Source of the DNA: Candidatus Omnitrophota bacterium | Lineage (GTDB): Bacteria > Omnitrophota > Gorgyraeia > Gygaellales > Profunditerraquicolaceae | Length of the DNA: 64,000 nt | NCBI GenBank assembly: GCA_030650425.1 | Contig: JAUSED010000003.1 | Location: 199,903 to 263,902 of the forward strand | Direction of reading: 5' to 3' | Shown here: one piece after another, positions 1-64,000 of the stretch | Layout of the letters: every line of letters starts with the position of its first letter | Numbering within the stretch: the stretch's first letter is position 1 | Notes under the pieces: generated by a model | The model's database searches: none | Told to the model about the DNA's origin: nothing | What the model saw: the letters and a program-made list of their open reading frames with translations, nothing else | Position numbers and translations under genes: made by a program

Positions 1-225
1 GACCATCATAATTATAGCGAAGAGGATTTATTCGGTATCGCTACTAAATGCGCGAAAGAAAGTTTAGGGATAATCCTCACCACTGAAAAAGATGCGGTAA
101 GAATATCCGAGGCAAAACTAAAACTCTTTGAGGGGTATCAGCTTTTGGTTTTACGCATAGCCTTAAAAATCACCAAAAATGAAGAGCAACTTTTTAATCG
201 ATTACTTAGCCTGTATTCTTTTTAG
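1..225 (+). CDS. lpxK: tetraacyldisaccharide 4'-kinase LpxK, C-terminal fragment (gene begins upstream of window)
   Basis: Frame 1 reads DHHNYSEEDLFGIATKCAKESLGIILTTEKDAVRISEAK... to TAG at 223-225. The DHHxY...TEKDAVK tail is typical of the LpxK C-terminus. It directly precedes the lipid A acyltransferase gene. Confidence 0.5.
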   Translation, partial: DHHNYSEEDLFGIATKCAKESLGIILTTEKDAVRISEAKLKLFEGYQLLVLRIALKITKNEEQLFNRLLSLYSF

Positions 226-2122
226 GATTCTCGGGGCAACCTTTAGGTTTCTTCCGGTTGGATGGAGCCTTTGCTTAGGCCGCAGGGCCGGGGATTGCTT
301 TTATTATTTCGACTTTAAGCATAAGGCGAGGAGCTACGCGAACATTAAATTTGCCGTAGGTAAAGAATTACCTCCCGCGAAAATCGCGAAACTCACCAAA
401 GAATTTTATCAGTCATTCGGGCAAAGTTTGATTGAGATATTCCTGATCCCTAAAGTAGATAAAGCCTATATGGATAAATATATACATATAGAGGGATTGG
501 AGAATATCTACAACGGTTTAAAAAAAGGTAAGGGAGTAATTCTTATCGCGATACACGCGGGAAGCTGGGAGTTGGCTAATATTATCTGCGCCAACCTCGG
601 TTTTCCGTTTTATCTTTTTATTAAGGATCAGGATTTCCCGCGTTTAAACGAATTACTGAATAAATACCGCCGGCAAAAAGGGTGCAAGATAATTGCTAAA
701 GAAGGGGGGCTCAAACAATTAATCGAAGCGCTTAAAAACAACTCGGCGGTGGGTATAACTTTGGATCAGGGCGGTAAGACAGGAGAGCTGGTGGATTTCT
801 TTGGCAGGAGCGCCTCGATGTCTACCGGCGGGATAAAACTGGCTTTAAAATACGGATGTCCGGTTGTTCCGGTATATTTTAAGCGGACCCGTGGCCCGAA
901 TGTGCAGGTATTGGTGGGAAAAGAGTTGGAATTAACCAAAACCGGAAATTCGGATACTGACCTGAAAGATAACCTGCGGAGATTCACTAAGTACTTCGAA
1001 GAATTAATCCGTAAGTACCCCAAAGAATATCTTTGGACCTACAAGATCTGGAAATATTCGGACCAGCGGAATATTCTTATCCTAAGCGATGGCAAGGCCG
1101 GGCATTCGCGCCAGTCAGAGGCTGTGGCTGAGATAGTTGTAGAGCGCCTGAAAAATAAAGGGATACAGGCAAAAGTTAATTTCATGGAAGTAAGGTTCAA
1201 AAATAAATTAGGCAAAACAATCCTTTCCTTAAGCAGTCTATTTACGGGAAAGTATCATTGTCAGGGGCGGCTTTGGTGCTTGAAGAAATCACTCAATGAA
1301 GATACATATAAAATGCTCATGCGTTTGAGCCCGGATATTATTATTTCTTCTGGTTCAGGGCTTGCGGCGGTTAACTTGGCGATTGCGCGTGAAAGCCTAA
1401 GCAAATCTATTCAGATTATGCGGCCGTCAATTTTGAGCGTGAAGAGATTTGATTTGGTGATTATGCCGCGGCATGACCATCCTCCGCAGAGAAAGAATAT
1501 AGTAGTTACCGCGGGGAGCCTTAATCTTGTAGAGGAACAATATCTTAAGCAAGAATCGGGTAAATTAATCCAGAGAGTAAATTTAAACCCGCAAGCCGGT
1601 TATGTCGGGGTATTAATAGGCGGGGATAGCAAGAGATTTGTCCTTGAGCATGACTTAATACGTAAAGTTATTGCTGAACTAAAAAAAGCCGCTGAGAAAA
1701 TCAACGCGGATATACTTTTGACTACTTCTCGCCGGACAAGTGCGGAAACTGAAGATTTGATAAAACAGGAGCTTAAAGATTATCCGCGCTGCAAACTTAT
1801 GGTTATTGCCAACGAGAAAAACATCCCGGAAGCAGTAGGGGGGATTTTAGGTCTAAGTAAGGTAATCGTGAGTTCTCCGGAGAGTATATCGATGATCTCT
1901 GAAGCAGTGAACAGCGCCAAACCAGTAGTAGTTTTTAGGGTAGGAGGTTTAAACAGGAAACATAGGGTCTTTGTTGAGAATTTATCCCGGAGTCAACATA
2001 TAATTCTAAGTGCAGTTGATTCTCTGGGGCAGAGAATAGAAGAAGCATGGCAGGATAAAGCTGCGGTAAATGTTTTAAGCGATAATGATTTAGTCGCTAA
2101 GGCGGTAGAAAAAATATTATGA
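179..2122 (+). CDS. lipid A biosynthesis lauroyl/myristoyl acyltransferase (LpxL/HtrB-like) N-domain fused to a DUF1022/ELM1-like C-domain
   Basis: The N-terminal ~300 aa match the LpxL/LPLAT family (FRFLPVGWSLCLGRRAGDCFYY..., IEGLENI, HAGSWELA). The C-terminal ~330 aa begin ILILSDGKAGHSRQSEAVAEIV, resembling the ELM1/DUF1022 family. Starts 47 nt inside the lpxK tail. Confidence 0.55.
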   Translation: MKSNFLIDYLACILFRILGATFRFLPVGWSLCLGRRAGDCFYYFDFKHKARSYANIKFAVGKELPPAKIAKLTKEFYQSFGQSLIEIFLIPKVDKAYMDKYIHIEGLENIYNGLKKGKGVILIAIHAGSWELANIICANLGFPFYLFIKDQDFPRLNELLNKYRRQKGCKIIAKEGGLKQLIEALKNNSAVGITLDQGGKTGELVDFFGRSASMSTGGIKLALKYGCPVVPVYFKRTRGPNVQVLVGKELELTKTGNSDTDLKDNLRRFTKYFEELIRKYPKEYLWTYKIWKYSDQRNILILSDGKAGHSRQSEAVAEIVVERLKNKGIQAKVNFMEVRFKNKLGKTILSLSSLFTGKYHCQGRLWCLKKSLNEDTYKMLMRLSPDIIISSGSGLAAVNLAIARESLSKSIQIMRPSILSVKRFDLVIMPRHDHPPQRKNIVVTAGSLNLVEEQYLKQESGKLIQRVNLNPQAGYVGVLIGGDSKRFVLEHDLIRKVIAELKKAAEKINADILLTTSRRTSAETEDLIKQELKDYPRCKLMVIANEKNIPEAVGGILGLSKVIVSSPESISMISEAVNSAKPVVVFRVGGLNRKHRVFVENLSRSQHIILSAVDSLGQRIEEAWQDKAAVNVLSDNDLVAKAVEKIL

Positions 2123-4202
2123 ATATCTTACAAATCTTACCAGAGCTTAATGTCGGCGGGGTTGAGACCGGAACTTTGGATCTCTCCAAATATTTAGTGC
2201 GCTTAGGGCATAAGGCAATAGTGGTCTCCGCGGGCGGCTCGCTGGTGAAGGATTTGGAGGCATTGGGAGGCGTTCATTACCAATTGCCCGTGCACAAAAA
2301 ATCTATTTTTTCGATGATTAAAGCGATTCCGCTTTTAATAGAGATTATCAAGAAAGAAAAAATCGATATCGTGCATGCGCGCTCCCGCGTGCCGGCCTGG
2401 ATCGCTTTTTTTGCCTGTCGCGAAACAAAAACCGTCTTGATCACTACCTGTCATGGCTATTATAAAAAACATCCGTTTAGTTATGTGATGGGTTGGGCCA
2501 AGCGGGTAATCGTTTTGAGTAATGTCATCGCCCGGCATATGATCGAAGACTTTAGTGTTCCGCACGAACGGATCAGGCTTATTCCGCGCAGCGTAGATCT
2601 GGAGAAGTTTAAATATTTTGATCCGGATAAAAAACGGGGAAAGGAATTTAATATCGGGATTATCGGCAGAATCACTCCGTTAAAAGGCCACCTCTATTTT
2701 ATTAAGGCCATGGCAAAAGCTGCCCGGGTTATCCCGCAGTTAAAGATTTGGATCGTAGGGGACGCCCCGAGTTCACGCCAAGCCTATAAAGAGCAGATCC
2801 AAGTATTAGTCAGAAGATTGGGGTTGGCTCATTGCACAGAGTTTTTGGGCACGCAAAAAAATATACCGGAGATCTTATCCAATTTAGATCTGGTGGTTCT
2901 GGCGACCACCACGCATGAGGCGTTTGGGAGGGTGATTGTTGAGGCGCAAGCCGCGGGTGTGCCGGTTGTCGCTACTGAAGTGGGTGGAGTGGTGGATATC
3001 ATCGAACACGGCCGCACAGGATTAATCGTTCCTCCGAGCGACCCCCAAAGCATGGCCGAGGCAGTGATCAAGATATTTAAGGATCCGGAGTTAGCGCGTA
3101 ATCTTAGCGAAGCAGCCTATCAAAAAGTCAAAGAGAAATACAATGTCGAGTTAATGGTTGATAACACGCTTAATGTTTATCAGGAGGCGTTGAGTAATTT
3201 TAGGCTTTTAATCATTAAGTTGAGTTCGTTGGGAGATCTCATTTTATCTACGCCGGGCTTGCGGGCGATAAGAGAGAAGTTTCCGCGCCACAAGATAAGT
3301 TTTCTGGTCGGAGAAGAATCTAAAGAACTACTCTTGAGGTCTCCTTATATAGACGAGTTGCTGGTGGTTAACTTAAAAAATAAAGATAAAGGCTTAAAAG
3401 GCCTGTTTAATATTGCCCGGATTCTAAGAAAGAAAAATTTTGATCTGGTCATTGACCTGCAGAATAACCGCGTCAGCCACCTGCTTTCTTTCTTCTCTTT
3501 AAGCCCTGACCGTTACGGCTATGATAACAAAAAATTCGGTTTCTTACTTAACCACAGGATCAAAGATGAAAAGCCCGCGCTGGATCCTGTGACGCATCAA
3601 TTTTGTGTCTTGAAGATGCTGGGGATAGACTTAAGGGATAACCGTCTGGAGTTATGGCCTGGCAAAGAAGACGAAGAATATATCGAAAATTTCCTGAGCA
3701 GGGAATGGTTGAGCGCTGACCAGAAAATCATCGGAATAAATATCAGCGCCAGTAAGAGGTGGTTGACTAAAGCTTGGCCAAAAGACCGTATTGCCAAGCT
3801 GTGCGATGAACTGGGGCTAAAAAACATCCGGGTTTTGATTACCGGTACAGAGAATGATGCGCAGGAAGCCAATGCTTTAACCGCGATGGTCAAGAATACC
3901 AAGATTATCAATGCCTGCGCCAAAACCAACGTGAATCAGTTAGCCGCGCTGATCAAACGTTGTTCTTTGTACATCTCGGCGGATTCCTCGCCTCTGCACA
4001 TAGCCGCGGCTGTGAACATACCGGTGATTGCCTTTTTTGGTCCGACTGACCCGGCAAGACATATGCCTCCGGCAAAACATTACGTAATTATTCGCAGAGA
4101 ATTGGAATGCAGCCCCTGTTATAAGCCTAAATGCAGGCATAAAAAGTGCATGGATATGATTACGGTTGAAGAAGTGTTGGAGGCAGTAGATAAATTACTT
4201 AG

Positions 4203-4206
<4 letters not shown>
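2119..4206 (+). CDS. fused glycosyltransferase: GT4 (N-terminal) + GT9 heptosyltransferase-like (C-terminal)
   Basis: GT4 motif EAFGRVIVEAQAAGVPVVATEVGGVVDIIEHGRTGLIVPP. The C-half shows the GT9 hallmark IIKLSSLGDLILSTPGLRAIREKFP and a CSPC/KPKC Cys-rich tail as in RfaF/RfaC-type enzymes. ATGA overlap with the upstream gene. Confidence 0.7.
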
Positions 4207-5284
<1,078 letters not shown>

Positions 5285-5306
<22 letters not shown>

Positions 5307-6109
5307 TTGTCGCCGCGTTACTCGCGGTTATCATATTTTCCTTTCTAAGTTTCGTCCGGCATAAATACGTTCTTCCGGTAATTATGTACCACTCCATTAA
5401 TCCGGATACGCAAAACAACAGCCTTTTGGTGGTTACTCCGGAGAATTTCCGCAGACAGATGCGTTTTTTAAAGGAGCATGATTACCATGTGGTTTCTCTT
5501 GAAGAGGCGGCTGATTTCATAAGAAATAAAAAAAGGCCTCCACCTCGCACAATCGCGATAACTTTTGATGATGGATATAAAGATAACTATACCTATGCCC
5601 TCCCTATACTTAAAGAATACAATTTTACGGCGACGATATTTATTGTAGTGAATGAAGTAGGGGTTCCTCCGGATAAAAAGCTCTCTTGGGATGAAATTCA
5701 GGCTATACAGAAATCAGGGCTGATTACCTTCGGTAGTCACACGATTGATCATCCTAATCTGGCGGAGGTTACTTCCAGCGAAACCATCAAAAACGAAATT
5801 CAGGGCTCAAAAAAGATAATCGAGGAGAAGTTGGGAAAGAAAGTAGGGGCCTTTAGTTATCCCAGCGGAAGATTCAGTAAAGCCGCCCGGCAGGCGGTGA
5901 TTGATGCCGGATATAAACTGGCTGTAGCTACTAATCCGGGGAAGAGAATACCCGATGACGATATATTCGTCATCAAGCGGATCAGAATCTCCAAGAATTG
6001 CGATAATTTGTTTATATTCTGGGTAGAGACAAGCGGCTATTATAATTTTATGAGGGAGAGCAAGGGGCAGAAAAATGGGCGCGGAAGCCAAGAAGATACT
6101 TATCTTTAA
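5285..6109 (+). CDS. polysaccharide deacetylase (CE4/NodB-homology)
   Basis: N-terminal TM helix; ITFDDGYKDNY (the TFDDG motif) and a GSHTIDHPNL His motif. Confidence 0.7.
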
Positions 6110-7094
6110 TGTTAACTGGCTGGGAGATGTTTTATTCTCTACGGCGGTAATCCGGAATATCCGGCGTAATTTTCCGAATAGCTTCTTGGCCTGTATTATA
6201 CCAGCTAGGTGTTATCCCGTCTTAAAGGGAAACCCGCATTTGGATGAAATAATTATTTTTGACGAGAAAGACCGGCATAAGGGTTTATTCGCCAGGTTAG
6301 GCTTTATCCGTAATCTTAAGAATAAGAAGTTCGATATGGTCTTTCTTTTACACAGGTCATTTAGCCGCGCGCTTATCTGCCGTCTCGCCGGGATACCGGA
6401 AAGAATAGGCCATTATACGAAAAAAAGGGCCTTCCTGTTGACCAAAAAGATCATCCCGCCGAAGAGGGATTCGCTTCATCGCATAGATTATTATCTGGAT
6501 ATTATTGAGCAGGCAGGGTTAAGGGTAGAAGACCGCTATCCGGAATTCTTTATCAGTACTGAAGATAAAGCCTTTGTGGAAGACTTTCTGAATAAAAACT
6601 CGGTTAAGCAAGATGATTTTATCGTGGCTATAAACCCGGGAGGAAACTGGCCGCCTAAACGCTGGCCTAAAGATTATTGGGTGGAATTAGCGGATAAGCT
6701 GATTGAAGATTCTGCTGCCAAGTTAATTATTACCGGATCAGTTAATGATTTGTCTTTAGCTGGTTACATTCGCGGAAAAATGCTGCATAAGCCTATAGTT
6801 GCCTGCGGGGTATTTAATCTAAAACAGCTTGGCGCGTTAGCCAAAAAAGCGGACCTGTTTATTACCGCTGATACCGGGCCTTTGCATATCGCTAACAGCG
6901 TGGGAGCGAAAAAAATAATCGCGCTCTTTGGCCCTACCTCGCCGGCAGTCACCGGGCCTTATCCGTCAAAAAACGTCACTATCCTGCAGAAGGACGTGGG
7001 CTGCGAGATTTCCTGCTATGAAGTAAATTGTAAAGATAACCGCTGCATGAAGGCGATCACGCCTGCCGACGTGCTCCAAGAAATAAAAAAATAA
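6075..7094 (+). CDS. glycosyltransferase family 9 (ADP-heptose:LPS heptosyltransferase-like)
   Basis: ILIFNVNWLGDVLFSTAVIRNIRRNFP; NPGGNWPPKRWP; C-terminal TADTGPLHIANSVG...ALFGPT. These are the classic RfaF/RfaC signatures. Confidence 0.75.
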   Translation: MGAEAKKILIFNVNWLGDVLFSTAVIRNIRRNFPNSFLACIIPARCYPVLKGNPHLDEIIIFDEKDRHKGLFARLGFIRNLKNKKFDMVFLLHRSFSRALICRLAGIPERIGHYTKKRAFLLTKKIIPPKRDSLHRIDYYLDIIEQAGLRVEDRYPEFFISTEDKAFVEDFLNKNSVKQDDFIVAINPGGNWPPKRWPKDYWVELADKLIEDSAAKLIITGSVNDLSLAGYIRGKMLHKPIVACGVFNLKQLGALAKKADLFITADTGPLHIANSVGAKKIIALFGPTSPAVTGPYPSKNVTILQKDVGCEISCYEVNCKDNRCMKAITPADVLQEIKK

Positions 7095-7095
7095 G

Positions 7096-9120
7096 ATGGC
7101 GCGTAAAATACTTTTCATTACCCTCAGCAATATCGGCGATTGTCTACTCACTCTGCCGGTATTGGATAGCCTGCGGCAAAAATTCCCTGAAGCGCGAATT
7201 ACGGTCATCGCTGGGCCGCGGACAAAAGGAGTATTCGCGGGCAATCCTGATATCCACAAATTTATCACCTATGATAAACGCGCCAGCCTTAAAGAAAAAA
7301 TAAATTTATTCGTTTCTTTATGGAAAGAGAGCTTCGACGTAGTAGTTGATTTACGCAATAGCTTATTCGGAGTATTTCTTCCGGCCAAGTATAAAACTTC
7401 ACCTTTTTTGAAGATACCCAAGCGCGTCAAACATATGAAGGATAGGCATCTCTATAAGATAAAGGGTATATTCAAAATTAAGGACGCGCCTATTTTACCC
7501 GTAGCATTATATCCCAGCTTAACGGATAAAGAGAAGATTAATCAAATATTAAAAGAGAATAAAATCAATAGCGAAGATAAGTTAATCGTAGTTGCTGCCG
7601 GAGCGCGCAGCCACACGAAGCGCTGGCCCAGAGAGAGATTCATAGAATTGATCGCGAAGTTGATCCAAGAGTTGCCGGTAAAAATTATTTTGGTGGGAGA
7701 TCGGGAAGATAGGGAGGGTAATCAATATATCGCCCAACAGGTAAGGGTCCCACTAGTGGATTTGAGCGCCAGGACTTCACTCAATGAGTTGAGCTATCTT
7801 TTAAAAAAGGCGAGCCTCTTGATTAGTAATGACAGCGCGACTTTACATCTTGCCGGCTACCTGAATATTCCGGTAGTCGCTGTATTCGGAATAACTGATG
7901 ACGCCAAATACGGGCCATGGTCAGAAGGGTCTTTGGTAGCGAAAAAAGAAATATCCTGCCGGCCCTGTCAAGAGGCGCAATGTGAATTCGGGACTTTGGA
8001 ATGTATCACGTTGGTAAAAGTAGAGGATGTCTTTAGGCTAGTGAAAGATATATTGCTTAGTGAAGACAGAAGACAGAAGGCAGAAGACAGAAAAGAGTTT
8101 AAGCGGATACTGGTCGTACGTACCGACAGGATCGGCGATGTGCTTTTATCCACGCCGGTAATCAAGGCCTTAAGAGACAGTTATCCGCACGCCTTTATCG
8201 CGATGATGGTTTCTCCGTATGCTAAAGATATAGTCGAAGGTAATCCTTATTTGGATAAAGTAATCATTTTGGATAAGGACGGAGAACATAAAAATTGGCT
8301 GCGCTCGGTTAAATTAATCCGGAAATTAAAGAAGATGAAATTTGATTTGGCGCTCGTTTTACATCCGACTAACCGCGCGCACTTATTAACTTTTCTTAGC
8401 GCTATACCCAAAAGAGTCGGTTATGACCGTAAACTGGGATTCTTGCTTAGCGATAGGATTAAACATACCAAGCAGTTTGGAGAAAAACACGAGCTGGATT
8501 ATAACTTGGACTTATTAAGGTATTTAGGCGTCGAAATAAAAGATAAAAATTTATTTATACCGGTTAAGCCTGAAGCTGAAAAGTGGGTAGAGGAATTATT
8601 CAGGCAGGAAGGAATAAGTAGTTCAGATAAGCTATTGGCGCTTAACCCTAGCGCCAGCTGCCCGTCGAAAATCTGGCCGGCTGAGCGCTTTGCCCAAACA
8701 GCGGATAAGTTAACCCAAAAATACGGATTTAAGATCATAGTGATTAGCGGGCCAAAAGACATCAGGCTTGCCGATAATTTAGTTAAAAATATGCGCTCGA
8801 GGGCAATTAATCTGGCGGCAAAGACCTCCGTAACGCAATTGGCCAGCTTATTAAAAAGATGCAGCCTATTTATTTCCAATGATTCCGGCCCGGTGCATAT
8901 TGCTTCAGCTGTGGGCACGCCGGTGATTTCCATTTTTGGCAGGAATCAGGCAGGTTTGGGCCCGAAACGTTGGGGGCCGGTGGGAGAGCGGGATAAACTC
9001 CTGCATAAAGCTGCCTGCATAGAATGCCTGGCGCACAATTGCCAAAAACAATTCACTTGCCTTAAGGCAATTAGTGTTGAGGATGTGGTCTTGGCCGCGG
9101 ACGCAATTTTACAAAATTAA
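7096..9120 (+). CDS. tandem double GT9 heptosyltransferase-like protein (two complete GT9 modules in one polypeptide)
   Basis: Module 1 has ILFITLSNIGDCLLTLPVLDSLRQKFP ... SNDSATLHLAGYLNIPVVAVFG. Module 2 has ILVVRTDRIGDVLLSTPVIKALRDSYP ... SNDSGPVHIASAVGTPVISIFG. The linker EDRRQKAEDRKEF is encoded by a GACAGA-type repeat. Confidence 0.7.
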   Translation: MARKILFITLSNIGDCLLTLPVLDSLRQKFPEARITVIAGPRTKGVFAGNPDIHKFITYDKRASLKEKINLFVSLWKESFDVVVDLRNSLFGVFLPAKYKTSPFLKIPKRVKHMKDRHLYKIKGIFKIKDAPILPVALYPSLTDKEKINQILKENKINSEDKLIVVAAGARSHTKRWPRERFIELIAKLIQELPVKIILVGDREDREGNQYIAQQVRVPLVDLSARTSLNELSYLLKKASLLISNDSATLHLAGYLNIPVVAVFGITDDAKYGPWSEGSLVAKKEISCRPCQEAQCEFGTLECITLVKVEDVFRLVKDILLSEDRRQKAEDRKEFKRILVVRTDRIGDVLLSTPVIKALRDSYPHAFIAMMVSPYAKDIVEGNPYLDKVIILDKDGEHKNWLRSVKLIRKLKKMKFDLALVLHPTNRAHLLTFLSAIPKRVGYDRKLGFLLSDRIKHTKQFGEKHELDYNLDLLRYLGVEIKDKNLFIPVKPEAEKWVEELFRQEGISSSDKLLALNPSASCPSKIWPAERFAQTADKLTQKYGFKIIVISGPKDIRLADNLVKNMRSRAINLAAKTSVTQLASLLKRCSLFISNDSGPVHIASAVGTPVISIFGRNQAGLGPKRWGPVGERDKLLHKAACIECLAHNCQKQFTCLKAISVEDVVLAADAILQN

Positions 9121-9202
9121 ATTGATATCGAAATTAATCTGGTGATTGTGGTAAATATATAGTTGATTAAGCGCCGGATTGTGCTAAAATTATAATTTCA
9201 CT

Positions 9203-10132
9203 ATGATAGATATAAAGAAAGTTAAGACATATTCGGTTAAGGCGCGCTTGAGTAAGGTGAATTCCGCGGATTTTGCCCGCATTCCGGCTAAAAATAAGGG
9301 ATTTAGGGCTTTTTATGATTCTTTGCCTAATATCTTAAAGGCAAAGGATTTACGTTGCGTAGTGAATGATATAGCCGCTGCCCGTAAAAACGGTAAGGCA
9401 GTGATATTTATGGCCGGTGCCCACGTGATCAAATGCGGGCTTAATCTTGTCTTAATCGAGCTGATTAAAAATAAAGTGATTACCTGCATCTGTTTAAACG
9501 GCGCGGGGATTATCCACGATTTTGAAATTGCTTTTCAAGGAAAGACTTCCGAAGATGTCAGCCAAAACCTTAAAACCGGTAAATTCGGAATGGGCAGGGA
9601 GACCGCGGAGTTCATTAATAACGCGGTAGCCGAAGGCGTAGAAAGCGGATTAGGTTTAGGGCTCTCCGTCGCTAAAAAAATAGCCGATTCTAAATTGCCT
9701 TATAAAAATCTGAGTTTATTGTACAATGCCCATAAATACAAAGTTCCGGTCTGCGTTTTCGTCGGAATCGGCACAGATATCATTCATCAGCATCCTTCGT
9801 TTAACGCCGGGTTTACTGGCGAAGGGTCTCAGCGTGATTTTTATACGCTCACGGAAAATATCCGCGCCTTAAAGGGTGGAGGGGTAGTTTTAAATTTTGG
9901 CTCGGCAGTGATGCTTCCGGAAGTATTTTTGAAGGCTTTAAATTTAGCCCGTAATTTAGGGAGTAAAGTGAAAGATTTCACCACGGCTACTTTTGATATG
10001 ATTTATCAATACCGCGCGGCCCAGAATGTCGTGGCGCGCCCGGTGATCTCAGGCGGCCAAGGTTACTATATCATCGGCCACCATGAAATCATGCTCCCGC
10101 TTTTGGCGCAGGCAGTTATAGAAAAATTATGA
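9203..10132 (+). CDS. deoxyhypusine synthase-like (DHS family) protein, function unknown
   Basis: KAVIFMAGAHVIKCGLNLVLIELIKNKVITCICLNGAGIIHDFE parallels the DHS core [45 protein letters not shown]. No other family fits by eye. Confidence 0.4.
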   Translation: MIDIKKVKTYSVKARLSKVNSADFARIPAKNKGFRAFYDSLPNILKAKDLRCVVNDIAAARKNGKAVIFMAGAHVIKCGLNLVLIELIKNKVITCICLNGAGIIHDFEIAFQGKTSEDVSQNLKTGKFGMGRETAEFINNAVAEGVESGLGLGLSVAKKIADSKLPYKNLSLLYNAHKYKVPVCVFVGIGTDIIHQHPSFNAGFTGEGSQRDFYTLTENIRALKGGGVVLNFGSAVMLPEVFLKALNLARNLGSKVKDFTTATFDMIYQYRAAQNVVARPVISGGQGYYIIGHHEIMLPLLAQAVIEKL

Positions 10133-11142
10133 AAAATTTAAAAGAAATAGTGCGCAGGCTGAACAAGGCAAGAATTCTGGTCATCGGCGATCTTATCCTT
10201 GATGAATATATCTGGGGAAAAGTAGAGAGGATTTCGCCTGAGGCGCCAGTTCCGGTGGTTTGGGCGAATAAACGCACACATGTTCCGGGAGGAGCGGCCA
10301 ACGTAGCCAATAATATCCGTTCTTTTGGCGCCGAGGTCTATTTAGCCGGCGTTACCGGAGGCGATGCCAACGCCAAAATCCTGCTCGCGGAATTGAAGAA
10401 AAATAAAATAAATACCGAAGGCATCTTCGTTGAGCCACAGAGGTATACTACGGTGAAGACTCGAATTATCGCCGGGCATCAACAAGTGGTGCGCGTAGAT
10501 TGGGAGCATACCGAGCCGTTGATTAAGACAACAACGCAGAGGATCTTTAATTTCATTAAGGATAATATCGATAATTTTGACGCCATCATCATCGAAGATT
10601 ACGGAAAAGGGGTAATCAACGCCCAAGTTTTAGCAGGTTTGATTTTACTGGCTCAGGCGCATAAGAAAATCGTCACCGTCGACCCGAAAGAAGACCATTT
10701 CCAATATTACCGTCAGGTGACCTCGATTACTCCTAACCGCAAAGAATTGGAGAACGCGGTGAGAAATCTAAAGATTAAGGACAAAAAGAATAGATTAAAG
10801 CTGGAGAGCGATAAATTATTTACCGATAAGGATATTGACGCCGCGGGAAAACAGATATTGGAATATTTAGGGCTTGAGTCACTCTTAGTTACTTTAGGGG
10901 AACAAGGGATGAAGCTGTTTGAAAAGAATGGGGCGATCACGCATATCCCCACGGTGGCCCAAGAGGTCTTTGATGTATCCGGAGCAGGGGACACGGTAAT
11001 TTCGACTTTTACTCTCGGTTTATGCGGCGGGGCAAGCAGGCTAGAAGCTGCCCATATCGCTAATTACGCCGCCGGTATTGTCGTAGGCAAGATTGGCACA
11101 GCCACGACTACCCGGGAAGAACTTTTAAAAAGGTTAGGTTAA
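10129..11142 (+). CDS. hldE: D-glycero-beta-D-manno-heptose-7-phosphate kinase (HldE domain I / RfaE1, PfkB family)
   Basis: ILVIGDLILDEYIWGKVERISPEAPVPV is diagnostic of RfaE domain I. The C-terminal DVSGAGDTVISTF matches the PfkB motif. No adenylyltransferase domain is fused. Confidence 0.75.
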   Translation: MKNLKEIVRRLNKARILVIGDLILDEYIWGKVERISPEAPVPVVWANKRTHVPGGAANVANNIRSFGAEVYLAGVTGGDANAKILLAELKKNKINTEGIFVEPQRYTTVKTRIIAGHQQVVRVDWEHTEPLIKTTTQRIFNFIKDNIDNFDAIIIEDYGKGVINAQVLAGLILLAQAHKKIVTVDPKEDHFQYYRQVTSITPNRKELENAVRNLKIKDKKNRLKLESDKLFTDKDIDAAGKQILEYLGLESLLVTLGEQGMKLFEKNGAITHIPTVAQEVFDVSGAGDTVISTFTLGLCGGASRLEAAHIANYAAGIVVGKIGTATTTREELLKRLG

Positions 11143-11143
11143 A

Positions 11144-11884
11144 ATGGATGTAATCGGAGTCATACCAGCGCGGTATTCTTCCACCAGATTTGAAGGAAAG
11201 GTTTTGGCTAAGATACTTGGTAAGCCGATGATCCAGCACGTCTGGGAAAGGGCGAAACTTGCCCGGATGCTCGACGATGTGATTATTGCCTGTGACCATG
11301 AATTAGTGGCTTCTACTGCCCGCGAGTTTGGAGCTAAGGTAGTCTTTACCGCTAAGGCGCATGCCTGCGGTACAGACAGGATCAGCGAGGTAGTCAATCC
11401 GCTAGAGGTAAAAATAGTTATAAATATTCAGGGAGATGAGCCATTAATCCATCCCAGTACGATCGATAGCGTAGCGAGCGCGCTTTTAGATAATAAAGAT
11501 ATCAATATGGCTACGTTGATGAAAAGAATAGAAGACCCCGCTTTAATCAATGATCCGAATGTGGTCAAGGTAGTGGTGGATAGGAATAATTTCGCGCTCT
11601 ATTTTTCGCGCGCGGCCATCCCGCATTTAGCGTTGGGCGCTGAAATTGCCAAACCGGTGTATTTTAAGCATATTGGGCTTTATGGATATACCAAAGACTT
11701 CCTTTTTACTTATAAAAACCTGCCGGTCTCTAATTTAGAAAAAACCGAGCGGCTGGAACAATTACGGGTGCTTGAAGGAGGATTCCGGATTAAGGTTATT
11801 GAAACTAAATTCGATACCGTGGGAGTAGATACGCCGGAGGATTTGGAGAAAGTTAAAGTTTATTTAGAGAAGGATAAAATATAA
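11144..11884 (+). CDS. kdsB: 3-deoxy-manno-octulosonate cytidylyltransferase
   Basis: GVIPARYSSTRFEGKVLAKILGKPMIQHVWERA compares with E. coli KdsB IIPARYASTRLPGKPL...GKPMIVHV. Confidence 0.85.
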   Translation: MDVIGVIPARYSSTRFEGKVLAKILGKPMIQHVWERAKLARMLDDVIIACDHELVASTAREFGAKVVFTAKAHACGTDRISEVVNPLEVKIVINIQGDEPLIHPSTIDSVASALLDNKDINMATLMKRIEDPALINDPNVVKVVVDRNNFALYFSRAAIPHLALGAEIAKPVYFKHIGLYGYTKDFLFTYKNLPVSNLEKTERLEQLRVLEGGFRIKVIETKFDTVGVDTPEDLEKVKVYLEKDKI

Positions 11885-12696
11885 TGCATGAAATCATGGT
11901 GAGAAATATCCGCATTGGTAACCATAACCCTTTAGTGTTGATTGCCGGGCCGTGCGTGATTGAATCACAGACACTCGTTTTGGATACCGCTAAAAGAATA
12001 AAAGATATTACGACTAAACTCGGAATTCCCTATATCTTTAAATCCAGCTTTGATAAAGCCAACCGCATGTCCGGGGATTCTTTTCGCGGCCCGGGGATCA
12101 AAAAAGGCTTGGAAGTCTTAAATAAAATTAAGCAACTAGTGAAGGTTCCTATATTAAGCGATGTGCATTGCGTAAAAGATATGGCCGAAGCGGCTAAGGT
12201 CTTGGATATTATTCAAATCCCGGCGTTTTTATGCCGTCAGACAGATATTATGCTGGCGGCAGCCCGTACCGGAAAGGTCGTGAATATCAAAAAAGGGCAG
12301 TTCTTGGCGCCTTGGGATATTCTGCCGATTATCAAGAAGGTGGAGTCTACCGGAAATAAAAAAATTCTTATTACCGAGCGGGGGGTAAGTTTTGGTTATA
12401 ATAATCTGGTTTCGGATTTCCGGGCCTTACAGATTATGCGTGGTTTCGGCTACCCGGTGATTTATGATGCTACCCATAGCATTCAGGTCCCCGGAGGAAA
12501 AGGAACTTCATCCGGCGGAGAGCGCGAATTCGTCGAGGGTTTATCCCGGGGGGCAGTTGCCTTTGGCTGCGACGGTTTATTTTTAGAGGTGCATCCGGAT
12601 CCGGATAAAGCTCCTTGCGACGGCCCAAATATGATTAATTTAAAAGACTTAGAGAAACTATTAAAACAGGTTAAGAAGATTGAGGCAGCCTTATGA
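11884..12696 (+). CDS. kdsA: 2-dehydro-3-deoxyphosphooctonate aldolase (KDO-8-P synthase)
   Basis: LVLIAGPCVIES N-terminus, ~270 aa, located in the kds operon. Confidence 0.85.
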   Translation: MHEIMVRNIRIGNHNPLVLIAGPCVIESQTLVLDTAKRIKDITTKLGIPYIFKSSFDKANRMSGDSFRGPGIKKGLEVLNKIKQLVKVPILSDVHCVKDMAEAAKVLDIIQIPAFLCRQTDIMLAAARTGKVVNIKKGQFLAPWDILPIIKKVESTGNKKILITERGVSFGYNNLVSDFRALQIMRGFGYPVIYDATHSIQVPGGKGTSSGGEREFVEGLSRGAVAFGCDGLFLEVHPDPDKAPCDGPNMINLKDLEKLLKQVKKIEAAL

Positions 12697-13661
12697 AAAT
12701 AAACATCGTCAAAAGGGCCAAGGAAGTTTTGGATATCGAGGCGGCTGCGATCAAGAACTTAAAAGCGCGCATCGATCATGATTTTAGGGATGCCGTTAAT
12801 TTAATCCATAGAACCAAAGGCAGGGCGATCGTCAGCGGGATGGGCAAAACCGGAATCATCGCCCAGAAGCTTTCCGCTACCTTGGCTTCCACCGGGACCC
12901 CGAGTTTATTTTTACATACCGCTGAAGCAATTCACGGAGATTTAGGAAAAGTCACTTCCGATGATGTGGTAATTATCCTTTCGAATAGCGGCTCAACCGA
13001 AGAGATGAAGCAGCTCCTCCCTTTATTAAAAAAGATAGGTTGTAAAGTGATTGCCCTTACCGGTAACATTAAATCTATTCTGGCAAAATATAGCGATGTG
13101 GTTTTGGATGTTTCGGTAAAAAAAGAGGCTTGCCCTTTAGGCCTGGCTCCGACAGCTTCCACCACCGCGGCTCTGGCTATGTCAGATGCTTTGGCTGTTT
13201 GCTTGTTAGAGCTTAAAGGTTTTAAAGAAAAAGATTTTGCCTTTTTTCATCCCGGAGGGGCATTGGGGAAGCGCTTACTTTTGAAGGTGGAGGATATTAT
13301 GCGCCGTGGAGAGGCTAATCCGATTGTCAAAGAAGAAGAAAAGGTTTCTAAGGTACTGATTAAAATTACTCAGGCGCGCGCGGGTTCAGCCACGGTGGTG
13401 GACGCGAGAGGTAAGTTAAAAGGGATATTTACCGACGGCGACCTTAGGCGGCATCTTGAGACAGATAAAAATTTACCGACGCGTAAAATAAAAGAAGTAA
13501 TGACTAAAAATCCAACCGTTATTCATCAGGAAATGCTCGCGGCCGAAGCCATTCGTATATTGCGGGAAAAAAGGGTCGATGAACTTCCGGTGGTGGATAG
13601 AGATAAGCGTCCGGTGGGTTTATTGGATGTGCAGGATCTTTTGAAAGCAGGATTATTATAG
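12693..13661 (+). CDS. kdsD: arabinose-5-phosphate isomerase (SIS + tandem CBS)
   Basis: SIS domain GRAIVSGMGKTGIIAQKLSATLASTGTPSLFLHTAEAIHGDLG with a C-terminal CBS pair. Confidence 0.85.
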   Translation: MKINIVKRAKEVLDIEAAAIKNLKARIDHDFRDAVNLIHRTKGRAIVSGMGKTGIIAQKLSATLASTGTPSLFLHTAEAIHGDLGKVTSDDVVIILSNSGSTEEMKQLLPLLKKIGCKVIALTGNIKSILAKYSDVVLDVSVKKEACPLGLAPTASTTAALAMSDALAVCLLELKGFKEKDFAFFHPGGALGKRLLLKVEDIMRRGEANPIVKEEEKVSKVLIKITQARAGSATVVDARGKLKGIFTDGDLRRHLETDKNLPTRKIKEVMTKNPTVIHQEMLAAEAIRILREKRVDELPVVDRDKRPVGLLDVQDLLKAGLL

Positions 13662-13664
13662 AAA

Positions 13665-14207
13665 ATGCCCGCAGATACGTTTAAACAGGAATTGGATGAA
13701 CGCGCCAGAAAAATAAAGATTTTATTGCTGGATGTGGACGGCGTGCTCACTGACGGCAGGATTATTTATGACTCTAAGGGGAGGGATTCAAAATTTTTTG
13801 ACGTGCATGACGGGTTGGGGGTTTATATTCTCAATAAAGCCGGGATTAAAACCATTATTGTTACCGCTAAAAGCTCTAAGGCAATTAAGCCGCGGGCGCG
13901 CGATATGCGGGTCACCGAGGTATTCGCGGATGTTTCTCCTAAAAGCGGGGTATTGGATAAAATCTTGAAGAAATATCAGGTGACTAGAGAAGAGGTTTGT
14001 TTTGTGGGGGATGATCTGGTGGATTTAGGCTTGATGAAAATAGTAGGTTTTCCCGTCGCTGTATTTAACGCCTGCCCGGAAATCAAGCAGGCCGCCAGTT
14101 ACATCACTATTAGATATGGCGGCAGGGGCGCGGTGCGCGAGATCGCCGAGTTAATCCTTAAAGCGCAGGGTAAGTGGGGAGAGATGATCAGATTTTATGA
14201 GGCCTAA
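13665..14207 (+). CDS. kdsC: KDO-8-phosphate phosphatase (HAD)
   Basis: IKILLLDVDGVLTDGRIIYDSKG; VGDDLVDL. Confidence 0.8.
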   Translation: MPADTFKQELDERARKIKILLLDVDGVLTDGRIIYDSKGRDSKFFDVHDGLGVYILNKAGIKTIIVTAKSSKAIKPRARDMRVTEVFADVSPKSGVLDKILKKYQVTREEVCFVGDDLVDLGLMKIVGFPVAVFNACPEIKQAASYITIRYGGRGAVREIAELILKAQGKWGEMIRFYEA

Positions 14208-15105
14208 AGAAGGTTTTTTAGTTTTTATATTGATTTCTTTATTTTTTATTCCCGCTTTTGGCGAAACCACTACCCCTGATCAACCCTCTGACCAGCAGAT
14301 CGGCGATTTTTCTTTGTCGGGTTACGGGGATAAAGGGAAGAAGAGTTGGAATATTGCCGGTAAAACCGCGGATATATTCACGGATGAGGTTAAATTAAAG
14401 GACGTGGACGGTAATCTCTACGGAAAAGATGAAGATGTGAATCTTACCGCCAAGACCGGAAATTTCAATAAAAAAGACGGGAAGGTTCATTTAGAAAAAG
14501 ATGTGGTGATTACCACCTCTAAGGGCGCGAAACTTACTACCGACTCCATGGATTGGGATAGGAATAAGCAATTAGTTACTACCGAAGATAAAGTAAACAT
14601 CGCCAAAGACAATATGAATATTACCGGTACGGGGGCCCACGGAGAACCAAACCTTAAAAAACTGGCGTTAAATAAAGACGTTACGGTCGACATCAACCCG
14701 ACGCAGAGTTCCGCGGCCAAATCCGATGAATTGGCAGTAAAAGATAAGGTTACGATTACCTGTGATAGTTCACTCGAAATTGATTACGAGAAAAATATCG
14801 CTACCTTTAATAAGAATGTTTTAGTGGATAGGGGTGATTCCCAGATCTATAGCGATATAATGCATCTTTATTTTAGCGCGGGCAAGGATACCAAGCAGGC
14901 GGATAAAACTCCCGGGCTGATGGGTAATAATAAAATCGATAAGATTGTAGCGCAGGGTAATGTCAAGATTGTCCGCGGTGAAAATACTTCATATAGCGAA
15001 GAAGCGGTTTATACCGCTAGCGACAAGAAAATAGTCTTAAGCGGAAGGCCAAAATTAGTTTTTTATTCTACCGAGGACCTGAAGAATGCATCTTTTGGAA
15101 ATTAA
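14197..15105 (+). CDS. LPS transport periplasmic protein, LptC/LptA (OstA-like) family
   Basis: N-terminal signal/anchor followed by repeated OstA-like beta-jellyroll segments (NVKIVRGENTSYSEEAVYTASDKKIVLSGRPKL). Occupies the lptC-lptA position between kdsC and lptB. Confidence 0.55.
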   Translation: MRPKEGFLVFILISLFFIPAFGETTTPDQPSDQQIGDFSLSGYGDKGKKSWNIAGKTADIFTDEVKLKDVDGNLYGKDEDVNLTAKTGNFNKKDGKVHLEKDVVITTSKGAKLTTDSMDWDRNKQLVTTEDKVNIAKDNMNITGTGAHGEPNLKKLALNKDVTVDINPTQSSAAKSDELAVKDKVTITCDSSLEIDYEKNIATFNKNVLVDRGDSQIYSDIMHLYFSAGKDTKQADKTPGLMGNNKIDKIVAQGNVKIVRGENTSYSEEAVYTASDKKIVLSGRPKLVFYSTEDLKNASFGN

Positions 15106-15808
15106 AGGTTTAAGCAAGACTTACGGCGGGAGAGAAGTAGTTAAGGGTGTTGACCTCACGGTGAAACGCTCAGAGATCGTCGGTTTACTTGGGCCTAATG
15201 GCGCGGGAAAAACCACCACTTTCTATATGGTGGTCGGGATTGTCCCGCCTAACCGCGGAAAAATCGTCTTTGATAATTATGATATAACTAATTTATCGAT
15301 TCACGAGCGGGCGCATTTTGGCATCGGGTATTTATCTCAGGAGGCTTCTATATTTCGTAAGCTTACGGTTGAAGAAAATATCATGGCAATTTTGGAAACT
15401 CTTTCCATAGGTAAGGCCGAAAGAAGGCGTCGGCTGGAGAGCCTGCTTAATGAATTAAATATAGCGCATTTAGCTAAATCCAAGGCTTTTACTTTATCCG
15501 GCGGAGAGCGCAGGCGCTTGGAGATTACCCGGGCCCTGGTTACTAATCCTTCTTTTATACTTTTGGATGAGCCGTTTTCCGGGATTGACCCGATTGTGGT
15601 TAACGAGGCGCAGGAGATTATCAAAGAATTAAGGGATAAGGGCTTAGGGATTTTACTTACCGACCACAACGTAAGAGAGACGCTTTCCATAACCGATCGA
15701 GCTTATTTAATTGCCGACGGCAAGATTCTTATTTCAGGAACAGCTGATGAACTTATTAATAACGCGCAGGCCCGTTCGATTTATCTGGGCGAAAAATTCA
15801 GGATGTGA
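15086..15808 (+). CDS. lptB: LPS export ABC transporter ATP-binding protein
   Basis: LEIKGLSKTYGGREVVKGVDLTVKRSEIVGLLGPNGAGKTTTFYMVVG; LSGGERRRLEI; ILLDEPFSGIDP. Confidence 0.85.
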   Translation: MHLLEIKGLSKTYGGREVVKGVDLTVKRSEIVGLLGPNGAGKTTTFYMVVGIVPPNRGKIVFDNYDITNLSIHERAHFGIGYLSQEASIFRKLTVEENIMAILETLSIGKAERRRRLESLLNELNIAHLAKSKAFTLSGGERRRLEITRALVTNPSFILLDEPFSGIDPIVVNEAQEIIKELRDKGLGILLTDHNVRETLSITDRAYLIADGKILISGTADELINNAQARSIYLGEKFRM

Positions 15809-16701
15809 GAAAGGGAGAAATGAAAACAGAAGTAAAGAAACTCGATAGTAATATAAAGGAACTTAATGTTGAAGTAACCGGAGATGTGGTAAAAAATAAA
15901 TTCGAAGATGTCTTTAAACGTATAGGAATGGAAGCTAAGGTTCCGGGTTTTCGGCCGGGGCATGCCCCGCGGGATATCCTGGAGAAAAATTATTCTGCTA
16001 ACGCGCATGAACAGGTATTAAAGGAATTGGTCCCGGATATTTACAATGAGGCAATCAATAAAGAAGGGCTGGATGTGATTGAATTGCCCGAGATATCCGA
16101 GGTAAAGCTGGATCGGGAGTCCCTTTCTTTTAAGGCTAAGGTGGAAGTCAGCCCGGAGATTGACGTTGGGGATTATAAGGGGATTAAAATTGATTACAAG
16201 GGCATAAACGTTGTTCCGGATGAGGTCAAGCGGGCTATCGATTCCCTGAAAGAATCGCGCAAGATCGATAATCTCGACGATAACCTCGCCAAGTCTTTAG
16301 GCTACCCGAATTTGAATGAGCTGGAGAAGGTTTTAGATAAACAAATCTTTATCCAGAAAGAAAATGCCGAGCGCCAGAAGGTAGAAGGCGAAATTGTCGA
16401 GCATCTGCTTAAAAGCGTGGATTTTAAATCGCCGCAGGGTTTGGTTAAGCGGCAATTGGAAGATATGCTGCGACAGGCTAAGGTGGATTTAGCTTTGAAG
16501 GGAATAGCGCGCGATAAAATCGAAGAGCAGGATAAAAAAATGCGCGAGGAGCTGGAGCCGGAAGCGGCTAAGCAGGTAAAGATTTATCTGATTTTAGCGG
16601 CGATAGCCAAAAAAGAAAATATAGCGCAAGACGATCACTTGCCGCGCAGGGTGATGGAGTTTTTGTTGAGAGAGGCTGATTGGAAGGTTGAAACAACATA
16701 A
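15805..16701 (+). CDS. tig: trigger factor (N-terminal ribosome-binding + C-terminal domains; PPIase domain absent)
   Basis: PGFRPGHAP signature loop in the N-domain and C-domain homology. Only 298 aa. Immediately upstream of clpP as in tig-clpP. Confidence 0.7.
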
Positions 16702-16715
16702 TCAAGGAGGTTAGA

Positions 16716-17327
16716 ATGGAAATTAAGAATCAGACTTTGGTTCCTATGGTCATCGAGCAGACCTCAAGAGGTTATGAGCGGGCCTATGATATTTATTCAC
16801 GCCTGCTTAAGGACCGCATAGTTTTTATCGGCACTCCCATAGACGATTATATCGCTAATCTGATTATCGCTCAGATATTATTTCTGCAGATGGAAGACGT
16901 CGGTAAAGACATTAACGTTTATATTAATTCTCCGGGAGGTTCGGTTACCGCGGGACTGGCGATTTACGACACGATGCAGTTTGTAAAGTGCGATATTTCT
17001 ACTTATTGCGTGGGACAGGCCTCCAGTATGGGCGCCCTGCTTTTATGCGCGGGGACAAAAGGAAAACGCCACTCGCTTCCGAACTCAAGGATTATGATCC
17101 ATCAGCCTTGGGGCGGAGTGCAGGGGCCGGCGGAGGATATCTCCCGCCACGCGCAGGAAATTTTAAAAATGCGCGACAGGCTCAATGAAATAATCGCGCA
17201 GCATACGGGCCAATCGCTGGAAAAAGTAAAAAAAGATACGGACAGGGATTATTTTATGTCAAGCGAAGAAGCTAAAGTTTATGGATTAGTTGATGAAGTA
17301 ATTATGCCGCAGGCAAAAAAGAAATAG
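16716..17327 (+). CDS. clpP: ATP-dependent Clp protease proteolytic subunit
   Basis: [31 protein letters not shown]; ...[11 protein letters not shown] (catalytic Ser); MIHQP. Confidence 0.9.
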
Positions 17328-17339
17328 GAGGTTGTATCT

Positions 17340-18476
17340 ATGAGAAAAAATTATCTTTTGACTCCCGGGCCGACACCTTTACCGCCGCAGGTAATGGAGG
17401 CGATGAGCCGGCCGATTATCCATCATCGTACACCGCAATTTCAGGCGATCTTAAAAGAAGCGACTGAAGGGTTAAAATATGCGTTTCAGACTAAGAATGA
17501 CGTCTTTATTTTAAGTTCTTCAGGGACAGGAGCAATGGAAGCGGCGGTAATCAATTTATTATCCTGCCAAGATACAGCCTTGGTTATCCAAGGCGGTAAA
17601 TTCGGGGAGAGATGGACAGAACTATGTAAGGCTTATGGAGTAAATGTTGAAGTGATTGATGTGGAATGGGGTAAGGCGGTTAATCCCGTTGATATAGAGA
17701 AAAAATTAAAAGCCAATCCTAAGATAAAAGCGGTATTTACCACGCATTGCGAAACTTCTACCGGCGTAGTCAATGATATCGCCGCTATTGGAGCGGTGAT
17801 TAAGAATAGCGATGCCCTGTTGGCGGTAGACGCGATCAGCAGCTTGGGCGCGATTGATTTAAAGACCGACGAGTGGGCTTGTGACGTTGTGGTCAGCGGG
17901 TCGCAAAAAGGCCTGATGCTCCCTCCGGGCTTGGGATTTATTTCCGTTAGCCCCAAGGCAGTTAAATTGATCGAAAACTCCAAGAGCCCGCGCTACTATT
18001 TTGATTTAAGGAAAGCCAAAAAAGCGCTGGATAAGATGGATACCCCATTTACTTCCTCGATCACCTTAATTACCGCGCTTAGGGAGGCCTTAAAGATGAT
18101 GCGCGAGGATGGTCTGGAGAATATTTTTATCCGGCATAAGAAAATGGCGGATGCCACTAGGGCCGCAATAAAGGCATTGGGTTTGGAGTTGTTTGCTCCA
18201 ACTGCTTCTTCTGATGTGGTTACAGCAGCAAAGATCCCCGCGGGCGTTGACGGCGAAAAATTAGTTAAAACTATGCGTGATACCTACGACGTTACCATTG
18301 CCGGCGGACAGGAAGAATTAAAAGGTAAAATATTTCGCATCGCGCATATGGGTTTTATCGAAGAGTTTGATATTATCACCGGTATTTCCTGTTTGGAAAA
18401 AGTCTTGACGCAGATGGGTTATAAATTCCCGTTGGGCGCCGGCGTAAAAGCGGCGGAAGAGATATTTTTGAAATAA
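17340..18476 (+). CDS. class V aminotransferase (phosphoserine/serine-pyruvate aminotransferase type)
   Basis: LLTPGPTPLPPQVMEAM; SGSQKGLMLPPG (PLP-Lys region). Adjacent to serA. Confidence 0.7.
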   Translation: MRKNYLLTPGPTPLPPQVMEAMSRPIIHHRTPQFQAILKEATEGLKYAFQTKNDVFILSSSGTGAMEAAVINLLSCQDTALVIQGGKFGERWTELCKAYGVNVEVIDVEWGKAVNPVDIEKKLKANPKIKAVFTTHCETSTGVVNDIAAIGAVIKNSDALLAVDAISSLGAIDLKTDEWACDVVVSGSQKGLMLPPGLGFISVSPKAVKLIENSKSPRYYFDLRKAKKALDKMDTPFTSSITLITALREALKMMREDGLENIFIRHKKMADATRAAIKALGLELFAPTASSDVVTAAKIPAGVDGEKLVKTMRDTYDVTIAGGQEELKGKIFRIAHMGFIEEFDIITGISCLEKVLTQMGYKFPLGAGVKAAEEIFLK

Positions 18477-18490
18477 AATAGGAGTTAAAG

Positions 18491-20077
18491 ATGATTAAAA
18501 TCTTAGTAAGCGATCCTTTATCCGAAGAGGGATTAAAAATCCTTAAAAACGTAAAAGAATTTCAGGTGGATGTAAAAACAGAATTAAAACCCGATGAGCT
18601 AAAAAAGATTATCCGGGACTATGACGCTCTTTTGGTAAGAAGCGCTACCAAGGTTACCAAGGATATTATTGGTGCCGCCGATAAACTTAAAGTGATCGGC
18701 CGCGCGGGAGTAGGTCTCGATAATGTGGATCTTGACGCTGCCACGCAAAAAGGCGTTATTGTAATGAATACGCCGGCAGGCAATACTATCTCTACAGCTG
18801 AACACGCGATGAGCATGATCCTTTCACTCTCTAGGAATATACCGCAGGCCAGCGCTTCGACTAAGAAAGGCGAATGGAAACGTTCAAAGTTTATGGGCGT
18901 TGAGCTTTATGGCAAGGTCTTAGGGATAGTCGGTTTTGGGAGGATTGGTAAAGAAGTAGCCAAACGGGCTTTATCTTTTGGAATGCAGGTCTTAGCCTAT
19001 GATCCGTTTTTATCGCGCGAGATCGCCGAAGCTTTAGGTATCAAGGTAGTTGAGCTCAATGAGTTATTTCAGCACTCTGATTATATCACGGTGCACACCC
19101 CCTTAACCGATGAGACAAAACATATGATTTCAACCGCGCAGTTTAGCGTGATGAAGAAAGGGGTGCGTGTTATTAATTGCGCAAGAGGCGGGATTATCGA
19201 TGAAGAGGCCCTTGCCGTAGCGATCAAGGAAGGCAAGGTTGCCGGCGCCGCTCTCGATGTCTTTGAAAAAGAACCTGTTCTTCCTGAAAGCGAACTTCTA
19301 AAATTGGATAATGTGATTGTTACTCCGCATTTAGGCGCTTCCACAGAAGAGGCGCAGGTGAATGTGGCAATCGAAGTGGCGGAGATTGTGCGGGACGCGC
19401 TTTTGGGGAAAGGAATACGTAATGCCGCTAATTATCCGTGTTTAGAAGCGGAAGTTTGCAAAATGCTTAATCCTTATATAACTTTGGCCGAGAAATTAGG
19501 CGCTTTTTCCTCTCAGCTTATCGAAGGAAGGTTTCAGGAGTTAGATATAAGCTATAGCGGAGAGATTGCCACTTATGATTTAAGCCCGCTGACCATGGCG
19601 CTTTGTAAAGGGTTGCTTTCTCCTATATTAAAGGAGACGGTGAATTTTGTTAATGCTGTTTCGCTCGCTAAAGAAAGAGGAATAAAAATTAAGGAGGCAA
19701 AGTCTCCCAAGGAAGAAGAGTTTGTCAATCTGATCAAGCTGTCGCTAAAAACTGATAAAGAAACAAGGGTAATTTGGGGGACACTTTCCGGGAATAAACA
19801 GGCAAGGATCGTTAAGATAGATGAATATTATGTGGAATTGTATCCTATCGGAGAAATGATTTATATTGAAAACTGGGATAGGCCCGGCTTAATCGGAAGT
19901 TTAGGCACGGTTTTAGGTAAACACAGTATAAATATCGCGGCGATGACTTTTGGCCGGGATAAGCCCGGCGGAAAGGCAATCAGTGTTTTAAGCGTAGACA
20001 GCCCTGTTTCGGCGGAATTGGCAGCTAAGATCAAACAATTGGAGAATATATTGACCATAAAGGGCATTAGAATATGA
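18491..20077 (+). CDS. serA: D-3-phosphoglycerate dehydrogenase with C-terminal ACT domain
   Basis: GIVGFGRIGKEVAKRA NAD fold; 528 aa with ASB/ACT tail. Confidence 0.85.
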   Translation: MIKILVSDPLSEEGLKILKNVKEFQVDVKTELKPDELKKIIRDYDALLVRSATKVTKDIIGAADKLKVIGRAGVGLDNVDLDAATQKGVIVMNTPAGNTISTAEHAMSMILSLSRNIPQASASTKKGEWKRSKFMGVELYGKVLGIVGFGRIGKEVAKRALSFGMQVLAYDPFLSREIAEALGIKVVELNELFQHSDYITVHTPLTDETKHMISTAQFSVMKKGVRVINCARGGIIDEEALAVAIKEGKVAGAALDVFEKEPVLPESELLKLDNVIVTPHLGASTEEAQVNVAIEVAEIVRDALLGKGIRNAANYPCLEAEVCKMLNPYITLAEKLGAFSSQLIEGRFQELDISYSGEIATYDLSPLTMALCKGLLSPILKETVNFVNAVSLAKERGIKIKEAKSPKEEEFVNLIKLSLKTDKETRVIWGTLSGNKQARIVKIDEYYVELYPIGEMIYIENWDRPGLIGSLGTVLGKHSINIAAMTFGRDKPGGKAISVLSVDSPVSAELAAKIKQLENILTIKGIRI

Positions 20078-21825
20078 AAAAGCTATTTATATTGATTCTA
20101 TCGGCGATCGTTTATGGTTTATTTTCTATGGTTATAACTCAGGCTTATGCTAAAGATAAAGACTTGGTTTTGCTTTATACCGGAGAGACGCATTCTATGC
20201 TCTATCATTGCAATTGCCCTCTTGAGCCGGATGGCGGGGTGGCCCGCAGAGCGAGTCTCATCAAGCAATTGAAAAAGCAATACCCTGATTCTCTGGTTTT
20301 GGATTCCGGAAATTTCTTTAGCGGCGGGCTCTTGGATCAAAATACGCAAGATCCGCAATTGGATATGCAAAGGGCGGCCATAAATTTAGCCGCGCTTCAG
20401 CTGATGAAATATGACGCCTTATGCTTAAGTGATGATGAATTTAATTTCGGCACGGATTTTCTGAAAAAAAATATGGCTAAAGTAAAATTGGATTTTATTT
20501 CATCCAATTTAAGTTCGGATCTGGCCAAGCCGTATATCATTAAGAAAGTAGCGGGGATTAAAATAGGTATTATCGGGCTGACGAACTTAGCCGCCAAGCA
20601 GAAGGCGCAAGACTTAAAGTTTATCGAACCTAAACAGGCTGTAGAGAAATATGTTCAGGAATTAAAGAAGAAAGGTATAGGCCTGATTATTCTCTTAAGT
20701 AATCTAGGTGAAAGTGAGGACACAAAAATTATCAAGAGCGTAGCAGGAATATCCGTAGTTATCGACGGCCACGGCCGTGGTAATACTGTTAATGAATCAT
20801 CTGCTAAGGTAGGGAGCACAGTTGTTTTACGTCCGAACTGGCAGGGGCGCAGGCTCGGTAAAGCCGTACTTAGTATCAAGGGTGATAAAATAGAGAAAGT
20901 CAGTGTTGAAGAATTAAGGCTCTCTGATAAAATCAGCGACGATCCGGGTATTCTTTCTATATTGCCGCGTTGTTTTTCGGATAATGACTGTAAAAAAGAA
21001 GGGTTGGTAGGAAACTGTCGGAATGCCGGTAATATTAACGCCAGTTGTCTATTTAGCGAGGCAGCTAAGATTAATCTCACGGTAATCAGCTCTAAGGAAT
21101 GCTCGATTTGTAATCCGGAGCCGTTGGTTAATTCGCTTAAGAAACAGTTTCCCGGTTTGGTTGTTACCTACCTTGATTATTCCGATAAGCAGGCGGCTAA
21201 AGTAGTTCGCGACCTTAAACTATCAGGGTTACCGGCATATCTTTTTAGCAAGGAGTTGGCAAAAGATAAGAATTTTGATAACCTAAAGGCCGGTTTAGAA
21301 GAGAAAGATAATTTCTACATCCTAAAGCCCGAGGCCAGCGGTTTAAGTTATTTTCCCGGCCGCCAAAAGGCCAAGGGGAGAGTAGATTTATTTATCAGCC
21401 TTTTTGATCAAGAGAGCCTCGGCGTGCTAAATGTAATGAAAGAGTTTAATCCGATAGTCCACTTTCTGGCTGTGGTGCAGGACGATAAGATCGGCTCATC
21501 CGCAGGCGTTCGGGAGTCTGAAGAGGATCTGCGCGCCCTCTGCGTGCAAAAATATTATCCTCAAGCTTTCTGGAATTATATCACCTGCAGGGCAAAAAAC
21601 ATCAACAGTACTTGGTGGGATGATTGCGCGGCCAATATGGACGCAAATAAGATAAAAACCTGCAGCCGGGGGCCTGAAGGGAAATCGTTACTAAAAGAAA
21701 ATACGGGTTTAAACAGCGAACTCAAAATTATGTTTGGCCCGACGTATTTATTGGATAATAACCAGATTTTTTCTTCCAAAGGAGCGCCTTCTAAAGAGGA
21801 ATTGAAGAAGATAATTAAGAAATAA
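20074..21825 (+). CDS. secreted metallophosphoesterase/5'-nucleotidase-like protein with Cys-rich thioredoxin-like C-terminal region
   Basis: Signal peptide; LVLLYTGETHS...LVLDSGNFFSGG (calcineurin-like/5'-NT N-domain). The C-half has C-x2-C motifs (KECSICNPEP, ...GPTYLLDNNQIF) suggesting Trx/DsbA-like folds. Confidence 0.45.
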   Translation: MKKLFILILSAIVYGLFSMVITQAYAKDKDLVLLYTGETHSMLYHCNCPLEPDGGVARRASLIKQLKKQYPDSLVLDSGNFFSGGLLDQNTQDPQLDMQRAAINLAALQLMKYDALCLSDDEFNFGTDFLKKNMAKVKLDFISSNLSSDLAKPYIIKKVAGIKIGIIGLTNLAAKQKAQDLKFIEPKQAVEKYVQELKKKGIGLIILLSNLGESEDTKIIKSVAGISVVIDGHGRGNTVNESSAKVGSTVVLRPNWQGRRLGKAVLSIKGDKIEKVSVEELRLSDKISDDPGILSILPRCFSDNDCKKEGLVGNCRNAGNINASCLFSEAAKINLTVISSKECSICNPEPLVNSLKKQFPGLVVTYLDYSDKQAAKVVRDLKLSGLPAYLFSKELAKDKNFDNLKAGLEEKDNFYILKPEASGLSYFPGRQKAKGRVDLFISLFDQESLGVLNVMKEFNPIVHFLAVVQDDKIGSSAGVRESEEDLRALCVQKYYPQAFWNYITCRAKNINSTWWDDCAANMDANKIKTCSRGPEGKSLLKENTGLNSELKIMFGPTYLLDNNQIFSSKGAPSKEELKKIIKK

Positions 21826-21848
21826 AGCTAGTTTATCACAAGGAGTTA

Positions 21849-24363
<2,515 letters not shown>

Positions 24364-24438
24364 ATTTTAAGCTTATGTTATAGTTAATTTTAATAATTAA
24401 TATAGAGAGATCCTTCGCACCATTCGGGTGCTCAGGAT

Positions 24439-24461
24439 CAAATTTTGTTTCACAAAATTTG
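24439..24461. promoter_or_regulatory. perfect 10-bp inverted repeat CAAATTTTGT-ttc-ACAAAATTTG immediately upstream of the RBS of the OmpA-like gene
   Basis: Seen directly; ATG at 24473, SD-like gagagg at 24461-24466. Confidence 0.4.
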
Positions 24462-24472
24462 AGAGGTGAATT

Positions 24473-25129
24473 ATGAAAAATGCGATAAAGATTGGTTTAA
24501 TTGTCCTTATAGGTTTTTCATTAGCAGGTTGTACTTTTATCTTTCAGAGCGGCCGGCGTTCCGATAAACAGAAAATCGATGAGCTTTCACAACAATTAGA
24601 CGATCTCGCCCAAGCCAAAAAGCTGCTTGAAGACCGGCTGGGAAAAGAGATTAGCGATAACGAAGTAAAATTACAGATGATGGAAAAAGGCTTGGTCATT
24701 ACCGTCGTCGGAGACCTTCTTTTTGATTCCGGAAAAGCCAAAATCAAGCCCGGGGCGTATCCGCTTTTAGATAAGGTCGCCGCTGTCCTCAAAGATAACA
24801 TGGCTAGTTTTAATGTCGGCATAGAAGGCTATACCGATAACGTTCCGATTCAACATTCGAAGTGGAAATCCAATTGGGAGTTGTCCAGCGCGCGTTCTTT
24901 AAGCGTTCTACATTATCTGGTTAATAAAGAAGGCGTTTCTCCCGAGCGTCTTTCAGCTATTGGTTTTGGCGAGTTTCGCCCGGTTGCCTCTAATGATACA
25001 AAAGAAGGGCGTAAGCAAAATCGCAGAGTCGAAATTGTTATACAGCCCAAAGTAAGCAAGGTTAAAGATGGCGCGGCCGTAAAAAAAGAAGAAACAGAGC
25101 TTAATGAACCAAAAGAAAATCTTAAATAG
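24473..25129 (+). CDS. OmpA-family lipoprotein (peptidoglycan-binding OmpA/MotB C-domain)
   Basis: Lipobox LAGC; OmpA-C-like region NVGIEGYTDNVPI...SNWELSSARSLSV...NRRVEI. Confidence 0.7.
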   Translation: MKNAIKIGLIVLIGFSLAGCTFIFQSGRRSDKQKIDELSQQLDDLAQAKKLLEDRLGKEISDNEVKLQMMEKGLVITVVGDLLFDSGKAKIKPGAYPLLDKVAAVLKDNMASFNVGIEGYTDNVPIQHSKWKSNWELSSARSLSVLHYLVNKEGVSPERLSAIGFGEFRPVASNDTKEGRKQNRRVEIVIQPKVSKVKDGAAVKKEETELNEPKENLK

Positions 25130-25144
25130 CGGGTTAGTTCCAAG

Positions 25145-25170
25145 GTAGCGGACGTTTAAACGTCCGCTAC
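25145..25170. terminator. 26-nt perfect palindrome GTAGCGGACGTTT|AAACGTCCGCTAC downstream of the OmpA-like gene
   Basis: Seen directly; 13-bp arms, GC-rich. Confidence 0.4.
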
Positions 25171-25189
25171 TAAATATCCGATTAGTTAC

Positions 25190-25573
25190 GTGAAGTCTAT
25201 GGGAAAAAACAAGGTAGTAATAATATTAGCGGTCTTAGTGCTGGCGCTCTTGGTTTTTAATATAGGTTCATGTATTAATGCCTATAGCCAGAATTCCAAC
25301 CGTAAGAAGGAAATGTTCCAAAGAATGGATTTGGAAGAGAAAATGGCTAAGGCTGTTCAGGAGAATGCCAGCATTGCCGCGAAATTTAAGGAACTCCAGA
25401 AACAGTTGGATGACGAAAAGGCAAATTTTCAGGCGGCAAAGAGGGCATTAACTCAAGAACAATTGGTGAATGACAGCCTTAAGGAAGAGTTGCAGAATTT
25501 GACCAAGGTTAAAGCGGCCTTAGAGGAAGAGCTTAAAAAAGAAACGGTAAACACAAAAAAGGCTAGGAAATGA
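25190..25573 (+). CDS. hypothetical membrane-anchored coiled-coil protein
   Basis: N-terminal TM helix, then a Q/E/K-rich heptad-like sequence. Confidence 0.4.
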   Translation: MKSMGKNKVVIILAVLVLALLVFNIGSCINAYSQNSNRKKEMFQRMDLEEKMAKAVQENASIAAKFKELQKQLDDEKANFQAAKRALTQEQLVNDSLKEELQNLTKVKAALEEELKKETVNTKKARK

Positions 25574-25612
25574 AATAGGGGGTAAGATAAAGGACAGTCC
25601 ATACAGTTCTTT

Positions 25613-25641
25613 GAAAAAGGGGAGATATATCCCCTTTTTTA
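25613..25641 (+). terminator. rho-independent terminator (AAAAGGGGA-loop-TCCCCTTTTTT)
   Basis: GC stem plus T-run directly after the 25573 stop. Confidence 0.6.
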
Positions 25642-25650
25642 TTAGCAAAG

Positions 25651-26619
25651 ATGGAGGCAGGCATGGTCAGAGTAAAGAAAGCAAAAAAAGTTGTGGTTAA
25701 GAAAACGCGTTCGACTAATAACCGGATAAGGATAATCAAAGCCAAAACCGGCCTAAGGACGGAGACAGGTAAGGTTAGTCTTGGGGTTCAGGAGCTCAGT
25801 GTTGGAACAACGAAGTTTTCTAATCCGGAAATCCAGCGTTTGCCTAAAACTTTTTCCCGTGAGTTGCCTTCTGGTTACGGAGTGGATAAAATGGCCCTCT
25901 TGGTACGCGACCCATGGTGGCTTTATACCTATTGGGAGATAAAACAGGAGACCGTGGAGAGGCTAAAATCCGAACTCAAAGATGAATTTTATATAGCCAA
26001 GCGGGTACTCAGGGTCTATGACGTGACCAATATTATTTTTAACGGCTCTAACGCTAACCATTTTTTTGATATCCAGATACACGAATTTGCCAATAATTGG
26101 TATATTGACGCCGGCTCCCCGGGAAAAAGCTGGTGTGTGGATTTAGGCCTAAAATTAAGCGACGGAAGATTCATCACTATACTGCGTTCTAATGTCGTGC
26201 AGACGCCGCTGGATGGGCCGTCAGAGATTACGGATGAAGAGTGGATGATTCCTGATGATATGTTTGCTCGTCTTTACGGTATGGGTTTTGGATTAGGGAG
26301 GAGTTCGCCCGTAGGTAAGGCCTGGCGGGAAAGAATGATCAGTTCTCCCGGGATAGCCTCGATGGCCAGCCCGGTAAAGAAAGCGCAGAAGAGAGGTTTT
26401 TGGCTAAGAGTTGATTGCGAGCTGATTGTTTACGGCGCGACTGTTCCCGACGCAAAAGTTACTGTGCAGGGAAAAGCGATAAACTTAAGGCCGGATGGCA
26501 CGTTCACTTTGCGTTTTGCCTTGCCTGACGGAAAACAAGTGATTCCGGTTAAGGCAGTATCCGCGGATAAAGTAGAAGAGCGCGTGATTACGCCTATCGT
26601 TACGAGAGAGACTAAATAA
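25651..26619 (+). CDS. hypothetical protein co-located with GH57 (possibly DUF4912-type)
   Basis: DKMALLVRDPWWLYTYWEI block; ends 1 nt before the GH57 gene. The family name is from memory and uncertain. Confidence 0.35.
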   Translation: MEAGMVRVKKAKKVVVKKTRSTNNRIRIIKAKTGLRTETGKVSLGVQELSVGTTKFSNPEIQRLPKTFSRELPSGYGVDKMALLVRDPWWLYTYWEIKQETVERLKSELKDEFYIAKRVLRVYDVTNIIFNGSNANHFFDIQIHEFANNWYIDAGSPGKSWCVDLGLKLSDGRFITILRSNVVQTPLDGPSEITDEEWMIPDDMFARLYGMGFGLGRSSPVGKAWRERMISSPGIASMASPVKKAQKRGFWLRVDCELIVYGATVPDAKVTVQGKAINLRPDGTFTLRFALPDGKQVIPVKAVSADKVEERVITPIVTRETK

Positions 26620-26620
26620 A

Positions 26621-28201
26621 ATGCATAAAGGATATCTTTGCTTAGTTTTGCACGGCCATCTTCCATACGTACGTCATCCCGAGCACGAAGATTTTCTGGA
26701 AGAAGACTGGCTTTATGAAGCAATCACCGAGACCTATGTTCCGTTGATCATGGTATTCGAAAGGCTGGCGAGCGACCGGATAGATTTTCGCCTGACCATG
26801 ACTTTAAGCCCGACATTGATTTCGATGTTAGGCGATCCCTTGCTTCAGGAGAGGTATTTAAAACATATCAATAGGCTTATTGAATTAGCGCATAGAGAAA
26901 TAGAGCGGACCCGTTGGCAACCTGAATTTCATCATTTGGCGCTGATGTATTTGTCCGAGTTTTCTAAGGCCCGGGATACTTTTGTAAGGTATAACCGGAA
27001 TTTAGTAAACGCTTTTAAGAATTTTCAGGATTTAGGAAAATTGGAAATCATTACCTGCGGCGCGACCCACGGTTATTTTCCGCTGATGGACGTGCATAGG
27101 GAATCAGTCAGGGCGCAGGTTAAGGTTGCCGTAAGCCATTACGAGAGTGTTTTTGGGAGAAAACCAAAAGGAATCTGGCTTCCTGAATGCGGTTATTATC
27201 CGGGACAGGATGGGATACTGAAGGAAGCAGGGATACGCTATTTTTTCTCGGATTCCCATGGGGTATTGCACGGAACCCCTCGTCCCAAATACGGCGTATT
27301 TGCCCCGGTCTATTGTAAAGGTACGGGAGTTGCTTGCTTTGCCAGGGATTTGGAATCGTCAAAGCAGGTCTGGTCGTCGATAGAAGGTTATCCCGGAGAT
27401 TATAATTACCGCGAATTTTACCGCGATATAGGTTTTGATTTGGAATATGATTATATCAGGCCTTACATTCATCCGGATGGAGTGAGAATCAATACCGGAA
27501 TCAAATATTACCGGATTACCGGTTCAGGCAATAACAAAGAAGCATATGTCCCGCATTGGGCGCAAAGTAAGGCGGCAGAGCAGGCAGGTAACTTTATGTT
27601 TAACCGCCAGAAGCAGGCGGCATATCTTTATGATTTTATGCAGAAAAAGCCGATCATTGTTTCGCCGTATGACGCGGAATTATTCGGCCACTGGTGGTAT
27701 GAAGGCCCAATGTGGCTGGAATTTTTGATTAGAAAGATTGCTTGCGATCAGGATGAACTCCGCCTGATTACGCCTTCGGAATATTTAGAGGAGAATCCGC
27801 GCAATCAAGTAATTACACCGTCAATGTCCAGCTGGGGGTGGAAGGGTTACAGTGAAATGTGGCTGCAGGGCTCAAATGATTGGATCTACCGGCATCTGCA
27901 TATTGCCTCGGAAAAAATGACGGGTTTAGCTAAAAGTTATTCCGAGGTCAACGGTTTAACCAAGAGGGCGTTGAATCAGGCCCTACGTGAATTATTATTG
28001 GCTCAGAGTTCTGATTGGGCGTTTATATTGGGCACAGGTACGCATACGGAATACGCTTTACGCCGCACCAAAGATCATCTCTTAAGGTTTAACCGGCTTT
28101 ACGAAGAGTTGAATTCGAACTCCATCGATGAAGCATGGCTGGCGGATATAGAATACAAAGACAACATTTTCCCCGGGATAGATTATCGCCTACACCAATA
28201 G
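26621..28201 (+). CDS. glycoside hydrolase family 57 protein, 1,4-alpha-glucan branching-enzyme type
   Basis: LCLVLHGHLPYVRHPE...LYEAITETYVPLI is the characteristic GH57 N-terminus. ~520 aa with a DUF1957-like C-terminal part. Confidence 0.8.
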   Translation: MHKGYLCLVLHGHLPYVRHPEHEDFLEEDWLYEAITETYVPLIMVFERLASDRIDFRLTMTLSPTLISMLGDPLLQERYLKHINRLIELAHREIERTRWQPEFHHLALMYLSEFSKARDTFVRYNRNLVNAFKNFQDLGKLEIITCGATHGYFPLMDVHRESVRAQVKVAVSHYESVFGRKPKGIWLPECGYYPGQDGILKEAGIRYFFSDSHGVLHGTPRPKYGVFAPVYCKGTGVACFARDLESSKQVWSSIEGYPGDYNYREFYRDIGFDLEYDYIRPYIHPDGVRINTGIKYYRITGSGNNKEAYVPHWAQSKAAEQAGNFMFNRQKQAAYLYDFMQKKPIIVSPYDAELFGHWWYEGPMWLEFLIRKIACDQDELRLITPSEYLEENPRNQVITPSMSSWGWKGYSEMWLQGSNDWIYRHLHIASEKMTGLAKSYSEVNGLTKRALNQALRELLLAQSSDWAFILGTGTHTEYALRRTKDHLLRFNRLYEELNSNSIDEAWLADIEYKDNIFPGIDYRLHQ

Positions 28202-28216
28202 GTATGTTTGGTTTTA

Positions 28217-28267
28217 GGTGTTAGGTGTTAGGTTTTTTCAATTACCGATAACCTAGAACCTAGAACC
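28217..28267. repeat. intergenic imperfect inverted repeat (GGTGTTAGGTGTTAGGTT ... AACCTAGAACCTAGAACC), itself built of 7-nt direct repeats
   Basis: Seen directly between the GH57 stop and the uppS start; 16/18 pairing including G-U. Confidence 0.45.
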
Positions 28268-28279
28268 AAAATCATCTAT

Positions 28280-28990
28280 ATGATTGATAAAAACAATATT
28301 CCTCAACACATCGCGATAATCATGGACGGGAATGGCCGCTGGGCCGAGGCGCGCGGATTGCCGCGTACCGCGGGGCACCGGGAAGGGGCAAAAAGGGTTA
28401 AAGAGATTGTCAAGGCTGCGCGGGAATTAGGGGTCAAAGTAGTTACATTTTTTGCTTTTTCTTCCGAGAATTGGTCAAGGCCAAAGAGGGAGATTAATTT
28501 TTTGATGAGGTATCTGGATAATTTTTTGGTTCGAGAGATAAAAGATATGGATAAAAACAATATCCGTTTTTTGAGCATAGGCAGGGATGAGCCGCTCCCT
28601 TTAGCTATCCAGAAAAGGATAAAAGAGGCAGAAGCTAAGACAAGAGATAATACCGGACTTACGGTTGTTTTAGCATTCAATTACGGATCCCGGCAGGAGA
28701 TAGTGGACGCCGCCAAGAAATTCGCCGGAGAGGTTATTTCTTCCAAAACGGATTTAAATGCTTTGGACGAAGGAATGTTTAGCCGTTACCTTTATACGGA
28801 TAAGTTGCCTGATCCGGATCTCTTAATCCGCACAAGCGCCGAGTTGCGCGTCAGTAATTTCTTGCTTTGGCAGCTTGCTTACGCGGAGCTGTATTTCCCC
28901 AAAAAATTTTGGCCGGATTTCAAGGCCGATGATTTAAAGGAAGCGATAGAAGAATACCAGTCGCGTAAAAGAAGGTTCGGGGGTATATAA
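28280..28990 (+). CDS. uppS: undecaprenyl diphosphate synthase
   Basis: HIAIIMDGNGRWA; FSSENWSRP. Confidence 0.9.
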   Translation: MIDKNNIPQHIAIIMDGNGRWAEARGLPRTAGHREGAKRVKEIVKAARELGVKVVTFFAFSSENWSRPKREINFLMRYLDNFLVREIKDMDKNNIRFLSIGRDEPLPLAIQKRIKEAEAKTRDNTGLTVVLAFNYGSRQEIVDAAKKFAGEVISSKTDLNALDEGMFSRYLYTDKLPDPDLLIRTSAELRVSNFLLWQLAYAELYFPKKFWPDFKADDLKEAIEEYQSRKRRFGGI

Positions 28991-28993
28991 AAT

Positions 28994-29788
28994 ATGTTTG
29001 CCAAAAGGATAATCACCTCTATTTTACTGATCGCTATGATTATCGGCGTGATTTTTATCGATTGGCTCTGCGGTTTGGTGGTTACTCTTTTTATTATCGG
29101 CGGATTATATGAATTCTTTTCTATGCTTGATAAAAAAGGGATAAGCGCCTATAAATATTTTGGCATAGGTTTAGGGATGGTCATACCGCTTTCGATTATG
29201 CGGGGTTTTGAGCTCACCCGTGGCTGGGAGTTCCTCTTTATCGTTTTAGCTTTATTGTTTCTTATCCTTATGCAGTTCAAGCGCAGGAAAAATTCAGGCG
29301 CGATCGTGGATATCTCGACTACCATCTTTGGGATAATCTATGTTTCCTGGTTTTTCAGTTTTTTGATAAAAATCAGGTACCTCGAGGGAGGGCTGGGATT
29401 GCTCGCGGCAGTCTTATTGATCACCAAAGCAGGGGATATCGGGGCGTATCTAGTGGGCAGCCGTTTTGGCCGGACTGCGCTTTTACCGCGCATAAGCCCG
29501 AAAAAAACTATTGAAGGTTCACTCGGAGGGTTGGTTTTTAATATACTTACGGCGCTGGCCTGCAAGCCGTTTTTGGGGTTCGGCTATTTTCATCTGATTG
29601 TCTTGGCTCTCGCTATGGGTGTACTGGGCCAGTTAGGGGATCTTTCCGAATCTTTGATTAAGCGCGACTGTGAAGTAAAGGATTCAGGAAGAATATTCCC
29701 CGGTATGGGTGGGGTATTGGATGAGATTGACAGCCTGCTTTTTGTCGCTCCGGTCTTTTATTTTTATATGAGCGTAGCCCTGAGATGA
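28994..29788 (+). CDS. cdsA: phosphatidate cytidylyltransferase
   Basis: Multi-TM; C-terminal SESLIKRDCEVKDSGRIFPGMGGVLDEIDSLLF, the CdsA signature. Confidence 0.8.
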   Translation: MFAKRIITSILLIAMIIGVIFIDWLCGLVVTLFIIGGLYEFFSMLDKKGISAYKYFGIGLGMVIPLSIMRGFELTRGWEFLFIVLALLFLILMQFKRRKNSGAIVDISTTIFGIIYVSWFFSFLIKIRYLEGGLGLLAAVLLITKAGDIGAYLVGSRFGRTALLPRISPKKTIEGSLGGLVFNILTALACKPFLGFGYFHLIVLALAMGVLGQLGDLSESLIKRDCEVKDSGRIFPGMGGVLDEIDSLLFVAPVFYFYMSVALR

Positions 29789-30939
29789 AGAATATCGCGA
29801 TTCTCGGCGCCACCGGTTCAATCGGAGAGAGCGCGCTTAAGGTAATCCGTAATTTTCCCGATAAATTCAGAGTAGTGGCTTTAAGCGCTAATGCGGACAT
29901 CGATAAATTAAATGAACGGATAAAAGAATTTAAGCCGTTTTCTGTTGGCGTGAATGATTGCTCAAGGGCGCTCGCTCTTTCTAAAATGGTCAAGCCCGGA
30001 GTAAGGGTCTTTGCCGGCTCCGCGGGCTTAGTGGAGTTAGTAAAAGATAAACGTATCGACCAGATTTTATTTGCCATAAGCGGCGCAGGGGCGCTTATGC
30101 CGTTACTGAGCGCGATAGAGAGCGGTAAGCATATCGCCTTAGCGAATAAAGAAGCCTTGGTAATGGCTGGGCCGCTAATCATGCGTTTAAGCGGGAAGAA
30201 GAACGCGCGGATTATACCCGTTGATAGCGAACAGTCGGCTATTTGGCAGTGCCTTAAAACCGAAGATGGCCGCTCACTAAAAAATATTTATCTTACTGCT
30301 TCAGGCGGGCCTTTACGCAAATTGAATAAGCAGGCCTTAAAAGAGATTCGCTTAAAAGAAGTGCTCAAGCATCCTCGGTGGAAGATGGGGAAGAAGATTA
30401 GTGTAGATTCAGCGACGCTGATGAATAAAGGTTTGGAATTGTTAGAGGCGATGTTCTTATTTAACGTAGATATATCTAAAATCAAAGTTTTAGTCCACCC
30501 AGAGGCCCTGGTTCATTCGATGGTCGAGTTTATTGACGGGGTAATTATCGGGCAGCTTTCGATTACGGATATGCGCATTCCTATTCAATACGCCCTTTCC
30601 TATCCGCAAAGATTAGAAAGTAAACTGGGCGGCATAGATTTCTGTAAAGTGGGAGCGCTGCATTTTGAACAACCGGATATGGTGAAATTTCCCTGTTTAG
30701 GTTTAGCCTATGAAGCTGCCAGAAAGCTGGGGACTTTGCCTTGTGTTTTAAATGCCGCCAATGAGGTTGCTGTTTGGGAATTTCTGCGAGAGAAGTTGAG
30801 ATTTATTGATATAGCGGAAGTAGTGGAAAAGGTAATGCGCAGCCACGTAAATAATCCTAAGCCCGCGCTGCGCGATATTTGGGAAGCGGATAGCTGGGCG
30901 AGGATAGAGGCGCGTAAGATAATTAGGAGATTAAACTAA
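29785..30939 (+). CDS. dxr: 1-deoxy-D-xylulose 5-phosphate reductoisomerase
   Basis: IAILGATGSIGESALKVI; LANKEALV; PVDSEQSAIWQCL. Confidence 0.9.
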   Translation: MKNIAILGATGSIGESALKVIRNFPDKFRVVALSANADIDKLNERIKEFKPFSVGVNDCSRALALSKMVKPGVRVFAGSAGLVELVKDKRIDQILFAISGAGALMPLLSAIESGKHIALANKEALVMAGPLIMRLSGKKNARIIPVDSEQSAIWQCLKTEDGRSLKNIYLTASGGPLRKLNKQALKEIRLKEVLKHPRWKMGKKISVDSATLMNKGLELLEAMFLFNVDISKIKVLVHPEALVHSMVEFIDGVIIGQLSITDMRIPIQYALSYPQRLESKLGGIDFCKVGALHFEQPDMVKFPCLGLAYEAARKLGTLPCVLNAANEVAVWEFLREKLRFIDIAEVVEKVMRSHVNNPKPALRDIWEADSWARIEARKIIRRLN

Positions 30940-30942
30940 CCG

Positions 30943-32022
30943 ATGTTTAGCTTACTTGTATTTTTCTTTATTTTAAGCGTTTTAATCGTTGTCCATGAAT
31001 TCGGGCATTTTATTGTCGCTAAGAAAATAGGCGTGCGCGTCGAGCAGTTCTCTTTGGGATTCGGAAAGGCGCTTTTTAAGAAGAAGAGCAAGGGAACGGA
31101 ATATAGCCTAAGCGCGATTCCCTTAGGCGGATTTGTGAAGCTTGCCGGAGATAATTTAGAGGAATACAAAGGTAAGCCTGATGAATATTTTTCCAAGCCG
31201 CCGGGAAAACGTTTCTGGATAATCTTTTTTGGGCCGTTATTAAATTATGTTTTGGGGATTTTACTTTTTTGGTTGATTTTTTTTGTAGGTTATCCCACGC
31301 TTACCACTAAAATAGGGAGCCTGATTGATAATTTCGGGGCTAAAGAAGCGGGGCTGGCAGTCGGAGATAAGATTATGGCTATCGACGGCCAAAAAACAGA
31401 AAATTGGGAAGACCTGCAGAAGATTATTTATGCGAAGAAACAGGCCGAAACAGTAAATGTTTCTTTCTTAAGAGAGGGGAAGGAATTAACCGCTAATGTC
31501 AGGCTTAAGCAAAAGGTTCTGGAGGATACAGTAGGGCAGAAACGTAAGCTTAGCCTGCTTGGGATTACCCCTAGCGATGAAATTATCAAGGTGAGGCACG
31601 GCTTTTTTGAGTCATTCGGTTTAGGTTTGGCTAAAGCCTGGGATTTGACCGTCATTACCTATATAGCTCTTGGCCGTTTGGTTACCGGAAGCCTGTCTAT
31701 GCGCGAGTCGATGACCGGGCCGCTGGGTATATTTTTCATTACTTCCAAAGCCGCTCAACTTGGCCCGATTGCCATAGTCCATTTAATGGCGGTTTTGTCT
31801 TTGAGCTTGGCAATTTTTAATCTTTTGCCTCTGCCTATACTCGATGGAGGCCATATCGCGCTTTTAGCTTTGGAAAAGATAAGAGGAAAATTATTAAGTA
31901 TTAAAACCGAAGAGGTGATTAATAAAATAGGGCTTTCTTTTATTATCTTATTGGTAGTCTTGGTTACTTATAATGATATCGTCAGGAACTTCGGGGATAA
32001 AATCTCCAAATTTATAAAATAA
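30943..32022 (+). CDS. rseP: RIP zinc metalloprotease (site-2 protease)
   Basis: HEFGHFIVAKK HExxH in TM1; PDZ-like middle; LPLPILDGGH. Confidence 0.8.
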   Translation: MFSLLVFFFILSVLIVVHEFGHFIVAKKIGVRVEQFSLGFGKALFKKKSKGTEYSLSAIPLGGFVKLAGDNLEEYKGKPDEYFSKPPGKRFWIIFFGPLLNYVLGILLFWLIFFVGYPTLTTKIGSLIDNFGAKEAGLAVGDKIMAIDGQKTENWEDLQKIIYAKKQAETVNVSFLREGKELTANVRLKQKVLEDTVGQKRKLSLLGITPSDEIIKVRHGFFESFGLGLAKAWDLTVITYIALGRLVTGSLSMRESMTGPLGIFFITSKAAQLGPIAIVHLMAVLSLSLAIFNLLPLPILDGGHIALLALEKIRGKLLSIKTEEVINKIGLSFIILLVVLVTYNDIVRNFGDKISKFIK

Positions 32023-32024
32023 CT

Positions 32025-33098
32025 ATGCGGATTAAGAGAAGAAAATCAAGGGTGGTAAAAATAGGCAGGGTTGCAATCGGAGGAAGCCATCCGGTGGCTA
32101 TCCAGTCGATGGTCAAATATAAGACTTCTGATCTTGACCGGGTCAAGCGGCAAATCCGGGAATTGGAAGGCGCTGGCTGCGAGATCGTGCGGCTGGCAAT
32201 TAAAGATACGCAGGATGCCCGCGCGTTAAAAAAGATTAAAAAAGAGGTAAAAATTCCGGTCGTCGCGGATATCCACTTTGATTACCGTCTGGCGCTTGAA
32301 GCAATCGATAGCGGGGTGGATAAGATCAGGCTTAACCCGGGGAATATTTATAAAAAAGAAGAGATCAGGGAAGTGGTCGCCGGGCTTAAAGCGGCAAAAA
32401 TCCCGTTAAGGATCGGGTTAAATTCAGGTTCAGTAAAAGAGGCGCGCTCTAAAAATATGCCGGATAGGTTGGTCGAGAGCGCGCTTAGTTACCTAAAAAT
32501 AATCGAAGGTTTTAAATTCCGCGATATAGTCGTATCTTTAAAAGCCTCGAATGTTTTGGATACGGTGAGCGCTTATCAAAAACTTGCCCGGCTTTGTGAT
32601 TATCCTCTGCACCTGGGAGTTACGGCTACAGGGTCGCCTTTTAGCGGCGCGATAAAGTCAAGTATCGCTTTAGGGGCTTTACTATTAGAGGGGATTGGTG
32701 ATACAATAAGGGTATCCCTGACAGATACTCCTGCCAGGGAAGTTTATAGCGCCAAAGTTATTTTAGAGTCGCTGTATTTACGTAAGTTCGGGCATACTTT
32801 GATCAGTTGCCCTACCTGCGGCCGCTGCGAAGTGGATTTAGTAAAATTAGTGAGAGAATTGGAAGATAAACTTCAGATGCCAAGCTTCAAGCTTCAAGCT
32901 AGGCCGCTGCAAGTGGCCGTGATGGGCTGCGTAGTCAATGGCCCGGGTGAAGCTAAGGAAGCTGATATCGGCATAGCCTTTGGCAGAAACGAAGGCCTTT
33001 TATTTAAAGGTGGGAAACCTGTAAGAAAGGTTCCTTTTGATAAGTGCGTAGGTGTGTTGATAGAAGAAATATCGAAGAGGACAGAGGATAGAGGATAG
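32025..33098 (+). CDS. ispG: 4-hydroxy-3-methylbut-2-en-1-yl diphosphate synthase
   Basis: VKIGRVAIGGSHPVAIQSM; C-terminal CPTCGRC plus GCVVNGPGE. Confidence 0.9.
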   Translation: MRIKRRKSRVVKIGRVAIGGSHPVAIQSMVKYKTSDLDRVKRQIRELEGAGCEIVRLAIKDTQDARALKKIKKEVKIPVVADIHFDYRLALEAIDSGVDKIRLNPGNIYKKEEIREVVAGLKAAKIPLRIGLNSGSVKEARSKNMPDRLVESALSYLKIIEGFKFRDIVVSLKASNVLDTVSAYQKLARLCDYPLHLGVTATGSPFSGAIKSSIALGALLLEGIGDTIRVSLTDTPAREVYSAKVILESLYLRKFGHTLISCPTCGRCEVDLVKLVRELEDKLQMPSFKLQARPLQVAVMGCVVNGPGEAKEADIGIAFGRNEGLLFKGGKPVRKVPFDKCVGVLIEEISKRTEDRG

Positions 33099-33099
33099 A

Positions 33100-33141
33100 G
33101 GACAGAATAAGATTTTTCTGTTATCTGTATTCTGTTTTCTT
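33100..33141 (+). terminator. candidate rho-independent terminator after ispG (ACAGAATA ... TATTCTGT + TTTCTT)
   Basis: Inverted repeat 33102-33109/33128-33135 followed by a T-run; embedded in (GGATAGA/GGACAGA)n repeat. Confidence 0.45.
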
Positions 33142-33160
33142 CCGAGCGAAGCGAGGAAAC

Positions 33161-34342
33161 ATGCTTTGGTCAAAGACATTTATTCCGACATTAAAAGAAG
33201 TCCCGCAGGAAGCCGAGTCTATTAGTCATCAACTGTTGCTGCGCGCGGGGTTAGTGCGCATGTTGATGGCCGGTTCGTACTCTTATTTGCCTTTAGGCTT
33301 AAAAGTGCTGGAGAATATACAAACGATCATCCGTCAGGAGATGGATACTTGCGGGGCAGCGGAATTATTATTGCCGGCATTGCAGCCATTGGAACTTTGG
33401 CAGCGTACCGGTAGGGATAAAGATCTAGGCGAGGTTATGCTGAAGATTACCGACCGCAGGGGGAGAAAAATCTGTTTAGGCCCGACGCATGAAGAGGCAA
33501 TCACGGATTTAGTGAGGAGCCACGTCTCAAGTTACAAACAGCTTCCGCTGGTCTTATACCAGATTCAGACTAAATTCCGCGATGAGATGCGCCCGCGTTT
33601 CGGGTTGATTCGCGCCTGCGAATTCATCATGAAAGACGCTTATAGTTTTGATCAAGATGAAGCGGGTTTAGATAAGAATTATCAGGCGATGTATGAGGCC
33701 TATCAGAGGATATTCAAGCGCTGCGGGTTAAGGATCGTTACCACCGAAGCGGATTCAGGAGTAATGGGAGGAAAGGTTTCGCATGAATTTATGGTCCCGG
33801 CCAAAGACGGCGAAGACGTGGTTACGGTCGGAGCGGAAAAAGTAAATGCCATTGAGGTTGGGCATATCTTTAAGTTGGGGACGAAATACAGCGTTTCTTT
33901 GGCCGCGCAATTCCTGGATGCCAAAGGTAAACTGCAGCCGATAATCATGGGTTGTTATGGGATTGGCGTTTCGCGCTTAATTTCAGCGGTAATTGAACAG
34001 AATAATGATCCCAACGGGATTATTTGGCCTAATGAAGTAACCCCCTATAAGGCCATCATTCTGGCTTTAGATTCCGGAGATAAGAATATTATGGATCTAG
34101 CTTTAAGTGTCTATCAGGAATTACAGCAGGCAGGGGTGGATACCTTGTTTGATGACCGTGACGAGCGGGCAGGGGTTAAATTCAAGGATGCCGACCTTCT
34201 GGGGATTCCTTTGCAGATAATTATCGGTAAAGGCGCGTTGCGCGATGGCTCTTTGGAACTTAAAATCCGGCGCAGCCAGGAAAAAATCATTAAACCGAAA
34301 GCAGAGGTATTGCAAGAAATAATAAGATTAGCCAATGGATAG
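33161..34342 (+). CDS. proS: prolyl-tRNA synthetase, short bacterial-like form lacking INS editing domain
   Basis: TLKEVPQEAESISHQLLLRAG...YLPLGLKVLENI matches the ProRS N-terminus. Catalytic core plus anticodon-binding domain only (393 aa). Confidence 0.8.
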   Translation: MLWSKTFIPTLKEVPQEAESISHQLLLRAGLVRMLMAGSYSYLPLGLKVLENIQTIIRQEMDTCGAAELLLPALQPLELWQRTGRDKDLGEVMLKITDRRGRKICLGPTHEEAITDLVRSHVSSYKQLPLVLYQIQTKFRDEMRPRFGLIRACEFIMKDAYSFDQDEAGLDKNYQAMYEAYQRIFKRCGLRIVTTEADSGVMGGKVSHEFMVPAKDGEDVVTVGAEKVNAIEVGHIFKLGTKYSVSLAAQFLDAKGKLQPIIMGCYGIGVSRLISAVIEQNNDPNGIIWPNEVTPYKAIILALDSGDKNIMDLALSVYQELQQAGVDTLFDDRDERAGVKFKDADLLGIPLQIIIGKGALRDGSLELKIRRSQEKIIKPKAEVLQEIIRLANG

Positions 34343-34793
34343 AGAAGCTATAATCGGAGAATTTCAAGTTTTCTTGAAGGATTTCTTGAAAGCAAGAAAT
34401 CTAGAATTAATCGAGGTAATCCATCGGTATGAGGGAAGAGATTTATTCCTGCGTATTTTGGTAGATAAACCCGAAGGTGGGATAAGCCTCGGAGAATGCG
34501 CCCTACTTAACCGGGAATTAGGCGATATTCTCGATGAAAAGAATATCTTGGAGCAAAGATATATTTTAGAGGTTTCTTCTCCCGGTTTAGATCGGCCGCT
34601 TAAGACCGAGGCTGATTTTATCCGTTTTCTGAATAAGAAGGCAAAATTCTTTTTGAGCGAAGTGATCAACGGGAAACTGGAATGGGACGGCGTGATTAAT
34701 AAGGTTAATGAAGGGAAGGTTTACGTTAATACAGGAGAAGTTATTCTTGAAATACCTTTGGGTAAGATCAATAAAGCAAAACTAATTATTTAA
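34335..34793 (+). CDS. rimP: ribosome maturation factor RimP
   Basis: LFLRILVDKPEGGISLGECALLNRELGDILD; sits upstream of nusA. Confidence 0.8.
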   Translation: MDREAIIGEFQVFLKDFLKARNLELIEVIHRYEGRDLFLRILVDKPEGGISLGECALLNRELGDILDEKNILEQRYILEVSSPGLDRPLKTEADFIRFLNKKAKFFLSEVINGKLEWDGVINKVNEGKVYVNTGEVILEIPLGKINKAKLII

Positions 34794-34806
34794 GACTGGA
34801 GAAAAA

Positions 34807-36039
34807 ATGAGTCAGGAATTATTGGCAATCATCGAACAGATTGAAAGAGAAAAAGGGATTAAAAAAGAAGTACTAATTCAGGCGGTGGAGAGCGCTATGC
34901 TCAGCGCCGCTAAGCGCGTAATTGATCTTAAGCCGGATGAGGAATTTAGAGTGGAGATCGACCGGAATAGCGGTAAGATCCGCGCCTGGAAGAGTAATCA
35001 AGAGATTACCTCTATTGATTTCGGCCGGATCGCCGCCTCTACCGCGCGTCAGGTGATTATTCAAAAGATGCGCGAAGCGGAAAAAGACGTTATTTTCAAT
35101 GAATTCCAAGGCAGGGTAGGCGAGATTGTCAGCGGCACGGTCTATCGTTTTGAAAAGGGAAACATTATTATCGATCTTTTGGGTAAAGCCGAAGGGGTAT
35201 TGCTTAAGCGCGAACAGTCTCCTAAGGAAGAATTCAAACAGGGCCAGCGTATCCGGGCCTATGTTTTAGAGGTTAAAAAAGATACAAAGGGCGCGCAAAT
35301 TATCCTCTCGCGTACGCACCCGAGCCTGGTGAAAAAATTATTTGAACTGGAAGTTCCCGAGATCTATGAAGGGATCGTTGAGATTAAGGCGATCTCCCGT
35401 CAGGCAGGGGAGCGCACTAAAATCGCTGTTTATTCCAAGAACGACAAAGTAGATTCAGTAGGCGCCTGCGTGGGTATGCGCGGTAACCGGGTAAGGAATA
35501 TTGTCAATGAGGTTTACGGAGAGAAGATTGATATCGTGCGTTTTAATGAGGATATCCGCGAATATATCAAGAACGCGCTTTCTCCGGCGAAGGTCTCGCA
35601 GATCAATCTGGATAAAGAACACCAAAAGGCTGAAGTCATCGTTGAAGATGACCAGCTCTCTTTAGCTATAGGTAAGCACGGCCAGAATGTCAGGCTTGCC
35701 TCTAAGCTTATCGGTTGGGATTTGGATATCCGAACCAAGACAACAACAGCTGAAGCCTTGGCTAAAGAAAAGGCCGCCAAGTCTGCTCAAGAGGAAGTTG
35801 CGATGGTTGAAGAAACTGAGGCCAAGAAACCCAAGAAAGAGAAGAAAAAGAAGAAGGCAGAGGTTTCGCTGGAAGAATTATCCGGTATAGGAGAAAAAAC
35901 TTTAGCCAGCCTAAAAGTTGCGGGGATTAATACCATTGCTGATTTACTTGAAGCCAAATTAGAAGGCCTGTTGAAAATAAAGGGTATTGGCGAGAAAAAA
36001 GCTGAGAAGTTGATTGCCGAAGCCAAGGCTAAGAAATAA
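34807..36039 (+). CDS. nusA: transcription termination/antitermination factor NusA
   Basis: S1 and KH domains (GMRGNRVRNIVNE), Lys-rich linker and C-terminal HhH pair. Confidence 0.9.
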   Translation: MSQELLAIIEQIEREKGIKKEVLIQAVESAMLSAAKRVIDLKPDEEFRVEIDRNSGKIRAWKSNQEITSIDFGRIAASTARQVIIQKMREAEKDVIFNEFQGRVGEIVSGTVYRFEKGNIIIDLLGKAEGVLLKREQSPKEEFKQGQRIRAYVLEVKKDTKGAQIILSRTHPSLVKKLFELEVPEIYEGIVEIKAISRQAGERTKIAVYSKNDKVDSVGACVGMRGNRVRNIVNEVYGEKIDIVRFNEDIREYIKNALSPAKVSQINLDKEHQKAEVIVEDDQLSLAIGKHGQNVRLASKLIGWDLDIRTKTTTAEALAKEKAAKSAQEEVAMVEETEAKKPKKEKKKKKAEVSLEELSGIGEKTLASLKVAGINTIADLLEAKLEGLLKIKGIGEKKAEKLIAEAKAKK

Positions 36040-36057
36040 TTAAGAGAGGAAGAAGGG

Positions 36058-38205
36058 ATGATGGTTGTGAAAATAAAAAAAGAAAAGAAGCCAATGAAAA
36101 AGGTAGTCAAATCCGTAACTAAAAAAACAGCCAAGCCGGTTAAAAAGCCGGCTAAAACTGTGGTGAAACCGGTTAAGAAAATCGCGGTCAAGGCCAAGAA
36201 GCCCGCGGCTATTCATCCTGCTCCGGTAATTCCGCCTAAGCCGATTCAGCCGCAACCTAAACCGGTAGTCTATCCTCCGGCTAAGCCTGCCCAACTCCAA
36301 GCCAAACCAATAGTCCATCCTCCGAAACAAGAACTCCTACCGGTCAAATTACATCCTAAGCCCCCCGTACATGTACATGCGCTAAAACCAGAACTAAGAG
36401 AAGAGATAAAACCCGAAGTTAAGGCTGTTCCCGCTGCCGTAGTCGTTGAACTTAAAGAATTAGAGCTGCAACTTCCGATTACCGTTAAGGATTTGGCGAT
36501 TAAATTGCAGGAAAAGCCTTCGATTATTATTAAGTATCTGATGGATGCCAAGATAATGGCCGGGATAAATCAGGTTTTGGATGAGCCGGTAGCGGTGAAG
36601 ATCTGCGAGAAATACCGCTGCAAAATCAAGAAGGCGCTTAATCAGGAAGAAATAGCCTTGAGCAGTCATCAGGCCAAAGACGATCCCAAAAATTTGAAGC
36701 CGCGTTCTCCGATCGTTACTTTTATGGGCCATGTTGATCACGGGAAGACTTCGCTCTTGGACGCGATAAGAAAAACGAAAGTTGCTGAAGGTGAACATGG
36801 CGGTATTACCCAGCATATCGGCGCCTACAGGGTAGTTTTACCGAGCGGAGAAATTACTTTTCTGGATACGCCGGGACACGAGGCTTTTACAGCCATGCGT
36901 TCGCGCGGAGCAAGTATCACCGATATTGTTGTTTTGGTGGTGGCAGCGGATGACGGAATAATGCCGCAGACTCAGGAAGCTATCGACCATGCCCGGGCAG
37001 CCGGCGTTTCGATCATTGTAGCCGTGAATAAAATTGACAAAGCAGGCGCGGATATAGATATGGTAAAAAAGCAATTGGCTAAACTTGATTTAAACCCCGA
37101 AGATTGGGGAGGTAAGACGATCACCGTACCTGTCTCGGCAAAAACAGGGGAGGGTATCGATAATTTATTGGAGATGATTATTTTGGAAGCGCAGATGCTG
37201 GAGTTAAAAGCCAATCCTAACCGCCTTGCCCGCGGCATAGTGATTGAAGCCCAGATGTCTAAAGGCCGCGGGCCTGTATCCACCTTGCTAGTCCAAAACG
37301 GAACTTTACATTTAAACGCGAATATTATTGTGGGAAATTTTTACGGTAAGATCAGGGCGATGTTTAACGACCATGGCCAGGCAGTGACCAGCGCTACTCC
37401 TTCCGTGCCTGTCGAGGTGTTAGGTATTTCAGGCGTTCCAGCTGCCGGAGAGCAATTTTTTGCTATCGCCGACGAAAAAGAGGCTAAAGAACTGGCCGCG
37501 GGCCGCCTGGAAAAAGAAAAGCAACAACAGGTAAAAACCGTTAAACACATCACCCTCGAAGATCTGCACGCCCAGATTTTGGCAGGTAAAATCAAGGATT
37601 TGAAACTGATTATCAAAGCAGATGTGCAGGGCTCACTTGAGGCTATCAAAGAGACCTTAAGTAAATTAAATGTCTCGGAGATAAAACTAGAGTTCATACA
37701 CTCCGGCGTGGGTAATATTAATAATTCCGACGTCATCCTGGCGATGGCCTCTGATGCTCTTATCCTTGGATTTAATGTGGAGATGGACGACTTGGCCCGT
37801 GAATTGGTCAACAAAGAAGGGGTTGATGTTAGAACTTATAACATTATCTATGAATTAGCCAATGATGTGAAAGCGGCTATCGAAGGAATGCTCACCCCTA
37901 AGCTAAAGAAAACCTTATTGGGGAGAGCTGAAATCAGAAAGGTCTTTAAATTATCGCGCTCAGGGATCATTGCCGGTTGTTTTGTGGTAAAAGGTAAATT
38001 TACCCGTAATTGCGTAGTGGACTTGGTGAGGAACGGGCAGGTGATTTTTGAAGGTAAGCTTTCTTCATTAAAGCGTTTTAAAGACGATGTACGCGAAGTA
38101 GCCGAAGGTTTTGAGTGCGGGATGAGTATAGCGGGGTTTGACCAGGTGATGGAAGGCGATCTGATTGAAGGGTATGAGATAGAGAAGATAGCAAGGAAGT
38201 TGTAA
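36058..38205 (+). CDS. infB: translation initiation factor IF-2
   Basis: Pro/Lys-rich N-terminus; [12 protein letters not shown]; DTPGHEAF; NKIDK. Confidence 0.9.
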
Positions 38206-39185
38206 TGAAAAAGCGAATACTTAGCGGAATGCGGCCAACCGGGAAATTGCACCTCGGCCATTTAGTCGGCGCCTTGGATAACTGGATCAAGCTTCAGGAT
38301 GAATATGATTGTTTATTCATGGCCGCGGATTGGCACGCTTTAATGAGTGAATATGAAGATACCGCTCTTCTTTCTGAAAATACCCTTGATAATGTGCTTG
38401 ACTGGTTAAGCGCGGGGATTGACCCTAATAAAGCCACCATCTTTATTCAGTCGCATGTTCCGCAGCACGCGGAGTTACATATGATTTTTTCCTGTATTAC
38501 CCCGTTAGGGATATTAGAGCGCTGTCCCACTTATAAAGAACAGATGCGCGAGGTAAAGACGCGGGATTTAAATACCTATGGATTTTTAGGTTATCCGGTC
38601 CTGCAGGCGGCAGATATACTGCTTTATAAGGCGGATAAAGTTCCCGTAGGCCAGGATCAACTGCCGCATTTGGAGCTCACCCGCGAGATTGCCCGGCTGT
38701 TTAACAATTTATCCAAGAAAGAAACCTTTCCTTCTCCGGACGCGATTTTAACTAAGACGCCAAAGCTCTTGGGCCTTGACGGCCGCAAGATGAGCAAGAG
38801 CTATATGAATACAATTAATCTTTCCGATACTGCTGATTTGATCACGCGTAAGATTTCAACCATGTTTACTGACCCTAAAAGGATTAAGTTAACTGACGCG
38901 GGCCATCCGGATATCTGCAATGTATTTTCTTATTATTCCATATTCGTTCCGGAAGTTAAAAACGATGTCTATAATTGGTGCTCAAACGCGAAATCAGGCT
39001 GTACAGAGTGTAAAAAGAGGCTGGCCGCGCATATCATTGAGAAAGTCGCGCCTATCCAGCAGAAAAGAGCGCTCCTCTTAAAAGATAAGGCGGGCTTAAA
39101 GAAGATCTTGGATGAGGGAGCTAAAAAAGCCTCAAGTATCGCGTCCGAGACAATGAAAGAAGCGCGTAAGGCGATAAATTTATGA
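38205..39185 (+). CDS. trpS: tryptophanyl-tRNA synthetase
   Basis: ILSGMRPTGKLHLGHLVG (HIGH); KMSKS. Confidence 0.9.
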   Translation: MKKRILSGMRPTGKLHLGHLVGALDNWIKLQDEYDCLFMAADWHALMSEYEDTALLSENTLDNVLDWLSAGIDPNKATIFIQSHVPQHAELHMIFSCITPLGILERCPTYKEQMREVKTRDLNTYGFLGYPVLQAADILLYKADKVPVGQDQLPHLELTREIARLFNNLSKKETFPSPDAILTKTPKLLGLDGRKMSKSYMNTINLSDTADLITRKISTMFTDPKRIKLTDAGHPDICNVFSYYSIFVPEVKNDVYNWCSNAKSGCTECKKRLAAHIIEKVAPIQQKRALLLKDKAGLKKILDEGAKKASSIASETMKEARKAINL

Positions 39186-39940
39186 ATTACAAGATAAAAT
39201 TAGAAATCTTTGAAGGCCCCTTAGACCTGCTCCTTTACTTAGTCAAAAAAGACCACCTGAATATTTATGATATTCCTATCTCCAAGGTAACTGAGCAGTA
39301 TTCGCAATATTTGAATCTGATGCAGATGCTGGATTTAAATATTGCCGGAGAATTTCTGGTGATGGCGGCTACGCTGATGCAGATTAAATCCAAGATGCTG
39401 CTTCCCGCCCAAGAAGGAGCGACGGAAGAAGCGCAGGAGGATCCGCGCGAAGAGCTGGTCAGGCGCCTGCTGGAATACGAAAAATTCAAGGAGATAGCTG
39501 AAAACCTGCGTAAAAAAGAAACTGACCAGCGTGAAATATTCAAGCGGCCTAAGCTTGAGGCGGAGAAAAAGCCGCAAGAGGATAAAGAAACTTATTTTGA
39601 GGCGAGCATCTTTGATCTGATCAATGCTTTTTCTCAGGCGCTCAAAGATATTCCCAAGGAAGTTTTTTATGAAGTAGTTAAAGATAAATTCACCGTGGAG
39701 GAGGCCACCCATCAAATCCTCCATTTATTATTGGTTAAACCGGAAGTCAAGCTCTCCGAACTTTTTGGCCAAGCTAAAAATAAATTAGAGATCATCGTTA
39801 CCTTCTTAGCGATATTGGAATTAATCAAAGTAAAAGAAATTACTGCCCGTCAATCGGAATTATTTCAGGAGATAGAGATCGTCAGAAACAAGGAGAACAT
39901 CATTCCTTATGAGCGAAGAGACCCGGGAAGCGCTGCTTAG
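39182..39940 (+). CDS. scpA: segregation and condensation protein A
   Basis: FEGPLDLLLYLVKKDHLNIYDIPISKVTEQY is the ScpA N-terminus. Confidence 0.8.
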   Translation: MNYKIKLEIFEGPLDLLLYLVKKDHLNIYDIPISKVTEQYSQYLNLMQMLDLNIAGEFLVMAATLMQIKSKMLLPAQEGATEEAQEDPREELVRRLLEYEKFKEIAENLRKKETDQREIFKRPKLEAEKKPQEDKETYFEASIFDLINAFSQALKDIPKEVFYEVVKDKFTVEEATHQILHLLLVKPEVKLSELFGQAKNKLEIIVTFLAILELIKVKEITARQSELFQEIEIVRNKENIIPYERRDPGSAA

Positions 39941-40961
39941 GGGAGCGCCGAATATAATTAATAATAAGGAATCCGAAGAGGATGTGGTTTTAAATATCTC
40001 TTTGCGTCCGAATAAATTTACGGAATTTGTCGGGCATAAAGAGATAGTCGATAACCTGAAGATTTCTATTCAGGCGGCTAAGCAGAGGCAAGAGCCTCTG
40101 GAGCATGTTTTATTAAGCGGGCCTCCCGGTTTGGGCAAGACCTCTTTATCGCATATTATCGCCCATGAAATGGGCGCGAAGATTACCGCGACGAGCGGGC
40201 CGGCGATTGAGCGCGCCGGAGACCTGATCGGCATCTTGACCAACCTTGAAAGAGGGGACATCCTTTTTATCGATGAAATCCATCGTCTTTCAAAAGTGGT
40301 AGAAGAATTTTTATACCCGGCGATGGAAGGTTTTCAGATAGATTTTGTGATTGATAAAGGGCCTTACGCTAAAACCATCAAATTTAACCTTAAGCCTTTT
40401 AGCTTAATCGGCGCGACTACCCGTTCAGGTTTGTTGGCGGCTCCTTTAAGAGGAAGATTCGGAATATTTTACAGCCTTGATTTTTATAAAATCGAGGATT
40501 TGGCTAAAATAGTTAAGCATTCAGCGGTGATTTTGGGTGTCGACATAGAAGATGCGGCTGCAACTGAGATCGCCCTGAGGGCTCGGGGTACTCCTAGGAT
40601 AGCTAATCGCCTTCTTCGGCGGATCAGAGACTATGCTCAGGTGTCTAATACAGCGAAAGTCACCCAAAGTATGGCCGCTAAGTCGTTAGATGATTTAGGG
40701 ATTGATAAGGCGGGACTGGATGAACTTGACCGCAAAGTCCTCAGGCTCGTCTTAGATTCTTATAACGGCGGCCCGGTAGGAGTGGAATCTTTAGCTGCCA
40801 GTTTAAATGAAGAAGTGGATACGCTTGCTGATACGGTTGAACCCTATCTCTTAAAGGCCGGCTACCTTAAGCGGACCTCGCGCGGCCGCACCGCCACAAA
40901 AATCGCCTTCGATCACTTTGGTAAAGAATATACCAAAGAGCAGCAAAAAGAATTGTTTTAA
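39909..40961 (+). CDS. ruvB: Holliday junction branch migration helicase RuvB
   Basis: LRPNKFTEFVGHKEIVDNL...LLSGPPGLGKTSLSHIIA...DEIHRL. Confidence 0.9.
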   Translation: MSEETREALLRGAPNIINNKESEEDVVLNISLRPNKFTEFVGHKEIVDNLKISIQAAKQRQEPLEHVLLSGPPGLGKTSLSHIIAHEMGAKITATSGPAIERAGDLIGILTNLERGDILFIDEIHRLSKVVEEFLYPAMEGFQIDFVIDKGPYAKTIKFNLKPFSLIGATTRSGLLAAPLRGRFGIFYSLDFYKIEDLAKIVKHSAVILGVDIEDAAATEIALRARGTPRIANRLLRRIRDYAQVSNTAKVTQSMAAKSLDDLGIDKAGLDELDRKVLRLVLDSYNGGPVGVESLAASLNEEVDTLADTVEPYLLKAGYLKRTSRGRTATKIAFDHFGKEYTKEQQKELF

Positions 40962-40970
40962 GGATGTCAA

Positions 40971-41504
40971 ATGAAGCTCTTACTGCATACCTGCTGCGCG
41001 CCGTGCCTGATTTATCCTCTGGAAAAATTATCGCTCGAAGGTTTTAAGGTCACGGGTTTTTTCTATAATCCGAATATCCATCCTCTCGCTGAATATATTA
41101 AGAGAAGAGAGGCCTTGGCAGTTTTAGGTTCAGCTATAGAAATTATTTATCCTGAATATTCTCCCCGCGATTTTTTCCGCGCGGTTAATTTGCAAGAGGC
41201 TGCTCCGGAAAGATGCGTTTTATGCTGGAGATTGAGGCTCAAAAAAACAGCTCAAGCCGCCAAAGGTTCGGGTTTTCAATATTTTACCACTACGCTTTTA
41301 GTCAGCCCTTATCAGGATCAGGAGTTATTGAAAAAGATTGGAAGCGAGGTCGGGAAGGAAGAAGGAGTAGAGTTTTATTACGCTGATTTCCGGCCCGGCT
41401 TTAGGCAGGCGCATAATGAAGCGCGCGCAAAAGGCGTTTACTGCCAGAAATATTGCGGTTGTATTTATTCGGGAATAGAACGCTCTATAAAAAAGAATGA
41501 ATAA
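40971..41504 (+). CDS. queH: epoxyqueuosine reductase QueH (DUF208)
   Basis: LLLHTCCAPC N-terminal Cys motif; ~177 aa; located between ruvB and queA/tgt. Confidence 0.7.
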   Translation: MKLLLHTCCAPCLIYPLEKLSLEGFKVTGFFYNPNIHPLAEYIKRREALAVLGSAIEIIYPEYSPRDFFRAVNLQEAAPERCVLCWRLRLKKTAQAAKGSGFQYFTTTLLVSPYQDQELLKKIGSEVGKEEGVEFYYADFRPGFRQAHNEARAKGVYCQKYCGCIYSGIERSIKKNE

Positions 41505-42624
41505 CAAACTATCCATTATAACATTGACTTGTCTGCTTGTGATTAGTATCTTTAGCCCTACTTATGCCTCCGAGACCGTGCGTATAGCGATTATCCAAGA
41601 CACTTCATCCCTAAGCCTTAAGATTAAAGGTTTCTTCCAAATCAGGGATTTAGAAAAGCATAAAATCATCTACCACGCTAAAAGCATCGAGACAACCGTA
41701 ACCACCTATAAAAGCGGGATTGTTATCGGAGGGATTAAACCGGCTTCAGATAAGCTCTTGATTGAGTCAGATGACCCTGAGGCCTTCCTGATTAATGGCA
41801 AGTCCTTCCGGGGGAATATCCAACTAATCAAGAAGAGCAATAATAAACTATTGGTGATTAATTGTATTGAGCTTGAGGATTATATTAAGGGAATTCTGTA
41901 TCATGAATCTTCGCATTATTGGCCGATGGAGGCTTTAAAGGCGCAGGCGATTATCTCGCGTACTTACGCGCTTTATCAAATGCAGGAAAATAGGCGTAAA
42001 GATTTTGATCTGACCAGCGACATTTATTCTCAGGTTTATGGAGGAGAAGCTTCTGAGCGTTTTCGCACGAACAAGGCAGTGGATGAGACGCAAGGTAAAG
42101 CTCTCTTTTTTAAGGGAAAGATCATCCCGGCTTATTTTCACGCCACCTGCGGCGGGCATACGGAAGACGCGGCTCTCCTTTGGAATATCGATTTAGCGCC
42201 TTTAAAAGGAGTAGTCTGCCCTTATTGCAAAGAATCACCGCATTTTAACTGGCATTATGATTTTGGGCTAAAGGATATAGAAAAGAAGTTATCCGCTAAA
42301 GGATTTAAGCTAAAAAATATAACTAATCTAGGGATAGAAGGAAAAGATGCTTCGGGAAGGATTACTAATCTCATCATTAATTCAGAGCAGGGAGAAACTA
42401 AAGTCTCGGCTAAAGATTTTCGCGAGACGATCGGCCCAAATCTTATCCGGAGCACTAATTTTTCCGTGGCCATAGAGGGAAAAGACGCGGTTTTTGAAGG
42501 GATTGGCTGGGGACATGGCGTGGGGCTTTGCCAGTGGGGCGCCTATTTTATGGCTAAGGATGGCAAGAGCGCCGAAGAGATCTTAAAATATTACTATCCG
42601 GGGACAAATGTTAAAACTTTCTAA
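41497..42624 (+). CDS. SpoIID/LytB-domain protein (cell-wall amidase enhancer family)
   Basis: Signal peptide; YFHATCGGHTEDA motif. Confidence 0.7.
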   Translation: MNNKLSIITLTCLLVISIFSPTYASETVRIAIIQDTSSLSLKIKGFFQIRDLEKHKIIYHAKSIETTVTTYKSGIVIGGIKPASDKLLIESDDPEAFLINGKSFRGNIQLIKKSNNKLLVINCIELEDYIKGILYHESSHYWPMEALKAQAIISRTYALYQMQENRRKDFDLTSDIYSQVYGGEASERFRTNKAVDETQGKALFFKGKIIPAYFHATCGGHTEDAALLWNIDLAPLKGVVCPYCKESPHFNWHYDFGLKDIEKKLSAKGFKLKNITNLGIEGKDASGRITNLIINSEQGETKVSAKDFRETIGPNLIRSTNFSVAIEGKDAVFEGIGWGHGVGLCQWGAYFMAKDGKSAEEILKYYYPGTNVKTF

Positions 42625-43600
42625 TTTCGATTATCCCTTACCTAAAGAATTAATCGCCCAATATCCGCTTAAGGAGAGGGAGAGCGCGCGGCTGCTGGTG
42701 GTTAATCGGAGCGATAATTCAATCGAGCATAAAATATTTAAAGATCTAACGGGTTACCTTAAACAAAGCGATCTTTTAGTTCTAAATGATACCAAGGTGC
42801 TTACCTGCCGCTTGATGGGCCATAAGGCTACTGGCGGAAAAGTCGAGATTTTATTAACGAAACGTAAGAGCGGCTCTACTTTTGACGCGCTGATCCAGCC
42901 TAGCCGTACCAAAATCGGCGAAAAGATTTTTTTCGGTAAAAATGAAATCGCGGGAGTGGTCACTAACCGCAAAGAGATTACTTTTCAGCCAAAAGATGCT
43001 GATAGAATCTATGGGTTTGGAGAGGTTCCGCTTCCGCCTTATATAAAAAGAGAGCCTGAAGAGCTGGATAAAGAATATTATCAGACGGTTTATGCGGATA
43101 GGGAAGGCGCTATCGCTTCTCCGACCGCGGGCCTGCATTTTACCAAGGATTTATTAAAGCAAATAGAAGCGCAAGGGGTAAATATCGCGCATTTAACTTT
43201 GCATGTCGGCTTGGGCACATTTAAGCCGGTCATCACTGATGATATTACTGAGCATCAGATGGAGCCGGAGACTTTTCAGGTTTCCAAAAGCGCGCAGGAG
43301 AAGATAGAAGCAGCGCGCAAGAACAAATCGCGGATCATTGCCGTAGGGACAACGTCGCTGAGGGCATTAGAGGCTTATGCCGCAGGCGCCAAAGAAGGCC
43401 AGACTAATCTGTTTATTTACCCGGGTTATAAATTTAAGCTGGTCAATTGCCTGCTGACGAATTTCCATCTGCCCAAGACCACGCTTTTTATGCTCGTCTG
43501 CGCCTTTGGCGGAGAGAAATTAATCAAACAAGCGTATCAGGAAGCACTGGATAAGAAATACCGATTTTACAGCTACGGCGACGCAATGTTGATAATTTAA
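42608..43600 (+). CDS. queA: S-adenosylmethionine:tRNA ribosyltransferase-isomerase
   Basis: LSNFDYPLPKELIAQYPLKERESARLLVV; C-terminal NFHLPKTTLFMLV. Confidence 0.9.
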   Translation: MLKLSNFDYPLPKELIAQYPLKERESARLLVVNRSDNSIEHKIFKDLTGYLKQSDLLVLNDTKVLTCRLMGHKATGGKVEILLTKRKSGSTFDALIQPSRTKIGEKIFFGKNEIAGVVTNRKEITFQPKDADRIYGFGEVPLPPYIKREPEELDKEYYQTVYADREGAIASPTAGLHFTKDLLKQIEAQGVNIAHLTLHVGLGTFKPVITDDITEHQMEPETFQVSKSAQEKIEAARKNKSRIIAVGTTSLRALEAYAAGAKEGQTNLFIYPGYKFKLVNCLLTNFHLPKTTLFMLVCAFGGEKLIKQAYQEALDKKYRFYSYGDAMLII

Positions 43601-43608
43601 CACACCGA

Positions 43609-43663
43609 AAGGGACAGTTTCCGCAGATGGCTATTGCGAAGCTTGGACAGGAAACTGTCCCTT
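43609..43663. repeat. 14-bp perfect inverted repeat AAGGGACAGTTTCC...GGAAACTGTCCCTT enclosing a 27-nt loop, at the left edge of the accessory island
   Basis: Seen directly, 9 nt after the queA stop. Confidence 0.5.
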
Positions 43664-43867
43664 GGGGTCATTTGCTCTAATTGCTCTTTCATGCACCTGT
43701 CAATTTTCTCGCTCAGCACGATTTTTTAACGCCAATGATCTTTCAATGCTCAAGCTCCATTGGCTAAAATCGTGATTCGCTCGAAACTTGCCAGGTTCAT
43801 TTATAAGAATAGGGATCTAGTTTCTCTTTCCAAAAGTAAAGTAAGCAGGTCTAAGAAAGCAGGGCAA

Positions 43868-44206
43868 ATGGTGAAATATATGCCAGATCCAAATACTATA
43901 ATGGCAATGACATCAGTTTTTATGCTTGTTATTGTAGGAATCCAGGTATGGATTTCTATAAAACAAAACAAATTATTAGAAATGCAGTCGAGAATATCCA
44001 AAGCTTCAACTGTAAGTGCTATTTTTAATTTGATACAGGAATCAGATAAGATGTTATTAGATAATATAACTGTAATAGAAAAATATAGAGATGAAAAGGG
44101 TATGCCTAAAGAATTAGCTTTGGCAATGGTAACCGAATTTAAGAAATGCCGTGATGAGAGCGTAAAGAAACACAAAGAGATGCTTGAGGTGTTAGGAGAA
44201 AAATAG
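43868..44206 (+). CDS. hypothetical small membrane-anchored protein
   Basis: Start chosen at ATG 43868 (MVKYMPDPNTIMAMTSVFMLVIVGIQVWI, one TM) rather than the track's 43760. AT-rich, Lys-rich. Confidence 0.35.
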   Translation: MVKYMPDPNTIMAMTSVFMLVIVGIQVWISIKQNKLLEMQSRISKASTVSAIFNLIQESDKMLLDNITVIEKYRDEKGMPKELALAMVTEFKKCRDESVKKHKEMLEVLGEK

Positions 44207-44248
44207 AAGACATGCCTATGGGGCTTTATGCAAGCACTTTTTTGGCAC

Positions 44249-44279
44249 AAAATAGTAGATTATTATAATCTACTATTTT
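44249..44279 (+). terminator. AT-rich near-perfect palindrome AAAATAGTAGATTAT|TATAATCTACTATTTT after the 44206 stop
   Basis: Seen directly; followed by a T/A-rich tract. Confidence 0.35.
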
Positions 44280-44325
44280 ATTAACAAGTTAACGCGGTAA
44301 GACTTTATAAGCGGAAGAAATAACT

Positions 44326-45036
44326 ATGCAATGTGCACTTTGTCAAAATACAAAAAAACTTTGTAAATCCCATATAATTCCCGAATTCTTTTACAAAGAG
44401 TTATATGATAAAAAACATCGTTTTAAAGGAGTATATTCAATCTGGGGGAAAATCGTATTTCACTTTAAGGGATTTCGCGAACGTCTACTCTGTGAAGACT
44501 GTGAAAAAAAATTAAGTAGTTACGAAAAATACCTGAGGGACGTTCTTCTTGAACAATATCCTAAAATTATGGAACTAAAAGTCGGAGATAAGTTATATTT
44601 TAACGTCAATTATAAAAAAATCAGGCTTTGTTATCTTTCAATTCTTTGGCGTATGAGTATTGCTACTAAACGATTTTTTAAGAATTTTTCAATTCCTGAA
44701 TATGAGGGAAAACTTAAAGATTTACTTAATAGGGATGATCCCGGTAATCCTAATGAGTTTGGTTACATTGCTATAGTCCCCTTAATGAATAATTCTTTTA
44801 AAAGAGCTTGGTTTATTGATCCTCATCTGGGAAAAATGAATGGTGATGATATTTGCTTCGTTATGTTTGGGGGTATTTTATATATTTTCTTTATTACGTT
44901 TACTAATAATCCAAGGGCTGCAGAAGCATTCATACAAAGAGAAAATAAGTGGTTGATAACCGCCGTTGATGTAAAAGATACCCTTTTAGATAAATATATT
45001 AGAAATGCTCAAAAAATAATAAAAAAGTCTCAATGA
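44326..45036 (+). CDS. hypothetical protein with N-terminal Cys-rich HNH-like motif (candidate nuclease)
   Basis: C-x2-C-x8-SHIIPE ... LLCEDCEKKL resembles the zinc-ribbon/HNH arrangement (CxxC...HH(V/I)IP...LCxxCH). The remaining ~170 aa have no recognisable family. Very AT-rich. Confidence 0.45.
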   Translation: MQCALCQNTKKLCKSHIIPEFFYKELYDKKHRFKGVYSIWGKIVFHFKGFRERLLCEDCEKKLSSYEKYLRDVLLEQYPKIMELKVGDKLYFNVNYKKIRLCYLSILWRMSIATKRFFKNFSIPEYEGKLKDLLNRDDPGNPNEFGYIAIVPLMNNSFKRAWFIDPHLGKMNGDDICFVMFGGILYIFFITFTNNPRAAEAFIQRENKWLITAVDVKDTLLDKYIRNAQKIIKKSQ

Positions 45037-45075
45037 TGGGCACATTTTGAGCACAAGCTGTTCTTGAAGCATTCT

Positions 45076-45107
45076 AGGGACACGACATTTAATTCCTCGG
45101 AGAAAAG
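45076..45107 (+). repeat. intron-less paralog of the group II intron homing site (AGGGACA|CGACATTTAATTCCTCGGAGAAAAG)
   Basis: Matches the joined exons of the occupied site (…GGGGACA [intron] CGATACTTAATTCCTCGGAGAAAAG) over ~40 nt. Confidence 0.55.
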
Positions 45108-45166
45108 ATAATTAAGTAATGTGTCCCCGGAAATTCTGTGTATAGTAACCTTTACTTTCTTAACCT

Positions 45167-45649
45167 ATGTATTTCAATACTACGCTAGGAGCTAAAATAA
45201 ACAATAAGAAACCAACTAGTTTAGCTGGATTATTTTTTATTGGACTAATTTTTATAGCTGTATTTTTTATAGGAGGGAATGCTTCATTATTAACTCAAAA
45301 TATAGCTAACTGGCCTAAAGCTAAAGCCGAAGTTATTTCCGTTGAACCTGAAATCGTTTGTGAAACACCAGAAAGATCTAGCGCTTGCTACACTATATTT
45401 TTTATTAAATATTCATACAACGTAAATGGAAAAGAATACATTAACCAAATGAAACAAGAATATGTAACTAATTATATTCCTGGAAAAACATTTGATGTAC
45501 TTTATAAACAAGACAATCCTCAGCTTGTTTTTAAAAAGGATGACCTTCCCGGTAAATTCAAACTTTATCTATCCTTAATAATTGGATTGATTATCGTCAT
45601 CCCTATTATGTTTTTTTGGAAACAGAAACGAAACAGACGTGTTCCCTAA
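45167..45649 (+). CDS. DUF3592-like two-TM membrane protein
   Basis: TM1, then ...WPKAKAEVISVE...YSYNVNGKEYIN...GKTFDVLYKQDNPQ..., then TM2. This is the DUF3592 topology and motif pattern. Confidence 0.5.
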   Translation: MYFNTTLGAKINNKKPTSLAGLFFIGLIFIAVFFIGGNASLLTQNIANWPKAKAEVISVEPEIVCETPERSSACYTIFFIKYSYNVNGKEYINQMKQEYVTNYIPGKTFDVLYKQDNPQLVFKKDDLPGKFKLYLSLIIGLIIVIPIMFFWKQKRNRRVP

Positions 45650-45822
45650 CACTTAGCAATTTCAATAGTTGTAAATAAAATCTCCGCTCTTTGATAAATT
45701 AAAACTGTATTCCTTCCAGAGGGAATACATCTGCCAAATCTTCCGGCGCTAAAACCGCATCAGGCCTACGATGGAGACGGCGGAAGGGTAAAGAAGACAA
45801 CCGGCTCACCCGCTAACCCGCT

Positions 45823-45905
45823 GAAGAATTCCGTGAAGAATTCCGGGCAGAAGAATTCCCAATTCCGGGCAATTCCGCAATTCCGGCAATTCCGCAATTC
45901 AGGGG
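45823..45905. repeat. degenerate tandem array (~8 units) of AATTCCG/GAAGAATTCCG immediately 5' of the group II intron
   Basis: gaagaattccgt gaagaattccggg cagaagaattccc aattccgggc aattccgc aattccggc aattccgc aattcagggg. Confidence 0.7.
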
Positions 45906-46402
45906 ACAGTGCGCCAAGAAAGCTAATATGAACAGGCCGTAATAAACGGCACGGTCAAAGACTAACCATCAGGCCGTTACTATAGCTCTGCGTACAGCGA
46001 GGTAATAAGCTGTATGAAGCCAGAGTGAAGGAGATTGTCAACCGTAACGCAAGTGAAGGCAGTAAGTCCCGAAATGAATACGTCGCAGTGGGCTAATGGT
46101 TTGTCCCCTATGAAGCCAGCAGTATCACGCGCGTAAAGGTGAGTGCGTGATGTCCTGCCGGGATTGTAAGCCACAGTGGGCAATCAATATGTTTGTATTG
46201 GAACTTGTGAGAACCAACGTGTTTCCCATAAGTCGTCAACGAGCTTCTAAAGAAGCAAGGAGATGATAAGGCACGTTGGTAGTCGGACTAACTCATAGTA
46301 CTCAATGATATTGGGAAAGCCAATAACAAGGGGAAGGGGTTAGCAGTTAAAGTTGCACGAGGCTAAGGAAACATTGAGCGGACTCAAAGTCTGTGGAAAG
46401 CA

Positions 46403-47701
46403 ATGGAAACAAAATTAGACTCACTAAGTCAGTATGCCGCAAAAGAACCTCAGCGGAAATTCGTTAACATAATGTATCAGGTTAACGAAAGTTCTTTGAA
46501 GGCGAACTTCTATCTGCTCGGCAGGAAACGTGCAGTAGGAGTGGATGGCGTAGGTTGGCAGGAATATGGAGAAGGATTAGATGCCAACATCGATAACCTC
46601 TTGGAACGGATGAAGAGAATGGGCTATCGGCCGCAACCTGTAAGACGGGTGTATATACCTAAAGGCAGGAATGATAAAAGGCCTTTGGGTATCCCCACGG
46701 TAGAAGATAAGGTTGCGCAGAAGACAATGAGCCGGATTATGGAAGCGGTTTATGAACAAGACTTCTATGAATTCTCATACGGATTCCGTCCGGGAAAGAG
46801 TTGTCATCAGGCGCTTAAGCGAGTCGGCGAAATTATCAACTTTAAGCCAATCAACCATATTATCGAAGCGGACATCAAAGGGTTCTTCGATAACGTAGGA
46901 CACGAAAAGCTAATGGAATTGGTAAGAAGGAGAATTACCGATAAGAAATTCCTGCGTTATATCGTGCGCTTCCTGAAAGCCGGATATATTGAATCCGGTT
47001 TGTTAAAGGAAGCAAAACAAGGCACTCCGCAGGGAGGAAACTTAAGCCCGTTATTGGCTAACATATTTCTGCATTATGTGCTGGATGAATGGTTTGAAAA
47101 GGAGTTGAAACCGACTCTTGTAGGCCAGTGTTATTTGGTGAGGTATTGCGACGATTTTGTTATCTTGACGCAATATCAGCAAGAGGCAAAGACGGTAATG
47201 ACCCGGCTGCAAGAGAGATTCGAGGCATATGGCCTTGAACTCAACACGGAGAAATCAGGAGTAATAAGTTTTGGCCGCTATGAGCGGGAAAATGCCGAAA
47301 AACAGCTAAGGCGGGCAAATACTTTTGATTTCTTAGGGTTTACGCATTACTGCGCTTTGACACGTAAAGGCAAATTCAAGGTTAGTCGAAGGACAAGTGC
47401 TGAAAGATTCCGTAAGAGCCTCAGAGAAATATATCTCTGGCTCAAGGCTTTCAAGAATACGATTAGCATTAAGGAGTTATGGACACAGCTTGTAAGTAAA
47501 TTAAGAGGGCATTATCAATATTATGGTGTGAGTGAAAATCTTAGGAGGTTGCAAGAATTTTACCACCACATAGAAGATATGGCCTTTAAATTGCTCAACC
47601 GGCGGTGCGATAAGAAGTCCTTCAACTGGCGGGGATTCTGCAAATACTTGCAACGGTTTCCATTACCCAAGCCGCACATAGTATGTAACTTTTACGCATA
47701 A
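46403..47701 (+). CDS. group II intron-encoded reverse transcriptase/maturase (RT domains 0-7 + X; no En domain evident)
   Basis: RPLGIPTVEDKVAQ (RT1), FRPGKSCHQA (RT2), QGTPQGGNLSPLLANIFL (RT4), YCDDFVIL (RT5 YxDD), maturase X tail. Confidence 0.9.
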   Translation: METKLDSLSQYAAKEPQRKFVNIMYQVNESSLKANFYLLGRKRAVGVDGVGWQEYGEGLDANIDNLLERMKRMGYRPQPVRRVYIPKGRNDKRPLGIPTVEDKVAQKTMSRIMEAVYEQDFYEFSYGFRPGKSCHQALKRVGEIINFKPINHIIEADIKGFFDNVGHEKLMELVRRRITDKKFLRYIVRFLKAGYIESGLLKEAKQGTPQGGNLSPLLANIFLHYVLDEWFEKELKPTLVGQCYLVRYCDDFVILTQYQQEAKTVMTRLQERFEAYGLELNTEKSGVISFGRYERENAEKQLRRANTFDFLGFTHYCALTRKGKFKVSRRTSAERFRKSLREIYLWLKAFKNTISIKELWTQLVSKLRGHYQYYGVSENLRRLQEFYHHIEDMAFKLLNRRCDKKSFNWRGFCKYLQRFPLPKPHIVCNFYA

Positions 47702-47727
47702 CCGAATACTGATGGAAACTTACTGAA

Positions 47728-47760
47728 GAGCCGTATGCGGGAAATCCGCAAGTACGGTTC
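47728..47760 (+). ncRNA. group II intron catalytic domain V
   Basis: Canonical 33-34-nt hairpin with AGC and GAAA tetraloop. Confidence 0.8.
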
Positions 47761-47883
47761 TGTGAGGGGCTCTGAAATACGGGCCTACTCGACCGATACT
47801 TAATTCCTCGGAGAAAAGGAACGAACGGGGGGCGTCCCAAAAAGGGACACCCTTGGTTTAGCTGATGCGATGAAGAATCGTAA

Positions 47884-48300
47884 CTAATCCCTATAAAATC
47901 CTATTCTGCGCTTGGGTTTTTCCGGGGGAGCCATAAGCTGGCGGATGGCTTCAAATATCTCTTTGATCGTCTGGTTGTGTTCGGCATATCTCTTCTCAAG
48001 TGATTCAATCTTTACAGCTAATTCTTTATGCGTTAAAAGAATTAGCCTTAGTTTAGTAAAGGCCCGCATAATTAATATATTTACTTGAATGTCCCTTTCA
48101 CTATTTAGCACACTTGAGAGCATAGCCACTCCTTGTTCGGTAAAGACATAAGGTAGATATTTAATGTTTTGGCCTTGTTTCAAGGACGCAAAATGCGACC
48201 TTGAATTTAAGATCACATTTTGTGATCTTAAAGAATCCAATTCTTCATTTGTAATTTGAAACATGAAATCATGGTGAAAAGCGGTATTAGTTCTTTCATT
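47884..48300 (-). pseudogene. 5'-truncated ORF6N-domain gene remnant
   Basis: FQITNEELDSLRSQNV...YLPYVFTEQGVAMLSSVLNSERDIQVNILIMRAF matches the ORF6N core. Homology (..FHHDFMFQ..) continues upstream of the ATG to an in-frame stop at 48301-48303. The usual first ~40 aa of the domain are absent. Confidence 0.6.
48210..48228. repeat. palindrome P1 AGATCACA-TTT-TGTGATCT (TCACA-N3-TGTGA core), inside the ORF6N remnant
   Basis: Seen directly; encodes RSQNVIL in the remnant. Confidence 0.7.
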
Positions 48301-48379
48301 TTATTCTCGTCTCTACTATAATAGACGTAAGATAAGGTAAAATCTAACAAAGAATTATTTAAATAACAAGGCAAATGCA

Positions 48380-48398
48380 ATGTTTGAACTAATTCAGC
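48380..48398 (+). repeat. orphan copy of tgt 5' end (ATGTTTGAACTAATTCAGC); 18/19 identical to tgt start at 49476-49494
   Basis: Direct comparison of the two sites. Confidence 0.8.
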
Positions 48399-48403
48399 CT
48401 AAT

Positions 48404-48430
48404 CTTGAAGTCACAAATTGTGACTTCAAG
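48404..48430. promoter_or_regulatory. palindrome P2 CTTGAAGTCACA-AAT-TGTGACTTCAAG (12-bp arms)
   Basis: Seen directly, in the intergenic region upstream of the 48531 gene. Confidence 0.5.
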
Positions 48431-48468
48431 ATTTAAAGTGAAAAATAGACGCTGAACGTATTGTTCAA

Positions 48469-48487
48469 GATCGCAATTTGTGATCTC
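48469..48487. promoter_or_regulatory. palindrome P3 AGATCGCA-ATT-TGTGATCT; near-copy of P1 including flanks (TTCAAGATC...ATCTCAAAG)
   Basis: Seen directly, ~45 nt upstream of the GTG start at 48531. Confidence 0.5.
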
Positions 48488-48530
48488 AAAGGTTATCGGA
48501 AACGCAGACACTACTCAAAGGGAGGGAAAG

Positions 48531-49001
48531 GTGAAAAAGTATATTATTTTTCTCTTATTTTTCCTGGCTTTGAATATTAACGTTTATTGCGGCCAGGAAA
48601 GCAGGATTGAGTTGACTGATGGCAGCGTGCTTAACGGAGAAGTAACTTCTTTAGCCAGCGGCACTTATACTATCAACACCGCTTCTATGGGCGTAATAAA
48701 AATTGACGCGGCAAAGGTCGCTAAAATTGAATCAGTGAAATCCTCCGCGCTTAGTTCAGCAATTAATCTTACACCGGCACAAATTAACAGCTATAAGCAA
48801 AAAATTATGGGTAATCCGGATGCAGCCGCCGCAATCAAAAGTCTATCTGCTAATCCTCAGATTAAGGCGTTAGCGGAAGATCCGGAAATTGTCAATGCCG
48901 CCAAGTCCGGGAATATCCAAGAATTGTTCAGTAACAAAAAGTTTACGGATGTTTTAGAAAGCCCTGAGATACAAGAAACAGCTAAGAAAATTAAGCAATA
49001 G
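48531..49001 (+). CDS. hypothetical secreted protein with NP/DP (STI1-like) repeats
   Basis: GTG start with ggaggg RBS; signal peptide KKYIIFLLFFLALNINVYCG; repeats NPDAAAAIK / NPQIKALAEDPEIVNAAK / SPEIQETAKK. Confidence 0.5.
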   Translation: MKKYIIFLLFFLALNINVYCGQESRIELTDGSVLNGEVTSLASGTYTINTASMGVIKIDAAKVAKIESVKSSALSSAINLTPAQINSYKQKIMGNPDAAAAIKSLSANPQIKALAEDPEIVNAAKSGNIQELFSNKKFTDVLESPEIQETAKKIKQ

Positions 49002-49015
49002 CAAGGAGAGATGTT

Positions 49016-49480
49016 ATGGGTAAGAAGATAAAGCGGATAATCGCTAAAGAAGGGTTGATCATTATCGCCATCGCGGCGATAATGTATATTTTTAAGACAT
49101 TCGTGCCCTCTTTCACGTTCCCTTATCCGAAAGTGAAATTAGCATTCCAGGATGGAACCTCGAATATTATAGAGATCTATCCGGAGATGACTACCTCTGA
49201 GCTCGCGGGTAAGATCGGCCCAAGCGGGTTGATCAAGAAATATCATTGCCCAACCCCTGAACTTATCTCCAAGCGGATCGATAAATTCATCCAGGAGAAC
49301 AAAAAGACTTCAGCGCTGGTTGATAAAAAGTGTGTGAATGAAAAACAGCTCTATCTGTATAGGGCATACTTTAATTTCCTGTTTCAACCTTTGCCTTTTA
49401 GGACATTAACTATCTATCTTTTCTTATTACTTATCCGTTTCATTGGCTGGGCGGTCAGGGTATTGAATAAAAATGTTTGA
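49016..49480 (+). CDS. hypothetical membrane protein (N- and C-terminal TM helices)
   Basis: RBS aggagag; stop overlaps the tgt ATG (ATGTTTGA). Confidence 0.45.
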   Translation: MGKKIKRIIAKEGLIIIAIAAIMYIFKTFVPSFTFPYPKVKLAFQDGTSNIIEIYPEMTTSELAGKIGPSGLIKKYHCPTPELISKRIDKFIQENKKTSALVDKKCVNEKQLYLYRAYFNFLFQPLPFRTLTIYLFLLLIRFIGWAVRVLNKNV

Positions 49481-50615
49481 ATTAATTCAGCAAGATAAAA
49501 ATAGCGGGGCGAGGCTGGGAAAGCTGACTACGGAGCATGGGGTAATCAATACGCCTTGTTTTATGCCTGTTGGGACGCACGCGACCATCAAAGGGCTTTA
49601 TCCTAAGGATGTGGAAGAGGCAGGCGCGGAAATTATGCTCTCTAATACCTATCATTTGTTCTTACGGCCGGGAATGGAGATTATCCGTAAAGCCAAGGGA
49701 TTACACAACTTTATTGCGTGGAAAAAGCCGATTCTTACGGATAGCGGTGGTTATCAGGTGTTTAGTTTAGCGCTTTTAAGGAAGCTAAGCGATAAAGGCG
49801 TGGAGTTTCAGTCGCATATCGATGGATTTAAACATTTCCTGACTCCTGAAGATGTAATCGACATACAACAGGATTTAGGCTCGGATATTATGATGCCGCT
49901 GGATGAATGTGTGCATTACCCCTGCGGAAAAGATCAGGCGGAAGTAGCGATGAAGCGCACGATCAATTGGGCTAAACGTTCGCATAAGCATCTAGAAGAG
50001 CATAAAAAGCATGGTCCAACCAAGAAGCAGCTCCTTTTTGGTATTGTGCAGGGCGCGACCTACGAAGACCTGCGTACTGAATGCGCCAAGGAATTAACCG
50101 ATATTGATTTCGATGGCTTTAGCATTGGCGGAGTTTCTGTTGGCGAACCCAGCGATTTAATCTATAATATATTATCTTTTAGCGCGAAATTACTTCCTCA
50201 GCATAAGCCGCGTTATGCTATGGGCATAGGTTATCCGCCGGATATCATCGAGGCAGTGGAGCGAGGGATTGATATGTTTGATTGTGTGGTTCCTACCCGT
50301 TACGGCAGGAATGGAACCGCTTTTACCAGTACCGGAAAGATAATTATCAGGAACGCTCCCTTTGCCGAAGATTTTAGGGCACTCGATGCTAAATGCGGCT
50401 GCTATACCTGTAAGACTTTCAGCCGGGCATACCTGCGCCATTTGTTTAACGCGCAGGAGATGCTCGGTTTGACCTTACTTTCTTTACACAATGTTTATTT
50501 CTTTTTGGATTTGGCGCGTAAGATCAGAGAGGCAATTCGGCAGGATAGGTTTAGTGACTTCAAAAAAGAATTCTTGAGTCAGTATAATAGTTTGATAGGG
50601 GACACTTTCCTTTAA
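49473..50615 (+). CDS. tgt: queuine tRNA-ribosyltransferase
   Basis: HGVINTPCFMPVGTHATIKGL; LTDSGGYQVFSL; zinc site CGCYTCKTFSRAYLRHL. Confidence 0.9.
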   Translation: MFELIQQDKNSGARLGKLTTEHGVINTPCFMPVGTHATIKGLYPKDVEEAGAEIMLSNTYHLFLRPGMEIIRKAKGLHNFIAWKKPILTDSGGYQVFSLALLRKLSDKGVEFQSHIDGFKHFLTPEDVIDIQQDLGSDIMMPLDECVHYPCGKDQAEVAMKRTINWAKRSHKHLEEHKKHGPTKKQLLFGIVQGATYEDLRTECAKELTDIDFDGFSIGGVSVGEPSDLIYNILSFSAKLLPQHKPRYAMGIGYPPDIIEAVERGIDMFDCVVPTRYGRNGTAFTSTGKIIIRNAPFAEDFRALDAKCGCYTCKTFSRAYLRHLFNAQEMLGLTLLSLHNVYFFLDLARKIREAIRQDRFSDFKKEFLSQYNSLIGDTFL

Positions 50616-50677
50616 AGTATTTCCGATAGCTTTGATGGAAAGTGTCCCCTAATAGTGAGGTTTGGATGGATTTAACT

Positions 50678-51349
50678 ATGCGTATTGATATTATCACTAT
50701 TTTCCCTAAAATGTTTGAGCCGGTGTTGAATGAGTCAATTATGCGGCGCGCGCAGGCTAAGGGTAAAGTTAAGTTCTTTATCCATGATTTACGGGATTAT
50801 ACCAGTGATAAACACCGTAAAGTGGATGACCGGGTCTTTGGCGGCGGTTCAGGTATGCTGATGCGGCCAGAACCGATTTTTAATGCCATAGCGAAATTAA
50901 AGCGTCAAGCCAAGGTAATTTTACTTTCTCCTCAAGGGAAAAAATTAGACCAGAAGATTGTCAAAAGATTATCCAAAGAGAAGAATCTCATTCTGATTTG
51001 CGGCCATTATGAAGGAGTGGATGAAAGAGTACGCGAAAAATTGGTTGATGAAGAGATTTCCATTGGAGATTATGTCTTGACCGGAGGAGAGCTGCCGGCT
51101 ATGGTTTTGGTAGATAGCCTTGTCCGGCTTATCCCGGGAGTTTTAGGGGATAAAAATTCCTTGAATTTTGAGTCATTTGAAGGTAATCTATTAGAACATC
51201 CGCATTATACCCGTCCGGCAAATTTCCGGCGGATGAAAGTTCCGGAAGTGCTGCTTTCCGGAGACCATCAAAAAATCGAAGCCTGGAGAAAGAAAGAGGC
51301 GCTCAAAAGAACCAAGCAAAGGCGCCCAGATTTATTAAACAGTAAGTAA
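50678..51349 (+). CDS. trmD: tRNA (guanine37-N1)-methyltransferase
   Basis: [15 protein letters not shown] is the canonical TrmD start; track ORF begins 36 nt earlier. [10 protein letters not shown]; [14 protein letters not shown]. Confidence 0.85.
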
Positions 51350-51369
51350 GAGAGGAGAAACAAACACAC

Positions 51370-51726
51370 ATGGATAAAATGAAACTCATTGAGTCACAAT
51401 TTGTGAAAAAAGACGTACCGGAGTTTGGGGTCGGAGATACGGTCAAGGTGATGACTAGAATCCCCGAGGGCCCGGATAAGTTCCGCCTGCATCCTTTTGA
51501 GGGAGTAGTTATTGCTAAAGAAGGTTCCGGGGCAAGGGAACATTTTACGGTGAGAAAAATTTCTTACGGAGAGGGGATTGAACGCGTATTCCCGCTTTAT
51601 TCTCCGAGTATTGAGCGCATTGAACTTATCCACTCAGGAAAAGTAAGAAGGGCTAAGCTTTATTATTTAAGAGGTAAAGTTGGCAAGCGCGCCACCAAAA
51701 TCGAAAGCAAGCAAGAGAAGAAATAG
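51370..51726 (+). CDS. rplS: 50S ribosomal protein L19
   Basis: [21 protein letters not shown]...[16 protein letters not shown]. Confidence 0.9.
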
Positions 51727-52333
51727 AGATTTACTTTATTACGAGCGTTTGCTTAAAAAAGACGGCTGCGATTTAATTATTGGGGTGGATGAAGCTGGCC
51801 GCGGCCCGTTAGCCGGGCCGGTAGTAGCCGCGGCAGTCGCGCTTAAAACTATAAATTTTAAAAACCGGATAGATGATTCTAAGCGTTTAAGTTCCAGTTT
51901 ACGCGAAAAGGCTTTCGCGGAAATTACCAAAAAATCGATATTTGGCGTAGGTATAGTCAGTGAAAAATTAATCGACCGGATTAATATTTTACAAGCTACG
52001 CGCCGGGCAATGCAAAAAGCGGTTATTTCTTTGACAAGTAATCTTAAGGGCCTCGATTCTTTAAATATCCACGTGATTGTTGACGGGAAGATGTCTCTGG
52101 ATTTAGCTTGGCCTTGCACTGATATTATTAAAGGGGACGCTAAGTCCAAGAGCATCGCCGCCGCCTCAATATTAGCTAAAGTTACCCGCGATCGGATTAT
52201 GCAAAAATACGACTCTCTTTATCCGGAGTATGGTTTCGCTCAGCATAAAGGTTACCCCACAGAGAGGCATCGGGGCATCCTGCGGGAAAAAGGCCCCTGC
52301 GCGATCCATAGGAAGAGTTTTTACGGTGTCTAG
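51680..52333 (+). CDS. rnhB: ribonuclease HII
   Basis: [22 protein letters not shown]; DSKRLS. Start uncertain: track ATG 51680 overlaps rplS by 47 nt; alternative TTG at 51749. Confidence 0.85.
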
Positions 52334-52706
52334 AGATAATTTGAAATCAGGGGTTCTGGCGGAAGATAGGGCGGAAGGATTCCTTAAGGCAAGCGGCTAT
52401 AAAATCCTGCAACGGAATTATAAAACTAAATTAGGTGAAGTAGATATTGTCGCTAGAGATAAAGATACGCTTTGTTTTATTGAAGTAAAGTTTCGTTCAT
52501 CCGACAGGTTTGGTTCGGGCCTTGAGGCAGTATCCGGGTTAAAACAGAGGCAGATTTCCAAGGCAGCTTTGAGTTTCTTAAAGGAAAAAAATCTCTTGGA
52601 CAAAAGAGCGAGGTTTGATGTTTTGTCCTTGGATTGTTCGGGGAGCGCAGAAAAAATTACCCTGATCAAGAACGCGTTTGATTTAGACGCAAGGTTTAGC
52701 TATTAA
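52326..52706 (+). CDS. yraN: YraN-family (UPF0102) endonuclease
   Basis: RAEGFLKASGYKILQRNYKTKLGEVDIVARDKDTLCFIEVKFR. GTG 52326 chosen as start; track ORF begins at 52230 inside rnhB. Confidence 0.7.
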   Translation: MSRDNLKSGVLAEDRAEGFLKASGYKILQRNYKTKLGEVDIVARDKDTLCFIEVKFRSSDRFGSGLEAVSGLKQRQISKAALSFLKEKNLLDKRARFDVLSLDCSGSAEKITLIKNAFDLDARFSY

Positions 52707-52707
52707 A

Positions 52708-53268
52708 ATGTACAAAAGCCAATCGCTTAAAAAATATCTGGATGATTTAGCAGCCAAGCTTCCTGCTCCGGGAGGCGGTTCAGCCGCGGCTTTTTGCGCC
52801 GCGATGGGCGCGGCATTAATCAGCATGGTGGTTAATTTTACTTTAGGTAAACCTCAATACGCCAAATATGAGCATGAATTAAAGGATATTCTTCACAAAT
52901 CCGAAAGCTTAAGGCAGGAATTCTTGAGATTGACAGATCTGGATGTTGTTGTTTATAAGAGCAAGAATACGCGGGATGCCTTGAATACGCCTTTTATGGT
53001 AGCGAGGCTTTGTTTTGAGGGGATGAAGTTATGCCCCGCGCTGATCAAAAAAGGGAATGTTAATTTAATCAGCGATGTGGCTGTGGCGGGGGCCTTATTG
53101 GAAGGCGCTTTTACCAGCGCGTATTTTAACGTCGAAATCAATCTAAAAACCCTGAATGACCGGAAGCTTGCGCAAGCAATCAGGAAAGAGCTCAATCAAA
53201 AAGGCAGATTAATCAGGAGGATAAGATTAGATACGGAGGAGAAAGTTGGCACAATTATTAGAGGGTAA
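52708..53268 (+). CDS. cyclodeaminase/cyclohydrolase family protein (FTCD C-terminal-domain type; methenyl-THF cyclohydrolase-like)
   Basis: LPAPGGGSAAAFCAAMGAALISMV is the hallmark motif of the family; directly upstream of folD-metF. Confidence 0.7.
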   Translation: MYKSQSLKKYLDDLAAKLPAPGGGSAAAFCAAMGAALISMVVNFTLGKPQYAKYEHELKDILHKSESLRQEFLRLTDLDVVVYKSKNTRDALNTPFMVARLCFEGMKLCPALIKKGNVNLISDVAVAGALLEGAFTSAYFNVEINLKTLNDRKLAQAIRKELNQKGRLIRRIRLDTEEKVGTIIRG

Positions 53269-54091
53269 ACCGTTAGCGGAAAAAATAAAAGAAGAAATCA
53301 AGAAGCAAGTTGTTTCTTTGAAAGTTAAGCCGGTTTTGGCCAGCATTATGGTGGGAGAAAATGCCGGCGCAGCCAGCTATGTTAAATCGCAGGCTAAGGC
53401 CGCGGAAAATTTAGGGATAGAGTACCGTTTACAAACCTTGCCTCAGGATACTACGGAAAATGCTTTAATTGATTTCATCCGCAAACTGAATGTGGATCAA
53501 TCGGTCAATGGGATGATTATCCAGATGCCCCTTCCGGCGGCGATAGACTATAAAAAGATCAGCCAGTTTATTTCACCTGAAAAAGACATCGAAGGGATGC
53601 ATCCGCAAAACATCGGTAAGCTTTTATTCGGTAAAGCCAAACTTATTCCTTGCACCGCAGCCGCGGCTATGGAACTGATTAATTCCAGCGGGATTGATTT
53701 ATACGGTAAAGAGGTTGTGGTTGTGGGCCATAGCGAGATAGTCGGGAAGCCGTTAGCGCTTTTATTGTTGGATAAATTCGCCACGGTTACGGTAAGTCAT
53801 ATCGGCACAAGTAAGGCCGGCAAGCTGGAAGAGCATGTAAGACGAGCTGAAGTTTTGGTTGTGGCGGTGGGTAAAGCCGGATTAATCAAAGGCGATTGGA
53901 TTAAAGAAGGCGCCGTAGTTATAGATGTAGGCATCAATCGCGTCGCAGAAAAAATAGTCGGCGATGTGGAGTTTGAAGCGGCAGAAAAACGCGCCGCGTT
54001 TATTACGCCTGTTCCCGGCGGCGTCGGCCCGCTGACCGTAACCATGTTAATGCGTAACTTAGTTGAAGCAGCCAAAGCGCAGCAACAATAG
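53246..54091 (+). CDS. folD: bifunctional methylene-THF dehydrogenase/methenyl-THF cyclohydrolase
   Basis: MAQLLEGKPLAEKIKEEIK...VGENAGAASYV; PLP; GHSEIVGKPLALLL; TPVPGGVGP. Confidence 0.9.
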   Translation: MAQLLEGKPLAEKIKEEIKKQVVSLKVKPVLASIMVGENAGAASYVKSQAKAAENLGIEYRLQTLPQDTTENALIDFIRKLNVDQSVNGMIIQMPLPAAIDYKKISQFISPEKDIEGMHPQNIGKLLFGKAKLIPCTAAAAMELINSSGIDLYGKEVVVVGHSEIVGKPLALLLLDKFATVTVSHIGTSKAGKLEEHVRRAEVLVVAVGKAGLIKGDWIKEGAVVIDVGINRVAEKIVGDVEFEAAEKRAAFITPVPGGVGPLTVTMLMRNLVEAAKAQQQ

Positions 54092-54098
54092 ATGAATT

Positions 54099-54968
54099 AT
54101 GACTTTTAAAGAAAAATTACAAGCTGGGAAGTTTATGCTGACCTCGGAGATCGGGCCGCCGAAGGGGATTGATATCAAGCAGCTTTTGGAAGACGCGGAA
54201 TTAATCCGCACTCGCGTTGACGCGATCAATGTGACGGACTTACAGAGTTCGGTGATGCGGCTTGGGTCGCTAGCAGTTTGTTCTCTGCTTAAGCAGCACG
54301 GATTTGAGCCGATCTATCAGTTAACCTGCCGCGACAGAAACCGCTTGGCCTTGCAATCAGATATTTTATCCGCTGCTGCCTTAGGTATTGAAAATCTCCT
54401 GCTGTTGACCGGCGATCATCCTGCCTTAGGAGACCACCCCGAAGCGAAACCCGTCTTTGATCTGGATTCAGTACAATTATTACAGGTGGTCAAAAAACTT
54501 CAAGAAGGCGCTGATATGAAAGGGAATAAATTAAGTGGTGAGCCGCCGAAATTCTGTATGGGCGCGGTGGTTAATCCCGGTGCAGACCCTTTAGAGCCGC
54601 AGATTATGAAGATGGAGAAGAAAATCGCTGCCGGCGCGGAATTTTTCCAGACGCAGGCAGTTTACGAGGTTAAGGTATTCGAGAATTTCCTGAATAAAAC
54701 CAAACATTTAAAAACTAAAATTATGGCGGGAATCGTTTTATTGAAATCAGCGGGAATGGCCCGCTATATGAATAAAAATGTGGCGGGGGTTTTTGTTCCG
54801 GATAACCTGATCAAAGAAATGGAAGAAACCAAAGATAAAGTAGCTCAGTCTGTTGAGATTGCCAGCCGTTTAATTAAAGAGTTAAAGCCGATGTGCGACG
54901 GAATCCATATTATGCCCATTGGCTGGGATACCAAAGTGCCGTTAGTTTTGGATGCCGCAGGATTATAG
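54099..54968 (+). CDS. metF: 5,10-methylenetetrahydrofolate reductase
   Basis: KLQAGKFMLTSEIGPPKG; INVTD; LLLTGDHP is the MetF pattern. Confidence 0.8.
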   Translation: MTFKEKLQAGKFMLTSEIGPPKGIDIKQLLEDAELIRTRVDAINVTDLQSSVMRLGSLAVCSLLKQHGFEPIYQLTCRDRNRLALQSDILSAAALGIENLLLLTGDHPALGDHPEAKPVFDLDSVQLLQVVKKLQEGADMKGNKLSGEPPKFCMGAVVNPGADPLEPQIMKMEKKIAAGAEFFQTQAVYEVKVFENFLNKTKHLKTKIMAGIVLLKSAGMARYMNKNVAGVFVPDNLIKEMEETKDKVAQSVEIASRLIKELKPMCDGIHIMPIGWDTKVPLVLDAAGL

Positions 54969-56916
54969 TGGAGGAAGTAAAATGTCAAAGATTGAAGAGA
55001 AATCCATAGACTTAGCCACGCAGGAAGCTTTACAAAAGGCTCAAGATGAAAATATTAAAACTACTTGGGATAGGTTGGATTGTCAGCAGCCGCAGTGCGG
55101 GTTTGGGCAGTTGGGTTCCTGTTGTACCGTTTGTAATATGGGGCCTTGCCGGATAGACCCATTTGGAGAGGGTGCGCAAGTGGGAGTCTGCGGAGCTAAT
55201 GTTGATACGATTGCGGCGAGGAACTTAGCCAGAAAAGTTGCTGTTGGCGCATCAGCCCATTCTGATCATGGAAGGGATGTAGCGCATACCTTAGCTTTAT
55301 TGGCGCAAGAAGGCGAACATAAACATGCCTCCGGCACGCATACGCATAATTATACAATTGTGGATACAGAAAAGTTTCATAAGCTGGCTAAGGAATTCGG
55401 TATCAATCCTGAGAACAAAAGTAAAGAGGAGATCGCTAAGGAGCTCTCCAAAAAGTTGCTGGAAGAATTTGGCAAGCAGGAAGGAGAGCTTGCTTTTTGC
55501 CAGCGTGCCCCTCAAAAACGCCAACAGTTATGGAGAAAATTAGGGCTTACCCCGCGCGGCATCGACCGGGAGGTAGTGGAATTATTGCATACCACGACTA
55601 TGGGCGTGGATAATGATTACAAAAATATTTTGAATACAGCGATGCGCTGCGCGCTTTCCGACGGGTGGGGCGGTTCGATGATTGCCACAGAGGTGCAGGA
55701 TATAATCTTGGGCAGCCCTCAGCCGATAAGGGGCAAAGTAAACCTAGGCGTATTAAAAGAAAATTATGTGAATATTGTGGTGCATGGCCATGAGCCGGTT
55801 TTATCCGAGATGGCGGTAAAGGCGGCTAATGATCCGGAGTTAGTGAAATTAGCCAAAAGTTATGGCGCCGAGGGGATAAACTTAGTGGGTATATGCTGTA
55901 CCGCTAATGAAGTGCTTATGCGCCATGGGGTCCCGGTTGCGGGAAATTTCTTACAGCAGGAATTGGCTATTGTTACCGGCGCCGTCGAAGTAATGCTGGT
56001 AGATGTGCAGTGTATTATGCCGGCTTTGCATGAAGTATCGAATTGTTTTCACACCAAGCTGATTACTACCAGCTCCAAGGCGCGTTTTCCCGGGGTAATG
56101 CACATTGATTTCACTATCGATAATGCCTATGAAACAGCCAAAGCGATTATCAAAGCAGGCGTAGAAAATTTTCCTAACCGGGATAAGCAAAGGGTAAGTA
56201 TCCCGAAACACGAGATGGATTTAGTGGCGGGTTTTACCAAAGAGGTGGTTTTTAATATTCTAGGCGGGCAGTACCGCTCTACTTACCAGCCTTTAAATGA
56301 CGCGATTGTTTCCGGCAGGTTAAGAGGCCTGGCAGGCGTCGTAGGCTGTAACAATCCCAAGCAGACCCATGATTTATTTCACACTGTTTTAGTCAAAGAA
56401 TTAATTAAAAACGATGTTTTGGTTCTACAGACCGGATGCTCGGCGATTGCCTGCGCAAAACAGGGACTATTAATTCCTGAAGCGGCAAAGCTTTACGCGG
56501 GAAAAGGACTGCAAGAAATTTGCGAGGCAGTAGGCATCCCGCCGGTTTTACATTTAGGCGCCTGCGTGGATAATTCACGCATCTTAACTGCTGCTTCACA
56601 CGTTATCGCGCAGGGCGGTTTAGGGGAAGATCTATCGGATATTCCGGCAGCAGGCTGCGCCCCGGAATGGATGTCTGAAAAAGCTATTACCATCGGGTTA
56701 TATTTTGTCGCCTCCGGAGTTTATACTATTTTCGGCGCTTCTCCCTTTGCGGTTTTAGGAAGTAAAAACCTGACTAATTATTTAACTAATGAAATAGAAG
56801 GTGTGGTTGGCGGCTGTTTTGCCTTCTCTGATGATCCGCTAGAGATGGCTCGGTTAATGATTGCGCATATCGATAAGAAACGCCAAGCGTTAAAGTTGAA
56901 ACCGGCGATGTACTAA
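54952..56916 (+). CDS. cooS: anaerobic Ni-dependent carbon-monoxide dehydrogenase catalytic subunit
   Basis: QQPQCGFGQLGSCCTVCNMGPCRI N-terminal B/D-cluster motif; GHEP; LHLGACVDNSR; ~650 aa. Confidence 0.85.
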   Translation: MPQDYSGGSKMSKIEEKSIDLATQEALQKAQDENIKTTWDRLDCQQPQCGFGQLGSCCTVCNMGPCRIDPFGEGAQVGVCGANVDTIAARNLARKVAVGASAHSDHGRDVAHTLALLAQEGEHKHASGTHTHNYTIVDTEKFHKLAKEFGINPENKSKEEIAKELSKKLLEEFGKQEGELAFCQRAPQKRQQLWRKLGLTPRGIDREVVELLHTTTMGVDNDYKNILNTAMRCALSDGWGGSMIATEVQDIILGSPQPIRGKVNLGVLKENYVNIVVHGHEPVLSEMAVKAANDPELVKLAKSYGAEGINLVGICCTANEVLMRHGVPVAGNFLQQELAIVTGAVEVMLVDVQCIMPALHEVSNCFHTKLITTSSKARFPGVMHIDFTIDNAYETAKAIIKAGVENFPNRDKQRVSIPKHEMDLVAGFTKEVVFNILGGQYRSTYQPLNDAIVSGRLRGLAGVVGCNNPKQTHDLFHTVLVKELIKNDVLVLQTGCSAIACAKQGLLIPEAAKLYAGKGLQEICEAVGIPPVLHLGACVDNSRILTAASHVIAQGGLGEDLSDIPAAGCAPEWMSEKAITIGLYFVASGVYTIFGASPFAVLGSKNLTNYLTNEIEGVVGGCFAFSDDPLEMARLMIAHIDKKRQALKLKPAMY

Positions 56917-56921
56917 TAGTA

Positions 56922-57359
56922 ATGAAAAGTTTATCTTACGACGTCAAAAAGTGCTTAGGTTGTAAATCCTGTGAGATTGCTTGCGGACTTGCGCATTCAC
57001 TGACGCAGGATTTGTTCAAGGCAGTTAAAGAAGAGAAATTGTCTCTTCCGCGTAAAAATGTTTACGCGGTAAAAGGGAAAAATTTTCCTTTATCCTGCCG
57101 CCACTGTGATGACGCCAAATGCGTAACTGCCTGTATGTCAGGATGTTTGGTTTATGATCAAGATAAAGGTATGGTTATGCATGATGAGAGCCGTTGCGTG
57201 GGCTGCTGGATGTGCGTAATGGTTTGTCCTTATGGGGCAATCAGGCCGGATCTAAAAACTAAGATTCCGCTGCGCTGCGATAAATGTAAAGATAAAGATG
57301 AACCGGCCTGTGTTAAGGCCTGCCCTACCGGCGCGATTATTTGGAAGGAAACCCTATGA
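56922..57359 (+). CDS. 4Fe-4S ferredoxin-type iron-sulfur protein (CooF-like)
   Basis: Multiple CxxCxxCxxxCP clusters (CLGCKSCEIAC; CVGCWMCVMVCP; CDKCKDKDEPACVKACP). Confidence 0.65.
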   Translation: MKSLSYDVKKCLGCKSCEIACGLAHSLTQDLFKAVKEEKLSLPRKNVYAVKGKNFPLSCRHCDDAKCVTACMSGCLVYDQDKGMVMHDESRCVGCWMCVMVCPYGAIRPDLKTKIPLRCDKCKDKDEPACVKACPTGAIIWKETL

Positions 57360-58594
57360 AACAATTCGTGATTATCGGTAACTCGGCAGCGGGGATTGCG
57401 GCAGTGGAGGCGATCCGTTCTAAGGATAAAACCGCCAAGATAACCATCATTTCTAATGAAGAGTATCCGGTTTATTGCCGCTGTATGATCTCATATTATT
57501 TGGCAGGGGAAGTGAAAGAGGAGAAGCTCTTTTACCGGCCGAAGGATTTCTACCAAAAAAATAATTTAGAACTTATTCTCAATAAAAAAGTCAGCCGGGT
57601 TGATCCTAAAAAGAACAGAGTAGTCTGCGAAGACAAGACGCAAGTAGGTTACGATGCTTTGTTTATTGCTACGGGTGCCCGTCCCAGATTTCCTGCTATT
57701 CCAGGGATCAAGAAAAAAGGGATATTTGGCCTGCGTACGTTAAAAGATGCTAAAGAGATCAGTAGTTTAATCCCAGTAACTAAAAGTATCTCTGTTCTGG
57801 GCGGCGGCCTGATTGGATTGAAAGCGGCCTATGCTTTAAGAAAAAGAGGGATAGAGGTTAAGGTAGTGGTTAAGTCTAAGCAAATATTGTCCCAGATGTT
57901 AGATAACCCTGCCGCTGCTTTTTTGCAAAAACGCCTGGAGGATAATGGTATTGAGCTGCTTTTAGGACAGGATGTAACCGAGATTATCGGTGAAGGCGAT
58001 ATCCAAGCGGTCAAGCTTGGTTCCGGAAAGGTCTTTGGCTGTTCGATGGTGGTAGTGGGAAAAGGGGTTGAGCCGAATATCGATTTGGTGAAAGAAGCCG
58101 GGATAGATTGTAAGGATGGGATTATCGTGAATAATCTACTGCAGACAAATATCCCGAATGTTTACGCCGGAGGGGATGTCTGCGCGTCGTCCCACGCCCT
58201 TTGGCCGATTGCTGTTGAGCAGGGGAGGTTGGCAGGTTTAAATATGGCAGGAGAAAAGATTATTTATGACGGGTCTTTAGGGATGAACTCTATTGAGTTC
58301 TTCGGCCTGCCGGTTATTTCTTTAGGCATCTATAAAACTAAAGAAGGTGACGCGGCTTATGAGGAATTAAAAGTTTGCGACCCGAAAGAAAATACCTACA
58401 AGAAGTTAGTCTTAAAAGGCAATATTTTGGTCGGCGTAATATTAGCCGGTAAAATCAAGAATAGCGGAGTGTTCTTAAGGTTAATCCGCGAAAAAATAGA
58501 TTTATCATCCATCAAAGATAGGTTATTAGCGGATGATTTCGGTTGCCCTGATATTTTAGATCTAGTCAAGGATAAGGAGAAGGTATATGTCTAA
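57356..58594 (+). CDS. FAD-dependent pyridine-nucleotide-disulfide oxidoreductase (CODH-associated NAD(P)H oxidoreductase type)
   Basis: FVIIGNSAAGIAAVEAIR (FAD GxGxxG) and VLGGGLIGLKAA (NAD). Start taken at ATG 57356 (MKQFVIIG), 4-nt overlap with the ferredoxin gene. Confidence 0.7.
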   Translation: MKQFVIIGNSAAGIAAVEAIRSKDKTAKITIISNEEYPVYCRCMISYYLAGEVKEEKLFYRPKDFYQKNNLELILNKKVSRVDPKKNRVVCEDKTQVGYDALFIATGARPRFPAIPGIKKKGIFGLRTLKDAKEISSLIPVTKSISVLGGGLIGLKAAYALRKRGIEVKVVVKSKQILSQMLDNPAAAFLQKRLEDNGIELLLGQDVTEIIGEGDIQAVKLGSGKVFGCSMVVVGKGVEPNIDLVKEAGIDCKDGIIVNNLLQTNIPNVYAGGDVCASSHALWPIAVEQGRLAGLNMAGEKIIYDGSLGMNSIEFFGLPVISLGIYKTKEGDAAYEELKVCDPKENTYKKLVLKGNILVGVILAGKIKNSGVFLRLIREKIDLSSIKDRLLADDFGCPDILDLVKDKEKVYV

Positions 58595-60767
58595 GATTGT
58601 CGCTACTTCGGTTATTCGCGGAGCAAAGCAGATTTTTAAAGAGGCGGAGACTTTTTTAAATAAGGCAATTAAAGAAAAAGGCCCGGAGCAAAAAATATCC
58701 TTTCCGGAGACTGCCTTTTATCTGCCAATGGCCAATGCTTTATTAGGGGTTAAGGTGGAAACTTTAAAAGAGGCATTGCCGATTTTGGAACACGCGAAAT
58801 CTTTACTGCCGCTTGATCCTTCGGAAAAAGTCTGGCTTCCTTATTTGGGCGACGCCTTAAATGCCGGAATGTCCACTTTATTTTGTGAAGAAATCATCAT
58901 GGCCCTGCGTTATTTATACGCTCAGGAGCCGCAAAAAGATTGCATTGGTTTTTTTAGCGATACAATTATGCGTTCTTTAGGTATACAGTTGGTAGACGGC
59001 CGGATGGCGGGTTTCGCGGCGATCCTCGGAGCCGCGCCGGATAATAAAATCGCGGTGGAGATTGTGCGTGGATTTCAACAGCGGAATATTTTGGTTTTTG
59101 TCGGTTCATCCTCTAACGGCCGCTCGATTATCGACCAGTTGATTGAGGAGAATGTGCAGATGGGCTGGGATAATTATATCGTGCCTTATGGCCGCGATAC
59201 GCTTTCAGGAATCTATCCGCTTAACTGGGCGATTCGTTCGGCACTAACCTTTGGCGGAATTAAACCGGGTCAGGCAGAAAAGTGTCTTTTATATACTAAA
59301 GAGCGTGTTTTTGCTTTTGGCTTAACCTTAGGGCCATTGGATGATTTGAAATACGCTACAGGCGCTGGAGCGATCAATATGGGTTTTCCGATTATCGCCG
59401 ATACAGATATCCCGGAAATAAAGCCTTCGGGTATTACCACTTATGAAGCATTGGTCAAGGAGTTAGATTATAAAAAGATTGTTCAGCGCTGTATTGAAGT
59501 CAGGGGAGTAAAGGTTAAAGTTGCTTCAGTAGCCATACCTGTTGCTTACGCGGCGGCCTTCGAAGGAGAGCGGGTGAGGAAAGAACAGTTGCATGTGGAA
59601 TTCGGAGGTAAGGCCAGCGCTGCCTTTGAATTCTTAAGTACGAATAAAGAAAATGAAGTTGAGGACGGCAAGGTAGAGATCATCGGCCCGGATGTTGACG
59701 CGCTCCCCGCGGGGGCTAAATCACTTCCTTTAGCGATTATCGTCGATGTTTACGGCCGCAAGATGCAAAGAGATTTTGAGCCAATTTTAGAAAGGCAGGT
59801 TCACCGCTTTGTTAATTACGCCATGGGCCTGATGCATGTGGGCCAGCGCGATATGAATTGGATCAGGATCAGTAAAGACGCTTTTGCCAAAGGTTTTCGC
59901 CTGAAGCATATCGGTGTGATCTTGCACGCGATGCTGCATCAGGAGTATAGCGCGATTGTGGATAAAATTCAGGTTAAGCTTTACACTAAAGCGGAAGATG
60001 TGGATAAATTGCTGGGAGCGGCAAAAAAAGTTTTTGATGAACGGGACAGCCGGATAGCCGGGATGACCGATGAAAGCATCGACACCTATTATTCCTGTTT
60101 ATTGTGCCAGTCTTTTGCGCCTAACCATGTCTGTGTGGTTACGCCCGAGCGCTTAGGCCTTTGCGGCGCCTATTCTTGGTTAGATGCCAAGGCTTCTTTT
60201 GAAATTACGCCTACAGGCCCGAATCAGCCTATCCCAAAAGGAGCGACGCTTGATGCAAAGTTAGGGCAATGGGAGAATGTCAATGAATTTGTGCGCCAGA
60301 AATCCAATAAGAGTATCGATAAGGTAAGTATGTATTCTTTGATGGATTCCCCTCAAAGTTCCTGTGGCTGCTTCGAGTGTATTTTAGCGATTATCCCTGA
60401 GGTAAACGGCGTGATGATCGTGCATCGAGATTTTTCCGGGATGACTCCTTGCGGGATGAGTTTTACTACTTTAGCCGGTTCAGTTGGCGGAGGAGTGCAG
60501 ACTCCAGGATTCCTTGGCGTAGGCAAGCTCTACATCATCAGTAAAAAGTTTATTTCTGCCGAAGGGGGCTTAAAGCGCTTGGTCTGGATGCCTAAAGAAT
60601 TGAAGGAGTTGTTAGGGGATAAATTAAAGAAGCGCTGCGAAGAAATAGGCGAGCCGGATTTATTGGAAAGAATCGCGGATGAAACAGTAGCTACAACTAC
60701 GGATGAGCTATCAGCTTATCTGGAAAAGGTTAAGCATCCGGTTGCCTCGCTTGAACCTTTGATGTAA
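58587..60767 (+). CDS. acsB: CO-methylating acetyl-CoA synthase subunit (AcsB/CdhC, A-cluster protein)
   Basis: FPETAFYLPMANAL N-domain; A-cluster motif SSCGCFECILAIIPE. Confidence 0.85.
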   Translation: MSKIVATSVIRGAKQIFKEAETFLNKAIKEKGPEQKISFPETAFYLPMANALLGVKVETLKEALPILEHAKSLLPLDPSEKVWLPYLGDALNAGMSTLFCEEIIMALRYLYAQEPQKDCIGFFSDTIMRSLGIQLVDGRMAGFAAILGAAPDNKIAVEIVRGFQQRNILVFVGSSSNGRSIIDQLIEENVQMGWDNYIVPYGRDTLSGIYPLNWAIRSALTFGGIKPGQAEKCLLYTKERVFAFGLTLGPLDDLKYATGAGAINMGFPIIADTDIPEIKPSGITTYEALVKELDYKKIVQRCIEVRGVKVKVASVAIPVAYAAAFEGERVRKEQLHVEFGGKASAAFEFLSTNKENEVEDGKVEIIGPDVDALPAGAKSLPLAIIVDVYGRKMQRDFEPILERQVHRFVNYAMGLMHVGQRDMNWIRISKDAFAKGFRLKHIGVILHAMLHQEYSAIVDKIQVKLYTKAEDVDKLLGAAKKVFDERDSRIAGMTDESIDTYYSCLLCQSFAPNHVCVVTPERLGLCGAYSWLDAKASFEITPTGPNQPIPKGATLDAKLGQWENVNEFVRQKSNKSIDKVSMYSLMDSPQSSCGCFECILAIIPEVNGVMIVHRDFSGMTPCGMSFTTLAGSVGGGVQTPGFLGVGKLYIISKKFISAEGGLKRLVWMPKELKELLGDKLKKRCEEIGEPDLLERIADETVATTTDELSAYLEKVKHPVASLEPLM

Positions 60768-60780
60768 TTAAAAATTTCCT

Positions 60781-60808
60781 TGACGCGCTGTATTTAGTGT
60801 ATATAATA
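60781..60808 (+). promoter_or_regulatory. sigma70-like promoter TTGACG-N16-TATAAT for the TPR gene
   Basis: Near-consensus hexamers with 16-nt spacing, 12 nt upstream of ATG 60820. Confidence 0.5.
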
Positions 60809-60819
60809 ACACTTGGTAC

Positions 60820-61416
60820 ATGCCAATCAAAATCCTCAAAGAAAATTTGAAAAAAATAACCCTCATAGTTAATTGTTTTTTATGCGTGTTTACTTCTTAT
60901 CTCTTTGCCGCGGATAAAGTTGGCAAGGCTAAAGAGGGTGAGTTAACCAGCCTGCAGGAGCAAGCAAGGCTCTATCGCGTTGAGGGCGTTAAGTTTCAGG
61001 ATGCCGGAGATTTGGATTCCGCTTTGACGCTATACCAAAAGGCAGTAGAGCTGGATCCGGTGTATGCGGTTGTTTGCAACGATTTAGGGATAATCTATGA
61101 AGCCCAAGGCCAGCTTGACCGGGCAGAAGATAGCTATCTTCAGGCTTTAAAGATAGATCCCCGCTTTTTAGGCGTCTACACGAACCTGGCTTTTTTATAT
61201 GAAGACAAGCGCGATTTGGATAAAGCTGTTTATTATTGGAAAAAAAGAGCAGAACTAGGAGATCCTGACGACCCTTGGACGATGAGGGCCGAACAGCGGC
61301 TTAAAGATGTGCGCCTTGTTTTATCTCAAAATCCTATGACGGATGTCCGCGAGAAAAAAGTTAATGATTTGGCTAGAGAGGTTGGTAATCACCTTGCTAG
61401 AGAAAAGGCCAAATAA
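60820..61416 (+). CDS. secreted tetratricopeptide-repeat protein
   Basis: Signal peptide; three TPR-like repeats (ALTLYQKAVELDP..., AEDSYLQALKIDP..., AVYYWKKRAELGDP). Confidence 0.6.
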   Translation: MPIKILKENLKKITLIVNCFLCVFTSYLFAADKVGKAKEGELTSLQEQARLYRVEGVKFQDAGDLDSALTLYQKAVELDPVYAVVCNDLGIIYEAQGQLDRAEDSYLQALKIDPRFLGVYTNLAFLYEDKRDLDKAVYYWKKRAELGDPDDPWTMRAEQRLKDVRLVLSQNPMTDVREKKVNDLAREVGNHLAREKAK

Positions 61417-61474
61417 TAAACCACAATAGAATCCCCTGCCAAAATTGAATCCGAATTATTCTACTGACAGTAAA

Positions 61475-64000
61475 TGGATAAAAAAAGGTTATATCTGATC
61501 GACGCGACAGCTTTTTGCTATCGGGCATTTTATGCTGTTAGAGGCCTAGCCACATCTTTTGGCCAGCCCACAGGAGCTATCTACGGGTTTATCAATATCT
61601 TAAATAAGATATTGAAGGAAAAGAAACCTGATTATCTGGCTGCTTGTTTTGATGTCTCGCGGGATACCTTTCGGATGAAAAAATTCGCGGAATATAAAAT
61701 TCAGCGTCCGCCTATGCCTGACGATCTCTCATCGCAAATTCCTTTGATCAAGGAGATCATCTCAAATTACGGGATTAAGATTTTAGAAAAGGCCGGTTTT
61801 GAAGCGGATGATGTCATCGCTACTTTAGCTAAAAGCGCGCTTGCTCAAGGCCTGCATACGGTTGTGGTTACTTCTGACAAGGATTTGTTGCAATTGGTGA
61901 ATAAAGATACGCAGATTTTTAGCCCTTATAAAGATGAGGGAGTGACTTATGACGAAAAAATTGTAGGCGAGCGTTTTGGGATCGGCCCCAAGCAGATCGC
62001 CGACCTGATCAGCCTGATGGGCGATAGCGTGGATAATATTCCCGGAATTCCCGGAATCGGCGAGAAAACCGCTTCGAGTTTGATTAAGGAATTCGGTTCG
62101 TTGGATAATTTATTGGCTCATACCGATAAAATCAGTAAAGATAAACTAAGGCAGTCTGTGCAAGAGAATATTAAGCAGATAAAATTGAATAAAGAATTGG
62201 CAGAACTGTGCGAGGATGTTGATTTAGGGGGGGTTACGCCGGAAGATCTAAAGATAGGAGAACCTAACCTTAAGGAGCTTAGCCGGTTATTCAAACATCT
62301 GGAATTTAAGAAATTCTTGAAAGAAATTACTTTAGAGGGTGATGCGCATGTGGATTCGGCGGTAGAGGATTGGGGGCAAAAGGTTTTAGAGAAGTTTATT
62401 CAGGCTAAGCAAGAATTATTTCTGAGCGGGGAAGGGACGGATAACTTAATCTTTTCTTGCGATGGAAAATTCTTACGTTTGGATAAGAGTGATCCCGAAT
62501 TAAAGAAGATTTTAGCTGATCCGAAAATAAAAAAAGTTAGCCACGACCTTAAGAAAATAAAAGTCGCTTTGGCTAAGGAAGGTTTTATTTTGGAAGGTTT
62601 ATATTTCGATACGATGATTGCCGCTTACCTATTGAATCCATCTCAAAGTAATTATGGTTTGGAGGCTATTGCCTTAGATCATTTGGATAAGTTCTCGTCC
62701 CGGGAAAAACTGATTTCTGCCCAAGAGGCCTTAAACCTGATCAAAGATTTAAAGCCAAAATTAGAGGATGAGCTTAAGGATAAAAAACTGGATAAGCTTT
62801 TCTATGATACTGAAATGCCGCTGGTAGAGGTTTTGGCGGGGATGGAAAGCTTGGGGATAAAACTTGACTTGAAACTCTTAGAGTCGCTTTCCAAAGAATT
62901 AGAAAAAAAGTTGGCTAAGCTGACCAAGGATATTTATGCAACCAGCGGCGCTGAATTTAATATCAATTCACCCAAGCAGTTAAGGGTAGTTTTGTTCGAC
63001 CAGCTCAAGCTCCCGGTAATTAAGAAGACAAAGACCGGGCCATCGACGGATGAAGATGTCTTAAAGAAATTAGCGGATAAACATAAACTTCCCGCCCTAT
63101 TGCTTGAATACCGCCTGCTTAATAAGTTAAAGACTACTTATATTGATGTCCTGCCTGAATTGGCAGACCCTGCAACCGGGAGGATCCATACTTCTTTTAA
63201 TCAGACAGGCACGGAGACCGGGCGTTTAAGCTCGAGTAACCCCAATCTGCAGAACATACCGATTAAGACCGGTATAGGCGCTGAGATTCGTAAGGCGATC
63301 ATAGCAGGAGGAAAAGAAAATTATCTTATTTCCTGCGATTATTCGCAGGTAGATTTGAGAATATTGGCGCATCTAAGCCAAGACGAACAGTTGATCCACG
63401 CTTTTAAGAAAGGAATGGATATCCATAAAGCCACCGCTGCTCTAATTTATGGAGTAAAAGAAAGTGAAGTCGACGATCAGATGCGTGACAGGGCAAAGAG
63501 GGTAAATTTTGGGATCGTCTATGGCCTTACTGCTTATGGGCTTTCTAGGGACTTGGGGGTAGCTTTGGATGAAGCGCAAAGTTTTATCGACGCTTATTTC
63601 TCCCGTTATCCGGGAGTAAAGGAATATATCGATAAACAAATCAAGCTTTGTCAAAAAGAAGGTTTTGTCACGACCATCTTGGCCAGAAGGAGATATATCC
63701 CAGAGATTAATAGTAAGAATCAGGCGATCAGGCAGTTTGCCGAGAGGCAGGCAGTGAATACTCCTATTCAAGGCTCAGCCTCGGATTTAATTAAGCTGGC
63801 GATGATTGACATCGATAGGGAGATTAAGAAAAAAGGACTGAAATCGAGGATGGTTTTACAGATTCACGACGAACTCTTGTTCGATTTACCTAAGGGTGAA
63901 TTGCATGCCTTGGTGAATCTGGCGCGGGAGAGGATGGAGAATGTTCTAAAGCTGGATGTGCCGATTAGGGTGGATATCAAAAAGGGCCATAACTGGCTGG
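61475..64000 (+). CDS. polA: DNA polymerase I, 5' 842 codons (continues past window end; absent from ORF track because there is no stop)
   Basis: MDKKRLYLIDATAFCYRAFYA (5'-3' exo); DNIPGIPGIGEKTA; DYSQVDLRILAHLS (motif A); QIHDELLFD (motif C). Confidence 0.9.

What the first reader, a model, noticed from the sequence alone, without database searches (positions are those of the whole stretch)
9203..10132. Deoxyhypusine-synthase-like gene embedded in the LPS core/heptose/Kdo cluster
The ORF between the double heptosyltransferase and the heptose-7-P kinase carries the DHS-family core (…IFMAGAHVIKCGLNLVLIELIKNKVITCICLNGAGIIHDFE…). DHS-fold enzymes are NAD-dependent aminobutyl transferases, as in (homo)spermidine and hypusine chemistry. 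One sitting in an otherwise canonical LPS operon, preceded by its own promoter-like TTGATT/TATAAT region, suggests an undescribed core-sugar modification or a moonlighting fold. A polyamine-type decoration of heptose or Kdo is one possibility.
Basis: inference. Interest (0 to 1): 0.6.

Follow-up and report, generated by a model that had tools for sequence, protein, structure and literature searches.

The report
Uncharacterised DHS-fold gene tied to heptose synthesis
This is a real, well-conserved gene whose protein folds like deoxyhypusine synthase but belongs to a separate, functionally unstudied family (GSU2086 family) that across many bacterial phyla sits beside, or is fused to, the enzymes that make the activated heptose sugar of lipopolysaccharide, so it may be an unrecognised extra step in a pathway thought to be fully known.

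Summary
The ORF at 9203-10132 (+, 309 aa) is real. It has the same composition as its neighbours, is under purifying selection (dN/dS 0.06-0.14), and its stop overlaps the start of the heptose-7-P kinase gene. It is not a deoxyhypusine synthase. DHS profiles match only about 70 N-terminal residues, below cutoff. No conserved lysine sits where the DHS catalytic lysine would be. The protein matches NCBIfam NF052581 "GSU2086 family protein" end to end (406 bits, cutoff 250). An AlphaFold model confirms a DHS-like fold at superfamily level, equally close to the ArgZ/AgrE C-domain and LOR/SDH proteins. The family is large, with at least 598 species genomes in about 15 phyla. In 37 of 80 loci a heptose-pathway gene is directly adjacent (gmhA or the kinase). 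Individual members are fused to GmhA-, kinase-, phosphatase- or adenylyltransferase-type domains. No HldD epimerase lies within 10 kb in any locus. In Geobacter the gene sits among gmhB, hldE and gmhA and shares their Tn-seq defect. Nothing supports polyamine chemistry. My best guess, unproven, is an extra enzyme of nucleotide-heptose synthesis, possibly doing HldD's epimerase job. The function remains unknown and no publication on it was found.

The parts
9203..10132 (+). Target gene: GSU2086-family protein (309 aa), DHS-like fold, cytoplasmic (no hydrophobic N-terminus)
   Evidence: ORF. NF052581 405.7 bits (cutoff 250) over residues 2-304. AlphaFold model pLDDT 81.6, pTM 0.81. Foldseek hits to DHS, ArgZ/AgrE and LOR/SDH at E about 1e-8. 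GC 0.438 against 0.437 for the window, and dN/dS 0.06-0.14.
9404..9526 (+). Codons 68-108: the beta1-helix-beta2 core that resembles the dinucleotide-binding core of DHS (IFMAGAHVIKCG...NGAGIIHDFE). Contains family-invariant G72 H74 K77 G79 N99 G100 H105 D106 E108.
   Evidence: Pfam DS match to residues 46-116. hhalign aligns residues 67-106 with human DHS 99-138. Conservation across 185 sequences.
9121..9202 (+). 82-bp AT-rich intergenic gap (GC 0.29) with a promoter-like TTGATT-16-TAAAAT match. Not statistically supported and not conserved in relatives.
   Evidence: Gap lengths in relatives.
10129..11142 (+). Heptose-7-phosphate kinase (stand-alone RfaE domain I / HldA type). Its start overlaps the target's stop (ATGA).
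   Evidence: TIGR02198 381 bits against cutoff 345. The same adjacency occurs in 19 related loci.
7096..9120 (+). Tandem GT9+GT9 heptosyltransferase fusion immediately upstream
   Evidence: PF01075 matched twice, TIGR02195 280 bits. Conserved upstream of the family gene in Omnitrophota relatives.
6075..7094 (+). GT9 heptosyltransferase
   Evidence: PF01075 126.5 bits
2119..4206 (+). GT4+GT9 fusion glycosyltransferase (LPS core)
11144..14207 (+). Kdo genes kdsB, kdsA, kdsD and kdsC, immediately downstream in the same gene array
   Evidence: Pfam CTP_transf_3, DAHP_synth_1, SIS+CBS, Hydrolase_3

Best explanation
The gene encodes a soluble enzyme of the GSU2086 family (NCBIfam NF052581). This family is a distinct branch of the DHS-like dinucleotide-binding fold superfamily and works with the nucleotide-activated heptose pathway (sedoheptulose-7-P -> GmhA -> kinase -> GmhB -> adenylyltransferase -> ADP-heptose) that feeds the GT9 heptosyltransferases encoded beside it. 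Shown here: family membership, the fold, the conserved polar crevice at the C-terminal ends of all six beta-strands, and the cross-phylum linkage to heptose-precursor genes by adjacency and by gene fusion. Inferred: the crevice retains the glycine-rich beta1/beta2 loops that bind the ADP part of NAD in DHS, so it probably binds NAD(P)+ or the ADP moiety of ADP-heptose. The protein would then carry out a redox-neutral stereochemical conversion of a heptose intermediate. The most economical candidate is the C6 epimerisation (D,D- to L,D-heptose) that the unrelated SDR enzyme HldD performs in the canonical pathway. It is not an aminobutyl or polyamine transferase. I put about 0.85 on the general claim (a heptose-precursor pathway component) and about 0.3-0.35 on the specific HldD-like role.
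For: Family: NF052581 at 405.7 bits (cutoff 250), full length. Fold: Foldseek E 1.6e-8, TM 0.55-0.58 to DHS 7cmc, with similar scores to ArgZ/AgrE (6juy, 6lrg) and LOR/SDH (3c2q). Linkage by adjacency: of 80 loci from about 15 phyla, 37 have a heptose-pathway gene directly adjacent on the same strand. gmhA is upstream in 21 and the kinase downstream in 19, and 47 have a heptose gene or GT9 within 4 genes. L017 and L079 carry GmhA, GmhB, kinase and adenylyltransferase around the gene. Linkage by fusion: with CTP_transf_like (P0133, P0140, P0172, P0184, P0263, P0268, P0185), PfkB (P0192), PfkB+CTP_transf (P0237), SIS_2 (P0235, P0219) and HAD (P0222, P0266). Geobacter: gmhB GSU2084, hldE GSU2085, GSU2086, gmhA GSU2087, with matching Tn-seq defects of -3.1, -3.2 and -3.7 (PMC5585712). 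All four canonical D,D-heptose steps are therefore already covered by other genes, which leaves a fifth role. No HldD orthologue lies within 10 kb in any of the 80 loci: the best SDRs score 74-86 bits to TIGR02197 (cutoff 274.6) while the E. coli control scores 458. In H. pylori hldD sits inside the gmhA-hldE-hldD-gmhB cluster (PMC10269868). About 45 near-invariant residues, mostly polar (H74 K77 H105 D106 E108 T115 S116 E117 D192 H195 N231 S234 E240 K244 D265 Y270 R271 R279 H294 E295), lie at the C-terminal ends of the strands, which is typical of an enzyme active site. Purifying selection: dN/dS 0.06-0.14. From my own knowledge, characterised members of this fold superfamily (DHS, the AgrE C-domain) use NAD+ as a transient hydride carrier, which is the same logic as HldD.
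Against: No biochemical evidence exists and no publication on the family was found. Whether genomes carrying the family lack HldD could not be tested here, because only +/-10 kb around each gene was available. Human DHS E137, which I recall from the literature as important for NAD binding, aligns with an invariant His (H105) in the family, so NAD binding is not assured. The many conserved His/Asp/Glu residues could instead form a metal site. The Geobacter Tn-seq phenotype could be a polar effect on downstream hldE and gmhB. The tightest adjacency is to gmhA and the kinase (early steps), not to the adenylyltransferase. A Chloroflexota plasmid has a HAD-family-kinase-SIS module with no visible nucleotidyltransferase, beside sugar-uptake genes, which fits a substrate at the sugar-phosphate level better than ADP-heptose. 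Thirty-three of the 80 loci show no recognisable heptose or GT9 gene within 4 genes.
Confidence: 0.4

Rival explanations
1. The protein acts earlier in the pathway, on a heptose phosphate rather than on ADP-heptose. It might work between GmhA and the kinase as an epimerase, an anomer-selecting enzyme or a proofreading enzyme for heptose-7-P or heptose-1,7-bisphosphate. The chemistry could be metal-dependent, using the conserved His/Asp/Glu cluster, rather than NAD-dependent.
For: The commonest direct neighbours are gmhA (21 loci) and the kinase (19 loci). GmhA-family fusions exist (P0235, P0219). The Chloroflexota plasmid module HAD-family-kinase-SIS has no nucleotidyltransferase. Invariant H74, H105, D106, H195, D265, H294 and E295, plus R271, R279 and K77, would suit a metal or phosphate site. 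DHS E137 aligns with a His.
Against: The most frequent fusion partner among the best 150 representatives is the nucleotidyltransferase domain, in 8 proteins. No known requirement exists for such a step in the reconstituted pathway (GmhA, HldE and GmhB suffice in vitro in E. coli and H. pylori). No metal-binding homologue was found by the fold search.
Confidence: 0.2
2. The protein makes a different, modified heptose, or a related higher sugar nucleotide. It would be a tailoring enzyme of a heptose-type module used for various glycans, not only LPS core.
For: In Solidesulfovibrio pDCAR1 the family gene sits with divergent, sub-cutoff paralogues of HldE and GmhA, three radical-SAM enzymes and nonulosonic-acid genes, not with GT9 core genes. 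Generic NDP-sugar SDRs follow the gene in L021 and L093.
Against: Most linked loci are plain LPS-core contexts (GT9, Kdo genes, O-antigen ligase) with near-canonical GmhA and kinase. The high conservation of the active-site signature across all contexts suggests one common reaction.
Confidence: 0.12
3. The protein is a non-catalytic partner that binds ADP-heptose or NAD. It would act as a regulator, sensor or scaffold for the heptose enzymes.
For: It is fused to every enzyme of the pathway rather than to one, as might be expected of a scaffold. The catalytic lysine of DHS is lost.
Against: About 45 near-invariant residues, mostly polar or charged, are concentrated at the strand ends across about 15 phyla, and selection is strongly purifying. 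This is the pattern of an active enzyme.
Confidence: 0.08
4. One reading: a true DHS-type NAD-dependent aminobutyl (polyamine) transferase that decorates core heptose or Kdo.
For: DHS-like fold. A weak DS profile match over the beta1-beta2 core. All characterised relatives act on amines (my own knowledge).
Against: It falls below all DHS model cutoffs. There is no conserved Lys between the last two strands, where the DHS catalytic lysine sits; the only conserved lysines are K18, K77 and K244. That loop instead carries invariant Y270, R271 and R279, which suit anionic rather than cationic substrates (inference). No polyamine-pathway genes occur among the recurrent neighbours. The fusion partners are cytoplasmic precursor enzymes, not core-modifying enzymes.
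Confidence: 0.03

Closest known systems
GSU2086 of Geobacter sulfurreducens / NCBIfam NF052581 'GSU2086 family protein'
   Same: Full-length profile match (405.7 bits, cutoff 250). The same linkage to heptose genes: GSU2086 lies among gmhB, hldE and gmhA.
   Different: In the window the gene is coupled to a stand-alone kinase and flanked by GT9 and Kdo genes, with no gmhA, gmhB or adenylyltransferase anywhere in the 64 kb. His186, conserved in 91% of the family, is Phe here. The family itself has no assigned function.
Deoxyhypusine synthase / homospermidine synthase (PF01916, TIGR00321; e.g. PDB 7cmc, 1dhs)
   Same: Overall alpha/beta fold (Foldseek E about 1e-8, TM about 0.55). The beta1-helix-beta2 core with glycine-rich loops (FAM 67-106 aligns with human DHS 99-138).
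   Different: 12-17% identity. Below all curated cutoffs. No alignable sequence outside the core. No counterpart of the catalytic lysine. DHS E137 aligns with a His. No eIF5A or polyamine context.
C-terminal LOR/SDH-like domain of ArgZ/AgrE (PF21570; PDB 6juy, 6lrg) and the archaeal LOR/SDH protein 3c2q
   Same: As close in fold as DHS (E 2-4e-8). Several family members exceed the PF21570 gathering score (P0121 32.6 bits, P0172 29.4 bits).
   Different: The window protein scores only 17.9 bits (cutoff 27), over about 60 residues. Those domains act on amino acids (ornithine) and are fused to a guanidino-modifying domain. There is no such context here.
[quoted passage not shown]
   Same: Genomic role: a fifth gene embedded in heptose operons or next to GT9 genes (H. 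pylori gmhA-hldE-hldD-gmhB; E. coli rfaD-waaF-waaC). That is the position this family occupies in Geobacter and in the window. A possible shared logic of a tightly bound nicotinamide cofactor used transiently (inference).
   Different: No homology: the fold is different (SDR Rossmann versus DHS-like). Epimerase activity of the GSU2086 family is untested.

Membership tests
Deoxyhypusine synthase family (PF01916 / TIGR00321) | Scores above the curated profile cutoffs over most of the model | tested here: not met
   PF01916 26.4 bits against 27, covering profile positions 12-83 of 288 only. TIGR00321 20.4 bits against 304.25. A PDB profile search gives E=0.91 to 7cmc.
Deoxyhypusine synthase family (PF01916 / TIGR00321) | DHS-type alpha/beta fold | tested here: met
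   Foldseek against the PDB: DHS from P. horikoshii, human, T. brucei, Brugia and Trichomonas at E 1e-8 to 1e-6, probability 1.00, TM 0.50-0.61. The model has pLDDT 81.6.
Deoxyhypusine synthase family (PF01916 / TIGR00321) | Catalytic lysine (human K329, between the last two beta-strands) that forms the enzyme-imine intermediate | tested here: not met
   Across 185 family sequences the only conserved lysines are K18 (85%), K77 (98%) and K244 (98%). Between strands 260-265 and 286-291 no position has more than 35% Lys, while Y270, R271 and R279 are invariant there. The positional equivalence rests on fold topology, because the sequences cannot be aligned in this region.
Deoxyhypusine synthase family (PF01916 / TIGR00321) | NAD-site acidic residues (human E137 and D138 after beta2) | tested here: inconclusive
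   hhalign pairs H105 with E137 and D106 with D138. D106 is 98% conserved, and H105 is 98% His. Actual NAD binding cannot be judged from sequence.
Deoxyhypusine synthase family (PF01916 / TIGR00321) | Polyamine or eIF5A substrate context | tested here: not met
   No polyamine-pathway genes occur among the recurrent neighbours in 80 loci. The neighbours are heptose and LPS genes.
GSU2086 family (NCBIfam NF052581) | Full-length match above the curated cutoff | tested here: met
   405.7 bits against 250; residues 2-304 match model positions 2-301 of 301; E 1.4e-121.
GSU2086 family (NCBIfam NF052581) | Family signature residues | tested here: met
   H74 K77 H105 D106 E108 D192 H195 H197 E240 K244 D265 Y270 R271 R279 H293 H294 E295 are all present. 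The only departure is His186 to Phe, shared with the closest Omnitrophota relatives.
GSU2086 family (NCBIfam NF052581) | Association with heptose-pathway genes (an empirical trait of the family, established here) | tested here: met
   The stop overlaps the start of the heptose-7-P kinase in the window. 37 of 80 loci have an adjacent heptose gene. Fusions.
Canonical ADP-heptose pathway enzymes (GmhA, HldE/HldA/HldC, GmhB, HldD) | Homology to one of the known enzymes | tested here: not met
   The target has no Pfam or NCBIfam match to SIS, PfkB, HAD, CTP_transf_like or SDR epimerase models. Those enzymes are encoded separately beside it in Geobacter, L017 and L079.
Canonical ADP-heptose pathway enzymes (GmhA, HldE/HldA/HldC, GmhB, HldD) | Catalyses a step of heptose activation, for example 6-epimerisation | not testable with these tools
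   This needs enzymology or genetics. The genome-wide HldD presence/absence profile could not be computed here.
ArgZ/AgrE C-terminal LOR/SDH-like domain (PF21570) | Profile match above the gathering score | tested here: not met
   The window protein scores 17.9 bits against 27. A few family members exceed 27, so the relation is at superfamily level.

The most novel reading that the evidence does not exclude
The GSU2086 family is a previously unrecognised, widespread fifth enzyme of nucleotide-heptose biosynthesis. It would be a DHS-fold, non-SDR analogue of HldD, or the maker of a different heptose stereoisomer, that supplies the heptose donor for LPS cores in a dozen or more phyla (Omnitrophota, Desulfobacterota, Nitrospirota, Acidobacteriota, Bacteroidota and others). 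That would mean the 'complete' textbook ADP-heptose pathway has a common alternative ending.
Probability: 0.3. Interest if true: 0.8.

Novelty: new variant of a known kind. Interest (0 to 1): 0.6.

Why it matters
The ADP-heptose pathway is regarded as fully worked out. It supplies the inner core of LPS, and ADP-heptose is a bacterial signal sensed by host innate immunity. A conserved, enzyme-like protein of unknown function, welded by adjacency and fusion to every enzyme of that pathway in many poorly studied phyla, suggests one of three things: a missing step, an alternative to HldD, or a new heptose variant. It would also extend the DHS-like fold, so far known only for amine chemistry, to sugar-nucleotide or sugar-phosphate metabolism. 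Practically, current annotation as 'deoxyhypusine synthase family protein' is misleading and could seed false inferences about polyamine or hypusine metabolism in these bacteria.

Tried and rejected
(1) Strict DHS membership. Rejected on profile cutoffs, the lack of a catalytic Lys, and the failure of global alignment.

(2) An own promoter. The hexamer match is at chance level and the gap is not conserved.

(3) Recent horizontal insertion. Rejected, because GC and GC3 match the neighbours.

(4) The family as a replacement for GmhA, GmhB, the kinase or the adenylyltransferase. Rejected, because all four are encoded beside it in Geobacter, L017 and L079 and are fused to it in other members.

(5) SDRs next to the gene in L016, L021 and L093 as hidden HldD. 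Rejected, at 74-86 bits against a cutoff of 274.6.

(6) Finding hldD/rfaD/gmhD in Geobacter gene tables. No such gene is named, but the tables are truncated, so this is inconclusive.

(7) Literature searches for GSU2086, DHS-like plus heptose or LPS, and AGMHE plus Geobacter. No functional study was found. The Geobacter LPS structure paper (PMID 15582618) is not held.

(9) Sequence search of the PDB with the single protein gave no hit.

(10) Phage records gave no hit. Of 12 IMG/VR 'viral' contigs with relatives, only one has heptose genes.

(11) Pfam on the remaining fusion partners (P0130 N-terminus, L021 C-terminal extension) and on the Chloroflexota and Solidesulfovibrio hypothetical proteins gave nothing.
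Full report
OBSERVATION. The window carries an ATG-initiated ORF at exactly 9203..10132 (+), 309 aa. Upstream lies a tandem GT9+GT9 heptosyltransferase (7096-9120). [quoted passage not shown] The whole stretch from 179 to about 15800 is one + strand array of LPS genes:
- an LpxL-like acyltransferase fusion, GT4+GT9, GT4, a polysaccharide deacetylase, GT9 and GT9x2;
- the target gene and the kinase;
- KdsB, KdsA, KdsD, KdsC, LptC/A and LptB.

The gene has the same base composition as its neighbours (GC 0.438 against 0.437 for the window). Against Omnitrophota orthologues it shows dN/dS of 0.06-0.14 with saturated synonymous sites. An identical protein is on record from a Candidatus Omnitrophota MAG. 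It is a real, native, functional gene. The claimed 'own promoter' is not supported. TATAAT lies 22 nt from TTGATT. The scan tool finds TTGATT-16-TAAAAT (9 of 12 matches), but the number of such sites equals the shuffle expectation (3 against 3.0 +/- 1.7). The gap before the gene varies from 2 to about 500 nt in relatives.

IS IT A DHS? Only at fold level.
- Pfam PF01916 matches residues 46-116 (profile positions 12-83 of 288) at 26.4 bits, under the gathering score of 27. PF21570 (ArgZ-like C-terminal Rossmann domain) matches the same stretch at 17.9 bits.
- TIGR00321 (DHS) scores 20 bits against a cutoff of 304.
- Neither the protein nor a 32-sequence profile finds DHS in PDB sequences.
hhalign of a 62-sequence family profile against it aligns only 40 columns (family 67-106 with DHS 99-138; E=0.12). 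A forced global alignment is meaningless.
- In contrast, NCBIfam NF052581 'GSU2086 family protein' matches end to end at 405.7 bits (cutoff 250; E 1.4e-121).
- An AlphaFold2 model (pLDDT 81.6, pTM 0.81) hits DHS structures with Foldseek (7cmc E 1.6e-8, TM 0.55-0.58; 1dhs E 1e-7). It hits the ArgZ/AgrE C-terminal domain (6juy, 6lrg) and the LOR/SDH protein 3c2q equally well. All are at 12-18% identity.

The protein is nevertheless a separate family within the DHS-like superfamily.

RESIDUE TESTS. I aligned 185 diverse family members. The near-invariant residues are G72 H74 K77 G79 N99 G100 H105 D106 E108 G113 T115 S116 E117 E133 T134 D192 H195 D212 N231 G233 S234 A235 P239 E240 K244 N251 D265 Y270 R271 N275 R279 G292 H294 E295 P299. 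In the model they fall at the C-terminal ends of the six parallel strands (67-71, 95-99, 183-186, 228-232, 260-265, 286-291). That is the usual active-site crevice of such folds. The only conserved lysines are K18, K77 and K244. The loop between the last two strands, where DHS carries its catalytic lysine (human K329; my knowledge of DHS), has no conserved Lys and instead has invariant Y270, R271 and R279. In the alignable core, DHS E137 pairs with invariant H105, and D138 pairs with D106. The glycine-rich loops after beta1 and beta2 are kept. This suggests, but does not prove, that an ADP-containing ligand (NAD(P)+ or ADP-heptose) still binds. His186, conserved in 91% of the family, is Phe in the window protein and its closest Omnitrophota relatives, so it is not essential.

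WHAT IT TRAVELS WITH. The family is large. It has 2456 clusters (50% identity) at E<=1e-3 and 471 at E<=1e-30. I annotated the 80 best loci, carrying about 15 phylum-level labels, with E. coli and window reference proteins.
- A heptose-pathway gene is directly adjacent on the same strand in 37 loci. gmhA is immediately upstream in 21 (Nitrospirota, Desulfobacterota, Binatia, Acidobacteriota). The kinase is immediately downstream in 19 (Omnitrophota, Verrucomicrobiota and others).
- 47 loci have a heptose gene or GT9 within four genes.
- L017 reads family | adenylyltransferase+GmhB | GmhA | kinase | GT9 x3. L079 reads GmhB | family | HldE | GmhA | GT9.
- Other recurrent neighbours are DUF3108 (Bacteroidota), O-antigen ligase (Poribacteria) and unrelated housekeeping genes. 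No polyamine genes recur.

Rosetta-stone fusions among the best 150 representatives join the family domain to each type of pathway enzyme:
- a CTP_transf_like nucleotidyltransferase (P0133, P0140, P0172, P0184, P0263, P0268; P0185 also has an ARMT1-like phosphatase);
- a PfkB kinase (P0192), or kinase plus nucleotidyltransferase (P0237, a complete HldE);
- SIS_2/GmhA-like domains (P0235, P0219);
- HAD phosphatases (P0222 of GmhB/PNK3P type, P0266).

In G. sulfurreducens the namesake GSU2086 lies among gmhB (GSU2084), hldE (GSU2085) and gmhA (GSU2087). It shares their electrode-growth Tn-seq defect (-3.2 against -3.1 and -3.7) (PMC5585712). Polarity on the downstream genes could explain that.

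Two plasmids extend the picture. Solidesulfovibrio carbinolicus pDCAR1 has [adenylyltransferase+kinase]-family-SIS followed by radical-SAM genes, inside a nonulosonic-acid glycan cluster. A Chloroflexota plasmid has HAD-family-kinase-SIS beside a sugar ABC transporter and oxidoreductases. In both, the family protein passes NF052581 (384-386 bits), while its partners are divergent, sub-cutoff paralogues of the heptose enzymes.

WHAT IS MISSING. No HldD (ADP-heptose 6-epimerase) orthologue lies within 10 kb of the family gene in any of the 80 loci. The only SDR hits score 74-86 bits to TIGR02197 (cutoff 274.6), while the E. coli control scores 458. The 64-kb window itself has no GmhA, GmhB, adenylyltransferase or HldD, only the kinase. 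In canonical clusters hldD sits with these genes: H. pylori gmhA-hldE-hldD-gmhB (PMC10269868) and E. coli rfaD-waaF-waaC.

MECHANISM, WITH LEVELS OF SUPPORT.
- Shown: family membership, fold, an enzyme-like conserved crevice, and cross-phylum linkage by adjacency and fusion to the cytoplasmic enzymes that build nucleotide-activated heptose.
- By elimination (inference): the four D,D-heptose steps are encoded separately next to the gene and are even fused to it. The family therefore supplies something else.
- Most economical proposal (inference, about 0.3-0.35): it binds NAD(P)+ or the ADP part of ADP-heptose in the retained dinucleotide crevice. It then performs a redox-neutral stereochemical step, most simply the C6 epimerisation that HldD performs elsewhere.
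- Rivals: a step at sugar-phosphate level next to GmhA and the kinase, possibly metal-dependent (about 0.2); tailoring toward a modified heptose (about 0.12); a non-catalytic regulator (about 0.08); true aminobutyl or polyamine transfer (about 0.03).

COMPARISON AND NOVELTY. The gene is an ordinary member of a catalogued but functionally blank family. Public annotation as 'deoxyhypusine synthase family protein' overstates the relation to DHS. I found no paper on its function. It works 'like' nothing yet demonstrated. It resembles DHS, AgrE-C and LOR/SDH in fold, and it resembles HldD only in genomic role. I rate it a new variant of a known kind: a DHS-fold protein recruited to the heptose pathway. 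It is of moderate-to-high interest because it may add a step, or an alternative ending, to a pathway considered complete.

Noticed in passing
window 9756-9758 (codon 186 of the target): A His conserved in 169 of 185 family members (at the end of beta3) is Phe in the window protein and its closest Omnitrophota relatives (L002-L004, L006-L008; Tyr in L005). More distant Omnitrophota (L009-L013) keep His. The rest of the signature is intact.
   Followed up: yes
window 179-2122: A single 647-aa ORF fuses a lipid A late acyltransferase domain (PF03279) to a Mito_fiss_Elm1 domain (PF06258). This is an unusual fusion at the head of the LPS gene array.
   Followed up: no
window 2119-4206 and 7096-9120: Two fused glycosyltransferases: GT4+GT9 (695 aa) and a tandem GT9+GT9 (674 aa). 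The tandem GT9 is conserved directly upstream of the family gene in Omnitrophota relatives (L004, L006-L008).
   Followed up: partly
window 1-64000: The only heptose-precursor gene in the 64 kb is the stand-alone kinase. No GmhA, GmhB, heptose-1-P adenylyltransferase or HldD was detectable, although four GT9 domains are encoded here. These genes must lie elsewhere in the genome or be replaced.
   Followed up: partly
L085 (Solidesulfovibrio carbinolicus plasmid pDCAR1, NZ_CP026539.1) 13327-20932: A reversed-order adenylyltransferase+PfkB kinase fusion, the family gene, a divergent SIS protein and three radical-SAM enzymes (one B12-binding) sit next to pseB, pseC, pseF, a NeuB-like gene and a split transketolase. 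This looks like a pathway for an unusual higher sugar, not LPS core.
   Followed up: partly
L086 (Chloroflexota plasmid CP069395.1) 14044-17474: A HAD-family-kinase-SIS module lies beside a sugar ABC transporter, Gfo/Idh/MocA oxidoreductases, a GntR regulator, a ROK protein and deoC. That is a catabolic or salvage-looking context in a phylum not known for classical LPS. No nucleotidyltransferase was seen.
   Followed up: partly
proteins P0121, P0196, P0243: P0121 (679 aa) is a tandem duplication of the family domain, which hints at a dimeric functional unit. P0196 and P0243 begin with a C-terminal half-copy of the domain before a full copy. P0243 also ends in GH38 (alpha-mannosidase) N-terminal domains.
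   Followed up: partly
protein P0185 (826 aa): A triple fusion of an ARMT1-like (DUF89) damage-control phosphatase, a CTP_transf_like nucleotidyltransferase and the family domain. The DUF89 phosphatase may stand in for GmhB.
   Followed up: no
L021 4841-6989: In this Omnitrophota locus the family ORF is 450 aa, with a C-terminal extension of about 125 aa that has no Pfam match. It is followed by a generic NDP-sugar SDR (74 bits to the HldD model, far below cutoff). L093 likewise has an SDR two genes downstream.
   Followed up: partly
L087-L098 (IMG/VR contigs): Twelve contigs classed as viral encode relatives (35-50% identity). Only L093 shows adenylyltransferase | family | kinase. The others have no recognisable heptose genes nearby. 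Whether these are true phage auxiliary genes or host DNA was not examined.
   Followed up: partly
L028, L034, L040, L042, L046, L048, L067 (Bacteroidota/Ignavibacteria loci): In these loci the family gene is preceded by a DUF3108 protein and a GT9 gene, and often followed by an Rce1-like CAAX protease or CdsA. This conserved arrangement differs from the gmhA- or kinase-linked ones.
   Followed up: partly

Follow-up and report, generated by a model that had tools for sequence, protein, structure and literature searches.

The 5,872 bp between the end of queA (43600) and the start of tgt (49473) in the window, the whole 64,000-nucleotide stretch of Omnitrophota DNA analyzed here, are best explained as a lineage-specific hot spot of gene turnover built up in at least four independent events, and not as one island; we put the probability of this reading at roughly 0.8. 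queA and tgt are queuosine genes and are usually adjacent. Their separation by ∼5.9 kb in the initial annotation is borne out by the gene calls, and the gap is the largest among the ∼50 queA-tgt loci compared. An independent Logan assembly matches the window exactly over 42608–48433. Each of the contents that the initial annotation had placed between the two genes was found (Table 1). A tRNA search of the gap returned none, and Pfam and NCBIfam profiles detect neither integrase nor transposase among the gap ORFs, nor excisionase, structural, or replication genes in the gap. The defence-system check that had been suggested was negative, with PADLOC models matching no known system, and the gap is cargo without a recognizable system.

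Table 1. Features of the queA-tgt gap and its flanks in the window.
Feature	Position	Strand	Basis
queA, left core flank	42608–43600	+	Pfam Queuosine_synth, E 4e-127
Hairpin directly 3' of queA stop, 19-nt arms	43604–43668		Repeat search
Left scaffold block, cargo directly after	43759–43810	+	Alignment with relatives
AT-rich block, 31.7% GC, three genes (orfA, orfB, orfC)	43801–45700		Composition profile
orfA, small single-TM protein, 111 aa from ATG	43871–44206	+	ORF list
orfB, 236 aa, Cys4/SHIIPE family (CxxC/SHIIPE)	44326–45036	+	ORF list and family alignment
Hairpin element, uninterrupted copy (unoccupied intron target)	45082–45132	+	L002 match
orfC, DUF3592 membrane protein	45167–45649	+	Pfam PF12158
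GC-rich (53%) stretch, short tandem repeats	45725–45908	+	TRF, composition
Group II intron, complete	45909–47793	+	Rfam and intron-encoded protein
Intron-encoded protein, RT + maturase, intact, 432 aa	46403–47701	+	TIGR04416
3' exon, second half of intron-split hairpin-element copy	47794–47818	+	L002 and window matches
ORF6N-family remnant, ∼first 55 residues missing	47884–48264	-	Pfam ORF6N
Relic copy of first 19 nt of tgt	48380–48398	+	Repeat search
Two free-standing ORF6N-type palindromes	48401–48491		Repeat search
orfD, small exported protein, GTG start	48531–49001	+	ORF list, homologues
orfE, small membrane protein	49016–49480	+	ORF list, homologues
tgt, right core flank, intact	49473–50615	+	Pfam TGT, E 1e-161

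The locus was compared with those of four close relatives (L002, L003, L004, and L089), each another species. Identity of queA to the window is 81%, 68%, and 64% in L002, L003, and L004, respectively, and that of tgt is 89% in L002. The order queH, queA, then tgt-trmD-rplS is common to these three genomes, and spoIID is detected in all of them except L003. The gap measures 11 bp in L004, 1565 bp in L003, and 2661 bp in L002; in the remaining loci having both genes it is mostly 6–220 bp, with a maximum of 2,690 bp. None of the gap ORFs of the window was found at the spots of L002, L003, and L004. The relatives' cargo comprises a DUF5677 protein with two unknown proteins, and a TM protein with a flavodoxin-like protein, at 30–33% GC versus 44.8% in L002 and 36–38% versus 43.6% in L003. 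Because the gaps of the relatives differ and hold unrelated AT-rich cargo, the region is taken to be a hypervariable spot flanked by core genes in conserved synteny. The earlier description of horizontally acquired or hypervariable DNA is thereby supported, as the same content, which if seen in related genomes was to count against it, was not found there. The parts common to the spots are noncoding, namely the left block (L003), the hairpin element (L002), and the palindromes (L002 and L089).

Mean G+C is 39.0% in the gap, 44.7% in queA, 44.9% in tgt, and 43.7% in the whole window (standard deviation 2.6 at 1 kb). The average is thus low, as had been noted, but the deficit is uneven: the intron (44.7%) and the orfD-orfE segment (41%) are close to the host, and positions 47800–48479 have 36% GC. 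The 1.9-kb AT-rich block, entered and left by sharp steps at ∼43800 and ∼45700, lies 12 G+C points off the host and has a tetranucleotide distance z of ∼5, the sole such outlier within 64 kb. Approximately one-third of the gap, and no more, is compositionally foreign. The four abrupt shifts in composition across the gap speak for several origins of its DNA, and in place of the single island proposed in the initial annotation there are at least four separate pieces forming a mosaic. The left edge had been assigned to the inverted repeat beside queA. This repeat is real, with arms at 43604–43622 and 43650–43668, a perfect 14-bp core, and a fold of −33.3 kcal/mol (z −4.2), and no T-run follows it. 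However, the surrounding DNA has host-like G+C, indicating that the hairpin is not the cargo boundary, which is at ∼43811, after the block shared with L003 (L003 3142–3192, 53 nt aligned at 77% identity, E 1e-4; weakly alignable with L002 in the multiple alignment).

The three genes of the AT-rich block do not co-occur elsewhere. The open frame of orfA begins at a TTG at 43760, and the Logan contig calls the 111-aa form; the product resembles phrog_2284, of unknown function (E 4.8e-5), and has nothing above curated cutoffs in Pfam, PADLOC, and NCBIfam. orfC matches PF12158 with E 1.6e-6 and 29.1 bits against a cutoff of 25.3 bits. orfB, which is preceded by a promoter-like site (44242–44269, 11/12), belongs to a family of 8,371 representatives at E ≤ 1e-3 for which Pfam, NCBIfam, and PADLOC have no model; it matches PHROGs 19960, 7075, and 26326, all of unknown function. 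In the family alignment S15, H16, I17, I18, E20, C56, C59, E60, W108, and R109 are invariant, and C3, C6, and P19 nearly so. The nearest entries listed for orfB are HNH (beta-beta-alpha-metal) nucleases, Pfam HNH_5, and the HNH domain of ZRANB3 (5mkw); the fold is confidently predicted and is without a solved relative. The earlier label HNH-like applies weakly, and to the N-terminal module of orfB, with Pfam HNH_5 matching 5 of 30 family members weakly. Family loci have G+C below that of their surroundings in eight of nine cases, and in six of nine other contexts, a count without a background rate, the family adjoins CBASS, AbiL, Type II or Type III R-M, SoFic, or PDC-S15. On these neighbors, that is, by guilt by association over nine contexts, the most probable identity of orfB is a stand-alone accessory gene, of defence or toxin type, with a zinc-bound HNH-like nuclease module. 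As a large unannotated family found beside known anti-phage systems, it is the best lead in the region. The block orfA-orfB-orfC, beginning after the block shared with relatives, would have been gained horizontally and recently enough to have kept a foreign composition.

The ORF6N remnant covers profile positions 44–86 of 86 (E 1.7e-11) and also matches PADLOC candidate PDC-S05 from profile position 62 (E 3e-29) and the anti-repressor family phrog_4792 (E 1e-10); no ORF6N-like sequence is readable upstream of it. Like ORF6N/KilA-N-type phage DNA-binding proteins (anti-repressor-like), it keeps the ORF6N C-terminal half and the LRSQxV motif. Unlike them, it is N-terminally truncated and has a degenerate motif in tandem duplicate, and the DNA palindrome of the motif also stands in free copies outside genes, beside tgt. 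Two tandem palindromes lie within the remnant (48182–48233), and the free ones are at 48401–48433 (perfect, 16+1+16) and 48464–48491. Among the fetched loci the palindrome core RTCACAAWTTGTGAY occurs at this spot only, three times in L002 and once, abutting the tgt ATG, in L089. An ORF6N-type gene may have decayed in place, its remains being the truncated gene and the free palindromes, which are of a kind found within the coding sequence of such genes.

The duplicated tgt start reported to bracket the right part is confirmed: positions 48379–48398 match 49472–49491 at 19 of 20 nucleotides (0.08 expected by chance), and the pair surrounds orfD and orfE. The relic is preceded by ACAAGGCAAATGCA, a motif matched in L089 at 42 nt before the tgt ATG, the two being separated by a palindrome. 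The open frame of orfD begins at 48480, orfE and the tgt start share 8 nt, and both products have a signal peptide or TM segments. No family match was obtained for orfD in Pfam, PADLOC, NCBIfam, and PHROGs; it has 20 homologues at 42–74% identity, the two source-named ones being Omnitrophota MAG proteins, and its exact sequence is NCBI Q7K98_02015. For orfE there are 15 homologues at 63–78% identity, of which P0062 is in another neighborhood without tgt, and an identical sequence is recorded as Q7K98_02020 on a contig of 359 kb from an Omnitrophota MAG. Neither gene is present at the spot in L002, L003, L004, and L089. With 20 and 15 homologues, respectively, orfD and orfE are not orphans, and they appear relocated rather than foreign. 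The 1.09-kb orfD-orfE piece would have entered at the tgt start, leaving the older start as the 19-nt relic, and would now be read into tgt.

The 19/20 direct repeat would also fit site-specific integration, and a single decayed integrative element (prophage, satellite, or islet), whose att site overlapped tgt in its first 19 nt, whose own copy restored the gene start, and whose integrase was since lost, would be consistent with the phage-family matches of orfA, orfB, and the ORF6N remnant in PHROGs and with the truncation of the ORF6N gene. Nevertheless, such an element is unlikely. The integrase, excisionase, structural, and replication genes are all absent, composition shifts abruptly at four points, and relatives of orfB are encoded on just 7 viral contigs among 2.9 million. 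Moreover, the repeat encloses just the right 1.09 kb, with near-host G+C and clade-conserved genes, and not the AT-rich part. It is less probable still, and decidedly so, that the gap content dates back to the ancestor of the clade and that the relatives lost it by differential deletion. Although orfD and orfE are clade-conserved and the left block, palindromes, and hairpin element are common to several genomes, the AT-rich genes, with their 12-point offset from the host, have no counterpart in L002, L003, and L004. The spots of the relatives hold other genes and not subsets of those in the window, and queA and tgt are adjacent in the more distant L004 and in most other lineages.

A very improbable explanation is that two MAG contigs were misjoined at a palindrome to give an assembly chimera. 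In its favor, the Logan contig from this organism breaks off at 48433, exactly where the perfect 33-nt palindrome ends, the join across 48401–48433 is seen in one assembly, and the exact tgt product of the window is not on record in the Logan collection. Against it, this palindrome would exceed the k-mer of Logan assemblies (k = 31), and such a length would by itself explain the break. Furthermore, the left contig already has the relic of the tgt start and a palindrome of the type found next to tgt in L002 and L089, both flanks keep the synteny of the relatives, and orfD and orfE are also on record in Logan.

Turnover in separate events is also consistent with the anatomy of the intron and its target. 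The ∼50-nt hairpin element, which folds at −21.1 kcal/mol (z −2.4), is 90% identical over 51 nt between 45082–45132 and L002 11806–11855, and its 19-nt core occurs twice in the window versus 0.03 expected. Its copies, two in the window and one in L002, lie between ORFs. The 3' exon matches L002 11807–11831 at 25 of 25 positions and window 45083–45107 at 23 of 25. On the 5' side lies the GC-rich stretch, which was not matched elsewhere and whose final 8 nt (45901–45908) are IBS1, AGGGGACA; EBS1, UGUCCCCU (46102–46109), is complementary to it at 8 of 8 nucleotides. The intron RNA scores above gathering for both RF02005 (98.5 bits, 45942–46173) and RF00029 (61.8 bits, 47726–47793), and its Rfam subfamily is D1D4-6. 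The encoded protein scores 360 bits with TIGR04416 and E 2e-38 with RVT_1, and Pfam and NCBIfam detect no endonuclease domain in it. In plasmid records there is no close relative, the best match having 68% identity over 26% of the length. The intron resembles bacterial group II introns without an endonuclease domain in its D1-D4 and D5-D6 RNA, its GUGCG 5' end at 45909, a bulged A (read by eye, 7 nt from the 3' end), its RT and maturase, and its intergenic position co-oriented with transcription. Unlike them, it interrupts a small hairpin element within its 5' arm and does not follow a terminator. It would have retrohomed into one of the two local copies via the 8-bp EBS1/IBS1 pairing. An integron-like cassette array, with the hairpin elements as recombination sites and the intron targeting them as IIC-attC introns do, is scarcely credible despite the inter-ORF copies, one of them intron-occupied, given the absence of an integron integrase, the unrelated hairpins in other inter-ORF regions, the lack by eye of the R''/R' core sites of attC, and the placement of the intron, which lies within the 5' arm and has an IBS1 of 8 bp.

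Whereas the variability, the composition, the anatomy of the intron, and the repeats are observed directly, we infer that turnover at this spot is most likely driven by double homologous recombination in the conserved flanks, to which local illegitimate or palindrome- or microhomology-mediated events may have been added, and the order of events is likewise a reconstruction. Hot spots without mobile elements, with recombination at flanking core genes as the proposed mechanism, have been described (Oliveira et al., 2017; PMC5635113). The queA-tgt spot shares with these its syntenic core flanks, AT-rich content differing per genome, and lack of integrase, transposase, and tRNA, and as a hot spot of gene exchange it would be ordinary in kind. 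It differs in being defined from five genomes of different species and not from a species pangenome, and in having its own conserved noncoding scaffold of left block, hairpin element, and palindromes. Unlike defence islands and defence hot spots (such as the E. coli repertoire, PMC10121019), the window has no complete known system, and its three AT-rich genes are not found together elsewhere. It resembles them in having small accessory genes without a known function at a variable location, in the proximity of the orfB family to CBASS, AbiL, R-M, and SoFic in other genomes, and in the match of the ORF6N remnant to PDC-S05.

The queA-tgt interval of the window is an islet of an already known kind: a variable spot within a rigid, co-directional 64-kb housekeeping stretch, and as such ordinary biology. 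The feature reported by the initial annotation, an AT-rich accessory island splitting queA from tgt, is real, and its interpretation as acquired or hypervariable DNA is supported with the corrections given below; every item of content listed for it was recovered within the 5,872 bp that separate the two genes. Both flanking genes are intact (Pfam E-values of 4e-127 for queA and 1e-161 for tgt), with queH and a spoIID-like gene 5' of queA and trmD and rplS 3' of tgt, so that the queuosine gene cluster (queH, queA, tgt) is split without damage. The region 42608–48433 is reproduced at the protein level by an independent Logan assembly (run SRR13727527). The whole 64-kb window consists of densely packed plus-strand genes. 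Its sole plausible minus-strand gene is the ORF6N remnant of the islet; two further minus-strand ORFs of at least 150 aa both overlap plus-strand genes.

Relatives were found by a scan for QueA using one genome per species, and three of them share the flanking synteny. In these Omnitrophota loci, L002, L003, and L004, queH and queA followed by tgt-trmD-rplS are kept at 57–89% protein identity, and spoIID is detected at L002 and L004 only. Their QueA proteins are 81%, 68%, and 64% identical to that of the window, and their queA-tgt gaps measure 2,661, 1,565, and 11 bp, respectively. No relatives of the island ORFs of the window were found at any of the three. The cargo of L002 consists of three different genes encoding 192, 307 (DUF5677), and 191 aa, and that of L003 of genes for a 145-aa membrane protein and a flavodoxin-like protein; in both cases the cargo is AT-rich compared with its own genome. 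Because these loci lack the island ORFs and have either their own cargo or a nearly empty gap, the spot is hypervariable. At L089, a fourth relative (Tgt 72% identical), yet another AT-rich gene lies 5' of tgt. Identical content in related genomes would have spoken against an acquired island; the relatives were inspected for it, and none has it. The flanks are thus syntenic orthologous core genes, and the content between them differs among relatives and includes an empty state (gaps of 11, 1565, 2661, and 5872 bp), as in hot spots of horizontal gene transfer. No paralogues of the island genes occur elsewhere in the 64-kb window. The premise that queA and tgt are normally neighbors describes a common arrangement but not a universal one: at other loci with both genes, from genomes and metagenomes, gaps are mostly 6–220 bp with a maximum of 2,690 bp, whereas in many Bacteroidota tgt is not located within 10 kb of queA.

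Coordinates of features in the queA-tgt interval of the window and at related loci
Feature	Position	Sequence
queA	42608–43600	window
Hairpin 3' of queA	43604–43668	window
Second imperfect inverted repeat (35-nt arms, 77%)	43691–43800	window
Left block (52 nt)	43759–43810	window
Match to left block	3142–3192	L003
AT-rich block with orfA, orfB, orfC	43801–45700	window
16-nt inverted repeat (15/16), two arms	43820–43835 / 45614–45629	window
orfB (236 aa)	44326–45036	window
Hairpin element, uninterrupted copy	45082–45132	window
Match to hairpin element	11806–11855	L002
GC-rich stretch before intron (184 nt)	45725–45908	window
IBS1	45901–45908	window
Group II intron	45909–47793	window
Intron domains I–IV (RF02005)	45942–46173	window
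EBS1 loop	46102–46109	window
Intron protein (432 aa)	46403–47701	window
Intron domains V–VI (RF00029)	47726–47793	window
3' exon (25 nt)	47794–47818	window
ORF6N remnant (minus strand)	47884–48264	window
Palindromes, degenerate tandem, inside ORF6N remnant	48182–48233	window
Putative relic of older junction	48361–48398	window
Duplication of tgt start	48379–48398	window
Palindrome, perfect 16+1+16	48401–48433	window
Palindrome	48464–48491	window
tgt	49473–50615	window
Palindromes, three in tandem just before tgt	13447–13586	L002
Palindrome, one copy abutting tgt ATG	1331–1364	L089
GC-rich element (~130 nt)	3790–3920	L003
GC-rich element (~130 nt)	1190–1325	L089
REP-like hairpin	13600–13645	L002
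REP-like hairpin	2880–2920	L003

The gap is low in G+C on average (39.0%, against 43.7% for the window, in which the spread among 1-kb windows is just 2.6 points), as the initial annotation had it, but the rest of the gap shows no overall AT richness, so the low average stems from about one third of its length. All 1-kb windows below 37% G+C lie within 43501–45750 except for a marginal one at 48001–49000 (36.4%), and among 2-kb windows, those whose tetranucleotide distance exceeds the mean by more than 2.5 sd all overlap 43501–46500 (z up to 5.1). At 100-nt resolution G+C steps from 42–50% to 34% near 43800 and from 32% to 49% near 45700. Elsewhere in the gap it is 53% in the stretch immediately before the intron, 44.7% in the intron, 36% in the ORF6N region, and 41% across orfD-orfE. 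Composition shifts four times across the gap, the pieces of which differ in history: foreign, self-mobile, decayed, and relocated. A 16-nt inverted repeat coincides with both G+C steps of the AT-rich block; its right arm lies inside orfC, and by our own estimate ∼0.3 such pairs are expected by chance in the region. The GC-rich stretch that follows the AT-rich block and precedes the intron contains short tandem repeats, TGAAGAATTCCG in 2.5 copies and AATTCCGC in 5.6 copies; no match to this stretch was found in the window, in the related loci, or in everything searchable.

The left edge of the islet had been placed at an inverted repeat following queA. The repeat does form a strong predicted hairpin (−33.3 kcal/mol, z −4.2), but it is not the island edge: it has host-like G+C and lies just 3' of the queA stop and ∼150 nt 5' of the left block, and neither L002 nor L003 has a counterpart. 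The left block matches L003 (77%, E 1e-4), with a weak alignment to L002, and both the cargo and the drop in G+C start directly 3' of it. A second, imperfect inverted repeat spans this L003-shared block, which is also the beginning of a short reading frame that is conserved between the two (window, MAKIVIRSKLA; L003, MAKIDIRSKFA). Other non-coding elements recur at the spot among the relatives. L003 and L089 have in common a GC-rich element, gagcgggcaggg.tgcccg ... gaaacaagacaaggcagacgc, which in L089 continues into the tgt-proximal palindrome unit. At L002 and L003 the spot is flanked by a REP-like hairpin, GATTGCTTCGTCCGCC..GGCGGACTCGCAATGAC, which precedes tgt in the former and follows queA, inverted, in the latter; the 64-kb window lacks it.

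The self-mobile piece is, as judged from ribozyme domains, protein, and exon pairing, a group II intron. Rfam models detect domains I–IV (98.5 bits, gathering threshold 49) and domains V–VI (61.8 bits, gathering threshold 40), and the protein encoded in domain IV is a reverse transcriptase/maturase (TIGR04416 360 bits, cutoff 300; RVT_1 E 2e-38; GIIM weak) in which Pfam and NCBIfam scans find no endonuclease domain. The intron begins with GUGCG and ends with ...CUCGAC, with a bulged A read from the sequence of domain VI 7 nt before the 3' end, and its EBS1 loop UGUCCCCU is complementary to IBS1 AGGGGACA, the 8 nt preceding the intron. Its 3' exon is identical to L002 11807–11831 and agrees at 23 of 25 positions with window 45083–45107, which is the first half of the uninterrupted copy of a ∼50-nt hairpin element; the intron therefore occupies one of two local copies of that element. 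The uninterrupted copy is 90% identical over 51 nt to its match in L002, has a weaker IBS1 (TAGGGACA), and is without an intron. The hairpin element is thus common to different genomes, where it is located between cargo genes; no match to it was found in viral contigs. The intron lies in non-coding DNA, and the ligated exons yield just a low-complexity open frame without an ATG. No further Rfam RNA or riboswitch was detected in the gap besides the intron domains, nothing else scoring below E 0.4, and a search for intron relatives in plasmids returned a single weak match.

The decayed piece, the ORF6N remnant, covers only positions 44–86 of the 86-position Pfam profile and so is not a complete domain; the missing N terminus is not readable 5' of the remnant in any frame. 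Further matches of the remnant are to an anti-repressor PHROG and, starting at profile position 62, to the PADLOC candidate PDC-S05; a single-sequence search found no close ORF6N relatives of it in viral contigs. Palindromes within and beside the remnant, of the form TTgAAGTCACAAATTGTGACTTcAA and sequence TTGAAGTCACAAATTGTGACTTCAA, encode LRSQ(I/F)VTS, a conserved motif of the ORF6N domain; apart from the copies tabulated, neither the rest of the 64-kb window nor the initial set of other loci compared contains any. Viral contigs contain the exact 25-nt palindrome at 30 places, and tblastn matches to the remnant cover 12 of them; 13 places are in frames with clear ORF6N sequence and 17 are free-standing, a few of these adjoining ORF6N genes. 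A second viral sample comprised ORF6N genes chosen by protein similarity, without regard to the DNA palindrome. Its ten distinct ORF6N variants all have 9–12 of 12 palindromic pairs, compared with ∼5 expected for random synonymous codons (P from <0.0002 to 0.02), and residues 2 and 7 of the motif co-vary in the way the palindrome requires. Since the ten genes are mutually related, this statistic has suggestive value and is not a formal test. It suggests that the 25–33-nt palindrome is constrained as DNA and preserved more strictly than the encoded protein motif requires, and this is one of two leads provided by the islet. The palindrome could be a cis-acting DNA site, free copies of which could mark and drive recombination at the tgt-proximal spot. 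For the free copies next to tgt, the best reading is that they derive, as relics or as cis-elements, from ORF6N genes formerly resident at the spot. The Logan contig of the same organism, L001, ends precisely at 48433, the last position of the perfect 33-nt palindrome. This palindrome is longer than the assembly k-mer, which we take to be k = 31, and the stop may therefore reflect a break in the de Bruijn graph and need not mean strain variation. A phage ORF6N gene on the viral contig L202 (…LRSQIMTAERGTEDETNLRSQFVTS…) and the window remnant (LRSQNVILNSRSHFASLK) both contain, in coding sequence, a tandem duplication of the LRSQxV motif together with its palindrome.

The duplication of the tgt start, also noted earlier, is confirmed at 19 of 20 positions (0.08 expected), and it brackets 48399–49471 only, not the entire gap. 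The 5' flank of the duplicated segment, ACAAGGCAAATGCA, matches ACAAGGCAGACGC in L089, which precedes the tgt ATG by 42 nt with a single intervening palindrome. Given this arrangement in L089, the duplicated segment together with its flank looks like the relic of an older junction of a palindrome unit to tgt. It is followed by two palindromes, orfD, and orfE, the end of which overlaps the tgt start by 8 nt. orfD and orfE are identical to NCBI Q7K98_02015 and Q7K98_02020 ('Candidatus Omnitrophota bacterium'), respectively, which places the window in an Omnitrophota metagenome-assembled genome; they have 20 and 15 homologues at 42–78% identity, of which those with a named source are proteins of Omnitrophota MAGs; neither gene is present at the spot in L002, L003, L004, or L089. 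We read the right-hand piece as DNA of the clade relocated to the tgt start, where it could have arrived by site-specific integration or by illegitimate recombination. The motif TGTTTGAA is common to the palindrome flank and the tgt start. An orfE homologue on another Omnitrophota contig (P0062, 71% identity) has a very different setting: it is flanked by a Band_7 gene and an 86-aa gene, in surroundings that continue with a trypsin-like protease, a MamF_MmsF protein, and a two-component pair, a neighborhood reminiscent of magnetosome genes.

The best-supported account of the islet is that DNA has been repeatedly gained and lost between two conserved genes, queA and tgt. The spot fits the description of hot spots without mobile-element genes, at which the flanking core genes recombine above average (PMC5635113). 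The islet shows that the hot-spot architecture of model bacteria is also present in uncultivated Omnitrophota. More speculatively, the shared left block, the hairpin element, and the palindromes may supply local homology or fragile sites. The main rival is a single decayed integrative element with the tgt start as its attachment site, which would account for the 19-nt repeat and for the matches to phage families but leaves unexplained why the repeat brackets the host-like right-hand piece only. Pfam and NCBIfam scans of the island ORFs detect no recombinase or transposase, there is no tyrosine or serine recombinase in or beside the island, and no ORF of at least 150 aa is unaccounted for. An integron cassette array or CALIN is rejected: the same scans find no integrase, just one in three inter-ORF hairpins is the shared element, and attC core motifs were judged by eye only. 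A tRNA or tmRNA attachment site is rejected, as the window contains neither gene, and a retron or DRT is rejected because the ribozyme domains and TIGR04416 make the reverse transcriptase that of a group II intron.

Searches against PADLOC-DB 2.0 give no hit for orfA–orfE at E≤0.1 and no complete known defence system, the matches being just generic reverse transcriptase models (intron protein) and the single-gene candidate PDC-S05 (truncated ORF6N); PADLOC likewise finds no known defence system in the cargo of L002 or L003. orfA encodes 111 aa from its ATG, contains a single TM segment, and weakly matches a PHROG without known function. orfC encodes a DUF3592 membrane protein (Pfam 29.1 bits, gathering threshold 25.3), a member of a family without known function (PMC12482557). 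A conserved orfA-orfB-orfC partnership is rejected because orfB homologues stand alone in nine of nine other contexts, without orfA or orfC relatives or any other neighbor from the window.

The second lead is orfB, with its large family, confident but unmatched predicted fold, and clear defence-island neighborhood. A word-based search finds 55 relatives. A profile search yields 8,371 representatives at E≤1e-3, of which 1,835 reach E≤1e-30, and almost all are 230–270 aa long; the family size of ∼8,400 refers to 50%-identity clusters. Neither orfB itself nor the family is matched by any Pfam, NCBIfam, or PADLOC model, and ten longer members contain no Pfam or fused domains. In the alignment S15-H16-I-I, E20, Y27, G49, E52, L54-L55-C56, C59-E60, E67, S105, and W108-R109 are invariant, and C3, C6, and P19 nearly so. 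The AlphaFold2 model is confident (pLDDT 94.2, pTM 0.91); the orfB profile and its N-terminal part retrieve nothing significant from the PDB by sequence. The label 'HNH-like' given to orfB is reasonable for the first ∼70 residues but unproven, as Pfam HNH_5 matches 5 of 30 family members, all below threshold (best E 0.071); beyond these residues the protein is new.

The homologues of orfB are found beside a CBASS cyclase (E 3e-109) and 4TM effector (7e-86), with a PLD-type nuclease, PDC-S02, and an integrase nearby (L171); AbiLi/AbiLii (5e-91, 3e-23; L172); a Type II methyltransferase and restriction enzyme (4e-109, 1.5e-26; L086); a Type III R-M pair (L170); SoFic (6e-111; L085); and PDC-S15 (L169). 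Toxin-antitoxin-like genes (RES/Xre, MqsA, DUF6036) lie nearby in the remaining contexts. The G+C of the homologue is below that of its surroundings in eight of nine loci. Proximity to CBASS, AbiL, R-M, and SoFic together with low G+C is what a defence or toxin gene would show, and from these nine contexts, the counts of which carry no background rate, we infer that orfB is probably a mobile stand-alone gene of this type. Just 7 of 2.9 million viral contigs encode an orfB relative, and annotated phages and plasmids give three weak matches, two to hypothetical proteins and one in an unannotated record. It is a tentative and rather doubtful further step that orfB represents an unrecognized, widespread single-gene anti-phage or toxin family of ∼240 residues with an HNH-like nuclease module; such a module would be Cys4 zinc-bound, with His16, Glu60, and Glu67, within a fold without a solved relative. 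At L170 (4833–9133) the orfB homologue is among five consecutive unannotated genes of 240–270 aa behind the Type III R-M pair; one of the five has a weak match to Abi_alpha.

Follow-up and report, generated by a model that had tools for sequence, protein, structure and literature searches.

McrA, one of the modification-dependent (Type IV) restriction nucleases, is encoded by a single gene that joins an HNH-type finger to a second domain, has no methyltransferase or immunity partner and is sporadic in distribution and foreign in base composition. Homing-type HNH endonucleases are also built from a catalytic finger and a second domain, and canonical HNH enzymes carry a metal-binding Asn or His at the position directly after the second CxxC. 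According to a survey of the His-Me fingers, the loops that connect the core strands are variable and elaborate, some versions of the fold are treble clefs stabilised by zinc, and treble-clef fingers fulfil many non-nuclease roles (PMC5714182). Rst_DUF4238 is a single-gene defence system from P2/P4 hotspots (PMC9122126), and DUF3592 proteins have been reported in LXG polymorphic-toxin loci (PMC12482557).

We analysed a 64,000-nucleotide stretch of a Candidatus Omnitrophota genome, hereafter the window, in which a variable island of ~5.9 kb lies between queA (42608-43600) and tgt (49473-50615). The island contains two adjacent genes on the forward strand, which we designate Q and, following it, D. 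Both are AT-rich, as the initial annotation had reported: the GC content is 0.31 at positions 44001-45000 and 0.37 at 45001-46000, compared with 0.42-0.47 in other parts of the window. The same annotation had proposed that the two genes form a functional module, in which a nuclease-like sensor is paired with a membrane protein. This pairing is not upheld by the analysis described below, and on balance we favour the view that Q and D are two unrelated, separately acquired single-gene cassettes, the former a putative solitary nuclease and the latter an orphan of an Rhs cassette. The features of the locus are listed in Table 1.

Table 1. Features of the Q and D locus, in window coordinates
Feature	Position	Strand	Basis or remark
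Sigma-70-like promoter match, TTGGCA-16-TATAAT	44242-44279	+	11/12 consensus positions
Perfect 15+15-nt palindrome overlapping the promoter match	44249-44279	+	
Unit common to Q and its closest relative, L090: Q open reading frame and ~25 nt on each side	44301-45060	+	
Gene Q, 236 aa, NCBI MDO8661980.1 ('hypothetical protein')	44326-45036	+	Unannotated ~240-aa protein family
Q N-terminal domain, residues 1-84, predicted treble-clef zinc finger of HNH_5/His-Me type	44326-44577	+	
Family-specific insertion in Q, residues ~24-48, between two core strands	44395-44469	+	Alignment, AF2 model
A8 homopolymer inside Q	44504-44511	+	In L090, a 1-nt deletion here splits the gene
Q C-terminal alpha/beta domain, residues 85-236	44578-45033	+	Alignment, AF2 model
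Unoccupied copy of the intron insertion site	45071-45107	+	Between Q and D, inside a hairpin of 50 nt
Gene D, 160 aa, DUF3592 (PF12158)	45167-45649	+	Pfam; starts 130 nt downstream of Q
AATTCCGC-type tandem repeats, the 5' exon directly before the intron	45854-45904	+	
Group II intron	45909-47793	+	RF02005 98.5 bits, RF00029 61.8 bits

The 236-aa open reading frame of Q carries the Cys/His motif that had been noticed in it, namely M-Q-C3-A-L-C6-x8-S15-H-I-I-P-E20 followed by L54-L-C56-E-D-C59-E60-K-K-L. The motif is not a product of chance, since in an alignment of 54 homologues H16, I17, I18, E20, Y27, G49, L54, L55, C56, C59, E60 and R109 are invariant, and conservation reaches at least 90% at C3, C6, S15, P19, Q47, K48, E52 and W108. 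The family has the four-Cys pattern of a treble clef, in which C56 and C59 are invariant and the exceptions at C3 and C6 are N-terminally truncated sequences. In the AF2 model of Q (pLDDT 94.8, pTM 0.91), a strand at residues 12-16 that ends in S15-H16 is followed by a hairpin, a second strand at residues 51-56, and a helix at residues 57-82, to which C56/C59 and E60 belong. The hairpin (strands 32-37 and 42-47) corresponds to the family-specific insertion and bears the conserved residues Y27, Q47 and K48.

Comparison of Q with known finger families bears out part of the earlier description of an HNH-like protein with unusual spacing. Q itself has no match to Pfam HNH_5 (PF14279), and the native family consensus, which aligns with no more than model positions 1-22, reaches 18.7 bits against a gathering cut-off of 27.5. 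Weak matches to HNH_5, the only recurring Pfam family, are present in 4 of the 54 members (best E 0.011). Removal in silico of the ~25-aa insertion raises the consensus to 28.5 bits (E 1.5e-6, model positions 1-44 of 56), a score that belongs to an artificial construct and is the best among four consensus variants. Foldseek searches of the PDB with the full Q model and with the N-domain model gave no significant match and no HNH structure; profile searches of the PDB sequences, run with the complete alignment and with the insert-excised one, returned C2H2 zinc-finger noise only, and a deep protein search for insert-less HNH_5 intermediates with the insert-excised profile recovered nothing but truncated Q-family fragments. 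In an hhalign comparison with T4 endonuclease VII (the sequence used is identical to 1e7d), C3, C6, H16, C56, C59 and E60 were placed opposite C23, C26, H43, C58, C61 and N62, respectively, at a non-significant score.

The residue that precedes His16 is Ser15 (at least 90% conserved), where Asp, Glu or His would be expected of a catalytic finger, and the second CxxC is directly followed by Glu60 (invariant in the alignment, Asp in rare relatives) in place of Asn or His. Such a site departs from the canonical one, though its chemistry is plausible. The finger could for these reasons be a non-catalytic treble clef, in which case Q would be a binder of nucleic acid or protein, or an enzyme of another class with its active site in the C-terminal domain. 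A harmless protein would account more easily for a solitary gene that lacks an immunity partner, and the non-significance of the HNH match in native sequences, the Foldseek result against the PDB and the diversity of non-nuclease roles among treble-clef fingers (PMC5714182) are all consistent with this alternative. We nevertheless consider it doubtful, since polar residues with no structural role (H16, E20, E52, E60 and R109) are conserved where a His-Me site needs them and since HNH_5, besides being the only family to recur, passes its threshold once the insertion is excised. Q is probably a self-contained metal-dependent nuclease. The putative zinc ligands C3/C6 and C56/C59 would clamp the strand that ends in His16 and the helix that starts at Glu60.

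The remainder of Q folds in the AF2 model into a separate domain, in which the S105-x-L-W108-R109 motif, with its invariant R109, and residues G124, R131 and G183 are conserved. This C-terminal region had been described as unassignable and it is so by our searches as well: its ~150-170 residues have no match in Pfam, NCBIfam, PADLOC or the PDB sequences, and the C-terminal family consensus matches 0 Pfam families. If Q is a nuclease, the choice of substrate or the regulation would fall to this domain, and a self-contained nuclease under such C-terminal control would explain how Q can exist without a partner or an immunity gene. Rst_DUF4238 proteins are similar in size to Q and have, near the N-terminus, a motif of H-[YI]-[VI]-P-x-F-[YF] type, and DUF4238 is not known to contain the four-Cys finger. 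Neither Q, the family consensus nor the 54 members gave a match to Pfam DUF4238 or to PADLOC.

The Q family is very large. It comprises 8,617 representative clusters (50% identity) at E ≤ 1e-3 and 1,970 at E ≤ 1e-30, with a length of 230-280 aa in almost all of the best 150 of the 8,617 matches. Relatives are found at 233 places in species-representative cellular genomes, and on one phage and one plasmid too, compared with 3 loci in the viral contigs of IMG/VR. Amongst the cultured organisms that carry a homologue are Pseudomonas botevensis, Nitrosomonas oligotropha, Methylocystis and Ramlibacter humi. A DNA search of E. coli genomes revealed no homologue, and a structure search of BFVD with the Q model returned one uncharacterised phage homologue. 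The gene neighbourhoods that we sampled (76 of 80 related loci, from many phyla) contain 78 Q homologues, and no gene recurs beside them within three places on either side (-3 to +3); across 138 flanking proteins, each Pfam family is seen at most twice. The homologues are solitary and AT-rich, their GC content being ~9 points under the genome mean whilst that of the flanking 1.5 kb is 2 points under it. Four upstream neighbours overlap the start of the homologue by 4 nt, and the three that could be identified are pyrG, mutL and a gene for a TPP enzyme. At a further locus the homologue lies between ruvB and queA, the latter overlapping its end by 4 nt. A functional link to queuosine genes was set aside: Q lies after queA in the window, and this locus is one extra queA case in 78 homologues, for which coincidence is roughly estimated at ~5%.

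The closest relative of Q, at locus L090, shares 86% DNA identity over positions 44303-45056, and the flanks outside this stretch are unrelated. The gene downstream of the L090 copy differs from D, and two further close relatives, with 55-56% protein identity to Q, also have neighbours other than those in the window. The dN/dS ratio between Q and the L090 copy is 0.29 (235 codons), therefore the gene is maintained under purifying selection. Decayed or split copies exist at L090 and at a second locus, L056. Q is a real, selected and horizontally mobile gene. Movement as an integron-type cassette was rejected: the DNA in common with L090 ends ~20 nt after the stop codon, and so leaves no attC-sized space.

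Q may serve its host, as a solitary nuclease of the restriction or abortive-infection type, or it may be a free-standing endonuclease of the homing type that serves its own spread. According to the latter reading, Q would be a selfish HNH enzyme whose target, in genomes that lack Q, is a neighbouring gene that is conserved, and repair of the break would copy Q into it. This would fit with the ORF-only sharing between Q and L090, with single AT-rich genes set in DNA of native composition, with the copies that overlap highly conserved housekeeping genes by a start or stop codon (pyrG, mutL, the TPP enzyme gene and queA) or lie between ruvB and queA, with the decayed copies, and with the two Q-family copies found on a single contig (L041 and L054). 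The architecture of finger and second domain also resembles that of homing-type enzymes. However, an 86% DNA-identical lineage that sits between unrelated genes in two genomes is contrary to what site-specific homing predicts, no target gene is preferred amongst the neighbours of the sampled homologues, viral loci are few beside the cellular ones, and the dN/dS ratio shows that Q is maintained. We therefore regard homing as unlikely.

With respect to a role in the service of the host, one can envisage the members of the Q family as new, widespread nucleases of immunity or exclusion, each encoded by a single gene, in which a remodelled His-Me finger with an H-E-E site and an inserted hairpin is placed under a C-terminal sensor of novel fold. 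The C-terminal domain would in that case detect modification of phage DNA or some cue of infection, and such sensing would explain why the gene travels alone, with no immunity partner. The neighbours of Q homologues include nothing that points clearly to defence, and Q has no match in PADLOC-DB 2.0 at E ≤ 1. We put this proposal forward as a speculative one that is rather improbable in its full form.

D is of a different provenance. It scores 29.1 bits against Pfam DUF3592 (gathering score 25.3) over residues 53-119, carries two hydrophobic segments, which start at residues 15 and 127 and are the predicted N- and C-terminal helices, and is identical to a protein that NCBI names 'DUF3592 domain-containing protein'. 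The identification of a DUF3592-type protein with two transmembrane segments, on the same strand as Q and closely downstream of it, is thus confirmed. The accompanying statement that this family is repeatedly seen in phage-defence operons found no backing, since D has no PADLOC match at E ≤ 1 and the family has been placed in loci of LXG toxins (PMC12482557). The context could be read for six D homologues, and every one of them is located in a cassette in which it is preceded by an Rhs toxin C-terminus and a small protein. The end of the Rhs core (..NNPVNWxDPFG.) is followed by a shared hydrophobic C-terminal domain of ~110 aa, which is fused to different trunks, then by a helical protein of 79-98 aa and finally by the DUF3592 protein; Pfam has no entry for the toxin domain or for the small protein, and either of the two genes downstream of the toxin may encode its immunity protein. 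A tblastn search of the window detected no trace of the Rhs toxin or the small protein, hence D is an orphan copy, and the DNA homology of its relatives to the window is confined to the D open reading frame. D is the orphan third gene of a three-gene Rhs polymorphic-toxin cassette. Its product is most likely a membrane immunity or accessory protein, which would act at the membrane against a hydrophobic toxin delivered by neighbouring cells.

The two sets of neighbourhoods bear directly on the proposed two-gene module, for which absence of co-localisation in other genomes had been named beforehand as part of the refuting outcome. No DUF3592 gene neighbours any of the 78 Q homologues, as judged by phmmer, a D-family HMM, a scan for two-TM architecture and Pfam, and no Q homologue neighbours a D homologue in the six readable contexts, all of which are Rhs cassettes. 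A module in which Q is the nuclease-like sensor and D the membrane effector of an abortive-infection or toxin system, if only in this lineage, could still be argued from the position of the genes on one strand with 130 nt and no recognisable terminator between them, such that they may be co-transcribed in this genome, and from their common AT-richness in an island that carries mobile elements. Besides the neighbourhoods, the different gene downstream of the 86%-identical L090 copy, the sharing of Q and of D with their respective nearest relatives as ORF-only units, and the failure of either gene to match a PADLOC model speak against it, making such a module highly improbable. We conclude that the new defence module that had been proposed does not exist, which puts a stop to a false lead.

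The gap between Q and D contains an unoccupied copy of the insertion site of the group II intron located downstream of D, as had been inferred previously: the sequence ATTCTAGGGACA/CGACATTTAATTCCTCGGAGAAAAG matches the exon junction of the intron at 33 of 37 positions, and the 19-nt core of the site is present in two copies in the window against 0.03 expected. The intron encodes a reverse transcriptase/maturase (46403-47701; RVT_1 132 bits, with a weak GIIM match and no endonuclease domain). It forms part of the genomic context and no part of Q or D. The idea that Q is a trans-acting endonuclease for this intron was dropped, given thousands of family contexts with no recurrent neighbour; the intron RNA scan covered the window region alone. 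Also in the island, a truncated ORF6N gene at 47884-48264 is the only one to match a PADLOC model (PDC-S05); Q, D and the open reading frame upstream of Q (43760-44206) have no match at E ≤ 1. This upstream reading frame was rejected as a conserved partner, since it has no homology to the Q neighbours in L085 or L090. The sigma-70-like sequence between it and Q does no more than resemble the consensus, since promoter-like matches in the region are in total as numerous as chance would give, and this stretch is not common to L090. It is possible that the promoter match and palindrome represent Q's own promoter or operator, or alternatively the terminator hairpin of the upstream reading frame.

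The Q family presents a very large and broadly spread group of proteins with no Pfam or NCBIfam model and with a confidently predicted fold that has no Foldseek neighbour among solved structures. If active, Q would broaden the variation known among His-Me nucleases through its remodelled loop and altered metal ligands, and would add a candidate to the solitary nucleases, whether defensive or selfish. For D, the results tie DUF3592 in this clade tightly to an undescribed Rhs toxin domain, and membrane immunity becomes a directly testable hypothesis for a widespread domain that has no assigned function.

Amongst described proteins, those of the HNH_5 type and the group-1 His-Me enzyme T4 endonuclease VII resemble Q in the CxxC knuckle, the strand that ends in His together with the (I/V)-I-P sequence, and the second strand followed by a helix that opens with a CxxC and, directly after it, a potential metal ligand. 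Q differs from them in the ~25-residue beta-hairpin between the core strands, in Ser before the His and Glu instead of Asn or His after the second CxxC, and in a C-terminal domain of ~150 aa that has no known relative. McrA is assigned to this His-Me group as well and, like Q, is a partnerless single gene with a finger and a second domain, sporadic and of foreign composition, whereas the domain order in Q is reversed, the second domains are non-homologous and Q has no PADLOC match. The phage T4 Mob proteins and I-HmuI are similar to Q in mobility of the open reading frame alone, in patchy spread with decayed copies and in location between or abutting conserved genes; in contrast, Q is mostly cellular, with no common target gene and with unrelated flanks. 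As for D, its homologues follow the end of an Rhs core and a C-terminal domain on varying trunks, as in Rhs toxin/immunity cassettes, and the copy in the window, which stands alone without a toxin, is comparable to orphan immunity genes. The D-homologue loci depart from other Rhs cassettes in that the toxin is followed by two conserved genes, not one.

The Cys/His protein that we refer to as Q (MDO8661980.1, 'hypothetical protein' in the database) is encoded in a MAG of Candidatus Omnitrophota and begins with C3-x2-C6-x8-S15-H-I-I-P-E20, with L54-L-C-E-D-C-E60 further in; its gene precedes one for a DUF3592 protein, referred to as D. Re-examination confirmed the descriptive points of the initial annotation, namely both ORFs, the Cys/His motif, the Pfam DUF3592 match (29.1 bits, above the gathering score of 25.3, with a hydrophobic helix at both ends of D), the low GC content (0.31-0.37 over the two genes vs 0.42-0.47 in the remaining window) and a copy of the group II intron homing site in the spacer. 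This 37-nt site forms a direct repeat around D, empty on one side and intron-occupied on the other, where the 5′ exon consists of tandem repeats. Immediately 5′ of Q, a strong promoter-like match is overlapped by a perfect palindrome.

Coordinates of features in the window and in related loci (L-numbers)
Feature	Location	Strand	Remarks
Q	44326..45036	+	236 aa
D	45167..45649	+	160 aa; spacer to Q 130 nt
Empty intron site, ATTCTAGGGACA / CGACATTTAATTCCTCGGAGAAAAG	45071-45107		Q-D spacer; 33/37 positions match group II intron exon junction
Occupied intron site	45897-45908 and 47794-47818
Tandem repeats, AATTCCGC-type	45854-45904		5′ exon of occupied site
Group II intron	45909-47793		exon junction resembles site in Q-D spacer
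ORF6N-domain gene	47884-48264	-	PADLOC candidate PDC-S05
Palindrome TTnAAGATCnCAAATTGTGAnCTTnAAG	48206-48233; 48401-48433; 48464-48491		~30 nt, three copies
tgt start, AATGTTTGAAyTAATTCAGC	48379-48398; 49472-49491		20 nt
Small ORFs	48480-49001; 49016-49480		enclosed by the tgt-start pair
Inverted repeat	43691-43725 / 43766-43800		35 nt
57-61-aa ORF overlapping DUF6036 nucleotidyltransferase	L081:982-1549; L085:3770-4334		nucleotidyltransferase 147 aa
Rhs cassette loci	L086:299-5462; L087:1-5462; L088:1-2070; L089:2-1487; L098:1-1171; L099:2-1157

Q and D had been read as a nuclease-like sensor with a membrane partner, forming an abortive-infection or toxin module. This reading as a two-gene module found no support: phmmer, a D-family HMM, a scan for two-TM architecture and Pfam searches of the two architectural candidates placed DUF3592 next to none of the Q homologues, and no Q was found near D homologues in six readable contexts. 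The adjacency is best explained by separate cassettes accreted in the variable queA-tgt island. Co-transcription in the window is possible, since the spacer showed no recognisable terminator. Also in the island are the group II intron, an ORF6N/PDC-S05 gene that is truncated and an additional insertion, at whose edge the tgt start is duplicated over 20 nt. The ORF6N protein, matched only from model position ~60, appears N-terminally truncated and adjoins the intron 3′ exon. This duplicate precedes the genuine start of tgt by 1,093 nt, and the arrangement looks like an insertion at the tgt 5′ end with the gene start rebuilt. Of the three TTnAAGATCnCAAATTGTGAnCTTnAAG palindromes, one falls within the ORF6N gene (minus strand) at its 5′ end and the others in the spacer beyond; they resemble either operators or copies of a small repeat element.

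Ten close relatives of D were found, and all six with readable context share a three-gene layout comprising the end of an Rhs toxin, a small helical protein and a DUF3592 protein. The end of the Rhs core is annotated as RHS_repeat/YD-shell in two long contigs, and the motif ..NNPVNWxDPFG. is present in all five loci that reach it. The common C-terminal toxin domain is hydrophobic and of ~110 aa (..VPWLVPINMILSP.TGV.MPPGSGTAI.QFVQRS.P.I..II.DSR..GWPF), the conserved helical protein between toxin and DUF3592 has 79-98 aa, and neither is present in Pfam. One toxin copy carries a different, Gly-rich trunk, and a differing trunk is a hallmark of polymorphic toxins. Toxin domain, small protein and DUF3592 protein constitute an apparently undescribed Rhs polymorphic-toxin cassette. 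A tblastn search of the window found no trace of the toxin domain or the small protein, and DNA similarity to the cassette loci is confined to the D ORF; D is therefore an ordinary orphan from such a cassette. Because the toxin domain looks membrane-embedded, the two-helix D protein would be a sensible immunity candidate. A link between DUF3592 and phage defence, as initially proposed, found no support in the literature searched, where the sole substantive mention is in LXG polymorphic-toxin loci, with function unknown (PMC12482557).

Q itself had no match in Pfam, NCBIfam, PADLOC or PDB sequences and matched three PHROG families, all of unknown function. A word-indexed search returned 55 relatives of ~240 aa that all lack Pfam domains, and an exhaustive profile search over 1.84 billion cluster representatives gave 8,617 matches at E<=1e-3 and 1,970 at E<=1e-30; nearly all of the best 150 of the 8,617 are 230-280 aa and align end to end. 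Q is thus a member of a large unannotated family and not an orphan. H16, I17, I18, E20, Y27, G49, L54, L55, C56, C59, E60 and R109 are invariant in the alignment, and C3, C6, S15, P19, Y23, Q47, K48, E52, S105 and W108 nearly so.

Scanning one genome per species recovered 233 relatives of Q in many phyla, and 80 loci were examined. No neighbour family recurs when the six flanking positions are clustered, and each Pfam family is seen at most twice among 138 immediate neighbours, which mostly belong to ordinary metabolism and housekeeping; adjacent matches to defence models are scattered (two Type III methyltransferases, two ParE toxins and two nucleotidyltransferases). Homologues lie on average 9 GC points below their own locus (81% are more than 3 points lower), whereas the drop in the flanking 1.5 kb is only 2 points, so that Q is typically one foreign gene surrounded by native DNA. 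A 4-nt overlap with the start of the homologue was seen for four genes upstream, of which three could be identified (pyrG, mutL and a TPP-dependent enzyme); in an Anaerolineales MAG (L067) the 4-nt overlap is between queA and the end of the homologue. There (L067:4660-7718) the homologue, at 37% GC in a 55% GC genome, lies between ruvB and queA; in the window, Q lies just past queA in a ruvB...queA...tgt region. This proximity to queA in both may be coincidence (roughly 5%, on a rough estimate) or a preferred neighbourhood. Homologues adjoin a methyltransferase and RusA in an Acinetobacter phage and a resolvase on a Rickettsiales plasmid, and viral loci number only three among 2.9 million viral contigs. 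Two Q-family genes lie 1.3 Mb apart on one deltaproteobacterial contig (CAWBOS010000010.1; L041 and L054), and at a different locus (L056:6001-6657) the gene is broken into ORFs of 103 and 106 aa, showing both paralogy and decay within the family.

The closest relative, L090, shares 86% DNA identity with the window only over 44303-45056, the Q ORF plus about 25 nt each side, and is flanked by a PIN toxin gene upstream and an unrelated 112-aa membrane protein downstream. The dN/dS between the two copies is 0.29, and Q is therefore under purifying selection. The L090 gene is split by a 1-nt deletion exactly at the A8 run corresponding to 44504-44511 inside Q; an error in the assembly, decay of the gene or slipped-strand switching could account for it. 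The first part of the upstream ORF 43760-44206 includes a 41-nt stretch (43762-43801) that is 90% identical, in inverted orientation, to L090:1595-1635 (-) at the contig end. Within the window this stretch also forms one arm of a 35-nt inverted repeat; it may represent the conserved beginning of a gene or the end of an element. In the two closest full-length relatives (55-56% identity) a small ORF and then a DUF6036 nucleotidyltransferase follow downstream in place of D; these genes might form a toxin-antitoxin-like pair of their own or be a partner specific to the clade. Q might be a restriction-type or abortive defence nuclease, but a free-standing homing-type selfish endonuclease also fits, given sharing limited to the ORF, foreign base composition, copies abutting conserved genes and the existence of decayed copies; against homing, the same lineage occurs in unrelated flanks, no target gene is held in common and viral copies are rare.

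An AlphaFold2 model of Q from the family alignment was very confident (pLDDT 94.8, pTM 0.91). Its N-terminal part comprises the C3/C6 knuckle, a strand (12-16) ending in S-H, a hairpin (32-47), a strand (51-56) and a long helix from residue 57, its start carrying C56-x2-C59-E60; after it come a linker rich in helices and a C-terminal alpha/beta domain of five strands. A treble-clef zinc finger with a His-Me site has this same order of elements: zinc knuckle, His-ended strand, second strand and a helix that opens with the second CxxC, directly after which comes a potential metal ligand. Profile matches to HNH are suggestive and below the standard threshold: HNH_5 matched weakly in 4 of 54 family members and Endonuclease_7 in one, the family consensus scored 18.7 bits over HNH_5 positions 1-22 (cut-off 27.5), and one divergent member matched the second half of the model. 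With the family-specific insert (about residues 24-48) removed in silico, HNH_5 scored 28.5 bits (E 1.5e-6) in one stretch over positions 1-44 of 56, which we count as support and not proof because the construct is artificial and the best of four consensus variants. According to the published classification of His-Me fingers (PMC5714182), the loop that joins the core strands varies greatly and may bear additional secondary structure, and the fold is often stabilised by zinc sites. Foldseek searches of the PDB gave no significant match, either with the full model (best E 0.23) or with the separately predicted N-domain (pLDDT 87; best E 4.5). The HNH-like reading first offered for Q is partly supported.

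We favour a prediction that Q is a self-contained metal-dependent nuclease. Zinc at C3/C6/C56/C59 would hold the finger together, H16 would serve as general base, the metal ligands would come from E60 and perhaps also from E20 and E52, and R109 of the C-terminal domain would contact phosphate, this domain conferring specificity or regulation. Since Q is solitary and lacks an immunity partner, such a nuclease would have to be specific or gated. A serious rival is that the finger is non-catalytic, as the non-canonical residues and negative structure searches would suggest. We consider descent of the N-domain from a His-Me finger fairly probable, and its predicted catalytic activity an even call. 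T4 endonuclease VII residues C23/C26/H43/C58/C61/N62 fall opposite C3/C6/H16/C56/C59/E60 of Q in hhalign, at a P-value of only 0.09, which is not significant. Overall, Q is probably a variant of a known theme, a His-Me/treble-clef protein in remodelled form that is joined to a novel partner domain.

Follow-up and report, generated by a model that had tools for sequence, protein, structure and literature searches.

Why does a close match to the joined exons of a group II intron lie, free of any intron, 0.8 kb upstream of that intron? The question was raised by a preliminary description of a 64-kb stretch of Candidatus Omnitrophota DNA (hereafter, the window), which had placed the intron-free copy at 45069-45107. 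Direct reading of the window returned the sequence exactly as it had been quoted (GCATTCTAGGGACACGACATTTAATTCCTCGGAGAAAAG), with no intron in it. This + strand motif (site 2), also recovered by 19-mer search and blastn, forms the left arm and loop of a larger repeat unit and lies between a 236-aa ORF (44326-45036) and a DUF3592 ORF (45167-45649). The former had been labelled 'HNH-like', a label that the searches did not back: the ORF had no matches in Pfam, NCBIfam or PADLOC and matched only PHROGs of unknown function. Site 2 is identical at 33 of 37 ungapped positions to the exons of site 1 when these are joined across the intron at 45909-47793, and a blastn search of the masked window with the joined exons recovered it (E = 7.6e-8). 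The 19-nt exact core of the match (TTAATTCCTCGGAGAAAAG) occurs twice in the 64 kb, even when three mismatches are allowed, versus 0.03 occurrences expected. The 19-mer count and the blastn E value rule out chance similarity of the two copies, one of the two outcomes that the preliminary description had named as fatal to its claim. The 3' exon motif was not carried along by the intron either, as a related genome (locus L008) has the identical 25 nt without an intron. We consider it likely that the sequence at 45069-45107 belongs to an intron-free paralogue of the intron's DNA target, contained in a palindromic unit of about 75 nt that is repeated in a gene island.

The intron at site 1 spans 1885 nt of the + strand (45909-47793) and runs from a GTGCG 5' end through D1-D4, an ORF in D4, D5 and D6 to a ..GAC end, as delimited by Rfam models and by the boundaries of relatives. 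Model RF02005 (group-II-D1D4-6) matches 45942-46173 over its full length (model positions 1-225; 98.5 bits versus a cutoff of 49), and the D5-D6 model RF00029 matches 47726-47793 (61.8 bits versus a cutoff of 40) and ends on the last intron base. The 3' end reads ..CUACUCGAC (..CTCGAC), with the bulged A of D6 located 7 nt before it. The two ends agree with the GUGYG and AY boundaries of mobile bacterial group II introns. Metagenome contigs of an 89%-identical intron break precisely at CA^GTGCG...CTCGAC^C, where the assembled repeat copies diverge. Because the Rfam boundaries and the contig breaks coincide, the joined exons read GCAATTCAGGGGACA^CGATACTTAATTCCTCGGAGAAAAG, just as the preliminary description had given them, and the pair of sites pins the exon junction as exactly as it had claimed. 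The 5' exon (45894-45908, + strand) contains the IBS2 ATTCA and the IBS1 GGGACA. The first 25 nt of the 3' exon (47794-47853, + strand) are homologous to site 2, and a profile of the repeat unit matches it at 47794-47847 (E 9e-13).

The ribozyme portion amounts to about 586 nt, and the D4 ORF (46403-47701, + strand) encodes a 432-aa RT/maturase that matches TIGR04416 (360 bits, cutoff 300) and RVT_1 (2.4e-38) and, weakly, GIIM (17.9 bits, under the cutoff of 23). Pfam and NCBIfam domain searches found no endonuclease domain in the intron-encoded protein. Its catalytic motif is YCDD rather than the usual YADD (47144-47155, residues 248-251), a variant that is invariant in the 10 aligned members (10/10), down to 56% identity. 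Class could not be assigned from relatives in the PDB, where IIC, IIA and IIB proteins all score 137-159 bits and do not discriminate. The ORF is intact and conserved among relatives, and the element is a complete group II intron with all the sequence hallmarks of the mobile bacterial type. Proteins 89-96% identical to its own occur at different loci in other metagenomes, which is consistent with an intron that can splice and retrohome.

The preliminary description had proposed modelling the EBS1, EBS2 and delta pairings of this target, and the first two could be found. In the Rfam alignment, UUUGUCCC forms the terminal loop of a D1 hairpin and contains the EBS1 UGUCCC (46102-46107, + strand), complementary to the GGGACA that makes up the final six bases of the 5' exon. 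The pairing was examined at loci fetched for comparison, whose introns encode proteins with 71-96% identity to the intron-encoded protein. Over the eight loci with a known 5' exon, 42 of 42 cells pair, versus 5-67% in slid-register controls. Furthermore, one position has changed on both sides of the helix, reading A-U in three distinct rows, U-A in three and G-U in one. Introns with the loop UGUCCC sit behind GGGACA or GGGGCA (the window, L002, L003, L302 and L304), and those with UGACCC sit behind GGGTCA (L090, L007 and L311). The EBS1 covariation is supportive rather than overwhelming, because it represents essentially one compensatory event between two clades.

A candidate EBS2, GAAU (46076-46079, + strand; UGAAU from 46075), lies in a 13-nt internal loop of D1 that is unpaired in the Rfam consensus structure. 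It is complementary to ATTC at -12 to -9, and the UGACCC clade has UUG at the EBS2 position and CAA at -11 to -9 of the 5' exon. This candidate pairing extends over just 4-5 bp and is imperfect in L304. The third interaction did not fit: a delta-delta' pairing of the IIA type would oppose the U located 5' of EBS1 to the C at +1. Because no such pairing fits, the 3' exon is presumably recognized through an interaction of the EBS3 type. At +1, the window, L002, L003, L004, L091, L093, L302 and L304 have C, and L092, L310 and L311 have G or A. An intron RNA segment complementary to TACTTAA, the consensus of occupied sites at +4 to +10, was also sought; just 5 nt (UAAGU) fit, inside a D1 stem, and the match is not credible.

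Relatives with 71-95% protein identity occupy different loci, in which the sequence to the left and right of the junction is shared. Site 1 of the window reads AATTCAGGGGACA^CGATACTTAAT (5' exon^3' exon), L002 reads AATTCCGGGGACA^CAATACTTAAT, and L302 has the same 5' exon followed by CGACACTTTAT (also given as CGACACTTTATTCC). L003 reads AATTCCGGGGGCA^CACTACTTAAC; L304 has the 5' exon GAATCCGGGGACA (also given as CCGGGGACA) and the 3' exon CACACCGTAAC; and L093, whose 5' exon falls outside the contig, has the 3' exon CAATACTTAATT. Past +11 the flanks of the relatives are unrelated to the window, except at L302, which continues TTCCTGAGAC. At two further loci, L004 (C-GTCCA-GTGTCCCC) and L091 (C-CTATGTAG-GTGACCCC; EBS1 UGACCC), a sequence exactly complementary to IBS1 plus C lies a few nucleotides into the 3' exon. 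By our estimate, an 8-mer of this kind has a chance rate of about 7e-4 per locus. The intron lineage is thus associated with palindromes whose 5' arm ends GGGG(A/T)CA^C. Among distant relatives, 4 of 19 sites have a junction-spanning hairpin with at least 6 complementary bases, versus 7.3% of shuffled-partner controls, and some of the boundaries are uncertain, making the generality of such a hairpin only suggestive. Scans of metagenome and viral contigs with the intron protein returned solely relatives with 55% identity or less, which have other targets.

The distant relatives also displayed a feature of their own. Nine of them (L010, L012, L015, L019, L021, L024, L030, L047 and L059; 44-55% protein identity) have a 40-90-nt insertion in domain VI that ends in a Shine-Dalgarno-like AGGAG and an ATG, the latter 10 nt upstream of the 3' splice site (ATGTCTACTCGAC^exon). 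The introns of L010, L015, L019, L021 and L030 sit behind ..ATGA, and the intron ATG is in frame with long ORFs that extend into the 3' exon in L010 (at least 143 aa), L021 (at least 224), L030 (192) and L059 (328). From their sequences, these introns appear to supply a ribosome-binding site and start codon to a downstream host gene. The intron of the window has no such AGGAG/ATG insertion in domain VI. We also noted a second intron 5' end (GTGCGCCAAG) 66 nt past the intron 3' end in L303 (about 1830-1967) and immediately after it in L048, which may reflect tandem or nested introns or the wrap-around of a repeat during assembly.

Site 2 keeps on the + strand the register of the occupied sites (45071-45083), with an IBS2-like ATTC (45071-45074) at -12 to -9, the IBS1 GGGACA (45077-45082) at -6 to -1 and the IBS3 C (45083) at +1. 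The predicted insertion point thus lies between A45082 and C45083. Positions +7 to +25 are identical between sites 1 and 2 (19/19), and the differences cluster near the insertion point, at -8, -7, +4 and +6. From +1 to +6, site 2 (+) reads CGACAT versus CGATAC at the occupied site. It has T at +6, versus C in every occupied site, and at -7 and +4 it is unlike most of them. Because of these departures at +6 and, for the most part, at -7 and +4, the intron protein may reject site 2 (+). The consensus TACTTAA at +4 to +10 is matched at 5 of 7 positions by site 2 (+) (CATTTAA); occupied loci also deviate from it (CACTTTA in L302, ACCGTAA in L304).

Because the repeat unit is an imperfect palindrome, site 2 holds a further vacant target on its minus strand (GAATTTCCGGGGACA^CATTACTTAATT, 45110-45136), found by a fuzzy search and by a minus-strand blastn match at 45128-45110. 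The sequence around this junction is AATTTCCGGGGACA^CATTACTTAAT, with GGGGACA^C and with TTTC replacing ATTC. IBS1, the +1 C and TACTTAAT all fit, including the full TACTTAA (7/7), so that site 2 (-) matches the family target consensus as well as the occupied site does and better than site 2 (+). An insertion there would fall between 45122 and 45121.

The unit that contains both targets is an imperfect palindrome of about 75 nt (45063-45140), delimited by the fuzzy search for an inverse arm, a DNA fold and a sequence profile. Its left arm (about 45063-45094, ..GCATTCTAGGGACACGACATTTAATT) is followed by the loop CCTCGGAGAAAAGAT (45095-45109) and by the right arm (45110-45140, AATTAAGTAATGTGTCCCCGGAAATTC..). 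In the DNA fold (-8.1 kcal/mol, z -1.4), GGGACACG is paired to TGTGTCCC and TTTAATT to AATTAAG, and the unit profile matches 45062-45138 as well as its own reverse strand. The right arm accounts for the hairpin arm that the preliminary description had reported behind both copies: GTGTCCCC (45121-45128) at site 2 and GCGTCCC (47832-47838) at site 1 each begin 37 nt past the +1 C. At site 1 the right arm has decayed, with its A/T-rich part replaced, and GCGTCCC, which retains the 37-nt spacing, is followed in the 3' exon by a small hairpin (GGGCGTCCC-AAAAA-GGGACACCC).

What the unit is can be narrowed down by its composition and distribution. The preliminary description had proposed a small terminator-like unit of about 40 nt; the repetition stands, the size was underestimated, and the likeness to a terminator is not supported. 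A terminator scan of 43500-51500 called none at 45063-45140, the loop is long (15 nt), the 3' arm is followed by GGAAATTCTG with no T-run, and the fold is weak (z -1.4). The unit is not an integron attC site, which would have RYYYAAC and GTTRRRY core sites at the ends of an imperfect palindrome, as the AAC/GTT core pair is missing from the unit ends in site 2, L008 and the two viral palindromes described below (L100 and L101), and the search of the island ORFs did not find an integrase. With two copies in the 64-kb window, where a profile built from three copies found no others, and one related copy in the scan of species-representative genomes, the unit is too sparse in the window to be called a REP, a kind of element that is dispersed in many copies per genome and often accompanied by a RAYT transposase.

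Two other short repeats of the window touch on these arms. The motif GGGGACAC occurs five times versus 0.48 expected, with copies at 10987, 19777 (within an ORF) and 36873 outside hairpins. A near-perfect hairpin with 22-nt arms (TAGGGGACACTTTCCTTTAAAG and CTTTGATGGAAAGTGTCCCCTA; -19.1 kcal/mol, z -8.5) occupies 50596-50651 and overlaps the tgt ORF at its 3' end. At the base of this hairpin, GGGGACAC/GTGTCCCC equals the intron IBS1 plus C on both strands; the hairpin contains neither ATTC nor TACTTAA.

The claim that the intron targets a repeated unit gained support from a third copy at a syntenic place in another Omnitrophota genome. A 19-mer scan of species-representative genomes, a set outside which the source genome falls, gave two matches. 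One, in Arcticibacter, is probably due to chance, with no similarity beyond the 19-mer. The other lies in the Omnitrophota MAG contig JAPLLX010000003 (L008), which is collinear with 37.5-43.6 kb of the window up to the end of queA at 76-78% nucleotide identity. Past queA its genes are unrelated to those of the window, and the unit reappears there between two unrelated ORFs. This copy is 90% identical to site 2 over 51 nt and identical to the 3' exon of site 1 at 25 of 25 positions. At 90-100% versus about 77% identity between the genomes, the unit is better conserved than the neighbouring housekeeping genes. The L008 copy lacks IBS1 (TGGGTA in its place) and does not fold (z +0.4). Because site 2 folds weakly and L008 not at all, the palindromic structure may be irrelevant. 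A scan of viral contigs with GGGGACACNNTACTTAA yielded two intergenic, perfect palindromes that share these arms and differ in their loops: L100 (GGGACACAATACTTAATT-TTACG-inverse; fold z -7.5, profile E 2.5e-5) and L101 (AATTCTGGAGACACCATACTTAATT-16 nt-inverse; fold z -8.0, profile E 6e-4). Another viral pattern (ACTTAATT-N(3-30)-AATTAAGT) was too AT-rich to be informative, giving more than 120 matches that, apart from L100 and L101, had no GGGGACAC arms. BLAST searches of GenBank phages with the unit and with the L100 palindrome returned no match.

Both copies of the unit in the window lie within a variable gene island (43600-49473) between queA (42608-43600) and tgt (49473-50615), where GC drops to 34% at 44-46 kb; the syntenic region of JAPLLX010000003 contains no counterparts of the island genes. 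The island encodes an N-terminally truncated ORF6N protein that matches the PADLOC candidate defence family PDC-S05. An operator-like palindrome (TCACAAWWTGTGA) is present at 48213-48225, 48411-48423, 48471-48483 and 51394-51406 (six strand-matches versus 0.03 expected), and three of the four copies cluster around two gene starts, that of an ORF at 48480-49001 and the 5' end of this truncated ORF6N/anti-repressor-like gene (47884-48264, minus strand). Elsewhere in the window, three heptamer tandem arrays, (GAAGACA)n or (GAGGATA)n, are spread over 28 kb (4705-4738, 8062-8095 and 33077-33110). The GC skew is positive on the + strand in all 2-kb windows; thus, the + strand is probably the leading strand and the intron co-oriented with replication. 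Site 2 (-) would face the opposite replication orientation.

The occupied site is adjoined upstream by about eight partial tandem copies of its 5' exon (45822-45904, + strand; TRF periods 8, 12 and 17), with units such as GAAGAATTCCG, GAAGAATTCCGGGCA, CAATTCCGGGCA and CAATTCCG. A similar stutter precedes the introns of L003 (about 1300-1329, GCAATTCCTG-GAATTCCGGGGGCA) and L304 (about 2500-2528, GAATTC-GAATCCC-GAATCCGGGGACA), the latter recurring across L304-L309. The empty arms of site 2, L100 and L101 are single-copy on both strands and have no stutter. The stutter may have been left as a scar when the cDNA was completed at the 5' junction, or it may result from slippage of a self-complementary repeat.

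These features suggest how the intron could have reached one copy of the unit. Its RNA-protein particle would locate the target mainly through RNA-DNA pairing (EBS1 with GGGACA, EBS2 GAAU with ATTC, and the +1 C) and would reverse splice between the A and C of the target. Because the intron protein has no endonuclease domain, replication would then provide the primer for copying the intron into DNA. Both strands of site 2 would offer targets, the + strand with all pairing positions retained, and both are empty in this assembly. Judged by its pairing positions, site 2 would be open to invasion. Possible reasons for its vacancy include refractory bases at +4, +6 and -7, a hairpin that competes with EBS1, low mobility of the intron and precise intron loss.

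The reading of site 2 as an empty target has to be weighed against others. Site 2 could be a homologous repeat that the intron cannot use: the unit would be a host or island element (a cassette junction, recombination site or regulatory hairpin) of which the intron entered one copy, site 2 (+) would be refractory owing to the substitutions at -8/-7 and +4/+6, and the minus-strand site would have the replication orientation that is disfavoured. The clustering of the differences between sites 1 and 2 at these four positions, next to 19 of 19 identities at +7 to +25, speaks for this explanation, and the occupied sites of the TGTCCC clade that share a TACTTAA-type 3' exon all have C at +6. It also accommodates a unit that outconserves its flanking genes, even in loop sequence that the targets of relatives do not have, and an L008 copy with TGGGTA instead of IBS1. 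However, site 2 (+) retains every RNA-pairing position, L302 and L304 carry the intron despite a C at +4, and the introns of L004 and L092 sit at quite different 3' exons. We regard an unusable site 2 as unlikely. Far less probable, to the point of being remote, is that site 2 is the footprint of a precise intron loss, for example through recombination with spliced cDNA that left ligated exons. The junction at 45082/45083 looks just like ligated exons, and in this respect a vacated site and a never-occupied one are identical in sequence. Yet site 2 has none of the 5' exon stutter of the three occupied loci and keeps both palindrome arms, unlike site 1 with its decayed right arm. The missing stutter and the intact right arm speak mildly against former occupancy.

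The origin of the two copies is a related matter. They flank a single gene in direct orientation, which would be expected of attL/attR-like repeats left by site-specific integration of a DUF3592 cassette (45.1-45.9 kb) into a single unit rather than of dispersed repeats. The homology of site 1 to the other copies ends abruptly within the loop (+25/+26), the unit of L008 lies between two unrelated genes of this island, and GC is low (34%) at 44-46 kb. Against integration of this type, the island ORFs searched include no recombinase gene, the attC core motifs are absent, and the spacing between arms varies (5, 15 and 16 nt) among the palindromes of the family, unlike that of core-type recombination sites; we find it quite improbable. 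As a working view, we take the unit for a junction or hairpin element belonging to mobile gene islands, in which the intron has a safe, repeated landing site. A bolder version seems distinctly unlikely at present. In it, the palindrome would be a mobile or recombinogenic junction element that structures the variable queA-tgt island of Omnitrophota and is also found in phage-like contigs, and a dedicated lineage of endonuclease-less introns would have specialized on its 5' arm, at the inner end (GGGG[A/T]CA^C), with the 3' arm as a DNA copy of EBS1 and the stutter as a scar of cDNA integration.

With site 2 taken as an intron-free target, the locus offers three matched sites within 3 kb: one occupied, one empty and slightly divergent on the same strand, and one empty and near-perfect on the opposite strand. 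They permit testing which positions, or which replication orientation, limit endonuclease-less retrohoming in a phylum that has no genetic system. Should the palindrome prove to mark cassette junctions, or the stutter to be a scar of retrohoming, the locus would also give new insight into how sites are chosen and marked. As it stands, it is a well-documented and fairly ordinary example of known biology, a retroelement in repeated DNA, and a natural experiment rather than a surprise.

The closest functional analogues are introns that lack an endonuclease and use repeated mobile DNA for homing. One of them, RmInt1 of Sinorhizobium meliloti, is a homing-site group II intron without an endonuclease domain that resides in ISRm2011-2. 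Introns of the RmInt1 type have an RT-maturase of about 420-430 aa with no endonuclease domain in an intron of about 1.9 kb, a target defined by EBS1, EBS2 and +1 pairing, co-orientation with replication, and a repeated target of which occupied and empty copies coexist, all as in the window (PMC4615759; PMC4496777). In contrast to theirs, the repeat in the window is an intergenic palindrome of about 75 nt rather than an insertion sequence, and the RT motif is YCDD. Bacterial group II introns display three target specificities (homing sites, positions after terminators, and attC sites), and those that have no endonuclease and rely on replication-fork primers are expected to be co-oriented with replication (PMC4424553). 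Group IIC introns insert after the stem-loops of intrinsic terminators or into integron attC sites (PMC4424553; PMC1702495). The intron of the window resembles them in the lack of an endonuclease domain, the intergenic location, the inverted repeats nearby and the near-identical introns at several loci. However, IIC introns insert downstream of a hairpin and use a 3-4-nt IBS1 and no EBS2, whereas a covarying 6-nt EBS1, a candidate EBS2 and a ribozyme of about 586 nt are present here and the insertion falls inside the 5' arm, one base before its inner end (GGGGACA^C). No stem-loop ends just upstream of 45908, where the tandem stutter is found instead, and the palindrome extends across and downstream of the junction. 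Thus, the pairing potential points to recognition of the homing type, with a 6-nt EBS1 and an EBS2, rather than of the IIC type. Group II introns within short extragenic palindromic repeats are also described for Pseudomonas putida KT2440, where two of nine intron copies are associated with REPs in a genome that has 938 of them (PMC1525189). In contrast to this minority association, the target consensus of the whole intron family is here a palindrome arm, in a unit as rare as two copies in 64 kb.
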